Source: Azolla caroliniana
Lineage: Eukaryota; Plantae; Polypodiophyta
Length of the DNA stretch: 64,000 nucleotides
Direction of reading: 5' to 3'
Assembly (NCBI GenBank): GCA_043228905.1
Contig: JBHGNT010000008.1
Location: 13,020,001 to 13,084,000 of the forward strand
Shown here: piece by piece, positions 1-64,000 of the stretch
Position numbering within the stretch: position 1 is the stretch's first letter
Layout of the letters: the number at the start of each line of letters is the position of its first letter
Position numbers and translations under genes: made by a program
Notes under the pieces: generated by a model
The model's database searches: none
Seen by the model: only the letters and a program-made list of their open reading frames with translations
What the model was told of the DNA's origin: nothing

Positions 1-212
1 CTCTCACTCTCTCTCTCTCTCTCTCTCTTTATACAACAATATACAACATCTAACCATAATCACATGAAGTGATTGCCCTAAGTCATATTTATACTTATAT
101 GACTTTTGGGGTATTTACACATATAACCTCACTAGGCTAATCATGAAACATATTTACACATATGTCCTTTGATCCGGTTTGCAACGGATCCATCCGGATT
201 CAGTTGATCCGA
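1..212 (-). repeat. Partial Tork-like Copia LTR (CT tract plus TATA-region inverted repeat)
   Basis: Contains TGCCCTAAGTCATATTTATAC..ATATGACTTTT, which is shared with the Tork LTRs at 16410, 18225 and 36295. Duplicated at 2910-3106. Confidence 0.7.
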
Positions 213-1927
213 TGTCGCGGAGAAAACCGTCCCTAGGAGGAAACGGTGGATAGTATGCATAAACCGGCCCTTGCACACGAGCACATGTTTTGATGTATGC
301 ACATAGTTAAGAATAGGCAGGTGATATAATTACCCTAGGTAGCACGAATGCATTTAGGTAGGGAATCGAGGAGGATCTCTGTCTGCTAGGACCGAGAATA
401 AAAGTGATATAACAGTCTGTAACGTCTCTCTCCTTGTGCTATAAAAGGAGAGAAAAAGGGTTGACTGGGGGATCGCGCGTTTATGTGAGGACAAAGTGCT
501 ATCGGACTGGGAATCGAGCTCTCTCCTCCACCATCGTTGTTATTTCTGTAGGGATTTTGGGTCAGGTTGGTTGCCTCTGCTGCGTGAAAACCCGCGTGCT
601 TTCGGTAGAGGCTCCACCACGTACTTCAGCGCACGTGTTCGTCTGTGTTGAGTTTGTCACCGGCTTGCCGGTTGTAACATTGCGAGCTCTGTAATTTATA
701 CTGTTATTGGAATTGATTCTTTCGTTTCTGTCTCTCTGTGTTTCTGTGAACCTCTCTTCCTCTTCTCTCTCACACTCCTTAGTTCAGGGCCCCCGCGGTC
801 CCACCTTATTCCCTACGCGTGAGCATAACAACATGACATCAATTTGGTGAACCCGACATGAAAGAAGGCGGTAGAGGAATCGAAAATGAGGGGATCAGAG
901 CTCGCTGAAGCTATGGCGGCAACAGTCGATCAGATAGTAAGTGCTTGCAAGGGCACGGGCGCCCTCGACAGGGCCATTGAAGCAATCGTCGGCACAATAG
1001 GCGGGTTCGATGGGAAGGACACCACGAGTTATTTGGTGGCCTACTGGGCCGAAATGGTAATGAGGGACATCCTGGAGGAGAGGCATCTGGTTGGGTTCCT
1101 TTGGCTAGCGACACCGGGCATCCACGCAGAGGTGCTCGGGGTGCAGGCTGGATGCCGTACCTGGGGGGAATTCGAAGCGCGGCTCCTCAAGCGGTACGGG
1201 TTTGATGACATGCTTCGGTTATCGAAGCGGGACTTTATGGATTGGGTAGAGACCCCAGGAAAGGGGAGGAATGTGTTGGTGATCCTCCGGAAGTTCGAGG
1301 AATGCTTCGCACGTCTTTCAGCACTGGATAGGACCGTACTGGACATGAGTCGTGTTCTTTTATTCGTCAAAGCTATGGACGTGAGGGATCGGGAGCAAGT
1401 GGGACTCCTTCTGGAGATGGACGATGGGCTGACGGCCGACTGGGCCATGGTAAAGGGGTTCTATGGCCATTTCGACAAACGGAGTGGGTGGGTCGACAAG
1501 AGCTCGTCGGGGGTAGGAGCGGTTGCGGCAAGAAACCTCGAGGGACCCCTGCCGGCAAGTAAGGAAGAAACCCGAGGCCAGCTTGAGATAGGTTCATCCG
1601 GCGTGGTGAAGGGCCTGTCCGGCGGAGCGGCTCTGGAAGAATTGACGCAGATTGTGCGAGACCTCCAGATCGCAGAGGCAAGGAGGGACGACGGTGAGCA
1701 GCCTCGCGATCGAAGGCCTTCGGGTGGACATCGGTGCTTGTGGTGTGACGTTGTCAATCACGCCCGGAAGGACTGCGTGGACTTCGCAGAAGCAATAACG
1801 GCTAATGTGGTGTACCAATGCAATGAGAGGGTGCACGCTAGCGAGACCCGGAGAGCCCTGGAGCTGAATATCGGTCAGGGAGGAATGAAGAGACTGATGG
1901 AAGAAGCGGCGGCGCGCCACGCGGAAC
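213..1927 (+). mobile_element. Gypsy element K, 5' part: LTR 213-838, tRNA-Trp-type PBS 845-862, gag from 886 (truncated)
   Basis: TGTCG start and ...GACA end. PBS TGGTGAACCCGACATGAA. Gag MRGSELAEAMAATV is homologous to the gag of element G and has a CLWCDVVNHARKDC knuckle. Confidence 0.85.
886..1927 (+). pseudogene. gag: Truncated Gypsy Gag (capsid plus CCHC knuckle); the ORF runs on into a duplicated LTR fragment
   Basis: ORF 886-2079 aligns with G gag up to AAARHAE, then reads LTR sequence. Confidence 0.8.
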
Positions 1928-2906
1928 AAGGAGGATCTCTGTCTGCTAGGACTGAGAATAAAAGTGATGTAACAATCTGTAACGTCTCTCTCTCCTTGTG
2001 CTATAAAAGGAGAGAAAAAGGGTTGAGTGGGGGATCGTGCATTTATATGAGGACGAAGTGCTGTCGGACTAGGAATTGAGCTCTCTCCTCCACCATCGTT
2101 GTTATTTTTGTAGGGATTTTGGGTCAGGTTGGCTGCCTCTGCTACGTGAAAACCTGCGTGCTTCCGGTAGAGGCTCCACCACGTACTTCAGCGCGCGTGT
2201 TCGTCTGTCTTAAGTCTGTCACCGGCTTGCCGGTTGTAACATTGCGAGCTCTGTAATTTATACTGTTATTGGAATTGATTCTTTCGTTTTTGTCTCTCCG
2301 TGTTTCTGTGAACCTCTCTTCCTCTTCTCTCTCGCGCTCCTCGGTTCAGGGCCCCCGCGGTCCCACCTTATTCCCTACGCGTGAGCGTAACAACACGACA
2401 TCAATTTGGTGAACCTGACGTGAAACAAGGCGGTAGAGGAATAAAAAATGAGGGGATCAGAGCTTGCCGAAGCCATGGCGGCGACAGTTGATCGGATAGT
2501 AAGTGCTCGCGAGGGCACGAGCGCCCTCGATAGGGCCATTGAAGCCATCGTCGGCACAATAGGCGGGTTTGATGGGAAGGACGCCACGAGTTATTTGGTG
2601 GCCTATCGGGCCGAAATGGTAATGAGGGACATCCCGGAGGAGAGGCATCTAGTTGGGCTCCCCTGGGTAGCGACATTGGGCATCCACGTAGAGGTGCTCG
2701 GGGTGCAGGCTGGATGCCTTACTTGGGGGGAATTTGAAGTGCGGCTCTTCAAGCGGTACAGGTTTGATGACATTGGACAGGACCGTACTGGACACGAGTC
2801 GTGTGCTTTTATTCGTCAAAGTTGTGGAAGTGAGGGATCGGAAGCAAGTGCGTCTCCTGCTAGAGACGAACGATGGGCTGACGGCCGACAGGACCATGGT
2901 AAAGGG

Positions 2907-2939
<33 letters not shown>

Positions 2940-3306
2940 ATACAACAATATACAACATCTGACCATAATCACATAAAGTGATTGCCCTAAGTCATATTTA
3001 TACTTATATGACTTTTGGGGTATTTACACATATAACCTCACTAGGCTAACCATGAAACATATTTACACATATGTCCTTCGATCCGGTTTGCAATGGATCC
3101 ATCCGGTGTCACGGAGAAAACCGTCCCTAGGAGGAAACGGTGGATAGTGTGCGTAAACTGGCCCTTGCACACAAGCACATGTTTTGATGTATGCACATAG
3201 TTAAGAACAGGCAGGTGATATAATTACCCTAGGTAGCACGAATGCATTTAGGTAGGGAATCGAGGAGGATCTTTGTCTGCTAGGACCGAGAATAAAAGTG
3301 ATGTAA
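1928..3306 (+). repeat. Rearranged tandem duplicate of K: partial LTR 1928-2400, PBS 2407-2424, deleted gag 2448-2908, Tork LTR piece 2910-3106, K LTR start 3107-3306
   Basis: Direct-repeat similarity to 370-1460 and 1-420. Confidence 0.85.
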
Positions 3307-4877
3307 TAGACTCCCCCTTCACTCCGGCATGGGAATTCCCGTTAATCCGATCTGTTTCCGACACATGTCCAGTTTGTTAGCCGACAGCACCTTGGTCAGC
3401 ATATTTGATCCGTTCTCCTTCATATGGATCTTCGTCAGCACGAAGTCTTGATCTTCTACTCTCTCCCGGATCCAGTGATACCTTCACTGGATGTGCTTCG
3501 TCTGTGAATGGTAGGCCGCATTCTTCGCAAGGTGGATGGCACTTTGACTGTCCCAGTAGAGCTGGAATTCCTCCTGCTGGATCCCTAGCTCTCCGATGAA
3601 GTCCTTCATACAGATTATCTCCCTGCCGTCTTTCACAGCTGTCATGTACTCCGCTTCCGTTGTCGACAGTGCAACGGACTTCTACAGCCTCAACTGCCAT
3701 GATACAACTCCCCCTGCATACGTCATGACATATCCGGATGTAGACCGGCTGGTATTCGCTTCGGCCGACATATCCGAATTCGTGGATCCGTCAAGTTGGG
3801 GTTTATCGGAGCCAAACTGGAGGCACATTCTCGAGGTACCTTTCAGATGTTGGAGTATCCACTTTACCGCGTTCGAGTGTTCTCTTCCCGGATTTCTCAT
3901 GAATCGACTGACTACTCTGACAACATAGGCAATATCTGGTCGGGTGCACACCATTGCGTACATTAAGCTTCCAATGATAGAGGCATATGGTATCTTCGTC
4001 ATATTCGACTTCTCTGCCTTTGTCTTCGGCCTCGGCTTTCCGAAAGACTTGCAATTTGCCGGAAGTGTCGATACGACCGGTTTCGCCTCTTACACGTTGA
4101 ACCTTTGAAGCACGTTTGTCACGTACTTCTCTTGTGACCACCATGACAGCTTCTCTGAAGAGTCCCAGATGATGTGCTTCCCCAAAATCTGTCCTGCTAG
4201 ACCCAAGTCTTTCATTGAGAAGGTCCGGTTTAGGGCCTTCTTCAACATTTGTATCTTCACTTGGTCTTGTCCGACGATCAACATGTCGTCCACTTAACGG
4301 AGCAATATCAAGAAATCTACTCCGTCAAATTTCTTCACAAACACGTAGTGATCGGCTTGCGTCTTGTGGTACCCTTGATCCGTCATGAAGGAGTCGAATT
4401 TCCGGTGTCGCGAAGATGCGCGTGCGAGCGTGCTTCGCTTGAGCGGGACCACCGAGGTCTTGGATCAAGGAGGATGTCTTTCAAGGTATTGAGAAGAGGA
4501 CGATGTGAATGTAAGATTGGAGGAAGACCTATTACACTTGAGAAGATTGAAGATTGTACACTTCCAGAAGTAGATAAATAATTACAAGATAGATGCGAAG
4601 AAGAAGAAATAGAAGCTTATATTATTGATGGTGATGATGATGGTCATATCATATTGAGCCCCCCCCTTACACAAGCCGTACTAGGGGTTTTATAGGTTTG
4701 TCCATGCACAAAACCATGGGCTTGGAGCCATGGTTTCTATGCACACATTTTTGCTTTGAGACATGCAGGAAACCATGGGCTTAAAACCGTGGTTTTGTGT
4801 ACACGGTTTTGTTCGTTTGTTTCCTACGGAATACTGAATATGAGAAAGAAATATAGAACATCTAAAGCACTTAGTAG

Positions 4878-4932
4878 TAGCTTTAGTGGTAAGGTAATTG
4901 CCTCTTATCTTAGAGGTGCAAGGTTCAAATCC
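4878..4932 (+). promoter_or_regulatory. tRNA-like Pol III A-box/B-box cassette in the H LTR
   Basis: TAGCTTTAGTGG at 4878 and GGTTCAAATCC at 4922; spacing 44. Confidence 0.6.
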
Positions 4933-5791
4933 TACTTGCAACCCTCTACATGCACTCAATGCCATTGTGACCTAGGTTTATTTATTTTCATTTTTACAAG
5001 TATTCGTGAAATGTGTGTGGATCCTCAATTTTTGATTTTTTCTCGCACTAGACATGCCACATCACGACATCCACCCCCACCAAACCGCACATCCTCCAGT
5101 ATGTGCCAAGAAGAAAAGAGTGATGTGGAAGGGTCAAAGGCGGTTGGTGTTTGATTTCCTCCTTTCTTGCTCCTCGTCCGCACCGTCTTTTTGCCGTCTA
5201 CTTCGAACTGTCGTTGCCATCCGATCCACCATATCATTCGCTCACCTGTTTTATTGCCATGTCTAGTTGTCATGGCTCCCTTTGCTCCTCCCGAGCATAA
5301 CGCTTCATGCCTCGTGCATGTGCCACCTTCATCTCGGCCATCTCCTTGGTCACTTAACTTTTCTTTATCATCCTTTCTCGTCTTATGCTTGCCTTTCCTT
5401 ATGCTCAATAGCCTCGACTGGATGTCCCGGCTCGTTTGCTTCGACCTCCGTCTAGGCCGGCTCAACTTCTGTCAAGATCGGTCTCGACCAATCAACTTTT
5501 GGCTTGGTCGGCCTTCGTTTGGATTCGCATTCGGCCGAATCGGACTCAGATGATTGACTTTCGTCCGGGTTAGTTTCCGTCCGGTTTTCAATTGGGTCGG
5601 GCCCGGTTGATCAACTCTCGTTCGGGTCGGCTTCCGTTCGGGTTGGAATACCAACGGCTTCATCTTCCATCCGGATTGTATTCCGGTTCTTCCTTTCTTT
5701 CCACTCTTTGGCTCTTCATCGAACTCTATTGTAGCTTTGTTTTTGGCCTCCTTGTTGGCCATCGTTCCTCTGTATGTGCTGGCTTCGACCC

Positions 5792-6724
5792 TCATCTCCT
5801 CGCCGCCACCTTCCATCTCTCCGGTCTTATGTTGGCTCTCGGGCACAACTGCCAAGTCTCCGGAACCGGTGTGGAGGGATCCCTTCGTCCGTGGTCATTG
5901 TCCTCATCGCCGCTTTGGTCCTTCGATTTCTTGCCGTCACCTTCCATCTCTCCGGTCTCACGTTGACACTCGAGCACAACTGCCGAAGTCTCAGGAACAA
6001 TTGTGGGGAGAACGTCGACACCATCGGTCACCGTCTTCTCATCCATAGCCATCTTTCGCTCAATGTTGTTATTCGCATTGTCTTCAATATTTTCTTCCCC
6101 ACCACTTTCCGTCTCTTGGGTCTCATGTCGGCATACCCTTTCCACTTTGGCCCAATCCTCAGTGAGGCCATTTTCACCATTGTCATCCTTGAGTTGGACT
6201 CCAATGGCCTTCCTTTCATTCCGATCGATTGACTTTACAAACATCAGAACTTTATTCACCCCCACCAATCTTCGATCCCGGTCTGAGAGTTGAGCGAAGC
6301 AATACTCAAACTCAACGAATGCATGCATAGCACTCTCGTGGGTCTTTCTCGATGACACCCATTCATGAAACTCATACAGACCTCGTCCCTTTTGCTCTTC
6401 GTAACCATATGATTCTCGTAAAGCTTCTTTGAAGGACACCCACGAATCGTGAGTTTTTTGAATCTCTTTAATCACTTTGAAGATCGGTTCGGCCACCACT
6501 CGACAAAAGTACTCCAGCCTCATTGCTTCCTCCACTCCTCTTGAATCCATTTCGACATTGTAGGCCTTTAGAAATTTTTGGACTTTGCCTCCATCGAAAA
6601 ACCCGACTCGCTTGATCATGCTTTCGATGGCTTGTTGGGCCGCATGTCGTGTTTTCCCTTCTCTTGAAAACTCCATCATCATCTTTGACATTGCCTTCAT
6701 TAGATATTCCTCGTCCAGCTTCAT
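5792..6724 (-). CDS. gag: Gag capsid-like protein of H (no zinc knuckle)
   Basis: 310-aa ORF starting 16 nt after the PBS. Shares FDG..FL..Y, FHEWV, VLMFVKSID and LTEDWAKV blocks with G/K gag. Confidence 0.75.
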   Translation of the reverse strand: MKLDEEYLMKAMSKMMMEFSREGKTRHAAQQAIESMIKRVGFFDGGKVQKFLKAYNVEMDSRGVEEAMRLEYFCRVVAEPIFKVIKEIQKTHDSWVSFKEALRESYGYEEQKGRGLYEFHEWVSSRKTHESAMHAFVEFEYCFAQLSDRDRRLVGVNKVLMFVKSIDRNERKAIGVQLKDDNGENGLTEDWAKVERVCRHETQETESGGEENIEDNANNNIERKMAMDEKTVTDGVDVLPTIVPETSAVVLECQRETGEMEGDGKKSKDQSGDEDNDHGRRDPSTPVPETWQLCPRANIRPERWKVAARR

Positions 6725-9700
6725 CCTCCCCTACCGCTCTTCACGTCGGGTTCACCAAAAAAATGTCGCGAAGATGCGCGTGTGAGCGTGCTTCGCTTGA
6801 GCGGGACCACCGGGTTCTTGGACCAAGGAGGATGTCCGTCAAGGTATTGAGAAGAGGACGATGTGAATGTAAGATTGGAGGAAGACTGTTGAGAGACAAG
6901 CTCAACATCAGCCGGATCGGCTGAAAAAGCCGAGGACCGGATCGGTTGGGACCGATCGGTTAGGCCGAGTGCGTAAACCGGGAGGTCGTTAGGAAAGATA
7001 TTCCGTGAGGAATATATTTGGGAGTTAGTGTAGGAGCTCTTAATGAGCGTTGAAGTACTGTCAGTACTTCAGTCAGTCCTTCTAGGACTTGTATAAAAGT
7101 GTTCATTGAACACACATATGTATAGAGTGGTGAATAGAGATTGTGTACTTCTGTTATATATTTTCTGTGTCTTCTCTCTCACTCTCTCTGTCTCTCCCGC
7201 GTATACCGTGTAAGCTCAAGCTGTCCATTGAACCTGAGTTTCCTTCCTTCTGTTCGGTCTTCATACTTGCTTCCGCACGTTACTTTCTACATGGTATCAG
7301 AGCACGAGGGTTGAGAACCTCTCTACAACCGACATAGCTTGACGAAGAAGAACGAGAAGAACGATGGATAGAGGCATGGCGAGCTCGCTTCCAACAGAGA
7401 AGCTCGACAGAACCAACTACGCGTCTTGGTCCTACAAGATGCACCAGTACCTGCTCGGGCACGGCTAATGGAGTTATGTCAAAGGAGCTAATGACGCAGC
7501 ACCCGAATCGACACACAGAGACTTCCCGTCGTGGGAACAATCGGCGAGCAGGGTATTATACTACTTCGCGTCGTGTGTGGGCGAACATCTATTGAGCTAT
7601 GTTCGGGATGCAAAGACGCCGAAGGGTGCGTGGGAAAATTTGAAGAAGATTTTCGCCACGAGCACCACAGCCAGGAAGCTACAGCTCCGACAGGAGTTGA
7701 GCAACCTACGACAACGCAACATGTCGGTGGCGGACTATACCTCGAAGATCAAGGATATCTGCGACTCCCTTGCCTCCATAGAGGTGAACATCGAGGAGAG
7801 CGAGATGGTCCAGATCTGTCTCGGAGGTTTGGCGTCAAAGTTCGGAGCGTTCCGAACGGCTGTGTGTACCCGGGAGAATACGCCGTCCTTTTTCGACTTA
7901 CAGTCAATGCTCCTGGTAGAGGAGAACCACGCGGGTGCATCTACAACCACGCACGCCGACAGCAGAATGTTGTACACGGAGGGAGATAGGCCCCGTGGAC
8001 GTGGAGGACGAGGCGAGTCAGGGCACAATGGAGGCGGCTGACGAGATCGAGGAAGAAGGCACCGAAGTGATGCCGACAGCAACTCCGGACCCTCCGGAAA
8101 CAGGGGGAGTCGAAGCGATGAGAACCGGCAAGGGAAGGCCATCACGGAGTGTTGGTACTGTGGCAAGAAAGGCCACAGGGATAGTGAGTGCTGGAAGAAG
8201 CGCGCCGATTCGGAGAGAACCGGTTCCGGAAACGGCTCCGGACATACCGACAAGGGAAATCGGCAGCGATCGCACTACGCCAAAGATTCCGGGAGAGCCG
8301 GAGAAGGGTCTTTCTTCGTGACGAGACACGAAGCAAACTCAATGAAACGAACCACCCCAAGATCGAACGAGGTATGGTACGTAGACTCCGGCGCGTCAAA
8401 CCACATGACGAGTCATATGGAGTGGTTCTCGTACCTTGAAAAACCGATACAACCTGGAGTAGTCGCAACTGGAGACGACACTCCGCATCCGATCGCGAAT
8501 GTCGGAGAAGTTCCCCTTAGCCATGTCGGGCAGAAAGGGAAACTCATGAACGTGTTGCACGTTTCGACAATCACGAAGAACTTGGTCTCGGTCGGACAGA
8601 TCATCGACCAAGGGATGGAGGTTTGGTTTACACACCTCGGGTGCTTCATTGAGGAAGAAGGCCGTGTGATTGCGCAAGGGCGCAGAGACGGGAGGGAGGA
8701 TGTTCATCCTCGACTCCACTGACGGCGGCACCCCAATGTTCGCGAAGGGACAAAAATCCGAGTCGGACATCGACTTGTGGCACAAGCGGATAGGCCACGT
8801 CCACCACCAGCGGCTTGAAGATCTGCAATCGAAACAGGTAGTGTTCGGATTGCCCAAATTCAGTGGCCGAAAGGCACAAATTTGTAAAGCCTGCCAGCTC
8901 GGGAAACAACACCGACTTCCTTTCCCAAACGAGCGAAACTGGAGCCGGAACAAGCTCGACCTTATACACTCCGATGTATGGGGGCCGGCACAAAACGTTA
9001 GTCTTGGCGGGAGCCGATATTTCGTCTCCTTCATCGACGACCACACGCGGTACACGTGGATCTACCTCATTGAGAGGAAGAGCAAAGTCTTCGACTGTTT
9101 CCGGAACCTCAAAGGGTTCGTGGAAACGGAAACGGGACGGAAGATCAAGTGCCTGCGGTCGGATGGCGGGAAAGAGTACTTTTCTAGTCAATTCAACGGT
9201 TATCTACAACAAATGGGAATTCGGCGCGAATTCAGTTGTAAATACACGCCGGAGCAGAACGGCGTGGCCGAGAGGAAGAATCGGTCAGTTGTGGAAGCGG
9301 CACGGGCAATGTTGGAGGAAAAGAGCTTGCCCAAGTTCTACTGGGCCGAGGCGGTAAGGACCGCGGTATACATCCAGAACCGGATCGGAGACAAAGTGTC
9401 GGCGCATGAGCTGTATTTCGGAACGAAGCCGAACTTGCGACACTTGAGGGTGTTTGGTAGCATTGCGTATGTGCATGTACCGAAGGAGAAAAGGAGGAAG
9501 CTGGACGCAAAGGTCGAGAAAGGTATCTTGGTCGGTTACTCGGACGAGCAGAAGGCTTATAAATGCTATAACCCTTGCACCAAACAAGCGCGTGTCAGCC
9601 GCGACGTTGTGTTTGACGAGTCCGCGTCCTGGTACCTGCCCCCGACTCCGAACCCTGCCCCCAATCCGAGCTCCGACGATGAGGTCAGCGAGGCCGAGAT

Positions 9701-10110
9701 GCCTCCGGATGAGCCCGAAATCGAGACCTGCGAAGAGAGTCCGTTTTCACTCCGGTTAAGTGGACCAATTGGACGACTGAGTCGGTACGACCAGTCTGAT
9801 GAAGAGCCGGCGAGTAGTGGAGACTCGGCCGTGCATTCCCCGCGCAGGAAGCCGAGGAGACGGCTTACGCGCAAAGAGAAAGGGAAGAAGAAGGTGTCGG
9901 ATTCCGGCATGGATAGGAACGAGTCAGACCGACACGAGTCCGATTCTGAGGGAACCGGTGATGGGTCTTTAAAAGTGAAGTCCGCATCGACCGAGAAGGC
10001 CTCGACATCGGCTAATGTGAGATTACGCCGATCTACCCGCCAGAAGAATCCTTTTTTGCGGTTCGGATACAACGAGTACATGGCGCATCATTATGCGTAC
10101 ATGACCCGTG

Positions 10111-10964
10111 TGTTGGGAGACAGGTCCCTCCGGATGGGAAGGGAGAAGAACAGTGCCGATGAACAAACTCGGCCGAGGCCGAGGCCAGATGAGGAGTACC
10201 CGACTACGGAGGGCCGGATGATGCAGACTCGGTGAAGACCGGATGAGGAGTACCCGGCTATGGAGAGCTGGATGGTGCAGACCCGGTATGAACCGGATGA
10301 GGAGTACCCGGCTACGGAGGGCCGGATGGTGCAGACCCGGTGAAGACCGGATGAGGAGTACCCGGCTACGGAGGGCCGGATGATGCAGACCCGGTGAAGA
10401 CCGGATGAGGAGTACCCGGCTACGAAGAGCCGGATGGTGCAGACCCGGTATGAACCGGATGAGGAGTACCCAGCTACGGAGAGCCGGATGGTACAGACCC
10501 GGTGAGAACCGGAGGAAGAGACATATTCGTAAATATGTTTCTGAGAGTCCATCGAGACTATATTTGTAAATAGCCGAAAAGTCATATTAGTATAAATATG
10601 ACTTAGGGCAAACTTTTAGTTGGTTGTTGTCATTCTTGTTGGTGCAAGAATAGAGAGTGTGCGTAACTGTACAGAGAGAGAGAGAGAGAGGTCGTTGCCT
10701 CTGTTGTAACCGCCGCCTGTGGCGAAGATCGTGAGCACGAGGTCGTTGCCTCCGTGAACTCACTGTTTTGTACATTCTTACATAGTGACAGTTTGCAGCC
10801 TATGGGCTGCCGTGGTTTTTTTCCCCTAGTTTGGGGTTTTCCACGTAAACCTCCTGTGTATCTTCCTTTTCTTTGCGTCGTGTTCTATTTCCCATTTTCT
10901 GTGTATCATTCTAAGCTCGGTTGTGTCTGAGCGTTGCGCATAAGGAACGTTGTAGTTCCCGTCA
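10111..10964 (+). mobile_element. Solo LTR J of the Tork-like B subfamily
   Basis: TGTTG..GTCA termini. TSD CCGTG/TCGTG with one mismatch. Reverse-complement homologue of the LTR at 17579-17863 plus 36210-36664. Confidence 0.9.
10180..10515 (+). repeat. About 6 tandem copies of a ~54-55 bp U3 repeat (CCGGATGAGGAGTACCCGGCTACGGAG...)
   Basis: Visible direct repeats. Confidence 0.9.
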
Positions 10965-13900
10965 TCGTGTAGCGGAAGTGCGTGAGCCAGAGAGCTACGC
11001 AGAAGCGGCTAAAGACGCGAATTGGCGTGCCGCGATGGAGGAAGAGATGCACGCATTGACGGAGAACGAGACCTTGGACCTGGTTGACGCACCAAGAGGG
11101 GTAAAACCGATCAGGTGTAGGTGGGTGTACAAAGTCAAGTACAACACCGATGGCTCGGTCAATCGGTACAAGGCTCGGCTAGTGGCAAAGGGCTACGCGC
11201 AGAAACACGGCATCGACTACGATGAGACGTTTGCGCCGATCGCGAAAATGACGACCGTCCGTGTTTTGCTCGCAGTAGCCGCGGCCAAGGGGTGGCACCT
11301 ACATCAAATGGATGTAAAGAATGCGTTCCTGCAAGGTGACCTTGAGGAACAGGTGTACATGGTACAACCCCCCGGATTTCACTCCGGAACGAACTCCTCG
11401 GCAGTATGCCGACTGAAGAAGTCCCTTTACGGATTGAAGCAAGCCCCGCGTGCCTGGAACGCGAAGATCACGCAACAACTACGTCAGATGGGCTTTGTCA
11501 CATCAAAATCAGACTCTTCCCTATTCATCCGGAAAGGTCGAGTCAGACCAGTTAGTATTTTACTATATGTTGATGACTTGGTCATCACTGGCGTCGACCT
11601 AGGTGAAATCGACCGCGTGAAGCTCCAGCTTGCGGCATCGTTCGACATGAAGGATCTGGGGGACCTTCATTACTTCCTCGGGATCGAAGTGATTCGTACC
11701 CCCGAAAGCATATTGATCAGCCAACGTCATTACGTGCTGGGTATGCTCTTCAAACTCGGGATGGCCGACTGTAAGTCCGTCTAGACTCCTCTGGACAGAA
11801 CCGTCAAGCTCCGTCTCGATACGGGAAAGGTATGCGACCCAACTAGGTTCCGACAAATTGTCGGAAGCCTCATATACTTGACCATCACCCGACCCGACCT
11901 CAGTTATCCGGTCGGAGTGATCAGTTAGTTCATGGCGCGACCTACCGAGGAGCACCTTCAGTGTGCACAACGCATACTTCGGTATGTCAACGGCACTAAG
12001 GACCGCGGACTGCTATATCGGACCGGTGCAGCCGAGCAGTTAGTCAGCTACACCGATGCTGATTGGGCTAGCAATGTTGCCGATCGCCGATCCACGTCTG
12101 GATACGCGTTCTCCCTCGGGAGTGCCACGATCGCGTGGAGCTGTAAGATGCAGCCGATAGTTGCACTGTTGAGCACCGAAGCTGGGTACCGAGGAGCGGT
12201 TGTCGCGACATGCGAAGCCATATGGTTGAAGCGGCTACTTAAGGACCTGCAAGAGGAGGTGTTAGATCCGACGACGATCTACTGCGACAACCTCAGCAGC
12301 ATCCAGCTCGCGAAAAACCCCGTTTTCCACGCACGGACCAAGCACATTGAGGTGCACTACCATTTCGTCCGTGAGCATGTCCTTTCCGGTGAAGTCGAAC
12401 TTCAGTATGTTCCGACAGACTGCCAACATCTTCACCAAGCCTCTTGGTCTGGACAAGTTGCGGCAATTCTCAGGTGCGCTCGGATTGCGTCCCCTCGACA
12501 TGCCGAACTTGAGGGGGAGAATAGTTCTGAACGACCAAGCAAGGCAGCAGGAAAGGAGCGGAGACCGCGACATCGAGTCGGTTGTCGAGTTCGACTTCGG
12601 ATCGGCTGAAGAAGCCGAGGACGAACCCGCGGAGAAGTCCGGAAGCGGACAAAAGTGGAGCAGCCGAAGGAGAGAGCCGAAGCCAACCACGCATGGGGGA
12701 GATGACGCCGTCGAGGGCGAGAAGACCAAAGACGAGTTGGAGACAACCAACTCGGACGAGAGTGAAAACCGATCGGAGGTAGCCGAGTCGGTTCAGATGT
12801 TTGATTCAGATACGCTGAATCAACCGAGGCCCAAGCGGAAGAAAAGGCAGCAGGAGAAGCGTCAACACCACAACAGCAGAAGAGCTGATAAGGGCCACAT
12901 GAGCAGACAAGACGACCGGAAGGGTCAAAGCGCGTGGAGTCGAACAGGTCGAGGAGCGCGAGCGAGGCGTAAAGCCAGGAGGAACCGGAGCTGTGAGCCC
13001 GAAGAGCCTCAAGTTGAGCTTGAGGGGGAGTGTTGAGAGACAAGCTCAACATCGGCCGGATCGGCTGAAGAAGTCAAGAACCGGATCGGTTGGGACCGAT
13101 CGGTTAGGCCGAGTGCGTAAACCGGGAGGTCGTTAGGAAAGATATTCCGTGAGGAATATATTTGGGAGTTAGTGTAGGAGCTCTTAATGAGCGTTGAAGT
13201 ATTGTCAGTACTTCAGTCAGTCCTTCTCGGACTTGTATAAAAGTTTTCATTGAACACACATATGTATAGAGTGGTGAATAGAGATTGTGTACTTCTGTTA
13301 TATATTTTCTGTGTCTTCTCTCTCACTCTCTCTGTCTCTCCCGCGTATACCGTGTAAGCTCAAGCTCTCCATTGAACCTGAGTTTCCTTCCTTCTGTTCG
13401 GTCTTCATACTTGCTTCCGCACGTTACTTTCTACAAAGACCTATTACACTTGAGAAGATTGAAGATTGTACACTTTCAGAAATAGATAAATAATTACAAG
13501 ATAGATGCGAAGAAGAAGAAATAGAAGCTTATATTATTGATGGTGATGATGATGGTTATATCATATTGAGCCCCCCCCTTACACAAGCCGTACTAGGGGT
13601 TTTATAGGTTTGTCCATGCACAAAACCATGGGCTTGGAGCCATGGTTTCTATGCACACAGTTTTCTTCGAGGTCACCATGTAGGAATGTTGTTTTGACAT
13701 CCAGTTGCTCTACCTTGTAGCCCATGCTTGCCGCTATGCTCAATACCGTCCGGATGGATGTCATCTTTACTACCGGGGCAAAGATCTAATCGAAATTCAC
13801 TCCTTTCTTCTGCTCGAAACCCTTCACCATGAACCAGACCTTGTACATCAGTGGATTTTTGGCATCTCTCGGTTTCAGCTTGTACACCCACTTTTCCTAG

Positions 13901-14793
13901 AGTGCCCTCTTTCCTTTCGGCAACTCTGTTAGTTCATATGTGTGGTTCGTATGTAGGGAATCCATCTCGTCCCGCATGGCACTCAACCACTTACGGTTGT
14001 GGGTGTCTTTCTTTGCTTCTTTGAAGCTTTCCGGCTCCCCCTCATCGGTCAGCAATATGTGGTTTGCATTCGGAAATGTCCGAGGGGCTCTTCTCTCCCT
14101 AAGAGGGAATCTTCGCCTTTGGTCTTCAACTACCAATTCCTCTGTTTGTTCTTCATCCGAATCTGATTCGGGGTCTTGTCTGGTTCTAGTGTCTCCTTCT
14201 TTTTCTTCTTCGGTCGGTTTAGTTTCCTGTCCAAAACCGGCCGGTTCATCGAGTGTCAATCTGTTACCATTTAACTTTCGGTTTTCCACCAACTAGGTTC
14301 TTGTGTCCTCAAACCGGTTTTCATTATATGATCAAGAGTTCTTCACCTTCTTCTCCGACTCCCAGTCGGCAATGCTCCTATCTTCTATGAAGACTATATC
14401 CTGACTCTGGAACGCCTTCTTGTCGACCAGGTTCCACACTCAATAACCAAACTTATCATCGCCATATCTAAGGAAAATGCAGGGCCACGATTTCGAATCC
14501 AACTTTGCTCTCTTGTCCATTGCAACATGCACATATGCAAGACATCCGAACACCTTCAGACGCCGGTAAGACACGTGTTTACCGGTCCATACTCTCTGTG
14601 GTGTGTCTTTATCCAAGGGTGCTAAGGGTGATCGGTTTATCACATGCGTCGTCGTCATTAGCGCCTTAGCCCAAAACGTCTTGGGTAGCTTTGCATGTGC
14701 CAACTTGCTCCGGACTCTCTCCATTATGGTTCGGTTCATATGTTCGGCCAGCGCGTTCAATTCCGGTGTCTTCGGCATGATGAATTCGAGACG

Positions 14794-15223
14794 GATTCCC
14801 TTTGACCAACAGTACTCCTTGAATTGCCCTCGGTATTCTCCTCCGTTATCTGCTCAAACCACCTTCTTCTTCCGGCCGGTTTCTCTTTCCACTCTCGCGT
14901 GGAGCTCCTTGAAGACGGACATCACCTGATGCCTCGTCTTCAACGGTGAGACCCACAACTTCCGGCTATGGTCGTCTATGAACGTCACGAAGTACTGCGA
15001 TTCGGCATGATTCCCTTCGACCAACAGTACTCCTTGAATTGCCCCCGGTATTCTCCTCCGTTATCTGCTCAAACCGCCTTCTACTTCCGGCCGGTTTCTC
15101 TTTCCACTCTCGCGTGGAGCTCCTTGAAGACGAACATCACCTGATGCCTCGTCTTCAACGGTGAGACCCACAACTTCCGGCTATGGTCGTCTATGAACGT
15201 CACGAAGTACTGCGATTCGGCAT
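14794..15223. repeat. ~215-bp tandem duplication in the integrase of E
   Basis: GATTCCCTT..GATTCGGCAT occurs at 14794 and again at 15009. Confidence 0.9.
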
Positions 15224-16314
15224 GTGACTTCGTGTACACTTGACACACATCGGTATACACAAGTTCCAATGGTGCATTCCGTCTCATCGGTGGTCTTGAC
15301 TGAAACGAGGTTCGGTTTTGCTTGCCGGCCAAGCAGTTAGTGAACTTCTCAAGATGCATGTCTTTGACCTCCGGAATGAGGTTGTCTTCGGCAAGTCTTC
15401 TCATCCCCTTCTGGCTCATATGACATAGTCTCTTGTGCCACAACTCTTCGGTAGTATCGGATGCTACATTCACTTCTTCACGGCATATCCGGGCCTACAT
15501 CAGGTAGAAGGTATTGATCTTCCAGGCTCAAGCCACAATCAGGCTTCCTTTGTTGAATTTCATGACTCCATTCTGGATGCTACCCATGTAGCCTTCATCA
15601 TCTAGCCAACCGGCGGATATCAGGCTCAACCGAACCTCCGGAACGTGTCGGACATCCTTCAGCAGCACCCGGTTGATGTCGTCAAGCACACATGTCCTAT
15701 GCCAACGATTCGACAAGTACCTTCATTCCCCATCCGGATACAACCATGATCTCCAGTTGTGTAGGATGAGAAGCATTTCCAGTCAGGTGTCAGATGGAAC
15801 AATGCTCGGGAATCAACGACCCATGTTGTCTCGTCGCCGACAAGGCTTACCTCATTCTCCTCAATAATGACCATCAGTTCTTCTTCACTTGTCGTGATTG
15901 CCGACGTTCCCTTCCGATCTGAACCCTGCGAAGAAGAAGAAGAAAAATACAAAACTACGAGATATCCCACATAGACAAGACAAATATGACAGGAATACAC
16001 GCTCCTGATAAACAACGCTCGGCCACACTCGAGTCTAGGATCAAACACAGAAAGACAGGCAATGTACGCACGACACAATGAAGAGGAGTACACAGGATGT
16101 TAACGTGGAAAACCGGGCAATGTACGCACGACACAATGAAGAGAAGAGTACACAGGATGTTAACGTGGAAAACCCAAACTAGGGAAAAACCACGGCAACC
16201 CACAGACTGCAAACTATCACTATATCACAATGTACAATAGTAAAGCACCGAGGCAACGACCTCGAGCTTGCTATCTTCACCACAGGCGGCGGTTACAATA
16301 GAGGCAACGACCTC

Positions 16315-16348
<34 letters not shown>

Positions 16349-18552
16349 CACAGTTACGCACTCAAATCTTGCACCAACAAGAATAACAACAACAACTACT
16401 AAGTTTGCCCCAAGTCATATTTATACTAATATGACTTTTCGGCCATTTACAAATATAGTCCTAATGGACTCTCAGAAATATATTTACGAATATGTCCCTT
16501 CATCCGGTGAGCACTTCTCACCGGGCCTGCATCATCCAGCTCTTGCCGGGCACTCGTCATCCGGTTCTCACCGGGCCTTCACCATCCGGCTCTTGCCGGG
16601 TACTCCACATCCAGTTCTCACCGAGTCTTCTGTTGCCGGGTACTTCACATCCGGTTCTCACCGGGTCTTCCGTTGTCGGATACTCCACATCCGGTTCTCA
16701 CCGGGTCTTCTGTTGCTGGGTACTCCTATCCCATCCGGGGGGATCTGTTTCCTAACAAACTCCCCCTTCATTCCGGCATGGATGTCTTACTAGTCCGATC
16801 CGCTTCCGACATGCATCCAGCTTGTCGGGTATCACTACTTTGGTCAGCATATCTGACCCGTACTCGTCCGTGTGAATCTTCGTCAGCGCGAACTCTCGAT
16901 CTTCTACTCGCTCCCGAATCCAGTGATACCTATGTTGGATGTGTTTCGTCCTGGAGTTGTACACTTCATTCTTAGCAAGGTGGATGGCACTTTGACTATC
17001 GCAATAGAGCCAGTATTCATCTTGCCGGATACCGAGCTCTCCGATGAAATCCTTCATCCATAATATTTCCTTGCCGACTTCAACAGCCGCCATGTACTCC
17101 GCCTCCGTGGTTGACAACGCAACCGTCTTCTGCAGCCTCGACTGCCACGAAACAACTCCCCCTGCATATGTCATTACATACCCGGATGTAGACCGGTTGG
17201 TATCCACATCAGCCGACATATCCGAATCGGTAAAGCCGTCAAGTTGAGGTTTACCATAGCCGAATCAGGGACACATATTCGAAGTGCCCTTCAAGTACCG
17301 GAGTATCCATTTGACCGCGTTCCAGTCCTCCTTGTTGGGATTGCTCATAAATCGGCTCACCACTCCGACTGCGTATCCAATATCCGGCCGAGTACACACC
17401 ATTGCGTAATCCAAGCTCTCGACGGTAGAGGCATATGGAACCTTCATCATATCTGCCTTCTCTTCTTTCGTCTTCGGGCTTTGCTTACCGGATAATCTGC
17501 AGTTCGATGGAAGTGTCGATCTGACCGCTTTCGCTTCTAGCATGTTGAAACATTGAAGCACCTTTGTCACGTATTTCTTGACGGGAATTGGTCGTTCCTT
17601 ATGCGCAACGCTCGGCCACAACCGAGCTTAGAATTATACACAGAAAACAGGAAATAAGACGCGACACTAAGAAGAAGAAAAATACACAGGAGGTTTACGT
17701 GGAAAACCCCAAACTAGGGGAAAAACCACGGCAACCCACAGACTGCAAACTATCACTATGTAGGAATGTACAAAAAAAAACAGTGAGTTCATGGAGGAAA
17801 TGATCTCGTACTCACGATCTTCGCCACAGGCGGCGGTTACCACAGAGGCAGCGACCTCTACTTTGTTGAACACGGTGCTCGGCCACAATCGAGGAATAGG
17901 ATCAACTCACAGAAAATAGGAAATACAAAGTACACGAAGACAATAGAGAGAAAAAGTACACAGGATGTTTTGCGTGGAAAACCCTAAATGGGAAAAACCA
18001 CGGAAGTCCTCAAACTCCAACTATCACTATGAACAGAGATGTACAATGGTGAAGCCACAAGGCAACAACCTTGAGCTCACTGTCTTCGCCACAGACGGCG
18101 GTAATACACAGAGGCAACGACCTCTTCGTCTTTCTCACTCTCTCTCTCTCTCTCTCTCTCTCTCGGCTGCTCTCTTCACTCTCTCTAAGTGGAAAACAGA
18201 AAATGAGCAACAACACAAAACTGTTTGCCCTAAGTCATATTTATACACATATGACTTTCGGAATATTTACAAATATAGCCTCAAGGGCCCTTGGCAAACA
18301 TATTCACAAATATGTCCCCGCATCCGGATCTCTCTCCGGGTACATTCATCATCCGGCTCCGTAGCCGGGGTCTTCGTCATCCGGCTCCGTAGCCGGGTCT
18401 TCGTCATCCGGCTCCGTAACCGGGGTCTTCATCATCCGGCTCCGTAACCGGGTACTCTTCATCATCCGGTTCCGTAACCGCAACCAGGCCTGCCGTCATT
18501 CATCTCCGGACATCCCATCCGGAGGGACCGAAAATCCCAACAAACTCCCCCT

Positions 18553-20640
18553 TCACTTCGGCATGGGATGTCTCTCCAATCCGATCCTCTTCCGGCATGC
18601 TTCCAGCTTGTCAGGTGTAAGTACCTTGGTCAGCATATCCGACCCGTTCTCGTCCGTGTGGATCTTCGTCAGCACGAACTCCTTGTCTTCTATCCTTTCC
18701 CGGATCCAGTGGTATCTACGCTGGATGTGCTTCGTCCGGGAGTGATAGGCCGCATTCTTCGCAAGGTGGATGGCACTCTGACTGTCGCAGTAGAGTCGGT
18801 ACTCCTCCTGCCGGATACCGAGCTCTCTAATGAAGTCCTTCATCCATATTATTTCCTTGCCGGCTTCAACGGCCGCCATGTACTCCGCCTCCGTGGTTGA
18901 CAACGCAACCGTCTTCTGCAGCCTCGACTGCCACGAAACAACTCCCCCTGCATACGTCATCACATACCCTGATGTGGATCGGCTGGTATCTGCATCAGCC
19001 GACATATCCGAATCGGTAAAGCCGTCGAGTTCGGGCTTTCCGGAGCCGAATCGGAGGCACACGTTTGCCGTGCCCTTCAGGTATCGGAGTATCCACTTGA
19101 CCGCGTTCCAGTGCTCTTTGCCGGGATTGCTAATGTACCGGCTCACCACTCCGACTGCGTATCCTATGTCCGGTCTTGTACACACCATTGCGTACATCAA
19201 GCTTCCGACGGCTGAGGCATACGGCACTTTCATCATATCCTCCATTTCAGCCTTTGTCTTGGGACTTTGCTTGTTGGACAGCTTGCAGTTTGCCGGGAGG
19301 GTCGATCCGACCGGCCTTGCTTCCGACATGTTGAACCGTTTAAGCACCTTTGTCACGTACTTCTCCTGTGACAGCCACAACTGCTTCTTGCTCCGGTCCC
19401 GGATGATGTGCATCCCTAGTATTTGTCTCGTCGGACCCAAGTCCTTCATTGAGAAGGTTCGGTGAAGAGCCTTCTTCAGCATCCGTATCTTGACCTGGTC
19501 CCGTCCGACGATCAACATGTCGTCCACGTACAGGAGGAGTATTAGAAAGTCTCCTCCTTCGAACTTCTTCACAAACACGCAGTGATCGGACTGCGTTTTG
19601 TGGTACCCTTCGTCGGTCATGAAGGAGTCGAACTTCCGGTACCACTGCCGGGGAGCCTGCTTCAGTCCGTAAAGGCTCTTCTTCAACCGGCATACCAGGT
19701 GCTCCTTCCCTTTCTTCTCGAATCCTTCCGGTTGCTGCATGTAGATCTCTTCTTCGAGGTCACCGTGAAGGAATGCCGTCTTCACGTCCATCTGTTCTAC
19801 CTCGAGGTCCATGCTTGCCGCTATGCTCAGCACCGTCCGGATGGAGGTCATCTTCACTACCGGGGCAAATATCTCGTCGAAGTCGACGCCCTTCTTCTGC
19901 TGAAACCCCTTCACCACGATCCTGGCTTTGTATCTCGGGGGTTTTCCGGCATCTCCCGGTTTCAGCTTGAACACCCACTTGTTTCGAAGTGCACGCTTTC
20001 CTTTCGGCAACTCCACAAGTTCATATGTGTGGTTCTCATGCAGGGAATCCATCTCCTCCTGCATGGCACTTAACCACCTGCGGCTATGGGTGTCAAGCTT
20101 TGCTTCTTCAAAACTCTCCGGCTCCCCCTCGTCGGTTAGCAGCACGTGCTCTGGTTCCGGAAATCTCCGGGGGGCCCTTCTCTCTCTTAGAGGATATCTC
20201 CATTCTGGAGCTTCGGTAACCGGCTCCTCCGTTTCCTCTTCATCCGAATCCATTTCGGGATCGGGGCCGGTTCCGGTATCAGTTTCATCTTCCTCGGCCG
20301 GTTCTGTTTCTTCACCGTCTTCGGCCGGATCCTCGAGTGCTAACCGGTCCCTTGCCGGTCGGGACTGCTCCTCGTAGAGTTGATCCTCACCGGACAACTT
20401 GGAGCTCTTCATCTTCTTCTCCGACTCCCAGTCGGCGAGTGTCTTGCCCTCCATGAAGACGATATCTCGACTCCTGAATATCTTCTTGTCGACCGGGTCC
20501 CATACTCGGTAGCCGAACTCGTTGTCGCCGTATCCGAGGAATATGCATGGCCGGGTCTTTGGATCTAACTTTCCTCTCTGGTCCTTTGCCACATGCACGT
20601 ATGCGAGACACCCGAACACCTTCAGATGCCGGTAGGACAC
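18553..20640 (-). pseudogene. pol: IN C-terminus, RT and RNase H of A (open frame, separated from its 5' part by F)
   Basis: YVDDMLIVG and GFTDSDMSAD motifs; nearly identical to the F protein. Confidence 0.9.
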
Positions 20641-21352
20641 TGTTGTGAATCCACGCACGGATTCACCTTCACCGTTCGGCCACAGCCGAGAAATCACGAA
20701 TCAATGCAGCAGAAAATAGGAAACACAGAGACAGACACGATAACACAGGGATTAACGTGGGAAACCCTATACGGGGAAAAACCACGGGAGTCCTCAAACT
20801 CCAACTATCACTATAAACAGAGATGTACAATGGTGAAGCTACAAGGCAACGACCTTGAGCTCACTGTCTTCGCCACAGGCGGCGGTAATACACAGAGGCA
20901 ACGACCTCTTCGTCTTTCTCACTCTCTCTCACTCTCGGCTGCTCTCTCTTGGCATAAAAATAAGCAACAACTTACAGCACTCACAAACAGTTTGCCCTAA
21001 GTCATATTTATACACATATAACTTTCAGGCTATTTACAAATATAGCCACAAGGGCCCTTGGCAAACATATTCACAAATATGTCCCCGCATCCGGATCTCT
21101 CTCCGGGTACATACATCATCCGGCTCCGGAGCCGGGTCTTCGTCATCCGGCTTCACAGCCGGGTCTTCATCATCCGGCTCCGTAGCGGGGTCTTCGTCAT
21201 CCGGCTCCGTAGCCGGGGTCTTCGTCATCCGGCTCCGTAACCGGGGTCTTCATCATCCGGCTCCGTAGCCGGGGTCTTCGTCATCCGGCTTGCCGTCATT
21301 CATCTCCGGACATCCCATCCGGAGGGACCGTAAATCCCAACAAACTCCCCCT

Positions 21353-24300
21353 TCACTTCGGCATGGGATGTCTCTCCAATCCGATCCTCTTCCGACATGC
21401 TTCCAGCTTGTCGGGTGTAAGTACCTTAGTCAGCATATCCGACCCGTTCTCGTCCGTGTGGATCTTCGTCAGCACGAACTCCTTGTCTTCTATCCTTTCC
21501 CGGATCCAGTGGTATCTACGCTGGATGTGCTTCGTCCGGGAGTGATAGGCCGCATTCTTCGCAAGGTGGATGGCACTCTGACTGTCGCAGTAGAGTCGGT
21601 ACTCCTCCTGCCGGATACCGAGCTCTCTAATGAAGTCTTTCATCCATATTATTTCCTTGCCAGCTTCAACAGCCGCCATGTACTCCGCCTCCGTGGTTGA
21701 CAGTGCAACCGTCTTCTGCAGCCTCGACTGCCATGAAACAGCTCCCCCTGCATACATCATCACGTACCCTGATGTGGACCGGCTGGTATCTACATCAGCC
21801 GACATATCCGAATCGGTAAATCCATCGAGTTCGGGCTTACCGGAGCCGAATCGGAGGCACATGTTTGCCGTGCCCTTCAGGTATCGGAGTATCCATTTGA
21901 CCGCGTTCCAATGCTCTTTGCCGGGATTGCTCATGTACCGGCTCACCACTCCGACTGCATATCCTATGTCCGGTCGGGTACACACCATCGCGTACATCAA
22001 GCTCCCGACGGCAGAGGCATATGGTACTTTCATCATGTCCTCCTTCTCAGCCTTTGTCTTGGGGCTTTGCTTGCTGGACAGCTTGCAGTTTGCCGGGAGT
22101 GTTGACCCCACCAGTCCTGCTTCCGACATGTTGAAACGGTGAAGCACCTTTGTCACGTACTTCTCCTGTGACAACCACAACTGCTTCTTCTTCCGGTCCC
22201 GGATGATGTGCATCCCTAGTATTTGCCTCGCCGGACCCAGGTCCTTCATTGAGAAGGTTCGGTGAAGAGCCTTCTTCAGCATCCGTATCTTGACCCGGTC
22301 TCGTCCGACGATCAACATGTCGTCCACGTACAGGAGGAGTATTAGAAAGTCTCCTCCTTCGAACTTCTTCACAAACACGCAGTGATCGGTCTGCGTTTTG
22401 TGGTACCCTTCGTCTGTCATGAAGGAGTCGAACTTCCGGTACCATTGCCGGGGAGCCTGCTTCAGACCGTAGAGGCTCTTCTTCAACCGGCATACCAGGT
22501 GCTCCTTTCCTTTCTTCTCGAATCCTTCCGGTTGCTGCATGTAGATCTCTTCTTCGAGGTCACCGTGAAGGAATGCCGTCTTCACGTCCATCTGTTCTAC
22601 CTCGAGGTCTATGCTTGCCGCTATGCTCAGCACCGTCCGGATGGAGGTCATCTTCACTACCGGGGCAAATATCTCGTCGAAGTCGACGCCCTTCTTCTGC
22701 TGGAACCCCTTCACCACGATCCTGGCTTTGTATCTCGGGGGGTTTCCGGCATCTCCCGGTTTCAGCTTGAACACCCACTTGTTTCGAAGTGCCCTCTTTC
22801 CTTTCGGCAACTCCACAAGTTCATATGTGTGGTTCTCATGCAGGGAATCCATCTCCTCCTGCATGGCACTTAACCACCTGCGGCTATGAGTGTCAAGCTT
22901 TGCTTCTTCAAAACTCTCCGGCTCCCCCTCGTCGGTTAGTAGCACGTGCTCTGGTTCCGGAAATCTCCGGGGGGCCCTTCTCTCTCTTAGAGGATATCTC
23001 CGTTCCGGAGCTTCGGTAACCGGTTCTTCCGATTCTTCTTCATCCGAATCCATTTCGGAATCGGGGCCGATTCCGGTATCATTTTCATCTTCTTCGGCCG
23101 GTTCTGTTTCTTCACTGTCTTCGGCCGGATCTTCGAGTGTTAACCGGTCCCTTGCCGGTCGGGACTGCTCCTCGTAGAGTTGATTCTCACCGGTCGACTT
23201 GGAGCTCTTCATCTTCTTCTCCGACTCCCAGTCGGCGAGTGTCTTGTCCTCCATGAAGATGATATCTCGACTCCTGAATATCTTCTTGTCGACCGGGTCC
23301 CATACTCGGTAGCCGAACTCGTCGTCGCCGTAACCGAGGAATATGCATGGCCGGGTCTTTGGATCTAACTTTCCTCTCCGGTCCTTTGCCACATGCACGT
23401 ATGCGAGACACCCGAACACCTTCAGATGCCGGTAAGATACTTCCCTACCGGTCCACACTCTCTGCGGCGTGTCTCCGTCCAAAGGTACTGAGGGTGATCT
23501 GTTTATCACGTATGTCGCCGTCGACATTGCCTCAGCCCAGAACCCCTTGGGTAATTTCGCATGCGCCAGCATACTCCGGACCCTCTCCATTATGGTCCGG
23601 TTCATCCTCTCGGCTAGCCCGTTCAATTCCGGCGTCTTCGGCACAGTAAACTCGAGCCGGATTCCCTTCGAGCGACAGTACTCCTGGAACTGCCCCTGGT
23701 ATTCCCCTCCGTTATCCGCTCGTATCGTTTTCAGCTTCTTGCCGGATTCCCTTTCCACTCTCGCGTGGAGTTCTTTGAAGACGCCCAACACTTGGTCCTT
23801 TGTCTTCAACGGTGCCGTCCACAGCTTCCGGCTGTGATCATCTATGAATGTTACGAAGTAATGGGCTCCGCCATGTGACTTCGTTTCTACTTGACACACG
23901 TCAGTGTGCACCAGCTCCAATGGTGCGCTACGTCTCGTCGGTGGCCTTGAGTGGAAGGAGGTCCTGTTTTGCTTACCGGCCAGGCAGTCGGTGCACTTCT
24001 CCAGGTGCACATGCTTCACTGGAATAAGGTTGTCTTCTGCAAGCCTCTTCATCCCCTTCTCACTCATGTGACACAGTCTCTTGTGCCACAGCTCACCGGC
24101 AGTATCGGCTGCCACGTTCAGCTCCTCCGGACATAGCCGGGAATTCATCAGGTACATTGTGTTGACCTTCCGGGCCCGAGCCACTATCAGGCTCCCTTTG
24201 CTGAACTTCATGACACCGTTCCGGATGCTACCCGTGTAGCCTTCATCATCTAGCCTCCCGGCTGAGATCAGGTTCAATCGGACCTCCGGAACGTGTCGAA

Positions 24301-25426
24301 CATCCTTCAGCAGCATCTTGCATCCGGTTGATGTCATCAGCGACACGTCTCCTATGCCGGCAATCCGGCATGTGCCTTCATTTCCCATCCGGACACAGCC
24401 GTGCTCACCGGCTGTGTAGGATGAGAAGTATTTCTTCTCCGGGGTCAGGTGGAACGACGCTCCGGAATCGACCACCCAGGTCATCTCTACACCGGCAAGG
24501 TTCAGCTCCCTCTCTTCGGTAATGAGCATTATCTCTTCTTCACTTGCCGCGAGTGCCGTCGTTCCTTTCCGGTCCTGCCCTCGCCGATCTGGACCTCTCC
24601 GGTCCGTGGCTCCCCGGTATGCACCGTTTCTCTCCGGTGACTTCTTCGAATCGGTGTCGTCGGCTCCGTTGTCCTTACGGTAATGCCGACAATTCTTCCG
24701 GAAGTGCCCCGGCTTCCCACAGTGGAAGCATGTGGGTCTTCCTCTTGACTGCGACCGGGTCCCCGACTTCTCCCGTCTTTGCGGACTCCGGTTCCATTGT
24801 CTTCCCCGATCCGATTCGGTAAGCAGCGCCTTCGGGTCGGAGGCCGGTTCTTTATCTCTCCGACGCGCTTCTTCGTTCAAAATACTTGTCTTTACCGTTT
24901 GTAGAGACAAGTTATCTTCGGTGCAGGAGGTGCTGAGAGTCACCACCAAGTTCTCCCAGCTTTCCGGCAATGTACACATCAGAATGATGGCTTGCATTGC
25001 ATCCTCCAGTGGGAACTTGATCGCCGCAAGCTGGTTCACGAATCCCATGAACGTGCTTACGTGTTCCACCATACTCTCGCCGTCCCGGTACTTGAGGTTC
25101 ACTATCTTCCTCATCAGGGAGGTCCGGTTCAACGCATTCTTCCTCTCGTAGAGGCCCGACAGCTTCCGCCACATCTCGTATGCGTTGGTGTCGTTCGCCA
25201 CATGTTGTAGAACGCTCACGTCGACGTATTGCCGAATGGTTGCAACGGCTTTCCGGTTCAGAAGCCTCCATTCCGTCTCAAGTACCCCCTTCGGTATTTC
25301 CGACCTGTCAATCGGTTCGTACAGGTCCCGAACAATCAGAAGATCCTCCATCTTGATCTTCCAGTCGGCGTAGTTCTGCGCATTCAGCACCATCATCCCC
25401 GGCTGCCCGCTGCTGCCGCCTTCCAT
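21353..25426 (-). CDS. Intact Tnt1-like Gag-PR-IN-RT-RH polyprotein of F (about 1357 aa from MEGGSSG)
   Basis: Uninterrupted ORF with CFHCGKPGHFRKNC, VVDSGASFH, WHKRLCHMS, ADNGGEY, YVDD and RNase H motifs. Confidence 0.95.
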   Translation of the reverse strand: MEGGSSGQPGMMVLNAQNYADWKIKMEDLLIVRDLYEPIDRSEIPKGVLETEWRLLNRKAVATIRQYVDVSVLQHVANDTNAYEMWRKLSGLYERKNALNRTSLMRKIVNLKYRDGESMVEHVSTFMGFVNQLAAIKFPLEDAMQAIILMCTLPESWENLVVTLSTSCTEDNLSLQTVKTSILNEEARRRDKEPASDPKALLTESDRGRQWNRSPQRREKSGTRSQSRGRPTCFHCGKPGHFRKNCRHYRKDNGADDTDSKKSPERNGAYRGATDRRGPDRRGQDRKGTTALAASEEEIMLITEERELNLAGVEMTWVVDSGASFHLTPEKKYFSSYTAGEHGCVRMGNEGTCRIAGIGDVSLMTSTGCKMLLKDVRHVPEVRLNLISAGRLDDEGYTGSIRNGVMKFSKGSLIVARARKVNTMYLMNSRLCPEELNVAADTAGELWHKRLCHMSEKGMKRLAEDNLIPVKHVHLEKCTDCLAGKQNRTSFHSRPPTRRSAPLELVHTDVCQVETKSHGGAHYFVTFIDDHSRKLWTAPLKTKDQVLGVFKELHARVERESGKKLKTIRADNGGEYQGQFQEYCRSKGIRLEFTVPKTPELNGLAERMNRTIMERVRSMLAHAKLPKGFWAEAMSTATYVINRSPSVPLDGDTPQRVWTGREVSYRHLKVFGCLAYVHVAKDRRGKLDPKTRPCIFLGYGDDEFGYRVWDPVDKKIFRSRDIIFMEDKTLADWESEKKMKSSKSTGENQLYEEQSRPARDRLTLEDPAEDSEETEPAEEDENDTGIGPDSEMDSDEEESEEPVTEAPERRYPLRERRAPRRFPEPEHVLLTDEGEPESFEEAKLDTHSRRWLSAMQEEMDSLHENHTYELVELPKGKRALRNKWVFKLKPGDAGNPPRYKARIVVKGFQQKKGVDFDEIFAPVVKMTSIRTVLSIAASIDLEVEQMDVKTAFLHGDLEEEIYMQQPEGFEKKGKEHLVCRLKKSLYGLKQAPRQWYRKFDSFMTDEGYHKTQTDHCVFVKKFEGGDFLILLLYVDDMLIVGRDRVKIRMLKKALHRTFSMKDLGPARQILGMHIIRDRKKKQLWLSQEKYVTKVLHRFNMSEAGLVGSTLPANCKLSSKQSPKTKAEKEDMMKVPYASAVGSLMYAMVCTRPDIGYAVGVVSRYMSNPGKEHWNAVKWILRYLKGTANMCLRFGSGKPELDGFTDSDMSADVDTSRSTSGYVMMYAGGAVSWQSRLQKTVALSTTEAEYMAAVEAGKEIIWMKDFIRELGIRQEEYRLYCDSQSAIHLAKNAAYHSRTKHIQRRYHWIRERIEDKEFVLTKIHTDENGSDMLTKVLTPDKLEACRKRIGLERHPMPK

Positions 25427-26844
25427 TTTCTGCACTGCCGTCGCTCTGATACCACTTTGTTGTGAATCCACGCACGGATTCACCTTCACCGTTCGGCCAC
25501 AGCCGAGAAATCACGAATCAATGCAGCAGAAAATAGGAAACACAGAGACAGACACGATAACACAGGGATTAACGTGGAAAACCCTATACGGGGAAAAACC
25601 ACGGGAGTCCTCAAACTCCAACTATCACTATAAACAGAGATGTACAATGGTGAAGCTACAAGGCAACGACCTTGAGCTCACTGTCTTCGCCACAGGCGGC
25701 GGTAATACACAGAGGCAACGACCTCTTCGTCTTTCTCACTCTCTCTCACTCTCGGCTGCTCTCTCTTGGCATAAAAATAAGCAACAACTTACAGCACTCA
25801 CAAACAGTTTGCCCTAAGTCATATTTATACACATATAACTTTCAGGCTATTTACAAATATAGCCACAAGGGCCCTTGGCAAACATATTCACAAATATGTC
25901 CCCGCATCCGGATCTCTCTCCGGGTACATACATCATCCGGCTCCGGAGCCGGGTCTTCGTCATCCGGCTTCACAGCCGGGTCTTCATCATCCGGCTCCGT
26001 AGCCGGGTCTTCGTCATCCGGCTCCGTAGCTGGGGTCTTCGTCATCCGGCTCCGTAACCGGGGTCTTCATCATCCGGCTCCGTAGCCGGGGTCTTCGTCA
26101 TCCGGCTTGCCGTCATTCATCTCCGGACATCCCATCCGGAGGGACCGTTGTCGAGATATTTTGCAAGTGCGTGTGGAGATGAGGCGGGACCGCGGGGGTC
26201 TCGAACCAAAGAGCAAGCGAGGGAGGAGAAAGAGGGAGTACCGGCTACGCAGGACCGGGGATACACAGGGACACGGCCCTTCAGCACGGAGAACGCGAAC
26301 AGACACCGACACAGACAGACACGAACGACTAAATATGTATATTAACAAAAATGGCTAACACGACTACAACCCTCGATGGGGCACAGGTTGGTTACAACCG
26401 AACAGGCCGGCGAACAGATGCCGATGCCTGTTCGCTTCGACGCACAAACGGGGTAGCAGCTCGGAGGTGCTGCCGGAAGCACTCGGGCGTTCCTCGAAAC
26501 AGCGCGAGCCTCCTCGGAACCCTGCACAGAAAGCTATGGAGCTCAAGAAGGAAGGAAACAGAGAGAGAAGCGTCCAGAAACGGTCCGACAGCACTTCGTC
26601 CTCTCTGCCCCCCCCCCAGATCTCTGCAACAGCTCTTTCCTGCTCCTTATATATCCGACGAGCAGGCCGTCATGTCAGCTTTATTCCCTGTCCCTTTGGA
26701 CAGGGATCCGCTCCGTTCTTCACGCATCCGCATAGTTACGCCTCCGACTCGTACAGTTCCTTAACTCGCGCGCGCGACCGAAAAGACTGTTCGCACGGTC
26801 TTTGTCTCCACTTGTGTTAGGGCCCGTTCCTGCCGGTTATCCTC

Positions 26845-29800
26845 CTAACTCGCTTCTATGTACAACTTGGAGCTTGCGCGCGTGAAGAACCGGTACCCAC
26901 GCCTAGGTGCGCCGATTCCGCCTATGGACGGTTTTCTTCGCGACATCCGCCCCCACCTAACCGCGCATCCTCCGGTATGCGCCAAGAGAGTTGGGACGGA
27001 GAAAACCGGCCCGTCTTCATTCCTCGCCCGTCGGTTCTTCCTCGTTTCGGATCGTTCGTCACTGCTGACTAGGAGAGCCGGGTCCGGCTCGTCGTCATGT
27101 CGCTTCTTGAACGCTTTGATCCGCTTCCCTGCAACCGGTATCGCCACTCTCGTGCCGTCAAGTTCCGCCAGGTGATATGTCCCGTTGTCATTGGCGCTCC
27201 GTACCACGTAAGGCCCGAACCACCTTCGTGCGAACTTCCGTGTGGCTCGGTGCTGGTTGTCGAGGCTGCTGTCGTAGACGAGCACCCAGTCACCTTCTTC
27301 GATTTTCTTCGGTCGGAGCCGGTGCGTTCGGTCGAACCTGGCTTTGTTCTTTGCCCTCGCCACCCGGAGCCTCTCCGCAGCCAGTTCCACGTCCTCCGGT
27401 CTCCGCTCGAGCTGTCGTATACGCGCGGCCAACAACTCCTCCCGGTTCATCTCGTCCCTCCAGTCGACCGTTGCCCACGAGGAGATCGTCCGTTCCATCG
27501 GCATGATCGGCTTCTGGCCGAACATGAGCTCCGTCGGCATGTACCCGGTTACCGAACTGTGCGTGGTCCGGTCTGCCCACAAGGCATAAGGTAGCAGCCG
27601 CGGCCAGTTACCGACTTGGCCTCTGCATGCCCGAACCAACGCCTTGACGATCGGCCCGTGTCCGCGCTCCACCTTCCCATTCGCCTCCGGATTGTACGCA
27701 GTGGTGAGCGAGAGCTTGACTCCCAGCCGGTCGAACAGCTCCGCGGCTTCTTCAGCGTCCAACTCCCCTCGGTCAGCCACGATCTTTCCGACGCACCCGT
27801 ACCGGCATATCACGTCTTCGATTAGGAACCGGCATACGGCCGCGGTCGTTTTGTTCGGAAGGGCCCGGCCTTCCACCTGGTTCGTCAGATCCTCCCGCGC
27901 TAGGACCAGGTACCGCATCTGTCCTACTCCCATTGGCATCGTTACCAGATCTACCATCCATTTGAAGTGGATGGTCGGAGGGTACGTGGGGTGAAGCTCG
28001 TCCCGATGTCGGACTATGGAGTGCATCTGACAGCTCTCGCAAGTTGTCACGAACCGATGCACGTCCTGGTACTGCCCCGGCCACCAATACTTCCCCTTTA
28101 ATTTCTCAAACGTAGCCCATGTTCCACGGTGTCCAGCCCAAGGGCTGTCGTGGTAGACCGTCAGCAGCTCCTCCTGTTCTTCCTTCATTGCCACCACCCG
28201 GAGCGGGACGCCGTTCCTCCTCTTCGGGTGCTTCCACAAGTATCCGTCCCGGAGAAAGAACCGGTACGCTTTCTTCCGGATCCGGTTGGCCTCGTCCTTC
28301 GTCCATGACGCATCGGGCGTCATTGTCTTCAAAAACCCACCGATCTGCAGCCACTCCCCGTCGTACTTGCTCGCGTCGAAGTCGTTAAGCGCCGGAGTGC
28401 TTGTCCCGTCGGTTGTTACATACGCAGTCTCGAAGAAGTCCACGCCGACCTCTTCGTCCTCCGAAATCATGCCGCCCTCGTCATCGAATCTCGCCCTCGA
28501 AAGCATGTCGGCCATGGCGTTGTCTTTCCCGGAAATGTGTCGTATTCCCGGGTCCAGGGACTTGATGTACGCTATCCACCTGAGCATTGCCAGGTCCGGC
28601 GTTGCGCACCCGGAAACCATGCCGAGAATCGGCATGCAATCCGTCTCTATGATTACCTCTGTCCCGATCAGATAGTCCTTGTCGGCTTTCACCGCCGAAA
28701 CGATACCCCAGAGTTCGCGTTTAACCTGGGCGTATCCTCGCTGCCGTTCGCTGAGGACCGTCGCGCCGAATCGGATTGGAAACCGATTGCCGTCTCCGTC
28801 TTCTTGGTTGACGACCCACCCGATTCCGGTCGGACTCGTGTCAACCGTTATGTACACTGGGGTGCCCTTTCTGTAGACGGCCTTTCGGAGCGCCGGTGCT
28901 GCCGAGAGAGCCTCCTTCAGCTTCCGGACCGACTCCTTGTGCTTGTCTAGCCATTCGAATCTTCGCCCTTTCCTCAATAATCCGTATAGCGGCTCCGCAA
29001 CATGGGCGTAATGCGGGATCCATATGTGGTAGAATGCGCATGCCCCCAGGAATCTACGTACTTCCGTGACCGAGCTGCAGTCGGGCTTCATCGCGGAGAT
29101 GGCTTCTACCTTTGCCGGAGACGGTTTCCGGCCATATGGCCCACATAAGTGTCCGACCACCATGATTTCCGACTGCCCGAAGGCTGATTTCTCCCCCGAG
29201 AAGGTGAGCCTCGCATCCTCTAGCCTTTGCAGCACCTTCTCGCAGTCGTCGATGTGCGCCATCACGAATCGCCGGCATCCGTCCGGCCCGACCGTCTCGT
29301 CCTTCTCTTCTACCGGGCATCCCTTGATCGGGATGTCGTCTAGAAACGGCATGGTGATGTCCGGGATGCAGTCCCTCAGCACCTTGTTCATCGCATTCAC
29401 CATGTGGGCCACTGAGTTGGTCCCTCCTTGCGGCAGCGTACACATCCGCACTAGGCCGAGGGGAGTTCGCATCGTCGTAATGTCTCTGCTTTCCACGGCT
29501 AGCTGGAACTGGTCGTACCCTGAGTATAGATCACCGACCGAGTAAATCGACCTTCCGGCGAAGGCCTCCGCGAACTCGTCTATGGTCGGTCCGATCCCTG
29601 CGTTCCGAATGGTCACTCTATTGACCGGCTGCAGGTCCTGAATGAAGCGCAATGATCCATTTTTCTTTGGCACGGTAAACCAGCGGTTTGAATACGGGGC
29701 GCTCGACGGCTCGAGAATGCCCATATCAACTTTCTGTTTCAACAGCTCCATCAACTTCGGGATGTGAGCTCTCGGAACCGAAATTGGCTTGAGATTCCAC

Positions 29801-30498
29801 GGTACATGCGGTACCGTGAATATCACCATCGGCTCTACGATCGTCGGGTCCACGCACCCGATTTCCTTCGGCGAGAATGCGAAGGCTTTCCCGTGCCTTC
29901 CGAGCATTCTCCGGAACCGGTCTTCCTCCGCCGGCAGTAGGAACCCGCCCCCACCGATCTTCAGCTCGCGGAGCGTCTCGTCGGTGAAGGTGTGTCCTAT
30001 GCAGGCCCGATCTCGTAAGCTGGGGTCCGATGCAACCCCTTTAATCCGGGATTCACTGCCCTCCGGTAAGGGCGCCGCAACTGGCCTCACCTTCCGGTCC
30101 ACCGTCTTGTACTTGGTGCTCACTCGGGCCGTCCGTTCCGACTCGAGCCCTCGACCGAAGTCCGCGATGACTTCGTACATTTCTTCGGAACATACCGGTA
30201 TCGTCCGGTCTTCGTTAAGGTCTTCTTCGACTACCTTCCCCAGCATTCCCAAGGTGTCGTCGAAAGAGACTGCCTCCACGGCTCCGTTGATTCCTTCGTC
30301 AGGGCCGAGAACTCCGCACGCCCGAAGTCTCCCCTCCGTCTTTGTTTTCTCTCGGCCGGTGATGCCGACCATCGTACATGCTCCGCTGTCGGAGAAGCAA
30401 AATTTCCTACCTATTGTGCACGGTTTTATCGTACAGATGTGGGGTTTTCCCGGAGCATCCGGACTGTCGCGGCCCCACGCCTTGGCAGTCCTCTCTAA
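26845..30498 (-). CDS. pol: Pol (RT-RNase H-integrase) of G, in the -1 frame relative to gag-pro
   Basis: LPQGGTNS, FLDD, VDTSPTGIG, HDSPWAGH..CESC and ADRGE..KVERG. The frame is open back to the gag stop. Confidence 0.92.
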   Translation of the reverse strand, partial: LERTAKAWGRDSPDAPGKPHICTIKPCTIGRKFCFSDSGACTMVGITGREKTKTEGRLRACGVLGPDEGINGAVEAVSFDDTLGMLGKVVEEDLNEDRTIPVCSEEMYEVIADFGRGLESERTARVSTKYKTVDRKVRPVAAPLPEGSESRIKGVASDPSLRDRACIGHTFTDETLRELKIGGGGFLLPAEEDRFRRMLGRHGKAFAFSPKEIGCVDPTIVEPMVIFTVPHVPWNLKPISVPRAHIPKLMELLKQKVDMGILEPSSAPYSNRWFTVPKKNGSLRFIQDLQPVNRVTIRNAGIGPTIDEFAEAFAGRSIYSVGDLYSGYDQFQLAVESRDITTMRTPLGLVRMCTLPQGGTNSVAHMVNAMNKVLRDCIPDITMPFLDDIPIKGCPVEEKDETVGPDGCRRFVMAHIDDCEKVLQRLEDARLTFSGEKSAFGQSEIMVVGHLCGPYGRKPSPAKVEAISAMKPDCSSVTEVRRFLGACAFYHIWIPHYAHVAEPLYGLLRKGRRFEWLDKHKESVRKLKEALSAAPALRKAVYRKGTPVYITVDTSPTGIGWVVNQEDGDGNRFPIRFGATVLSERQRGYAQVKRELWGIVSAVKADKDYLIGTEVIIETDCMPILGMVSGCATPDLAMLRWIAYIKSLDPGIRHISGKDNAMADMLSRARFDDEGGMISEDEEVGVDFFETAYVTTDGTSTPALNDFDASKYDGEWLQIGGFLKTMTPDASWTKDEANRIRKKAYRFFLRDGYLWKHPKRRNGVPLRVVAMKEEQEELLTVYHDSPWAGHRGTWATFEKLKGKYWWPGQYQDVHRFVTTCESCQMHSIVRHRDELHPTYPPTIHFKWMVDLVTMPMGVGQMRYLVLAREDLTNQVEGRALPNKTTAAVCRFLIEDVICRYGCVGKIVADRGELDAEEAAELFDRLGVKLSLTTAYNPEANGKVERGHGPIVKALVRACRGQVGNWPRLLPYALWADRTTHSSVTGYMPTELMFGQKPIMPMERTISSWATVDWRDEMNREELLAARIRQLERRPEDVELAAERLRVARAKNKARFDRTHRLRPKKIEEGDWVLVYDSSLDNQHRATRKFARRWFGPYVVRSANDNGTYHLAELDGTRVAIPVAGKRIKAFKKRHDDEPDPALLVSSDERSETRKNRRARNEDGPVFSVPTLLAHTGGCAVRWGRMSRRKPSIGGIGAPRRGYRFFTRASSKLYIEAS

Positions 30499-32621
30499 AA
30501 ATCCTCTCGGTTTTCGGAACCGAGGGAATCGCGGTTACGTTCGTGGTTCGGCCGTACCGTCAGAAACTGGACCGAATGGCGCCCGTCTTGGCTTTTGACC
30601 CTTGCGTAGGCCGAACCATTGTCCAGCACTTTGGTCTCCATTCGCGCCGCCGTGATGTACGGCTCTCCCAGAATGACCGGATGCGAAGACGTCTCCTGCA
30701 CGAAGAAGTGCTGGTCAATCTCGACGTCGTCGATCTTGACTCGCACATTCGGACAGGCCCCGTGCAGTTCCTCGGTGGCGCGCGTTGCTGCCCTTATTTT
30801 CCACCCGTGCTTGGTGTTGATCGGCCATTTGCCCTTCTTATAGAAGTCCATGGACATCAAATTGATCTCCGATCCGTGGTCCACCAAAGCTATCACCGGT
30901 TCCTGGACATCGCCGATCCTCACCGGGGTTTCCGTGGTCGCTCGAGCCCAGTGTGGTCTCGAATAGTGGCTTTCCGCCCACTCGTCTCCCAGCGCCATGT
31001 CGTCTAGGTGCGTCGTCCGCACTTCCACCGGTCTTTCCGGTTCTGTCTCCGTCGACAGCCTCTTCCGTTTCACCAAGTCCACGATGGAGTCGTGGAACTC
31101 CTTCTTGGCGATTCCCAGCACCTCTCGTAACGACAGCTCCACCTTGCTGTCGAGGATCCGTTCCTCCAGGACCTTTCGTAAGTCCGTGGTCCTTTCTATC
31201 TCCGTCCCCAGACGGTACCCGCCCTTCTGGGGTTTATCTTGCGTACCGGCCCCGCCGGCTTCGTCCCGTCGTGGCCCGGACCGGGTCTCGTATCGTTGTG
31301 AGGGCCCGGTCGTCCCGGGTCTCCCCACCCGCTTCTCTTCTACCAGAGCCTCGTAGTTCTGGCAAGCGGCTTCCACGAAGCTCGTCCTTTCCTCGACCGG
31401 GTCGCTCCACCCGGTCATCTCCCGTACCCGTTTCTCCGCACGGTCCGATTCCTCCCCTTTAAGCCTTGCACCGGCAAGGCCTTCCAGCATCGTCGGCCAG
31501 AATCCGGCTTTGCTTTCCCTTCGGGCCTCGCAACCCCCGACTCGAATGCCGGCCGACGCCGAGTAGTGGACGGTTTCCGCGTGTCGGGCCGCCGCCTCTT
31601 CCATCAACCTTTTCATACCACCTTTTCCGTCGTTTCGGCTCAGGGCCCTTCGGGTGTCGCTGGCATGCACCCGTCCTTCCCACAGGTACACCACCCTGTT
31701 CCTCAGCGCCTCCGCGAAGTCGCCGCAGTCCTTCCGAATGTGGCCGACTTCATCGCACCACATGCACCTGTTTCCTGCCGCCGGCCGTCGGTCACGAGCC
31801 GGTTCGCCTCCTTCCCTTCGGGCCTGCGCGATTTGGAGGTCCTTTATCGCCTTCGTCAATTCCTCCAGCGCCGCTCCTCCGGTTGAGCCTCTGACTACGC
31901 CGGTCGAAGCCGAACCGGTTTCCAACCACCCCTGGGTCTCTTCCTTGCGCACCTGTGGCGCTGGTTCAGGCTTCCTTGCTGCGACCGGGCCCGACCCGGT
32001 CGCCCCGTTATCCGCCCATTCTCGCCGTTTGTCGAAACGGCCACAGACCTTCCTGACAGCCGCCCAGTCGGTAGTGAGCCCGTCCTCGGTTTCCAGCAAG
32101 AGGCCCACTTGCTCCCAATCCCGCTCGTCGACCGACTTGACAAACAGCAAGACCCGGCTCGTGTCCAGGATGGTTCGGTTGAGCGCCGAAAGGCGCGCAA
32201 AGTTTTCCTCGAACTCCCGGAGGAGCGCCGACGCGTTTCTTCCCTTCCCCGGGGACTCCACCCATTCCATGAACCTTCGCTTCGAAAGCCGGAGCGCGTC
32301 GTCCAGCCCGTATTTCTCTAGGAGCCGACCTTCGAACTCCTCCCAGGTACGGCTCTCCGTCCGCACCTCAAGCACCTCCGCATGGATGCTCGGCATCGCC
32401 ACTCGGGGAAATCCGGCAAGACGCCTTTCTTCCGGAATGTCCCGCATCAGCATCTCTGCACCGTAGGACGCCAAATACTTCGTGGCATCCTTCCCATCGA
32501 ACCGGCCGATCGTGCCGACGACCGCCTCAATAGCTCTGTCGAGGGCACCGGTGATCTCGCGCGCGTTTACAATCCGATCCACGGCCGAAGCCATGGCCTC
32601 TGCGAGATCCGACCCCCTCAT
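30495..32621 (-). CDS. gag: Gag-protease ORF of G
   Basis: ATG just after the PBS. CMWCDEVGHIRKDC knuckle and aspartic protease motifs LVDHGSEIN and VILGEP. Confidence 0.92.
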   Translation of the reverse strand: MRGSDLAEAMASAVDRIVNAREITGALDRAIEAVVGTIGRFDGKDATKYLASYGAEMLMRDIPEERRLAGFPRVAMPSIHAEVLEVRTESRTWEEFEGRLLEKYGLDDALRLSKRRFMEWVESPGKGRNASALLREFEENFARLSALNRTILDTSRVLLFVKSVDERDWEQVGLLLETEDGLTTDWAAVRKVCGRFDKRREWADNGATGSGPVAARKPEPAPQVRKEETQGWLETGSASTGVVRGSTGGAALEELTKAIKDLQIAQARREGGEPARDRRPAAGNRCMWCDEVGHIRKDCGDFAEALRNRVVYLWEGRVHASDTRRALSRNDGKGGMKRLMEEAAARHAETVHYSASAGIRVGGCEARRESKAGFWPTMLEGLAGARLKGEESDRAEKRVREMTGWSDPVEERTSFVEAACQNYEALVEEKRVGRPGTTGPSQRYETRSGPRRDEAGGAGTQDKPQKGGYRLGTEIERTTDLRKVLEERILDSKVELSLREVLGIAKKEFHDSIVDLVKRKRLSTETEPERPVEVRTTHLDDMALGDEWAESHYSRPHWARATTETPVRIGDVQEPVIALVDHGSEINLMSMDFYKKGKWPINTKHGWKIRAATRATEELHGACPNVRVKIDDVEIDQHFFVQETSSHPVILGEPYITAARMETKVLDNGSAYARVKSQDGRHSVQFLTVRPNHERNRDSLGSENREDF

Positions 32622-33483
32622 CTTCTGCTCTTCTGCCGCCTCTTTCACGTCGGGTTCACCAAAGATGTCGAGATATTTTGCAAGTGCGTGTGGAGATGAG
32701 GCGGGACCGCGGGGGTCTCGAACCAAAGAGCAAGCGAGGGAGGAGAAAGAGGGAGTACCGGCTACGCAGGACCGGGGATACACAGGGACACGGCCCTTCA
32801 GCACGGAGAACGCGAACAGACACCGACACAGACAGACACGAACGACTAAATATGTATATTAACAAAAATGGCTAACACGACTACAACCCTCGATGGGGCA
32901 CAGGTTGGTTACAACCGAACAGGCCGGCGAACAGATGCCGATGCCTGTTCGCTTCGACGCACAAACGGGGTAGCAGCTCGGAGGTGCTGCCGGAAGCACT
33001 CGGGCGTTCCTCGAAACAGCGCAAGCCTCCTCGGAACCCTGCACAGAAAGCTATGGAGCTCAAGAAGGAAGGAAACAGAGAGAGAAGCGTCCAGAAACGG
33101 TCCGACAGCACTTCGTCCTCTCTGCCCCCCCCCCCAGATCTCTGCAACAGCTCTTTCCTGCTCCTTATATATCCGACGAGCAGGCCGTCATGTCAGCTTT
33201 ATTCCCTGTCCCTTTGGACAGGGATCCGCTCCGTTCTTCACGCATCCGCATAGTTACGCCTCCGACTCGTACAGTTCCTTAACTCGCGCGCGCGACCGAA
33301 AAGACTGTTCGCGCGGTCTTTGTCTCCACTTGTGTTAGGGCCCGTTCCTGCCGGTTATCCTCCTAACTCGCTTCTATGTACAACTTGGAGCTTGCGCGCG
33401 TGAAGAACCGGTACCCACGCCTAGGTGCGCCGATTCCGCCTATGGACGGTTTTCTTCGCGACACCGTAAATCCCAACAGACAC

Positions 33484-35469
33484 TTCCTTACCGGTCCACA
33501 CTTTCTACGGCGTGTCTCCGTCCAAAGGTACTGAGGGTGATCTATTTATCACATACGTCGCCGTCGACATTGCCTCAGCCCAAAATCCCTTGGGTAATTT
33601 CGCATGTGCTAGCATACTCCGGACCCTCTCCATTATGGTCCGGTTCATCCTCTCGGCCAGCCCGTTCAGTTCCGGCGTCTTTGGCACAGTAAACTCGAGC
33701 CGGATTCCCTTCGAGCGACAGTACTCCGCGAACTGCCCCCGGTATTCCCCTCCGTTATCCGCTCGTATCGCTATCGGCTTCTTGCCGGATTCTCTTTCCA
33801 CTCTCGCGTGGAGTTCTTTGAAGACGGACAATACTTGGTCCTTTGTCTTCAACGGTGCCGTCCACAGATTCCGGCTGTGGTCATCTATGAATGTCACGAA
33901 GTACTGGGCTCCGCCATGTGACTTCGTTTCTACTTGACACACGTCAGTGTGCACCAGCTCCAATGGTGCGCTACGTCTCGTCGGTGGCCTTGAGTGGAAG
34001 GAGGTCCGGTTTTGCTTACCGGCCAGACAGTCGGTGCACTTCTCCAGGTGCACATGCTTCACTGGAATAAGGTTGTCTTCTGCAAGCCTCTTCATCCCCT
34101 TCTCACTCATGTGGCACAGTCTCTTGTGCCACAGCTCACCGGCAGCGTCGGCTGCCACATTCAACTCCTCCGGACATAGCCGGGAATTCATCAGGTACAG
34201 TGTGTTGACCTTCCGGGCCCGAGCCACTATCAGGCTCCCCTTGCTGAACTTCATGACACCGTTCCGGATGCTACCCGTGTAGCCTTCATCATCTAGCCTC
34301 CCGGCCGAGATCAGGTTCAATCGGACCTCCGGAACGTGTCGCACATCCTTCAGCAGCATCTTGCATCCGGTTGATGTCATCAGCCACACGTCTCCTATGC
34401 CGGCAATCCGTCATGTACCTTCATTTCCCATCCGGACACAGCCGTGCTCACCGGCTGTGTAGGATGAGAAGTATTTCTTCTCCGGGGTCAGGTGGAACGA
34501 CGCTCCGGAATCGACCACCCAGGTCATCTCTACACCGGCAAGGTTCAGCTCCCTCTCTTCGGTAATGAGCATGATTTCTTCCTCACTTGCCGCGAGTGCC
34601 GTCGTTCCTTTCCGGTCCTGCCCTCGCCGATCCGGACCTCTCCGGTCAGTGGCTCCCCGGTATGCACCGTTTCTCTCCGGTGACTTCTTCGAATCGGTGT
34701 CGTCGGCTCCGTTGTCCTTTCGGTAATGCCGACAATTCTTCCGGAAGTGCCCCGGCTTCCCACAGTGGAAGCATGTGGGTCTTCCTCTTGACTGTGACCG
34801 GGTCCCCGACTTCTCCCGTCTTTGCGGACTCCGGTTCCAGTGTCTTCCCCGTTCCGATTCGGTAAGCAGCATCTTCGGATCGGAGGCCGGTTCTTTATCT
34901 CTCCGACGCGCTTCTTCGTTCAAAATACTTGTCTTTACCGTTTGTAGGGACAAGTTGTCTTCGGTGCAGGAGGTGCTGAGAGTCACCACCAAGTTCTCCC
35001 AGCTTTCCGGCAATGTACACATCAGGATGATGGCTTGCATTGCATCCTCCAACGGGAACTTGATCGCCGCAAGCTGGTTCACGAATCCCATGAACGTGCT
35101 TACGTGTTCCACCATACTCTCGCCGTCCCGGTACTTGAGGTTCACTATCTTCCTCATCAGGGAGGTCCGGTTCAACGCATTCTTCCTCTCGTAGAGGCCC
35201 GACAGCTTCCGCCACATCTCATATGCGTTGGTGTCGTTCGCCACATGTTGTAGAACGCTCACGTCGACGTATTGCCGAATGGTTGCAACGGCTTTCCGGT
35301 TCAGAAGCCTCCATTCCGTCTCAAGTACCCCCTTCGGTATTTCCGACCTGTCAATCGGTTCGTACAGGTCCCGAACAATCAGAAGATCCTCCATCTTGAT
35401 CTTCCAGTCGGCGTAGTTCTGCGCATTCAGCACCATCATCCCCGGCTGCCCGCTGCTGCCGCCTTCCAT
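33484..35469 (-). pseudogene. Gag-PR-IN 5' part of A, with nonsense codons at ~34411 and ~33505
   Basis: Near-identical to the F polyprotein N-terminus. Confidence 0.9.
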
Positions 35470-35771
35470 TTTCTGCACTGCCGTCGCTCTGATACCACTT
35501 TGTTGAACACGGTGCTCGGCCACAACCGAGGAATAGGATCAACTCACAGAAAATAGGAAATACAAAGTACACGAAGACAATAGAGAGAAAAAGTACACAG
35601 GATGTTTTACGTGGAAAACCCTAAATGGGAAAAACCACGGAAGTCCTCAAACTCCAACTATCACTATGAACAGAGATGTACAATGGTGAAGCCACAAGGC
35701 AACAACCTTGAGCTCACTGTCTTCGCCACAGACGGCGGTAATACACAGAGGCAACGACCTCTTCGTCTTTC

Positions 35772-35805
<34 letters not shown>

Positions 35806-38800
35806 CTGCTCTCTTCACTCTCTCTAAGTGGAAAACAGAAAATGAGCAACAACACAAAACTGTTTGCCCTAAGTCATATTTATACACATATGACTTTCGG
35901 ACTATTTACAAATATAGCCTCAAGGGCCCTTGGCAAACATATTCACAAATATGTCCCCGCATCCGGATCTCTCTCCGGGTACATTCATCATCCGGCTCCG
36001 TAGCCGGGGTCTTCGTCATCCGGCTCCGTAGCCGGGGTCTTCATCATCCGGCTCCGTAGCCGGGTCTTCGTCATCCGGCTCCGTAACCGGGGTCTTCATC
36101 ATCCGGCTCCGTAACCGGGTACTCTTCATCATCCGGTTCCGTAACCGCAACCAGGCCTGCCGTCATTCATCTCCGGACATCCCATCCGGAGGGACCGAAA
36201 ATCCCAACATTTCTCTCTCTCTCTCTCTCTGTACACTGTTACGTGCTCTCTATTCTTCTTGCACCAACAAGAAAAATTGACAACAACAACTAGTTTGCCC
36301 TAAGTCATATTTATACTAATATGACTTTTCGGTTATTTACAAATATAGCCTCGCTAGACTATCAGAAAAACATAGTTACGAATATGTCTCTTCATCCGGT
36401 TCTCCGTAGCCGGGTACTCCTCATCCGGTCTTCACCGGGTCTGCATCATCCGGCTCTCCGTAGCCGGGTACTCCTCATCCGGTCTTCACCGGGTCTGCAT
36501 CATCCGGCTCTCCGTAGCCGATTACTCCTCATCCGGTCTTCACCGGGACTGCATCATTCGACTCTCCGTAGCTGGGTACTCCTCATCCGGTTCCGACCTC
36601 GGCCGAGCTCGTTCATCAGCACTGTTCTTCTCCATTCCCATCCGGAGGGACCTGTCTCCCAACAAACTCCCCCTTCACTCCGGCATGGGGTGACTTACCA
36701 GCCCGATCCTCTTCCGGTATGCGTTCAGCTTGTCGGGTGTCAGCACTTTGGTCAGCATATCTGATCCGTTCTCGGCCGTGTGAATCTTCGTCGGTGCAAA
36801 CTCCTGGTCATCTAATCTTTCCCGGATCTAGTGATACCTCCGTTGGATATGCTTCGTCCGGGAATGGTAGGCCGCATTCTTAGCAAGGTGGATGGCACTT
36901 TGACTGTCGCAATAGAGTCGGTATTCCTCTTGCCGGATACCGAGCTCTCCGATGAAGTCCTTCATCCATAATATTTCCATGCTAGCCTCCACCGCTGCCA
37001 TGTACTCCACCTCCGTGGTTGACAATGCAACCGTCTTCTGCAGCCTCGACTGCCACGAAACAGCTCCCCCTGCATATGTCATCACATACCCGGATGTAGA
37101 CCGGCTAGTATCCACATCAGCCGACATGTCCGAATCGGTGAAACCGTCCAGTTGAGATTTTCCGGAGCCGAATCGGAGACACGTATTTGAAGTGCCCTTC
37201 AAATACCGGAGTATCCATTTGACCGCGTTCTAGTGCTCCTTGTCGGGATTACTCATGAACCGGCTCACCACTCCGACTGCGTATCCTATATTTGGTCGGG
37301 TACAAACCATTGCATACATTAAGCTCCCGACAGCAGAGGCATATGGAATCTTCATCATATCTGCCTTCTCTGCTTTCGTCTTCGGGCTTTGCTTACCGGA
37401 TAGCTTGCAGTTTGCCGGAAGTGTCGATCCGACCAGTTTTGCTTCTGACATGTTGAACCGGTGAAGCACCTTTGTCACGTACTTCTCCTATGACAGCCAT
37501 AATTGCTTCGCTGACCGGTTCCGGATGATGTGCATCCCCAACATCTGTCTTGCCGAACCCAAGTCTTTCATTAAGAAGATCTGGTTGAGAGCCTTCTTCA
37601 GCATCTGTATTTTGACTTGGTCTCGTCCGACGATCAACATGTCATCCACGTACAGAAGGAGTATCAGGAAGTCGCCTCCTTCAAACTTCTTCAAAAACAC
37701 GCATTGATCGGCCTGCGTCTTATGGTACCCTTGATCGGTCATGAAGGAATCGAACTTCCGGTACCATTGTCGGGGAGCCTGCTTTAGTCTGTACAGGCTC
37801 TTCTTCAGCCAGCATACCAGGTGCTCCTTCCCATTCTCCACAAAACCTTCCGGTTGCTACATGTAGATCTCCTCTTCGAGGTCGCCGTGAAGGAATGTTG
37901 TCTTCACGTCCAGCTGCTCTACCTCAAGGTCTATGCTTGCCGCTATACTCAACACCGTCCGGATGGAGGTCATCTTTACTACCGGGGCAAATATCTCGTC
38001 GAAGTCCATGCCCTTCTTCTGCTGGAACCCCTTCACCACGATCTTGGCTTTGTATCTCGGGGGGTTGCCGGCATCTCCCGGTTTCAACTTGTACACCCAC
38101 TTGTTTCGAAGTGCCCGCTTTTCTTTCGGCAGCTCCACCAATTCGTACGAATGGTTCTCATGCAGGGAATCCATCTCATCCTGCATGGCACTTAACCATT
38201 TTCGGCTGTGGGTGTCATCCTCCACTTCTTCGAAGCTTTCCGGCCCCCCTCATCGGTCAGCAGAACATGATCTGCATCCGGAAATCTCCGGGGGGGCCTT
38301 CTCTCTCTGAGAGGATATCTCCGTCTTTGGGCTTCGGTAGCCGGCTCCTCCATTTGCTCTTCATCTGAATCTGATTCGGGGTCTAGGCCGGTTCCGGTCT
38401 CAGCTTCCTCTACTTCTCCTTCTGCCGGTTCGGTATCCTCACCGTATCCGGCTGGTTCTTCGAGTGCTAACCGGTCTCTCGCCGGTTGGGTCTGCTCATC
38501 GTAGAGTCGATCCTTACCGGTCGACTCGGAGTTCATTATCTTCTTCTCCAACTCCCAGTTAGCGAGCGTCTTGTCCTCCATGAAGATAATATCTCGACTC
38601 CGGAATACGTTCTTGTCGACCGGGTCCCACACTCGGTAGCCGAACTCATCGTCACCGTAACCGAGGAATATGCATGGCCGGGTCTTTGGATCTAACTTTC
38701 CTCTCCGGTCCTTTGCTACATGCACGTACGCGAGACACCCGAACACCTTCAGATGCCGGTAGGACACTTCCTTACCGGTCCATACCCTCTGTGGCGTGTC

Positions 38801-41800
38801 TCTGTCCAAGGGTACTGAGGGTGATCTGTTTATCACGTATGTCGCTGTCGACAATGCCTCAGCCCAAAACTTCTTGGGTAGTTTTGCATGCGCTAGCATA
38901 CTCCGGACCCTCTCCATTATGGTCCGGTTCATCCTCTCGGCCAGTCCGTTTAGTTCCGACATCTTCGGCACGGTAAATTCGAGCCGGTTTCCCTTCGAGC
39001 GGCAATACTCCTCGAATTGCCCCCGGTACTCTCCTCCGTTGTCTGCTCGTACCGCCTTCAGCTTCCAGTTGGTTTCTCTTTCCACTCTCATGTGGAGCTC
39101 TTTGAAGACGGATAACACCTGATCCTTCGTCTTCAACGGTGTGGCCCACAGCTTCCTGTTGTGGTCATCTATGAACGTCACGAAGTACTGCGCTCCGGCA
39201 TGTGACTTCGTGTCTACTTGACACACATCCGAATGCACCAACTCCAGTGGTGCATTACGTCTCATCGGTGGCCTTGGTAGGAAGGAGGTCCGGTTCTGCT
39301 TACCGGCCAGACAATCAGTGCACTTCTCTAAGTGCACGTTCTTCACTGGAATGAGGTTGTCATCTGCAAGCCTCTTCATCCCCTTCTCGTTCATATGACA
39401 CAGCCTCTTGTGCCACAGCTCACCGGCAGTGTCAGATGCCACGTTCAGTTCTTCCAGGCATAACCGAGCATTCATCAAGTACAGTGTGTTGACCTTCCGG
39501 GCCCGAGCCACAATCTCCCGGTTTCAACTTGTACACCCACTTATTTCGGAGTGCCCGCTTTTCTTTCGGCAACTCCACCAATTCGTACGTATGGTTCTCA
39601 TGCAGGGAATCCATCTCATCCTGCATGGCACTTAACCATTTGCGGTTGTGGGTGTCATCCTTCGCTTCTTCGAAGCTTTCTGGCTCTCCCTCATCAGTCA
39701 GCAGCACATGCTCTGCATCCGGAAATCTCCGGGGGGGCCTTCTGTCTCTGAGAGGATATCTCCATCTTTGGCCTTCGGCAACCGGCTCCACTATTTGATC
39801 TTCATCCGAATCCGATTTGGGGTCTTGGCCAGTTCCAATTTCAGCTTCCTCCACTTCTTCTTCAGCCAGTTCGGCATCCTCACCGTAACCGGCTGGTTCC
39901 TCGAGTGTCAACCGGCTCTTAGCCGGGTGTGTCCGAATCTCATCGGAGTCCATTATCTTCTCCTGCGACTCCCAGTCGGCAAGAGACTTGTCCTCCATGA
40001 AGATAATATCTCGGCTCCGGAAAGCCTTCTTGTCAACCGGATCCCACACTCGGTAGCCGAACTCATCATTGTTGTATCCGAGGAATATGCATGGCCGGGT
40101 CTTTGGATCCAACTTTCCTCTCCGGTCCTTAGCAACATGCACGTACGTGAGACACCCGAACACCTTCAGATGTCGATAGGAAACTTCCTTACCAGTCCAC
40201 ACCTTCTGCGGTGTGTCTCCATCCAAGGGGACTGAGGGTGACCTGTTTATCACAAACGTCGTTGTCGATAGCGCCTCAGCCCAAAACGTCTTGGGTAATT
40301 TTGCATGCGCCAGCATACTCCGAACCCTCTCCATTATGGTCCGGTTCATCCTCTCGGCCACCCCATTTAGTTCTGGCATCTTCGGCACGGTACATTCAAG
40401 CCGGATTCCCTTCGAGCGACAGTACTCCTCAAACTACCCCCGATATTCACCCCCGTTATCTGCTCGAACCACCTTTACCTTCCGGCCGATTTCTCTTTCC
40501 ACTCTCGCGTGGAGCTCTTTGAAGACGGATAGCACCTGATCCTTCGTCTTCAACGGTGTGGCCCACAGCTTCCAGTTGTGGTCATCTATGAACGTCACGA
40601 AGTACTACGCTCCGGCATGTGACTTCGTGTCCACTTGACACGCATCAGTATACACCAACTCCATTGGTGCATTACGTCTCATCGGTGGCCTTGGTCGGAA
40701 GGAGGTCCGGTTTTGCTTACCGGCCAGACAATCAGTGCACTTCTCCAAGTGCACGTTCTTCACTGGAATGAGGTTGTCATCTGCAAGCCTCTTCATCCCC
40801 TTCTCACTCATGTGACACAGCCTCTTGTGCCACAACTCACCGGCAGTGTCGGATGCCACGTTCACTTCCTCTGGGCATAACTGGGCATTCATCAGGTACA
40901 ATGTGTTGACCTTCCGGGCCCGAGCCACTATCAGGCTCCCTTTGCTGAATTTCATGACTCCGTTCCGGATGCTACCCGTGTGGCCTTTATCATCTAGCCG
41001 ACTGGCTGATATCAGGTTCCGTCGAACCTCCGGAACGTGTCAGACATCCTTCAGCAGCAGCTTGCATCTGGTTGGTGTTCTCAACCACACATCTCCTATG
41101 CCGACGATTCGGCATGTACCTTCATTCCCCATCCGGACACAACCGTGATCACCGGTTGTGTAGGATGAGAAGTATTGTCTATCCGGGGTCAGGTGGAACG
41201 ACGCTCCGGAATCAACCACCCAGGTCATCTCGTCGCCAGCAAGGTTCAGTTCACTCTCCTCGGTGATGAGCATCAACTCTTCTTCACTTGCCGCGATTGC
41301 CATCATTCCCTGCGTGTTTGGCCCCCTCCAGTTTTTACGGTTCCAGTCCGGTGTCCGCTTCGAATCGGTACCATCGTTTTCCTTGTCTTTTCGGAAGTGC
41401 CGACAGTTCTTCTGGAAGTGTCCCGGCTTGCCGCAATAGAAGCAAGTAGGCCTCCCCCTTGACTTTGACCGTGTCCCCGATTTTTCTCGGTTCTGGGGAC
41501 TACGGTTCCTTTGCCTTCCGCGTTCCGATTCGGTAAGGAGCGCTTTGGAGTCAGAGCTCGTATCCTTATCTTTTCGACGCGCCTCCTGATCTAGCAAGCT
41601 CGACTTCACTCTTGCTAGGGATAACCGTTTCCCTTCCGGCCCGGTGTTGCCCAAAGTGACAACCAACGTCTCCCACCTATCTGGGAGGGAACCGAGCAGG
41701 AGTAGTGCTAGTACCTCATCGGCGAGAGGTACTTCCAATGATGTTGCCTGGTGGATCAGCCCCTGGAAGGCATTCATGTGATCCGCCATGCTGGAGCCAT

Positions 41801-42899
41801 CTTGGTACCGGAGTCTTACTAGCTTCCGAAATACCGAAACCTGATTAACAACATTTTTGTTCTGAAACATAATGTCGATCTTCTCCTAGAGCTCATCGGC
41901 CTTACTCTCTTCATTGAAGTTGTTGTATAGACTCATGTCGATGAAGCACCGTATGTACGTCGTTGTCTTCATGTGCATCACCTCCCATATCATGGCATCG
42001 ATTTTGTCTAGTCTCTTGTCCGCGAACTGAACCGGCAACCAAAGATCTTTAACCACGAGCATGTCCCTCATCTTCGACTTCCACACTGAATAGTTGGAGC
42101 CGGTGAGCTTGAACATGCCTCCCAACGAATCGTCCATTTTTTTGTGTCGTTTTGCTCTGATACCACTTTGACAGGAATACACGCTCCCAATAAACAACGC
42201 TCGGCCACAACCGAGTCTAGGATCAAACACAGAAAAACGGGCAATGTACGCACGACACAGTGAAGAGAAGAGTACACAAGATGTTAACGTAGAAAACCGG
42301 GCAATGTACGCACGACACAACGAAGAGAAGAGTACACAGGATGTTAATGTGGAAAACCCAAACTAGGGAAAAACCACGGCAACCCACAGACTGCAAATTA
42401 TCACTATATCACAATGTACAATAGTAAAGCACCGAGGCAACAACCTCGAGCTTGCTATCTTCACCACAGGCGGCGGTTACAATAGAGGCAACGACCTCTT
42501 CCTCTCTCTCTCTCTCTCTCTCTTTGTACACAGTTACACACTCAAATCTTGCACCAACAAGAATAACAACAACTACTAAGTTTGGCCCAAGTCATATTTA
42601 TACTAATATGACTTTTCGGCCATTTACAAATATAGTCCCAACGGACTCTCAGAAACATATTTACGAATATGTCCCTTCATCCGGTGAGCACTTCTCACCG
42701 GGCCTGCATCATCCGGCTCTTGCCGGGCACTCGTCATCCGGTTCTCACTGGGCCTTCACCATCCGGCTCTTGCCGGGTACTCCACATCCGGTTTTCACCG
42801 GGTCTTCCGTTGTCGGGTACTCCACATCCGGTTCTCACCGGGTCTTCTGTTGCCAGGTACTCCTATCCCATCCGGAGGGATCTGTTTCCGAACAAAATA

Positions 42900-43579
42900 A
42901 GGATCCCAGAGTATATAAGCAGGGCCAAAATCTATTACTTTGTGTTTATAAGTGGATTATAGAATGTTCAAGGTGACTTGACCTAAACTAATCGGATGAA
43001 TGGGCGACAGCGATCGGACGAATCTAGCGAGATGGCAAGACCATGACCCCTAAACTACCTATAATGGTTTTGGCCAACCAAAACCAAATGGATCCGGTGA
43101 GACGGCGACCGGACAGATCTGGCGAGACGGCGACCGGATGGAGCCGGCGAGCCAAGTCATTTCCTTAGAAGCTATATTTTTATCATTATACTTTTACATG
43201 TAAATTCTCATACATGAGAGCTTAGATGATGACATGGCAAGCATGCATTGCATGCATTACGTGCATGTCTTGCGCCCTCACATGCACCATATGCATGGGG
43301 GCATCTATAAAAGAGTGGAGGAATCAAGCAAATGAAGGCTAATGAAAAATTTGGGAAAAATAAGAAACTTGTAATCCTATTGTTGATGCATCTTCTCTCT
43401 TTAATCTAAAAGTTAAAAGTTCAATCTTGATCTCGATATCTCTCTTTCATCATATCAATCTCTCTCAATCTCTCTTAAATACTTTCTCGCCAAAGTTAGT
43501 GCAAACTTCGAATCCTTCCGGTCCAAGACCCCGGTGGTTCCGCCTCACGATCCGCATGTAGTGACGGATCTTCACGACA
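42900..43579 (+). mobile_element. LTR-like remnant D (left piece 15927-15986), host of C
   Basis: Ends CACGACA like the other Gypsy LTRs here. TATA-like CTATAAAAG at ~43305. Abuts LINE coding sequence. Confidence 0.6.
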
Positions 43580-45960
43580 GTGCGATGGATTCGAGTAGGG
43601 GACAAAACCACGAAGGAATTCTTCCGCTCCAAAGGCCCGAGGCACGCTAGAACAATGATGCGCAGTCTCAACCGAGAGGATGGCGACGAAATGAGGAATA
43701 TTGCCACAAGTTACTATAAACGCCTACTTACTGAAGATATTGTGGGCACAAGGGAAGACATAAGGGAAGATATTATCCTCCAAAGCATACCCGAGAAAGT
43801 CACGACGGAAACGAATACATGGCTCGTGCGTCCCCTATCAATCATCGAGATATGGGAGGCCCTCTCTAATTTGGATGTAGATAGTTGCCCCGGAATTGAC
43901 GGCCTCAACCCTCACTTTTCACATGCCTTTGGGACACTATTAAAGAAGAACTCCTCCAGGCATATGAGGAGATCATCACCTCTAGAAACATGGCGGAGGA
44001 ATTTGGACAGGGGATGATATATCTCATTCTTAAAAGTGGTGGGAGTGCCAACGACATTAGCAAGTGGCACGCCGTTTAACACCACTTCTCCCTCAACTCA
44101 TTCATCCATCCCAGACAAGTTTCGTTAGAAATCAGAGCATCCTAGACAACATCTTCCCATTCTGGGAAGCAGTAGCCCTTACCAAGCGTACCAACAACAA
44201 GGTGGCGGTGGTGCTAATAGATTTTGAGAAAGCATATGACAGGGTATGTTGGAACTTTCTAGAAAGTGTGATGGGGAAACTCAACTTTCAAGAGACATGG
44301 ATCAAAGGCATTGCAAGACTTTATAGGAACGGCAGCAGTTGCGTTACACTGGCAAGTGAAAGGGGCCCCTTTTTCCGAATATCCTGATCTGTACGACAGG
44401 GATGCCCACTAGCTCCATCCTTATTTCTATTATACGTTGAAGCACTCTCTTACTTTCTCAACTCGTGGCATCTCAACCTACGTGGTCTTCCTGTACCTCA
44501 TTCTCACCAAAGTATCCTAGATATAGAATTTGTAGATGAAACAGCGGTCTACCTGAAGGGGACTTGGAAAACCTCCAAAAGCTAGAAAGTGGATTAGTCA
44601 TATTTTACAAGAGATCCAATTCCATGATCAATTGGCACAAATCCTGTGCAATATGGCTTTCTCATGAACACATCCTACGTGGCACCCACATCCCTCTTTC
44701 AAATGGATCAATCAAGGAGCGAGCACCAAATATTTGGGTTTCCAAATTGGTTTCAACATACCGCCAAAGACAATGATTGCACCCATTATCCATTCCATTC
44801 AACAAAACTTGATACATTGGAGTTCGAAAAAACTATCTCTAGTGGGTTGCATCATAGTGGCAAACCAGGTACTATTCGTAACAGCATGGTACAGTCTATC
44901 ATGTTGGACAATCTCCAAGGAAAGTATACATCATATTCAACGACTGGTATGCAACTACATTTGGTCTGGTAAGGAAGATCATGTAACTCGCGCCAAGGTG
45001 GCGTGGCCTATACTCACAGCACCTAAGTCAAGAGGGGGATTGGGTCTTATTGATCCCCTTTCACAATCAAAAGCCTTACTTGCCAAATTTGTGGTGCGAG
45101 GACTCCAACCAGGAAATGATTGTTGGAAAATGCTATTGCCGTTACGTTTCGCTTACTTTAGGCCACGAAAAGGGGTCAATTAGGCCCCCCAAACGGGATG
45201 GATTCTAAACATGGATCTCAAACCTAGTTTCTCCCGCCAATTGGAGGATAGATTCAGTGCATCCATGTGGAAGGCATGGTGTGACATTAGACGAGGGCTC
45301 AAGTGTGATCAACCGAGTTCCGAACCTGCCTGGCTCAGTCAACGTATCCTATGGAACCCATGTATCAAGGATGAATCTAATCAACTATTGGGATCACGTT
45401 GTCGTGCCTTTCGGCTCCGGATCGTTTGCGTGAGTCGGGTGGGAACCACCGGGGTTTTGGACTAGGAGAAAAGAAAAATACAAATAAGGCTAGTAAAGAA
45501 TAGGTATAAAGAGTTATAAGATAAGAATCTCGTGAATTCCACGAGTTTAGTATATTTAGTCAATATTTAGGTAGTAAGAGAGAATTATTTTAGCAAATTC
45601 GTGAATCCCACGAATATTTTAGATTGATTGATCACTATAGAAAAATAATCAACAAAAACTACAATGTGCTCCCCATCCTTATATAGTGATGGGAGAGACT
45701 AAGCATAGCTACATGCTTTTTCTCATATGTTCATGCACACTAAATGTGCATGTGATGCTTTTCTAATCCTTGCTTTTATTTGCTAAATATAGTGCTCATG
45801 CACGCTAGATGTGCATGAGTCACTTTTTAGTTGCTTGCGTTTTTTTTTTCTATAAAATATTCACGCACTCTAAAAATGCATGATTTACCTTTTAATAAAG
45901 GTAGGCGCAAATAAAGGACTTATAATTATTAAATCTATTTATAGAACACTAAAGATAAGG

Positions 45961-46014
45961 TAGCATAATGGTAAAGTTGAGGTTTGGCTACGTGGAGGTA
46001 CAAGGTTCAAATCT
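45961..46014 (+). promoter_or_regulatory. tRNA-like A/B-box cassette in the solo LTR
   Basis: TAGCATAATGG at 45961 and GGTTCAAATCT at 46004; spacing 43. Flanked by ATAAGG/CCTTAT, an acceptor-like stem. Confidence 0.6.
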
Positions 46015-46026
46015 TGCCTTATGCAC

Positions 46027-46170
46027 GTGATAAATATCTTGATATTCTTATTTTATTTATTGGTGATAAATATCTTGATATTCTTATTTTATTTATTGGT
46101 GATAAATATCTTGATATTCTTATTTTATTTATTGGTGATAAATATCTTGATATTCTTATTTTATTTATTT
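46027..46170. repeat. 4 x 36-bp tandem repeat (GTGATAAATATCTTGATATTCTTATTTTATTTATTG)
   Basis: Head-to-tail copies with no spacers. Confidence 0.95.
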
Positions 46171-46929
46171 ATATGTAATTAAATCGGTTATATTATTTTT
46201 ACTTTTTCACGTAGTGTACGAAATACACTACGACAACGTAAGGGGTTGTCATGGGGATACATTGCAGAAGGTTCAGGAAAAAGTATAGAATGTTGGAGAC
46301 GGTTTATGTCACTGCCATTACAAGATCAAGCCAACATACTCCATGGAATTAGGGGCGGATGGACTATGAGATCGGAAATCATTAACAGTCTACTGATTAG
46401 GGAAGCTTCTACTCAAAGGACGACAATGGAGAAATGGATAGGCTACGAGGAGGAGGGATCTATGATCCCAAGAGGTAGGGGAACACCAGACAGGATCGAA
46501 GGCTCTGAATTGCGAGACACTAAGACACCAACACAGAATAACACAATTCGAGTACTCGCGTATACTGGTCATAAATGGATTGTAGATCCTGATCCGATCA
46601 AAGTACAACCCGATCGGCACATATGTACTCATGAAAACACATGGCTACATAAGGTCAGTTGGGACCCTTTGCAATGGACATGGCGTGATCTTTACGCGGG
46701 GCAAGGAAGTAAACCCATCCCTTTCTTCCAATTCACAACTAGATTGGGTCGCCAGATTCTAGCTACTCAAACCACTCGAGAGCCGACTGCTACAAAGGTC
46801 TGGCACACATTTCAAGTTTCTCACACAATTATCACCAAGTTTGGGCAGAAAATCTAGAAACAACACACGAGGTGAATTACTATGTTCCAATGGCTATTAA
46901 TACATATGTCACTACCAGTTGTCATGGCA

Positions 46930-46983
46930 AGACTCGAACCCATGACTTTATGCTACATGGGTCGAGCTCTTACCATTAGATTA
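46930..46983 (-). promoter_or_regulatory. tRNA-like A/B-box cassette in the chromovirus LTR (second copy 52175-52228)
   Basis: Minus strand TAATCTAATGG ... GGTTCGAGTCT; spacing 43. Confidence 0.5.
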
Positions 46984-47426
46984 TGAATTGTATTTTGTAG
47001 GATATTATTTTCATTTATACTTTATCATAGAAAATTGATGTATATTCCAGATCTCTCTGGAACATTCTAGAAGCTTCAGGATTATTCCTAAAAACACTAT
47101 AAAAGGAGGCACAAGGCATTGTTTTGAACCAAATTGGTTCAACGCCAGTCTTAAGCCTCTTAGCCGCTTGTACTTATCTTTTCACATAATATATAGCTGC
47201 TGTCATCATCTCTCTCTCTCTCATTCTCGCTATCTCTCTCTCTCTCCTCTTCTCACTTCCTCTCTCGGGAATCTTACGCGGTCCCGTCCTCTTAGTACTA
47301 ATAGTACTACTGTTCTTAGTACTAATTCCATCTCTGTTTTAGTACTATTCCTGACAGTTTGAACCAATTTCCTTCCTCTAGCCTACTTGTCACTCTCCCT
47401 CATCCTCCTACCCTTTTCCCTATACT

Positions 47427-48584
47427 ATGGCTACTGTTAGCGCCCAAGAATACCAATCCGTTTTCTCCGAGCTACAGTGCCTAAAAGAAAAGTTTGTTGC
47501 CCTGGAACAAGAAAACCAACGGCTGATAGTGGATCTGCAACAAATCGCTCTAGAAAAACAACAAACGCAACAACAACATGGGGAGTTAGCGTTACGGGTA
47601 CAACAACTCGAAGCAGCGTTGCAACAACAAGGATCTAGTCCCCAAGGATTTCATAAAGAGCCCAAGATTGGACTTCCTGTGAAATTTGATGGAACGCGTT
47701 CGCAATTCCGGGGATTCCTTAATCAGGTACGCTTAGTCATCCAGATGCATCCTTCCCGATATCCCACAGATGCATCTCGAGTCGGCCTAATAGGCACGCT
47801 ACTTAGCGGCTCAGCCTTGGCATGGTTTGCTCCGCTTCTAGAAAAACAATCACCCTTACTTAATAACTTTGAAGATTTTATTGGTGAGTTTAAAGCCTGC
47901 TTTGGAGACACCGACAGCATCAGGATGGCGATCAACAAGATCCGGCGACTGCGTCAAGGCGATCGTCCAGCCTCTGCCTACGCGGCGGATTTCCGCCTAC
48001 TTGCTTCAAATATACCCTGGGATGATCAAGCACTAATGGAGCAGTTTCGCTCTGGCTTGCGAAACGATGTCAAAGATCTACTTCTAACTTTCCCCGAAGA
48101 ACCAAAGTCTCTTACGGAGGCAATCAGTCGAGCAGTTCGATGTGACAACCGCCTTTTTGAACGGCGTTCAGAACGTCAATTACAGATACCACGCTCTAGG
48201 CCAGAGCCCACTTACGCCACAGTCGCGGCTAAACCGTTTGCACGAGACATACCTCAAGCAAATACTTCGACACCGATGGAGATCGATACCATGCGTCGAC
48301 GCGGCCCGTTATCGGAAGAAGAAAAGCAACGACGACGTGCCAATCGATTATGTCTTTATTGCGGTGGACCAGGACATATCGCCATCAATTGTCCCCATAG
48401 ACCAAGAAGACAGGTAAATCAAATCGTCGCCTGTACTAAACCCGAGTCAATTCTTCCCTTCGGAGTGTCTGATAGTATTAATAGTACTAATAGAGTGTCA
48501 GATAGTATTCATAGTACTAATAGCCCAAGTATCTCAAATAAATTTGAAATCCTTAGTCAATTAGATGAAGAGTTAAACGATTGA
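47427..48584 (+). CDS. gag: Chromovirus Gag (coiled coil, Ty3/PEG10-like capsid, CCHC knuckle)
   Basis: EPKIGLPVKFDG, PMEID and CLYCGGPGHIAINC. Confidence 0.93.
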   Translation: MATVSAQEYQSVFSELQCLKEKFVALEQENQRLIVDLQQIALEKQQTQQQHGELALRVQQLEAALQQQGSSPQGFHKEPKIGLPVKFDGTRSQFRGFLNQVRLVIQMHPSRYPTDASRVGLIGTLLSGSALAWFAPLLEKQSPLLNNFEDFIGEFKACFGDTDSIRMAINKIRRLRQGDRPASAYAADFRLLASNIPWDDQALMEQFRSGLRNDVKDLLLTFPEEPKSLTEAISRAVRCDNRLFERRSERQLQIPRSRPEPTYATVAAKPFARDIPQANTSTPMEIDTMRRRGPLSEEEKQRRRANRLCLYCGGPGHIAINCPHRPRRQVNQIVACTKPESILPFGVSDSINSTNRVSDSIHSTNSPSISNKFEILSQLDEELND

Positions 48585-51500
48585 GTCCAGCCAAAATAGG
48601 AGCCATTTGGTTGGACAGCAGCCCTAGATCTGTACAGCCCATTAGTGGTTCCATTCCTTCCAAGCAAGTTAGCAATGTGTTCCTAGCCCAAGTCATTGTT
48701 AGTACTAAAAGTACTCCCCCAGTACCCGTCCTAGCACTTTTAGATTCCGGAGCTAATTCCTGTTTCATGGATCGAAATTTTGCCCAAGCTTCTCAGATAT
48801 CCTTAAGAAAACTTCCTTGTCCCGCATCTGTAGTGGTCATTGATGGTCGTCCCATTGCTTCCGGGAATATTGTAGAAGAATCAGAACCCATTCAAGTTGT
48901 CCTAGGTAGTTTTGTGTGTATAATATCATTTAATATAATTAGTAGTCCAGAGCATCCCATTGTCCTAGGATTACCTTGGCTTGAATTACATAATCCAGCC
49001 ATAGATTGGAGAACAAGAGAAGTCCGATATCGACCACCCCAAGAATCAACTCACCGAGTTTCGACCATTTCACTCCATCAACTACGCGAAGAAGGACCCA
49101 AGGAGGCAATGTTCCTATTTGCCATATCAGTACATCCTTCTAGCACTATTAAGAAGGACTCCTCAATACAACTTCCGGCAAAATATCATCCTTATGCCGA
49201 TGTATTTGACAAGGTAAAAGCCGGTACCCTTCCTCATCACCGTCCCTATGACTGTCCCATCGATTTACAACCAGGAGCCGAGCCACCCTGGGGACCAATT
49301 TACAACTTGTCACCCACCGAGTTAGAAGTCCTTCGAGCCTACATAGAGGAGAACTTGGCAAGCGGGTTCATCCGTCATTCGAAATCTCCGGCCGGTGCAC
49401 CCATCTTCTTTGTCAAGAAGAAAGATGGCTCACTTCGTCTTGTCGTTGATTACCGCGGATTGAATAAAGTCACCATCCGGAATAGGTATGCACTTCCTCT
49501 TATATCAAGTCTTTTAGAGCGAGTTAATGGTGCCAAGTTTTTTACTAAAATCGACCTACGAGGAGCATATAATCTCATGCGGATCCGACCGGGAGATGAG
49601 TGGAAGACCGCTTTTCGCACGCGGTATGGGCATTTCGAGTATACTGTTATGCCGTTTGGCCTAACCAATGCACCCGCAGTCTTCCAACACATGGCAAATG
49701 ATATATTCAGAGACCTCTTGGATATCTGTTTGATCATTTATCTGGATGATCTATTGATTTATTCGAAGACCCAGGAAGAGCACAATTCTCATGTACTATT
49801 AGTACTAAAGCGACTCCGCGAGAATGGTCTTTATGCCAAGTTAGAGAAATGTAGCTTTGACTGCAAGCAAGTGGAATTTCTAGGCTACGTCATCTCCTCA
49901 AAGGGCATCGCCATGGATCCAGCTAAAATCCAAACTGTACTAGAGTGGCAAATTCCACGGTCGGTACGAGATGTACAATGTTTTCTAGGCTTTGCTAACT
50001 TCTACCGTAAGTTTATACAGGATTACTCGAAGATTATTTTACCTCTCACACAACTTACGAAGAAGGGCCAAGCATTTCTTTGGTCCATCGAAGCAGATAT
50101 GGCTTTTCGGCATCTTAAGAAAGCCTTTACATCAGCACCGATTCTAGCTCATGTGGATACAAGCAAACCATTCATCATGGAGGCCGACGCATCAGATTTC
50201 GCCCTCGGTAGCATCCTTTCTCAACAAGGCGATAAAGAAGAGTTGCATCCGGTGGCTTTCCATTCGCGCAAATTCAATGTCGCAGAAATCAACTACGAAA
50301 TACATGACAAGGAGTTATAAGCCATCGTGGATTCATTTGTACAATGGCGGCATTTCTTAGAGGGCTCTCCACATCAGGTCATTGTCTTTAGCGATCATAA
50401 AAATCTTGCTTATTTTCAAAACGCTCGCGTACTAAATCGACGGCAAGCTCGGTGGGCGCAATTCCTCACGCGTTTCAACTTCGAAATCACATATCGACCG
50501 GGGAAGCAGCAAGGAAAAGCAGATGCACTATCACGGCGTTCATATCTTGCACCGCGTCCTGGTGACGCAACATTTGATAATCAAAAGCAAGTAATCTTGG
50601 GACCAACACGATTGCACACGACGCGGATTTTTCACACCCCGATGGATTCACGGATTACCGATGACATACGTGCAACCTTGAAGACGGATAGTTTTGCTCA
50701 AGACGTCCTGGCGCACATTGATACTTCTCGGGCATCCTGTTCTCAGTCTCAACAACCAGGTATTGACTACCGACAATTCGAATATCATGATGGTTTGTTA
50801 TTCTTTAAAAAGCGCGTATATGTCCCCGATTGCTCCTGTCGCCTTCAAATCGTCCAACATTGTCACGACACCCATACGGCGGGACATTTCGGTAGTACCA
50901 AGACGTTGGAGTTAGTGCAGCGATCTTTTTGGTGGCCCCACATGCGCCGTTTTGTCGACGACTACGTTCGGACCTGTGATGATTGCTGCCGAGCAAAGAT
51001 GCCACGACACCATCCATATGGCTTGTTGGAACCTTTACCAATTCCAAGTAAGCCATGGCAGTCTATTTGTCTTGATTTTATTACAGATCTGCCGGTCTCG
51101 AAGGGGTTCGATGCTATCCTAACCGTCGTCGATCGATATACGAAGATGGCACATTTTGTGCCATGTACTAAAGCCATCACTAGCGAGGAAACCGCCGCTC
51201 TTGTTATGCGTGAGGTATTTCGGCATCATGGCCTACCAGACAGTATTATCAGTGACCGAGGCCCGCAATTTGTCTCCAAATTTTGGCAGCATCTCTTCAG
51301 GATGCTCAAGGTCTCCTGCAACCTCTCCTCCGGCTACCATCCTCAAACTGACGGACAGGCGGAACGAACAAACCAAACGTTGGAGCAATATCTCCGGTGT
51401 TTCCTGAGTTATCAACAGGACGATTGGGCCGAGATTCTCCACTTTGCGGAGTTTGCGTATAATAATGCTATTCACTCCTCGACTCGGGTCTCCCCATTTC

Positions 51501-52153
51501 TCGCTTATACCGGTTTCCATCCTCGCTGGTCGGTGATCGACACTCCGGAGCTACCTACCAACCCTCGTGCCGAGGACCATTTGGAGAGGCTACGCAAGAT
51601 CCAGATGGATCTCTCTACTCACCTTCGTCATGCTCAACACACACAGAAGACTTATGCGGATCGTCATCGGATTCCCTCCTCTTTTGCCATCGGAGATCGA
51701 GTATGGCTCTTACGTCGTCACATCAAGACTACTCGACCGTGCGACAAGTTGGATTATCGACGACTCGGTCCTTTCCGTATTACGGGGAAGATTAATGATG
51801 TCACCTTCCGCCTGAATCTCCCTCCGCAGCTTCAGATACATCCGGTTTTCCATTGTTCTCTTCTTGAACCTTATAAAGCAAACACCATTCCCGATCGTGT
51901 GACACCACCGCCGCCCCCGCTGGAGTTGGACGCCGGCCCGGAGTATGAAGTTGCTGCCATCCTCGATTCCAAACTTGTTCGCAACAAACTTTATTACTTG
52001 GTCGATTGGCTCAGTTATAGTCCGAGCGAACGTACTTGGGAACCCGTCGAGAATGTTGCCAATGCACAAGATCTTCTTGCTGATTTCCACCGAAAGTATC
52101 CGGACAAACCCGGTCCGCAATTAGCGCCGACTCGTTCCACTCGTCGTCTTTAA
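48572..52153 (+). pseudogene. pol: Chromovirus Pol (PR-RT-RH-IN-chromodomain) with one nonsense codon at 50318-50320
   Basis: LLDSGA, MPFGLTNAPA, YLDD, ADASDF, ISDRGPQF and chromodomain EYEVAAILD..YLVDW..TWEP. KEL*AI is in frame. Confidence 0.93.
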
Positions 52154-53008
52154 GGGGGAGATAGTGTCATGGCAAGACTCGAACCCATGACTTTATGCTA
52201 CATGGGTCGAGCTCTTACCATTAGATTATGAATTGTATTTTGTAGGATATTATTTTCATTTATACTTTATCATAGAAAATTGATGTATATTCCAGATCTC
52301 TCTGGAACATTCTAGAAGCTTCAGGATTATTCCTAAAAACACTATAAAAGGAGGCACAAGGCATTGTTTTGAACCAAATTGGTTCAACGCCAGTCTTAAG
52401 CCTCTTAGCCGCTTGTACTTATCTTTTCACATAATATATAGCTGCTGTCATCATCTCTCTCTCTCTCTCTCATTCTCGCTATCTCTCTCTCTCTCCTCTT
52501 CTCACTTCCTCTCTCGGGAATCTTACGCGGTCCCGTCCTCTTAGTACTAATAGTACTGTTGTTCTTAGTACTAATTCCATCTCTGTTTTAGTACTATTCC
52601 TGACACCAGTGGGACCATGACAACGTGGGAACCTTAGCTCTCCTAATTGTGTAGAGTGCCCAAATGCAGTAGAATCAATACGACACGCTCTGTGGAACTG
52701 CCCTGCATCCCATCGAATATGGTAGGGGGTTGGCCGCTTGTTGCAATTATGCCAAGTGCAAGGCTCAATCAAGTGGGGAAATATATGTTGGCTATCATGC
52801 CAGACCCTAGTTGGCAGATATGAGCATCAGGAGGAGGGGATGACTTTGGTGATAAAAGCAGAAGAGGTTTCTTTCTCCATTAGCGGCAATGTCCACTCAA
52901 CTCCTCTTAATGACAAATCTCAAGTTGTGTTGGAATTGGTTAGCCCAATAACTCTTTGGATTCTATGGAAACAACGGTGTAGACGAGTCTTCTCCAACCA
53001 AACCGCGT

Positions 53009-56000
53009 TGTCGGGGTGTACTTTGTACACTACGTAAAATATGTGTGGAGTACCCGATTGACAAAGTATAAAGAAATAGGAGAAATACTACAATAATTAT
53101 GTTACATGCATAGGGCAGGATTTGAACCTTGTACCTCCATGTTAATGATTTTAAACCTTACCATTGTACTAAGTTATACTAAACTTCATCCCATGTAAAT
53201 ATTCTAGATAAGCATGATAGAAAAAGTTATTCATGCATACACACTCGAGTTAAAAGAAAAGATGTGATAGAAAGCTAATCATGCACATGTAGTGTGCATG
53301 AAAACTAAAGTTAGAAAAAGCATGATGCTTGCATGTGATCAACTTAGACTCTTCTATCACTATATAAGGAAGAGAGAAAGATGTATAGGGGTTGTTGATT
53401 TTTTTGAAGGGTTGATTAATATATTATATTCGTGGGATTCACGAATTTGCCATCTATTTCTTTCTTTTTATCTAAATTCATATTCTTATCTAACTGTTGA
53501 TTAATACAATATACCCGTGGGATTCACAAGGTTTTTTATATCTTTTAGTTACAACCTATTCACATTCTTATTTTGCCTTGAATTATCCAACCTCCTAGTC
53601 CAAAACCCCAACGGTTCCCACCCGACTCACGCAACGATCCGGTGCCGAAAAGCACGACAGAAGTGGTCAAACCGATGTGAAAACGGGTGCCAAGGAGATG
53701 GAAAATCAACAAGAGGCTAACAACATGATGGCGATGTTCGAGTGGATGCTACAAGAACAACACACGATGTCGGAGATTGCGGCAACAGTAGAGCGGCTCA
53801 TGCAACATAACATGCAATTCAACGGGAAGGATGTGTCGCAATATTTGCGTATTACAAGGCAGAAATGCTACGGTGTGGAATATCGGAAGGATTGCAGGTG
53901 ACATTCTTCAATCAGGTGGCTACGTACGGGCTTCAAGGGAGTATCCACGGGATATGACAACAAAATCCGATGTGGGAAGCATTTGAAGAAGCGCTAAAGA
54001 CCACGTTCGCCATCGAGGACTCCTCCAAGGCAACACGGAGGGGATTCGAAGATTGGGTGGAAACGCCAAAGAAGGGGCTGAAGGTCCTCGATGTGTTTTC
54101 GGCATTCGAAAATTTGGTTCGGGAGGTTGTCCGCGAGAGATCAAGCTCTCCTCGAACCAGACAAAGTGATCATGTTCTTACGAGCCGTGGATGTCAGGGA
54201 CCGGAAAGATCTTGGAATGCTTCTAGAGGACACCACTACTGAGAGTGGCCTCACCAATACATGGGAAAACATGCAGGACATCATTGCGCGATACACAAAG
54301 AGGGGGCAATGACTTGGTAGTGAAGAAAAGAGGGTTTCAGAACCAATTCCGAAACCTAGATCTGGATTGGAAGACCATCAACCGTGGGCTCGGGAGACTA
54401 CGACCGACAAAGGAATCGATGCAACCACGGTGGAGCAGTTGCTGAAGGAGATGGAGAATCTGAAAATCACGATGGTGAAGAAGTCAAATGACCGTCCCAC
54501 AAGTTCCAAGTATATGGACTGTCGATGCATATGGTGTAATAGCACCGAACATGATCGGAGGGATTGCGATGAGCACAAGGAGGCGCTATGACAGGATCTT
54601 ATCTACTACGAGGGAAATTGGATTCATTCGATGGACTCTCGGAAGCCACTCTGACCGAACATCCGAAAAGGAGACATGAAGAAGGTCCTAGAAGAGGAAA
54701 TAGCGGCGAAATGCAATTATGCGACAACCGTGGGGATACGTGTGGGTGAGTCCTCTGGAGCAAAGGCGTCTTTTTGGTCGGAAGTGCTAGAAAACCTCGA
54801 GAAAACTGACTCTAATGAGATCCGAAGCACCGCGGAAGGCATCCGAGAAGCTACGGGATGGGAGTGCCCCGTCGATATGAATAGCATGTATGCCCTATGC
54901 CAATTACATGAGGTGTATGTAGATGAGAAACGATGGTGCACGGATGATGCGGCCGAACCATCAAAGACACCGGAGAGCTGGAACTCCGAAGGGAAGGGGA
55001 AAGGAAAAACAATTCTGTCATTCAAACTCACTTCGGACATCAAGCAATGAACGTACTTAAAAAAGGTGTTCAAGGAGAGAATCCTCGATGGCTGGGTAGA
55101 TTTTTCGCTTCGGGAATTACTCGGAATAGCGAAGGAGTTCCACAATCTTCTTGTGGATCTCATGAAGAGAAAAAGACAAAATACAGAGGAAAATGCTCCA
55201 AGGGTGAATGCAAATACCGTTCTAATGAATGATGCCGAAATGGAGGATGAAATTCCGAACTCCCACTACACAAGGCCACACTAGGCATGCGCAACTATAG
55301 AGACTCCGGTCCGAATCGGAAACATCAAAGAGCCCTTACTAGCATTGATTGATCATGGATCGGAGATCAATACGTACACGACCGTAACCGGAGTAATGAA
55401 GAAAGAATTCTAAAACGTGCAAGATGAGTTACGGTCTGCATCAATAATAAAAGAAGACGAAGAAATCGTGGGAGTAGTTAAAGAAGTGTTCTATGGGAGC
55501 ACGCTACAACGGCTTGAAGAGCTTGTAGAAGACAATAGCTAGGGAGACCGGGTAGTTCCAGTGGAATCGGTCAAGATGTATGGGATCATTGCGAAAATGG
55601 GGCCAGATGCGCTCCGCAAAGAAGAAGCAATGGTATGTACGAAATATAAGACCATGGAAAAGAAGGTGAAACCGGCCGCGGGACCGCTACCCGCCGATAG
55701 CGAACAAAAGAGGAAAGAAGTCTCGAAAGATCCGACACTTCCGAAGATCGTGGATATCATACATGCCTTCACGGATGAGACCCGAAAAAAACTTCGGATT
55801 GGTGGAGGTGGTTTCCTCTCACAAAATGAAGAAGAACAATTTCGTGAGATGTTGGAGCAGCATGGAAGAGCATTTGCATTCACATCGAGAGAGATAGGGT
55901 GCGCTAATCCGAAGATAGTGGAGCCGATGGTGATCTTCACGATTGATCATGTGTCGTGGAACCTAAAGCCGATTTTGGTGCCACAGGTGCATATTCCGAA

Positions 56001-59000
56001 AATCATTCACTTGCTTAAGGAGAAGGTGGCGATGGGGATTCTAGAGCCATCAAATGCTCCGTACTCAAATCGATGGTTTACGGTTCCGAAGAAGAATGGG
56101 TCACTCCAGTTTATTCAAGATTTGCAACCGGTGAACAAGGTCACGATCCGGAACTCCAAAGTCGGTCCAATAATGGACAAATTTGCGGAAGCATTTGCCG
56201 GTCACGCAATATACTCCATCAGAGACCTATACTCCGGCCGGCTATGACCAATTCCAACTAGCCGTGGAGAGCCGAGACATCACTACCCTGAGGACACCGA
56301 TAGGATTGGTCTAGATGTGCACACTACCACAAGGCGCGACGAACTCGGTCGCACATATGATGAATGCGATGAACAAGATGCTCCGGGATTGCATTCCGGA
56401 GATAACGATGTCGTTCCTAGATGACATTCCGATAAAAGGATGTGTGGTGGAAGAAAAAGATTAGATTATGGATGATCGGGGATGCTGAAAGTTTGTAGTC
56501 GACCATATTCACGATTGTGAGAAAGTGTTACGGAAGTTAGAAGATGTGCACCTAACACTCTCCAGAGAGAAATTGGCATTCAGGCAAGAAGAGATATTTG
56601 TAGTCGGACATCTATGTGGGCCCTACGGACGAAGACCGTCACCAACCAAGATTGATGCGATTCAAGCTATGAAAGAAATATGCGAGTCACAATCCGAAGT
56701 CCGTAGGTTTCTTGGGGCATGTGTATTTTATCACATATGGATTCCACACTATGCACACATTGCAGGCCCACTCTATCACTTGTTGTGGAAGGGAAAGAAG
56801 TTCGAATGGAAACCGGAACATACCAAAGCCGTGAAGAAGCTCAAGAAATCACTGCGGAGGGCAGAAGCACTTAAGAAGCCGAACTATGACCGACCGATTA
56901 TAGTAATGGTTGATACAAGTCCAACCGGGATCGGATGGGTCATCAATCAAGTCGATTCGGATGGTTCACAATATCCGATCCGATTCGTAGCAAAAGTTCT
57001 CAACAAAAGGCAACGCGGATATGCACAAGTTAAAAGAGAATTATGGGGAGTCGTGTCGGCGATAAAATCAGATCGAGATTACTTGATCGGAGCCGAAGTA
57101 GTGATTGAAATGGATTGTCTTTCGATACTCGGGATGATGCGGCGTTGCACAATACTGGATATGGTTATGCTAAGATGGATTGCATATGTAAAGTCGCTTA
57201 ATCTAGAGCTACGATACATCTTCGGAAAAGACAACGCGGTAGCGGATATGCTATCAAGGGCACGGTTCGAAGACGACATAGCCGAATCTGATAATGAAGA
57301 AGTTTCCGAAAACTACTTTACTTCGGAGCGCATATGCCGAGTGAACGTAATCCGAGAATTCCGGGAAGAAGAATACGAGGGAGAAAGCTTGCTGATCGGG
57401 AAAGTGCTACAAGAAATTGAGGAATCATCGAACAATAAAGAAAAGAGAGTCGAGATCCGAAGTAAGAAGCGGCAAGTTCATAAGTTTTTCTTGAACAACG
57501 GATTAATCTGGAGGGAGCTGAAAAGACCGGATGGCATACCACTACGAGTAGTTGGAACAAAAGCGCAATGAAACCAGATAATCCGAATGTCACGAATCCA
57601 ATTGGGCTGGACATCGGGGAACATGGGCAATATTTGCGAAGATCAAACAAAAATATTGGTGGAAGAATATGTACAAAGATGTAGCGGAGTTCACAGAATG
57701 TTGTGAGAAATGTCAAATCTACTCTGGAGTTTGACACCAAGATGAATTATATCCGACATTCTCACCGACAATCTACTTCAATTGGATGGTCAACATTGTG
57801 GTCATGCCAACCAGGATTGGACAAAAGAAGTACTTGGTGTTAGCCCAGGAAGATTTGACAAACCAAGTAGAAGGACGGGCACTACGGAGGAAAGCATGTT
57901 CCGTAGTATGCCAATTTCTCTTGGAAGAAGTGTTCTGCAGGTACGGGTGCGTAGGACAAGTGATTGCGGATCGGGGAGAACTTGACTCTGATAAAGCTAG
58001 GGAATTCTTCGTCAGACGTGGAGTATGGTTAACACTAACCACGGCATACAATCCGGAAGCCAACGGGAAGATCGAACAAGGACATAGTCCAATCGTCAAA
58101 GCACTTCAAAAGCATGCGATGAAAGGATGAAGGATTGGCCACAAATGCTTCCGTATGCACTATGGGCGGATCGCACGACGCATAGTTCCGTGACTAGTTA
58201 TATGCCAGCCGAACTTATGACTGGACAAGCATTGGTAATGCCGACGAAAACCGCAATTGCAACATGGACAGTGCTACCATGGAAGCAAGAAATGAGCCGG
58301 GAAGAACTACTAGCGGTCCGAATATGACAACTAGAGGGAAGACCGGAAAACATAGCGGAAGTAACATGCCGACAACAGGAAGCACGATTCCGGAACAAAA
58401 GTTGATTTGACACAAAGCATCGATTACGACCACGGAAGATTGAAGAAGGAGATTGGGTGATTGTCTATGACAGTAGTTTGGATCATCAACATACAACGAT
58501 ACGGAAGTTCGCTAAAAGGTGGTTCGGGCCATACGAGGTTCAGAAAGTTTTTGACAACGGAACTTACCGACTATACGAGTTGGATGGAACAATACTACGG
58601 GTGCCTATAGCGGGGAAACGGGTGAAGATTTTCAAGAAGCAGACTGACGATGAACCTTATGTAAGCTTAGACAAGACTGACAACGAGGAGCAATCAGACA
58701 AAGATCGCAGTGATGCGGAAAGCGAAGAAAGTGGACTACAATTGATAATCGACATAAGGGGAGAATCGGAGAGTGCTACGGATGAAGGCGAATAACAAGC
58801 ATCGGAAACTTTGGCACATACCGGAGGATGTGCAAGTTCAGAGGGGGTGAGTGTCGTGGTGTACTTTGTACACTACGTAAAATATGTGTGGAGTACTCAA
58901 TTGACTAAGCATAAAGAAATAGGAGAAATACTACAATAATTATGTTACATGCATAGGGCAAGATTTGAACCTTGTACCTCCATGTTAATGATTTTAAGCC

Positions 59001-59520
59001 TTACCATTGTACTACCATATTATGAGTTTTAAAGTTATACTAAACTTCATCCCATGTAAATATTCTAGACAAGCATGATAGAAAAAGTTATTCATGCATA
59101 CACACTCGAGTTAAAAGAAAAGATGTGATAGAAAGCTAATCATGCACATGTAGTGTGCATGAAAACTAAAGTTAGAAAAAGCATGATGCTTGCATGTGAT
59201 CAACTTAGACTCTTCTATCACTATATAAGGAAAAGAGAAAGATGTATAGGGGTTGTTGATTTTTTTGAAGGGTTGATTAATATATTATATTCGTGGGATT
59301 CACGAATTTGCCATCTATTTCTTTCTTTTTATCTAAATTCATATTCTTATCTAACTGTTGATTAATACACTATACCCGTGGGATTCACAAGGTTTTTTAT
59401 ATCTTTTAGTTACAACCTATTCACATTCTTATTTTGCCTTGAATTATCCAACCTCCTAGTCCAAAACCCCAACGGTTCCCTCCCGACTCACGCAACGATC
59501 CGGCGCCGAAAAGCACGACA
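53009..59520 (+). mobile_element. Decayed full-length non-chromovirus Gypsy M (G lineage): LTRs 53009-53659 and 58852-59520
   Basis: TGTCG..CGACA termini. Trp-like PBS TGGTCAAACCGATGTGAA at 53664 and PPT at ~58840-58851. Fragmented gag/pol homologous to G. TSD GCGT/GCAC is degenerate. Confidence 0.92.
53118..53171 (-). promoter_or_regulatory. tRNA-like A/B-box cassette in the M LTR (second copy 58961-59014)
   Basis: Minus strand TAGTACAATGG ... GGTTCAAATCC; spacing 43. Confidence 0.6.
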
Positions 59521-60779
59521 GCACATCCAACAAGGCTACTGCAAGAGATATGAAGTGAAATTGTAGCCACTTTAAAGAGCCAATATGATGGCCTCAAGGG
59601 TGGCTCCGATGGAGTTGAAAGACAACGAATAGCCTTCATCCAACAGTGGTCGTCCTCTCCCGTTCTTGAGCATCCAATAGTGGTCGTGCTCTCCCTTTCT
59701 TAAGTCAGTGGGCATCCACATAAGATGGAACTATCGCACCCCTACAGGGATTTGTACATAATAGTCTCATTAGTAAAATTTTATAACTAATGGAAGGAGT
59801 GTTTGTTTTAGAAAATAAAAAATAAAAAATAAAAAAATATGGTAAATCAACAACATGCTCTTGGGTTCTTTAATCTAGAAAAGACAAAATCTCTATTGCT
59901 CCACATAAGTTCCTTTTTGTGCCGTGAATTTGAATTAAATAAGGGGGACATCCAAATAATATAATATTGTGTTGATTCCTAACTCAAGGTCATCTCTCAT
60001 GCACAACAATCTTAGTGAAATGTACAAAATGTGTCATATGTTTCTATCTTCAAAGTTTGTGGCATTATTGGTGCCATAGAAAAGGGCCATAGTTTTCATG
60101 TCAAAATCACTAAAAAAAGGTGTACTAGAAAGATATGTTGTTATTATCAATAGTGTGATTGTTATGTATGTCAAATGTGGCTTGACCCTATAGAACATAT
60201 ATTGCTCGATAAGGTTTAGTATCAAGATATATTGCTTACCAAAACACTATTTGACAACATTACTTTTATATGTCATGTAAGTTATCTTGTAGATTCATGA
60301 GCAACAAAAAGAAACAAAGGTTGTGGAGAGAGTGATAAGCAACATGGGTATCACAAATTAATCAATTTCCAATTTGTCTAAAGAAGGTTCCATCTTGTGG
60401 AGAGATCTATCATGTGTGAATTCATGATAAAACAAACAACTTAATGTCGAAACCCTAAAAAAGAAAGAAGTTGAAGAAGAAGAAAACCTAGAAGACCCCA
60501 AAATTGACCAAGAAGCAAAATGATGCCTCTTCGCACCGCCAACACAAAAAATCAAAACTCTTGCACCTATTTAAGTCAAGGGAATGGCTTTATTTTAGTT
60601 TTATATATTTCAAACTCAAAGATTTGGATGTCAAATTATTTTTTTAACAGTTTGAAGTTTTTTGAAGTTTTTGATGTTAGGCTCCTATCCTCAGTCGGCC
60701 GTGAGTATCGGCCGAGCGTCTTCAGTCAAAGAGTAGGCTTCTTGGTGACAGAGGCTATTAGCTTTTTGGATGGCACGCT

Positions 60780-61259
60780 TTTTATTGGATAAAGATGTGG
60801 ACGGCGCAGATCGCACGTGGCCTGAGCTAAGTACCCCGCACTGTTCGAGAGGCCACGATTCCCTTGCCAAGCCCCATTATAATTTATTTGGGTGCAAATA
60901 GACACGACACATTACATGCATAAACATAACATATAACATATAACATGTTACATAACATAACATATGTAGATGCATATGTATGTAGACATAGACATAGACA
61001 TAGGCATATATGTATGTATGTATGTATATACATTGAACAGTGAACTGATTGATTGATCCATCAATCATCTCTGTCTCTTTCTCTGTCTCGCTTTGTGGGC
61101 GTGATCGTGATCGTGTAATTGGACCGCAGGGCAGGGGGCACACAAGGACACCGTGTCCACCATACAATTTCATAAAAAGACGGCGCGATCCATGCCCTCC
61201 ATCCATCCCATATCCCATCTCCCATCCATCGAAGAGGTCGTAGGTCAAGCTTTACGCTC
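60780..61259 (+). promoter_or_regulatory. Putative ENT promoter/5' UTR
   Basis: G-box CACGTG at 60814-60819, ACAT/TATG microsatellites and TATA-like CATAAAAAG at ~61171, all directly upstream of the ATG. Confidence 0.4.
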
Positions 61260-61878
61260 ATGGCGGTGGATGGAACAGTAGCAGCAGCAGCAGAAGAAGA
61301 AGAAGGAGGAGGAGGAGGAGGAGGAGGAGTAGGCATGAGATCCCGAGCAGAAGCTGAAGAAAAAGAAGAAGAAGAAGAAGAAGATGTAGTAGTAGGAGCA
61401 GTGGCAGCAGGAGCAGGAGCAGGAGCAGGAGTAGAGGATGCATGGAACGTGGCCTACTCCATCTACCTTCTGCTGGGGGCTGGATACCTTGTCCCCTGGA
61501 ATGCGTACATCACAGCCATCGATTACTTTGATCTCCTCTATCCGAACGGCCAGATCGGTCGTGCCTTCTCTATACTCTACATGATCCCCGCAGTGTTATC
61601 CATCCTCCTCTTAACCGTCTTGGGAAGGAATATCCCGTCACATATTCGAGTCAATGCAGGCCTCATTCTCTTCATCGCCATGCTTCTTCTTGTTCCTCTC
61701 ATGAATATCTTCTTCATCTCGGACAACACCGGCACTGCAGCCACTTATGGTGTCACCATGTTTGCGGTGGTAGTGAATGGCATTGCTGATGCCCTCGCTC
61801 AGGGAAGTATTGTTGGCAGTACTGGAGAACTCCCAGAACGCTACATGCAAGCTCTAATGATTGGTACAGCCATATCTG
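61260..61878 (+). CDS. ENT1: Exon 1 of an equilibrative nucleoside transporter (ENT1-like)
   Basis: AYSIYLLLGAGYLVPWNAYITAIDYFDLLYP and GIADALAQGSIVGSTGELPERYMQALMIGTAISG are plant ENT1 signatures. Phase-1 donor G|GTACGT at 61878/61879. Confidence 0.9.
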
Positions 61879-61941
61879 GTACGTCAAAATCTTAGTTTTT
61901 TCCAGTCCCCCTCCCTCTCCGATTATTTATTTATCTCTTGT

Positions 61942-61976
<35 letters not shown>

Positions 61977-62276
61977 AATTTGTCCTGATTCAATGTTGGA
62001 ACTGCCGAATCTGCTATTCCAGGTCCTATCTGTTCGCATTTACGGAAAACACACACAGAGTAAAACATTGTAGATACAAAGACACTATTAGGCAATAGAT
62101 CGTTCCATGCCTTCTGCATTAGAATCTGATCTAGCACACAAACAAACAAAAATCGACTCCATTCTCCCTGATGAGGGAAATTAGCTACTGTTTTTATTGC
62201 TTTTGGGTCCAATATGTCGTATTTGTTCTTCCTGGAAGAGTGATATATCTCTCAATTTCAAAACTTAGGGCCCACC

Positions 62277-63282
62277 TGTTGTAAGTCGGTGGAGCAGAGA
62301 ACCACAGTTCTTCTCAAAGGGTCTGAATGCAGAGACAGCAAATGAAGAGGAGAAACTCTGAGAGAGCAAGACATACATAGATGAGGGCGGCAATAGTTCT
62401 GCCCTACTTCATTTCAGCAGAGAAATTTTCCCCGAAAAAAGAGCACAGAACATTTTGGCCTTTCCACACTTTGTACATGTATCTATGTACATGTAACAAT
62501 CTCCCACTAAAAGGCCTAAACTAAGAGTACGAACAATAGAAGGTTGAACTATACAGGGCCTATACCTCCCACCTGATGGGCATGTTACATAGGCACTAGG
62601 TGATCCCCATCAAGTGACAACAATGCTCCAATGCATCTTGTGGTAAGGCCTTCATCAATGCATCTGCGGCATTTTCTCGAGAAACGACCTTCTCAAGGCT
62701 AATACAACCATTAGCTAAGCATTCCCGAATGAAATGGTATTGCACTCCAATGTGATTGGTCTTTGCATGATATACTGGGTTCTTAGCCAAAGCAATGGCA
62801 CTCTGACTATCACAAAACAATTTGGGTACATGTGGGGGTATACCTATATCATGAGCTAATCGAGAAAGCCATATTGCTTCCTTACATGCCTCATTGGCTG
62901 CAATATACTCTGCCTCTGTAGTTGACAATGCAACACATTCTTGAAGATGAGATCTCCGAGCAATGGCACCTACCATAATTTGAAAAATGTACCCTGAAGT
63001 AGATTTCCTACTATCAACACATCCAGCATAATCTGAATCTGTGTATCCGATGATAGAGACATTACCTCTACACAAACATAGACACTTATCTTTAGTGCCA
63101 CGCAAATATCTCAACATCTGACTTGACTGCATCCCAATGTTTCTTACCAGGATTTGACATAAATTGACTTATCGCTCCCACTGCAAATGCAATGTCTACT
63201 CTAGTAGCGACCATGGCATACATAAGACTACCAGTAGCAGATTGATAAGGAATCTTGGTCATGATTTAAAGGTAAAGAGGGA
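62277..63282 (-). mobile_element. Intronic Copia 3' end: LTR 62277-62498, PPT, RNase H/RT fragment
   Basis: TGTTG..TAACA followed by ATCTCCCACT. GYTDSDYAG, STTEAEY and KTNHIGVQYHF. Confidence 0.8.
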
Positions 63283-64000
63283 TGTTTGACGGATCAGCTA
63301 TTGAGAGATGACGTTCAGCAAACAGGACTGTAGTAGAGATAAGAGTAGAGACACACAGATCTTTGGTGTACCCAACCGCCTTGATTGGTACACAAGAAAA
63401 AAGAAGGTTATTATATTAGTTAACCTTACATAGAAAGTGGTGTGTTCACATTATAAAAGGAGGTGTCCTGTCCAGGTGAACAATGTGTTCACATATACGA
63501 ATAATTACCTAATTTGTGAACTACGGGCCTTTACACCTAACAACCTCCCACTTAAAGGTCCGATGTGAACATTCAAGTAACTCCCACTAGCTGTATGCAA
63601 TGCTCATGTTGAGCTTTGCCAAGACTTTTAGTGAGAATATCTGCAGGATTATCCTGTGTTTTGATCTTGGTCAATGTTACTAGACCATCCTCCAAAACTT
63701 GTCTGATAAAGTGATGTCGCACATCAATGTGTTTGGTGCGCGAATGAAACATGGCATTCTTAGCCAGATACACAGCACTCTGGCTATCACATCCTAACAC
63801 AGGAGTACTAACAGACATGCCAAGATCTTCACCAAGTCTACTGAGCCATATAGCTTCCTTTGAAGCTTCTGTAGCTGAAATATATTCAGCTTCAGTAGTA
63901 CTCAGTGCTACAATCTTTTGCAATTTGGAGCACCAAGACACTGCTCCACCAGCAACTGTAAATATATACCCGCTAGTAGACTTACGTGTATCCAAGTCAC
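63283..64000 (-). mobile_element. Second intronic Copia, apparently nested in the first: LTR 63283-63542, RNase H from 63573 to the window edge
   Basis: TGTTT..TAACA followed by ACCTCCCACT. STTEAEY, HSRTKHIDVRHHF and NPADILTK. Confidence 0.8.

What the first reader, a model, noticed from the sequence alone, without database searches (positions are those of the whole stretch)
45954..46055. Antisense tRNA-like Pol III (A/B-box) cassettes built into the U3 of LTRs from unrelated Gypsy lineages
Seen: four LTR types carry TRRYNNARTGG(TAA) followed 43-44 nt later by GGTTCRARTC. They are H (4878/4922, +), the solo LTR (45961/46004, +), M (53171/53128 and 59014/58971, -) and chromovirus L (46983/46940 and 52228/52185, -). 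In every case the cassette lies near the U3 edge and points opposite to element transcription. In H, M and the solo LTR a TTTT run follows inside the LTR. Known: this is the tRNA position 8-to-52 spacing bound by TFIIIC, Cassandra TRIMs carry 5S Pol III promoters in their LTRs, and TFIIIC-bound B boxes can act as chromatin barriers. Inference: a tRNA-derived LTR module was acquired at least twice (chromovirus and non-chromovirus). It could make a ~100-130 nt antisense RNA or insulate the LTR promoter from flanking heterochromatin. M and the solo LTR are related, so they are not independent observations.
Basis: partly seen in the sequence, partly recalled or inferred. Interest (0 to 1): 0.85.

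Follow-up and report, generated by a model that had tools for sequence, protein, structure and literature searches.

The report
Borrowed tRNA promoters in retrotransposon LTRs
Two unrelated groups of jumping genes, likely from a moss, carry a tRNA-gene-type promoter signal in the control region of their terminal repeats, with its two key motifs and their spacing kept while the rest has drifted, which likely helps them stay switchable-on inside silenced chromatin, though no binding or RNA has been shown.

Summary
The boxes are real: all six B boxes and five A boxes match as stated (H's A box has one extra base), against none in shuffles. The 'four types' are two lineages: H, M and the solo LTR are Phygy-type, L is a Tcn1-like chromovirus. 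A scan anchored on the polypurine tract, blind to the cassette, gave 33 Phygy LTR clusters; 11 carry it in U3 (8 antisense, 3 sense), and 26 of 36 A-B pairs are 43/44 nt apart. Box-invariant bases vary less than base-matched neighbours (9 versus 20.4 alleles), but the B box of the solo-LTR group is not conserved, dead-box variants were inherited, and most clusters lack the module. No tRNA fold, no insertion scars, and the T-runs are chance. Best reading: a tRNA-derived Pol III promoter kept as a protein-binding, chromatin-opening element upstream of the Pol II promoter (0.45); a defined antisense RNA is not supported. Closest known: Helenus TRIMs. The scan earlier noted antisense tRNA-like units in other Gypsy elements on other DNA (mostly internal), none with this sequence. 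No RNA or binding data.

The parts
45400..46235 (-). Phygy-type solo LTR, 4-bp target duplication (NCGN) at 45396-45399 and 46236-46239
   Evidence: contigs that skip it (empty site)
45961..45971 (+). A box of the solo-LTR cassette
46004..46014 (+). B box of the solo-LTR cassette, 43 nt from the A box; first T4 at 46051
   Evidence: weak Rfam tRNA match 45954-46024, 17.7 bits, below the 29-bit cut-off
4406..5069 (-). 3' LTR of Phygy-type element H (no pol domain found in its 1.7-kb interior)
4878..4932 (+). H cassette: 12-nt A box 4878-4889, B box 4922-4932
53009..59520 (+). Phygy-type element M, LTRs 53009-53659 and 58852-59520 (95.5% identical), broken coding region
53118..53171 (-). M 5' LTR cassette (A box 53171-53161, B box 53128-53118)
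58961..59014 (-). M 3' LTR cassette (A box 59014-59004, B box 58971-58961)
46920..52605 (+). Tcn1-like chromovirus L, LTRs 46920-47356 and 52165-52605 (98.6% identical), 5-bp target duplication, gag-pol with chromodomain, self-priming site 47359-47370 complementary to 47131-47142
46920..46983 (-). L 5' LTR cassette (A box 46983-46973, B box 46940-46930); tRNA position 72 would fall on the first base of the LTR
   Evidence: numbering is inference
52165..52228 (-). L 3' LTR cassette (A box 52228-52218, B box 52185-52175)
26149..33462 (-). Phygy-type element K, intact and young (LTRs 99.6% identical), GC-rich LTR with no cassette in U3: internal negative control

Best explanation
These LTRs carry a tRNA-derived A-box/B-box promoter module in U3 that is likely kept as a landing site for TFIIIC and the Pol III machinery, which would hold chromatin open or block silencing just upstream of the element's own Pol II promoter. 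Shown: the module, its place 115-275 nt outside the TATA-like motif, its presence in two lineages and in either orientation, fixed 43/44-nt spacing, and lower variation of box-invariant bases in two of three families tested. Inferred: origin from tRNA genes or SINE heads captured several times; binding by TFIIIC/TFIIIB/Pol III; a barrier or nucleosome-clearing effect that benefits copies sitting inside other transposons. Any RNA made would be a by-product. The module is optional: many active relatives lack it.
For: Cassette-blind sample: 11 of 33 Phygy LTR clusters carry it in the first 400 nt; 10 of 33 representatives against a mean of 0.075 (max 1) in 200 shuffles; 27 hits in 25.0 kb of U3 against 2 in 56.8 kb of element interior. 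26 of 36 distinct A-B pairs at 43 or 44 nt out of an allowed 25-75. Alleles at the 11 invariant positions: 9 against 20.4 expected from base-matched neighbouring columns in three clusters (P 0.0014); 0 in H (9 LTRs) and 0 in the L022 group (4 LTRs), while the N positions and spacer vary. Sense copies in 3 clusters, and H-type and L070-type LTRs with similar edges carry opposite orientations. No cloverleaf, no shared sequence outside the boxes between most groups, no fixed terminator: what is kept is the protein-read part. In L relatives from four runs of four coded organisms the A-box variants fall on the degenerate positions. Precedent: fission-yeast centromeric tDNA barrier needs the A box and Pol III and is independent of orientation (PMC2040200, passages). 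The elements here sit nested in other repeats; L has an aromatic-cage-type chromodomain.
Against: In the cluster that holds the solo LTR the B box is not conserved (6 alleles against 4.4 expected). Loss of C56 is shared by related copies (L100+L101, L043+L095), so dead-box versions were copied onward; L004 has a broken B box and L083 a deleted A box. 22 of 33 clusters score below 20, among them the young intact element K. CpG decay of the B box went both ways, with no clear bias by lineage count. No binding, chromatin or RNA data exist here. The loci come mostly from one series of assemblies and are related, so counts are not independent.
Confidence: 0.45

Rival explanations
1. Passengers: heads of once-abundant tRNA-derived SINEs were picked up repeatedly by AT-rich U3 regions, were copied to both LTRs, and are decaying with no role.
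For: Optional and patchy on the integrase tree; either orientation; M-group B box at neutral level; inherited dead boxes; cassette-bearing LTRs have a longer U3 (TATA-like motif at 285-561 nt against 216-277 in most cassette-free ones); Kojima notes that 'not a few' Repbase LTRs hold part of a tRNA (PMC10886601).
Against: Zero change at 11 invariant positions in two families whose spacer is 67-87% identical; about 30-fold higher density in U3 than in the interior; no flanking duplication or tail; no free SINE copy of the H, M or solo cassettes among 127 loci and the window.
Confidence: 0.27
2. The module is a working Pol III gene whose antisense RNA regulates the element (self-limiting silencing, or pairing with U3/PPT during reverse transcription).
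For: Antisense in 8 of 11 Phygy clusters and in L; both boxes kept. From L's 3' LTR an antisense transcript would meet no T4 for 1417 nt; the sense strand there has 0 A4 runs against 3.3-4.4 expected in synonymous shuffles (P 0.004 and 0.001; noticed after the fact, one element).
Against: Sense copies in 3 clusters; terminator distance 4-78 nt and at chance level; T4 inside the cassette in L101 and L118; no conserved fold or sequence. Long A4-free stretches also occur in K and a Copia element.
Confidence: 0.15
3. The conserved bases serve something other than Pol III: Pol II factor sites, or in L the hairpin at the integrase attachment end, that happen to lie in a tRNA-derived stretch.
For: TGGTAA next to the A box and the 9 nt before the B box are also well kept; in L the B box lies in the loop of a 7-bp inverted repeat at the LTR edge, and other LTRs have edge hairpins too.
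Against: Would not explain the same two boxes at 43/44 nt in both orientations, at 21-333 nt from the edge, in unrelated sequence contexts.
Confidence: 0.13

Closest known systems
Helenus / TRIMp3 (Kojima 2024, PMC10886601; read parts 1-4 of 6 of the main text, not figures or supplements)
   Same: tRNA-like sequence inside LTRs, conserved around boxes A and B, not a working tRNA, proposed to come from SINE insertions several times; one plant family (Selaginella).
   Different: Helenus are non-coding TRIMs of 311-1263 bp whose Pol III promoter is proposed to make the element's RNA. Here the carriers are 5.7-6.5 kb gag-pol elements (L, M) and longer non-autonomous ones with their own TATA-type promoter, the module is mostly antisense, and the paper argues autonomous partners must use Pol II and are unlikely to share such LTR sequence.
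Cassandra and Ajax TRIMs (5S-derived; as described in PMC10886601)
   Same: Pol III internal promoter in both LTRs.
   Different: 5S type (A, IE, C boxes), sense, drives the genomic RNA of a TRIM.
Foamy-virus LTR Pol III miRNA cassettes (PMC3993851; passages)
   Same: A/B-box Pol III units inside the LTR of a full-length retroelement that also has a Pol II promoter.
   Different: They have defined terminators and hairpin products shown by sequencing and mutants; here no conserved hairpin or terminator, and orientation varies.
tDNA and B-box chromatin barriers of fission yeast (PMC2040200; passages) and ETC/COC sites (as reviewed in PMC3159450; passages)
   Same: A+B promoter acting through bound proteins, independent of orientation: the proposed working model.
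   Different: Those are host loci with measured occupancy; here the unit travels in a retrotransposon LTR and is untested.
Phygy and Tcn1 clades of Ty3/gypsy (PMC6317226; passages)
   Same: Carriers fit: NCGN 4-bp target duplication (Phygy); self-priming and aromatic-cage chromodomain (Tcn1).
   Different: The passages seen mention no Pol III module in their LTRs.

Membership tests
Helenus/TRIMp3 | tRNA-like sequence with boxes A and B in the LTR | tested here: met
Helenus/TRIMp3 | TRIM: about 1 kb or less, no coding capacity | tested here: not met
   L 5.7 kb with gag, RT, RH, IN, chromodomain; M 6.5 kb; LTRs 437-836 bp
Helenus/TRIMp3 | Pol III promoter placed to transcribe the element | tested here: not met
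   antisense in all 6 window copies and 8 of 11 clusters; sense copies are followed by T4 within 14-25 nt
tRNA gene | cloverleaf, covariance-model score above cut-off | tested here: not met
   ARAGORN 0; best Rfam score 17.7 of 29 bits with anticodon arm unaligned; no tRNA hit on the LTR cassettes of 8 loci while a true tRNA in L005 scored 51.5; stems incomplete in 15 of 15
Sporadic SINE2 insertion | own target duplication and tail; present in single copies | tested here: not met
   flanking repeats 5-7 nt, chance level; present in both LTRs of L and M and across clusters
Phygy (H, M, solo, K) | 4-bp NCGN target duplication, non-chromovirus Ty3/gypsy domain set | tested here: met
   K and solo exact; M differs at 2 of 4 bases; H has one flank only; K domains and DUF4100
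Phygy (H, M, solo, K) | placement in the REXdb RT/RH/INT tree | not testable with these tools
   REXdb not held; named relatives were Riccia and Adiantum proteins at 40-59%
Tcn1 chromovirus (L) | self-priming PBS and aromatic-cage chromodomain | tested here: met
   12-nt complement; PF00385, Tyr/Trp/Tyr read by eye
Tcn1 chromovirus (L) | placement in the chromovirus tree | not tested
   no reference set fetched
Pol III chromatin barrier | TFIIIC/Pol III occupancy and blocking of silencing | not testable with these tools
   needs ChIP and reporters
Pol III transcription unit | transcript from upstream of box A to a T-run | not testable with these tools
   no raw RNA reads offered

The most novel reading that the evidence does not exclude
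Bryophyte retrotransposons that insert into silent chromatin have repeatedly and convergently captured tRNA promoters as portable Pol III barriers at the outer edge of their LTRs, an anti-silencing device carried in cis by coding elements; in the chromovirus the 3' copy may also launch a 1.4-kb terminator-free antisense Pol III transcript over the integrase-chromodomain region.
Probability: 0.3. Interest if true: 0.88.

Novelty: new variant of a known kind. Interest (0 to 1): 0.62.

Why it matters
How retrotransposons that nest in heterochromatin get transcribed is an open question, and to my knowledge (recalled, not searched) Pol III barrier activity is little tested in plants. These LTRs give a natural series: boxes intact, B box dead, A box deleted, sense, antisense, tandem, and absent, in related LTRs. 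That makes a barrier or opening function directly testable. If bound, thousands of LTR copies would add TFIIIC sites to the genome, and they would confuse tRNA and SINE annotation.

Tried and rejected
No whole genome is held, so no genome-wide copy test. No RNA holder listed; both read layings are assembled contigs and say nothing on expression. In one search no variant of 5% or more is listed in L's B box, but none at the spacer CpG either, and contigs drop variants: inconclusive. Chromovirus relatives with LTRs were not found in viral contigs (0 of 9 candidates; 5 pattern matches were not examined beyond the cassette BLAST, no hit) or genome contigs (2 short contigs; the one with downstream DNA shows no B box). 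The 'generic' A-box pattern was mis-specified (0 observed) and is not used. Of 122 scan loci 43 were dropped as non-Phygy matches, 3 were added back by hand, and 11 of 79 had under 200 nt of LTR. Several cassette-free singletons (L028, L029, L038, L056, L119) stop resembling the family after about 100 nt and may be truncated, so 33 may overstate the denominator. (11 against 32.3 alleles) used hand-added members and is partly circular; one search is the figure relied on. Indels between the boxes were not fewer than upstream (5 against 7) though fewer than downstream (18). The integrase tree (32 rows, 6 of 26 branches firm) cannot count gains. Rejected: functional tRNA, sporadic SINE insertion, Helenus membership, defined short antisense RNA. 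Literature searches with no matching paper: (open-licence library only); the supplements of PMC10886601 and PMC6317226 and Repbase entries were not seen and may list such LTRs.

Full report
Observation. The B-box pattern occurs 6 times in the 64-kb window, at the six stated places, and five are preceded at 43 nt by the stated A box; in H the A box has one extra base and lies 44 nt upstream. The pair is absent from 50 window shuffles and from 1000 shuffles of each LTR; the LTRs of K and of four Copia elements have none. All six lie in U3 and point away from the element's own direction.

What the carriers are. H, M, the solo LTR and a fourth element K share a polypurine-tract block (3 matches, 0 in shuffles), TGTCG...CGACA ends and 4-bp NCGN target duplications, the signature given for Phygy elements in PMC6317226 (passages). 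K is young, intact and has no cassette. L has a chromodomain, a 5-bp duplication and a primer site complementary to its own LTR over 12 nt, which fits the self-priming Tcn1 clade of mosses and club-mosses and puts its start site near 47131. So there are two lineages, not four. The host is likely a bryophyte (inference from these clades and from Riccia relatives). Contigs that skip 45396-46238 show that the solo LTR is an insertion into another repeat.

Cassette-blind sample. 79 were judged Phygy edges, 68 had at least 200 nt of LTR; with 5 window LTRs they form 33 clusters at 60% identity. With hand-set matrices from the recalled consensus, 11 of 33 clusters score 20 or more (8 antisense, 3 sense only; 13 at score 15). 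10 of 33 representatives hit, against 0.075 in 200 shuffles. Density is 27 hits in 25.0 kb of U3, 2 in 56.8 kb of interior and 4 in 29.9 kb further out. 26 of 36 distinct A-B pairs are 43 or 44 nt apart although 25-75 was allowed and the B box lies 91-333 nt from the edge. One family holds two tandem antisense copies and a third in sense. GC-rich K-like LTRs lack the module and have a shorter U3.

Is it under selection? Within clusters, invariant box positions are 94% identical against 73% for the spacer core and 77% for flanks. Using only clustering-defined members, they show 9 extra alleles against 20.4 expected from base-matched neighbours (P 0.0014): 0 in H (9 LTRs), 0 in the L022 group (4), but 3 against 4.6 for the A box and 6 against 4.4 for the B box in the cluster of the solo LTR. 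Some related copies share a lost C56 (L100+L101, L043+L095), and single copies have a broken B box or deleted A box. For L, contigs of four runs from four coded organisms cover the cassette; most have G at position 10 (a better match than the window copy) and other variants at the purine/pyrimidine-tolerant positions. The evidence for constraint is therefore good in two families, suggestive in L and absent for the B box of the family at the finding's coordinates.

What it is not. Not a tRNA: ARAGORN finds none, the best Rfam score is 17.7 of 29 bits, none of eight LTR-cassette loci hit the tRNA model and stems are incomplete in 15 of 15 cassettes. Not a sporadic SINE: no flanking duplication beyond chance and no free copy of the H, M or solo cassettes. 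Not a defined short RNA gene: T4 follows at 4-78 nt, at chance level for the three window cases, and L has none in its LTR. Outside the boxes most groups show no detectable likeness; only M/solo/L064/L101, H/L122 and L120/L022 group clearly, with two borderline pairs among 105, so either several captures or deep divergence; the chromovirus, the antisense Phygy and the sense Phygy forms need at least two captures plus an inversion or a third capture.

Mechanism. What is kept is what TFIIIC reads (two boxes, fixed spacing) and the place (115-275 nt outside a TATA-like motif); direction, spacer, fold and terminator are free. That matches a DNA element acting through bound proteins. Fission-yeast centromeric tDNA barriers need the A box and Pol III and work in either orientation (PMC2040200, passages); TFIIIC-only sites also act as boundaries (PMC3159450, passages). 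These elements sit nested in repeats, so a barrier or nucleosome-free patch at the outer side of the promoter would be useful. Binding and effect are inferred, not shown (0.45). Rivals: decaying passengers (0.27), antisense RNA (0.15; its best support is the 1417-nt terminator-free path from L's 3' LTR found after the fact in one element), other roles of the same bases (0.13).

Known or new. Helenus TRIMs carry tRNA-like boxes in their LTRs but are short and non-coding, and the paper remarks only in passing that other Repbase LTRs hold tRNA pieces (PMC10886601, parts 1-4 of 6 read). Foamy viruses have Pol III miRNA units in the LTR with real products (PMC3993851, passages). Seven searches found no paper on such modules in coding plant LTR elements (open-licence library only). 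Earlier notes of this scan describe antisense tRNA-like units in Gypsy elements of other genomes, mostly internal, and one Helenus copy; none matches this sequence and I did not test them. Verdict: real feature, new variant of a known kind, function likely but untested; interest 0.62.

Noticed in passing
window 50811-52175: The last 1.35 kb of chromovirus L has no run of four A on the sense strand (expected 3.3-4.4 in synonymous shuffles, P 0.004-0.001) and half the third-position A of the upstream pol (15% against 29%); an antisense Pol III transcript from the 3' LTR would have no terminator for 1417 nt.
   Followed up: partly
window 53012-53036, 46208-46232, 46921-46946: Short hairpins at the very U3 edge of M, solo and L LTRs, also in L022; in L the B box is the loop.
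   Followed up: partly
L022 (LTR positions 191, 333 and 704): One LTR family carries two tandem antisense cassettes in U3 and a third, different one in sense behind the TATA-like motif.
   Followed up: partly
L029 82-368: About 70-90 nt pieces 81% like the L cassette end, repeated at about 219-nt spacing outside an LTR.
   Followed up: no
L030; L026 versus L002/L058: Integrase and LTR types do not always match (K-like integrase with M-type LTR; identical integrase segment with and without cassette): LTR swapping or misassembly.
   Followed up: no
window 46028-46170: 36-bp AT-rich tandem repeat, about four copies, in the U3 of the solo LTR, absent from relatives.
   Followed up: no
window about 45300-46919, 52606-53008, 59521 onward: A high-copy repeat with no Pfam match hosts the solo LTR, L and M within about 1.1 kb of its own sequence.
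   Followed up: partly
window 61260-61880: First exon of an equilibrative nucleoside transporter-like host gene (PF01733) with a Copia fragment behind it.
   Followed up: no
L005 137-208; L020 955-1025: A true tRNA gene (51.5 bits) and a decayed tRNA (29 bits) next to Phygy LTRs.
   Followed up: no
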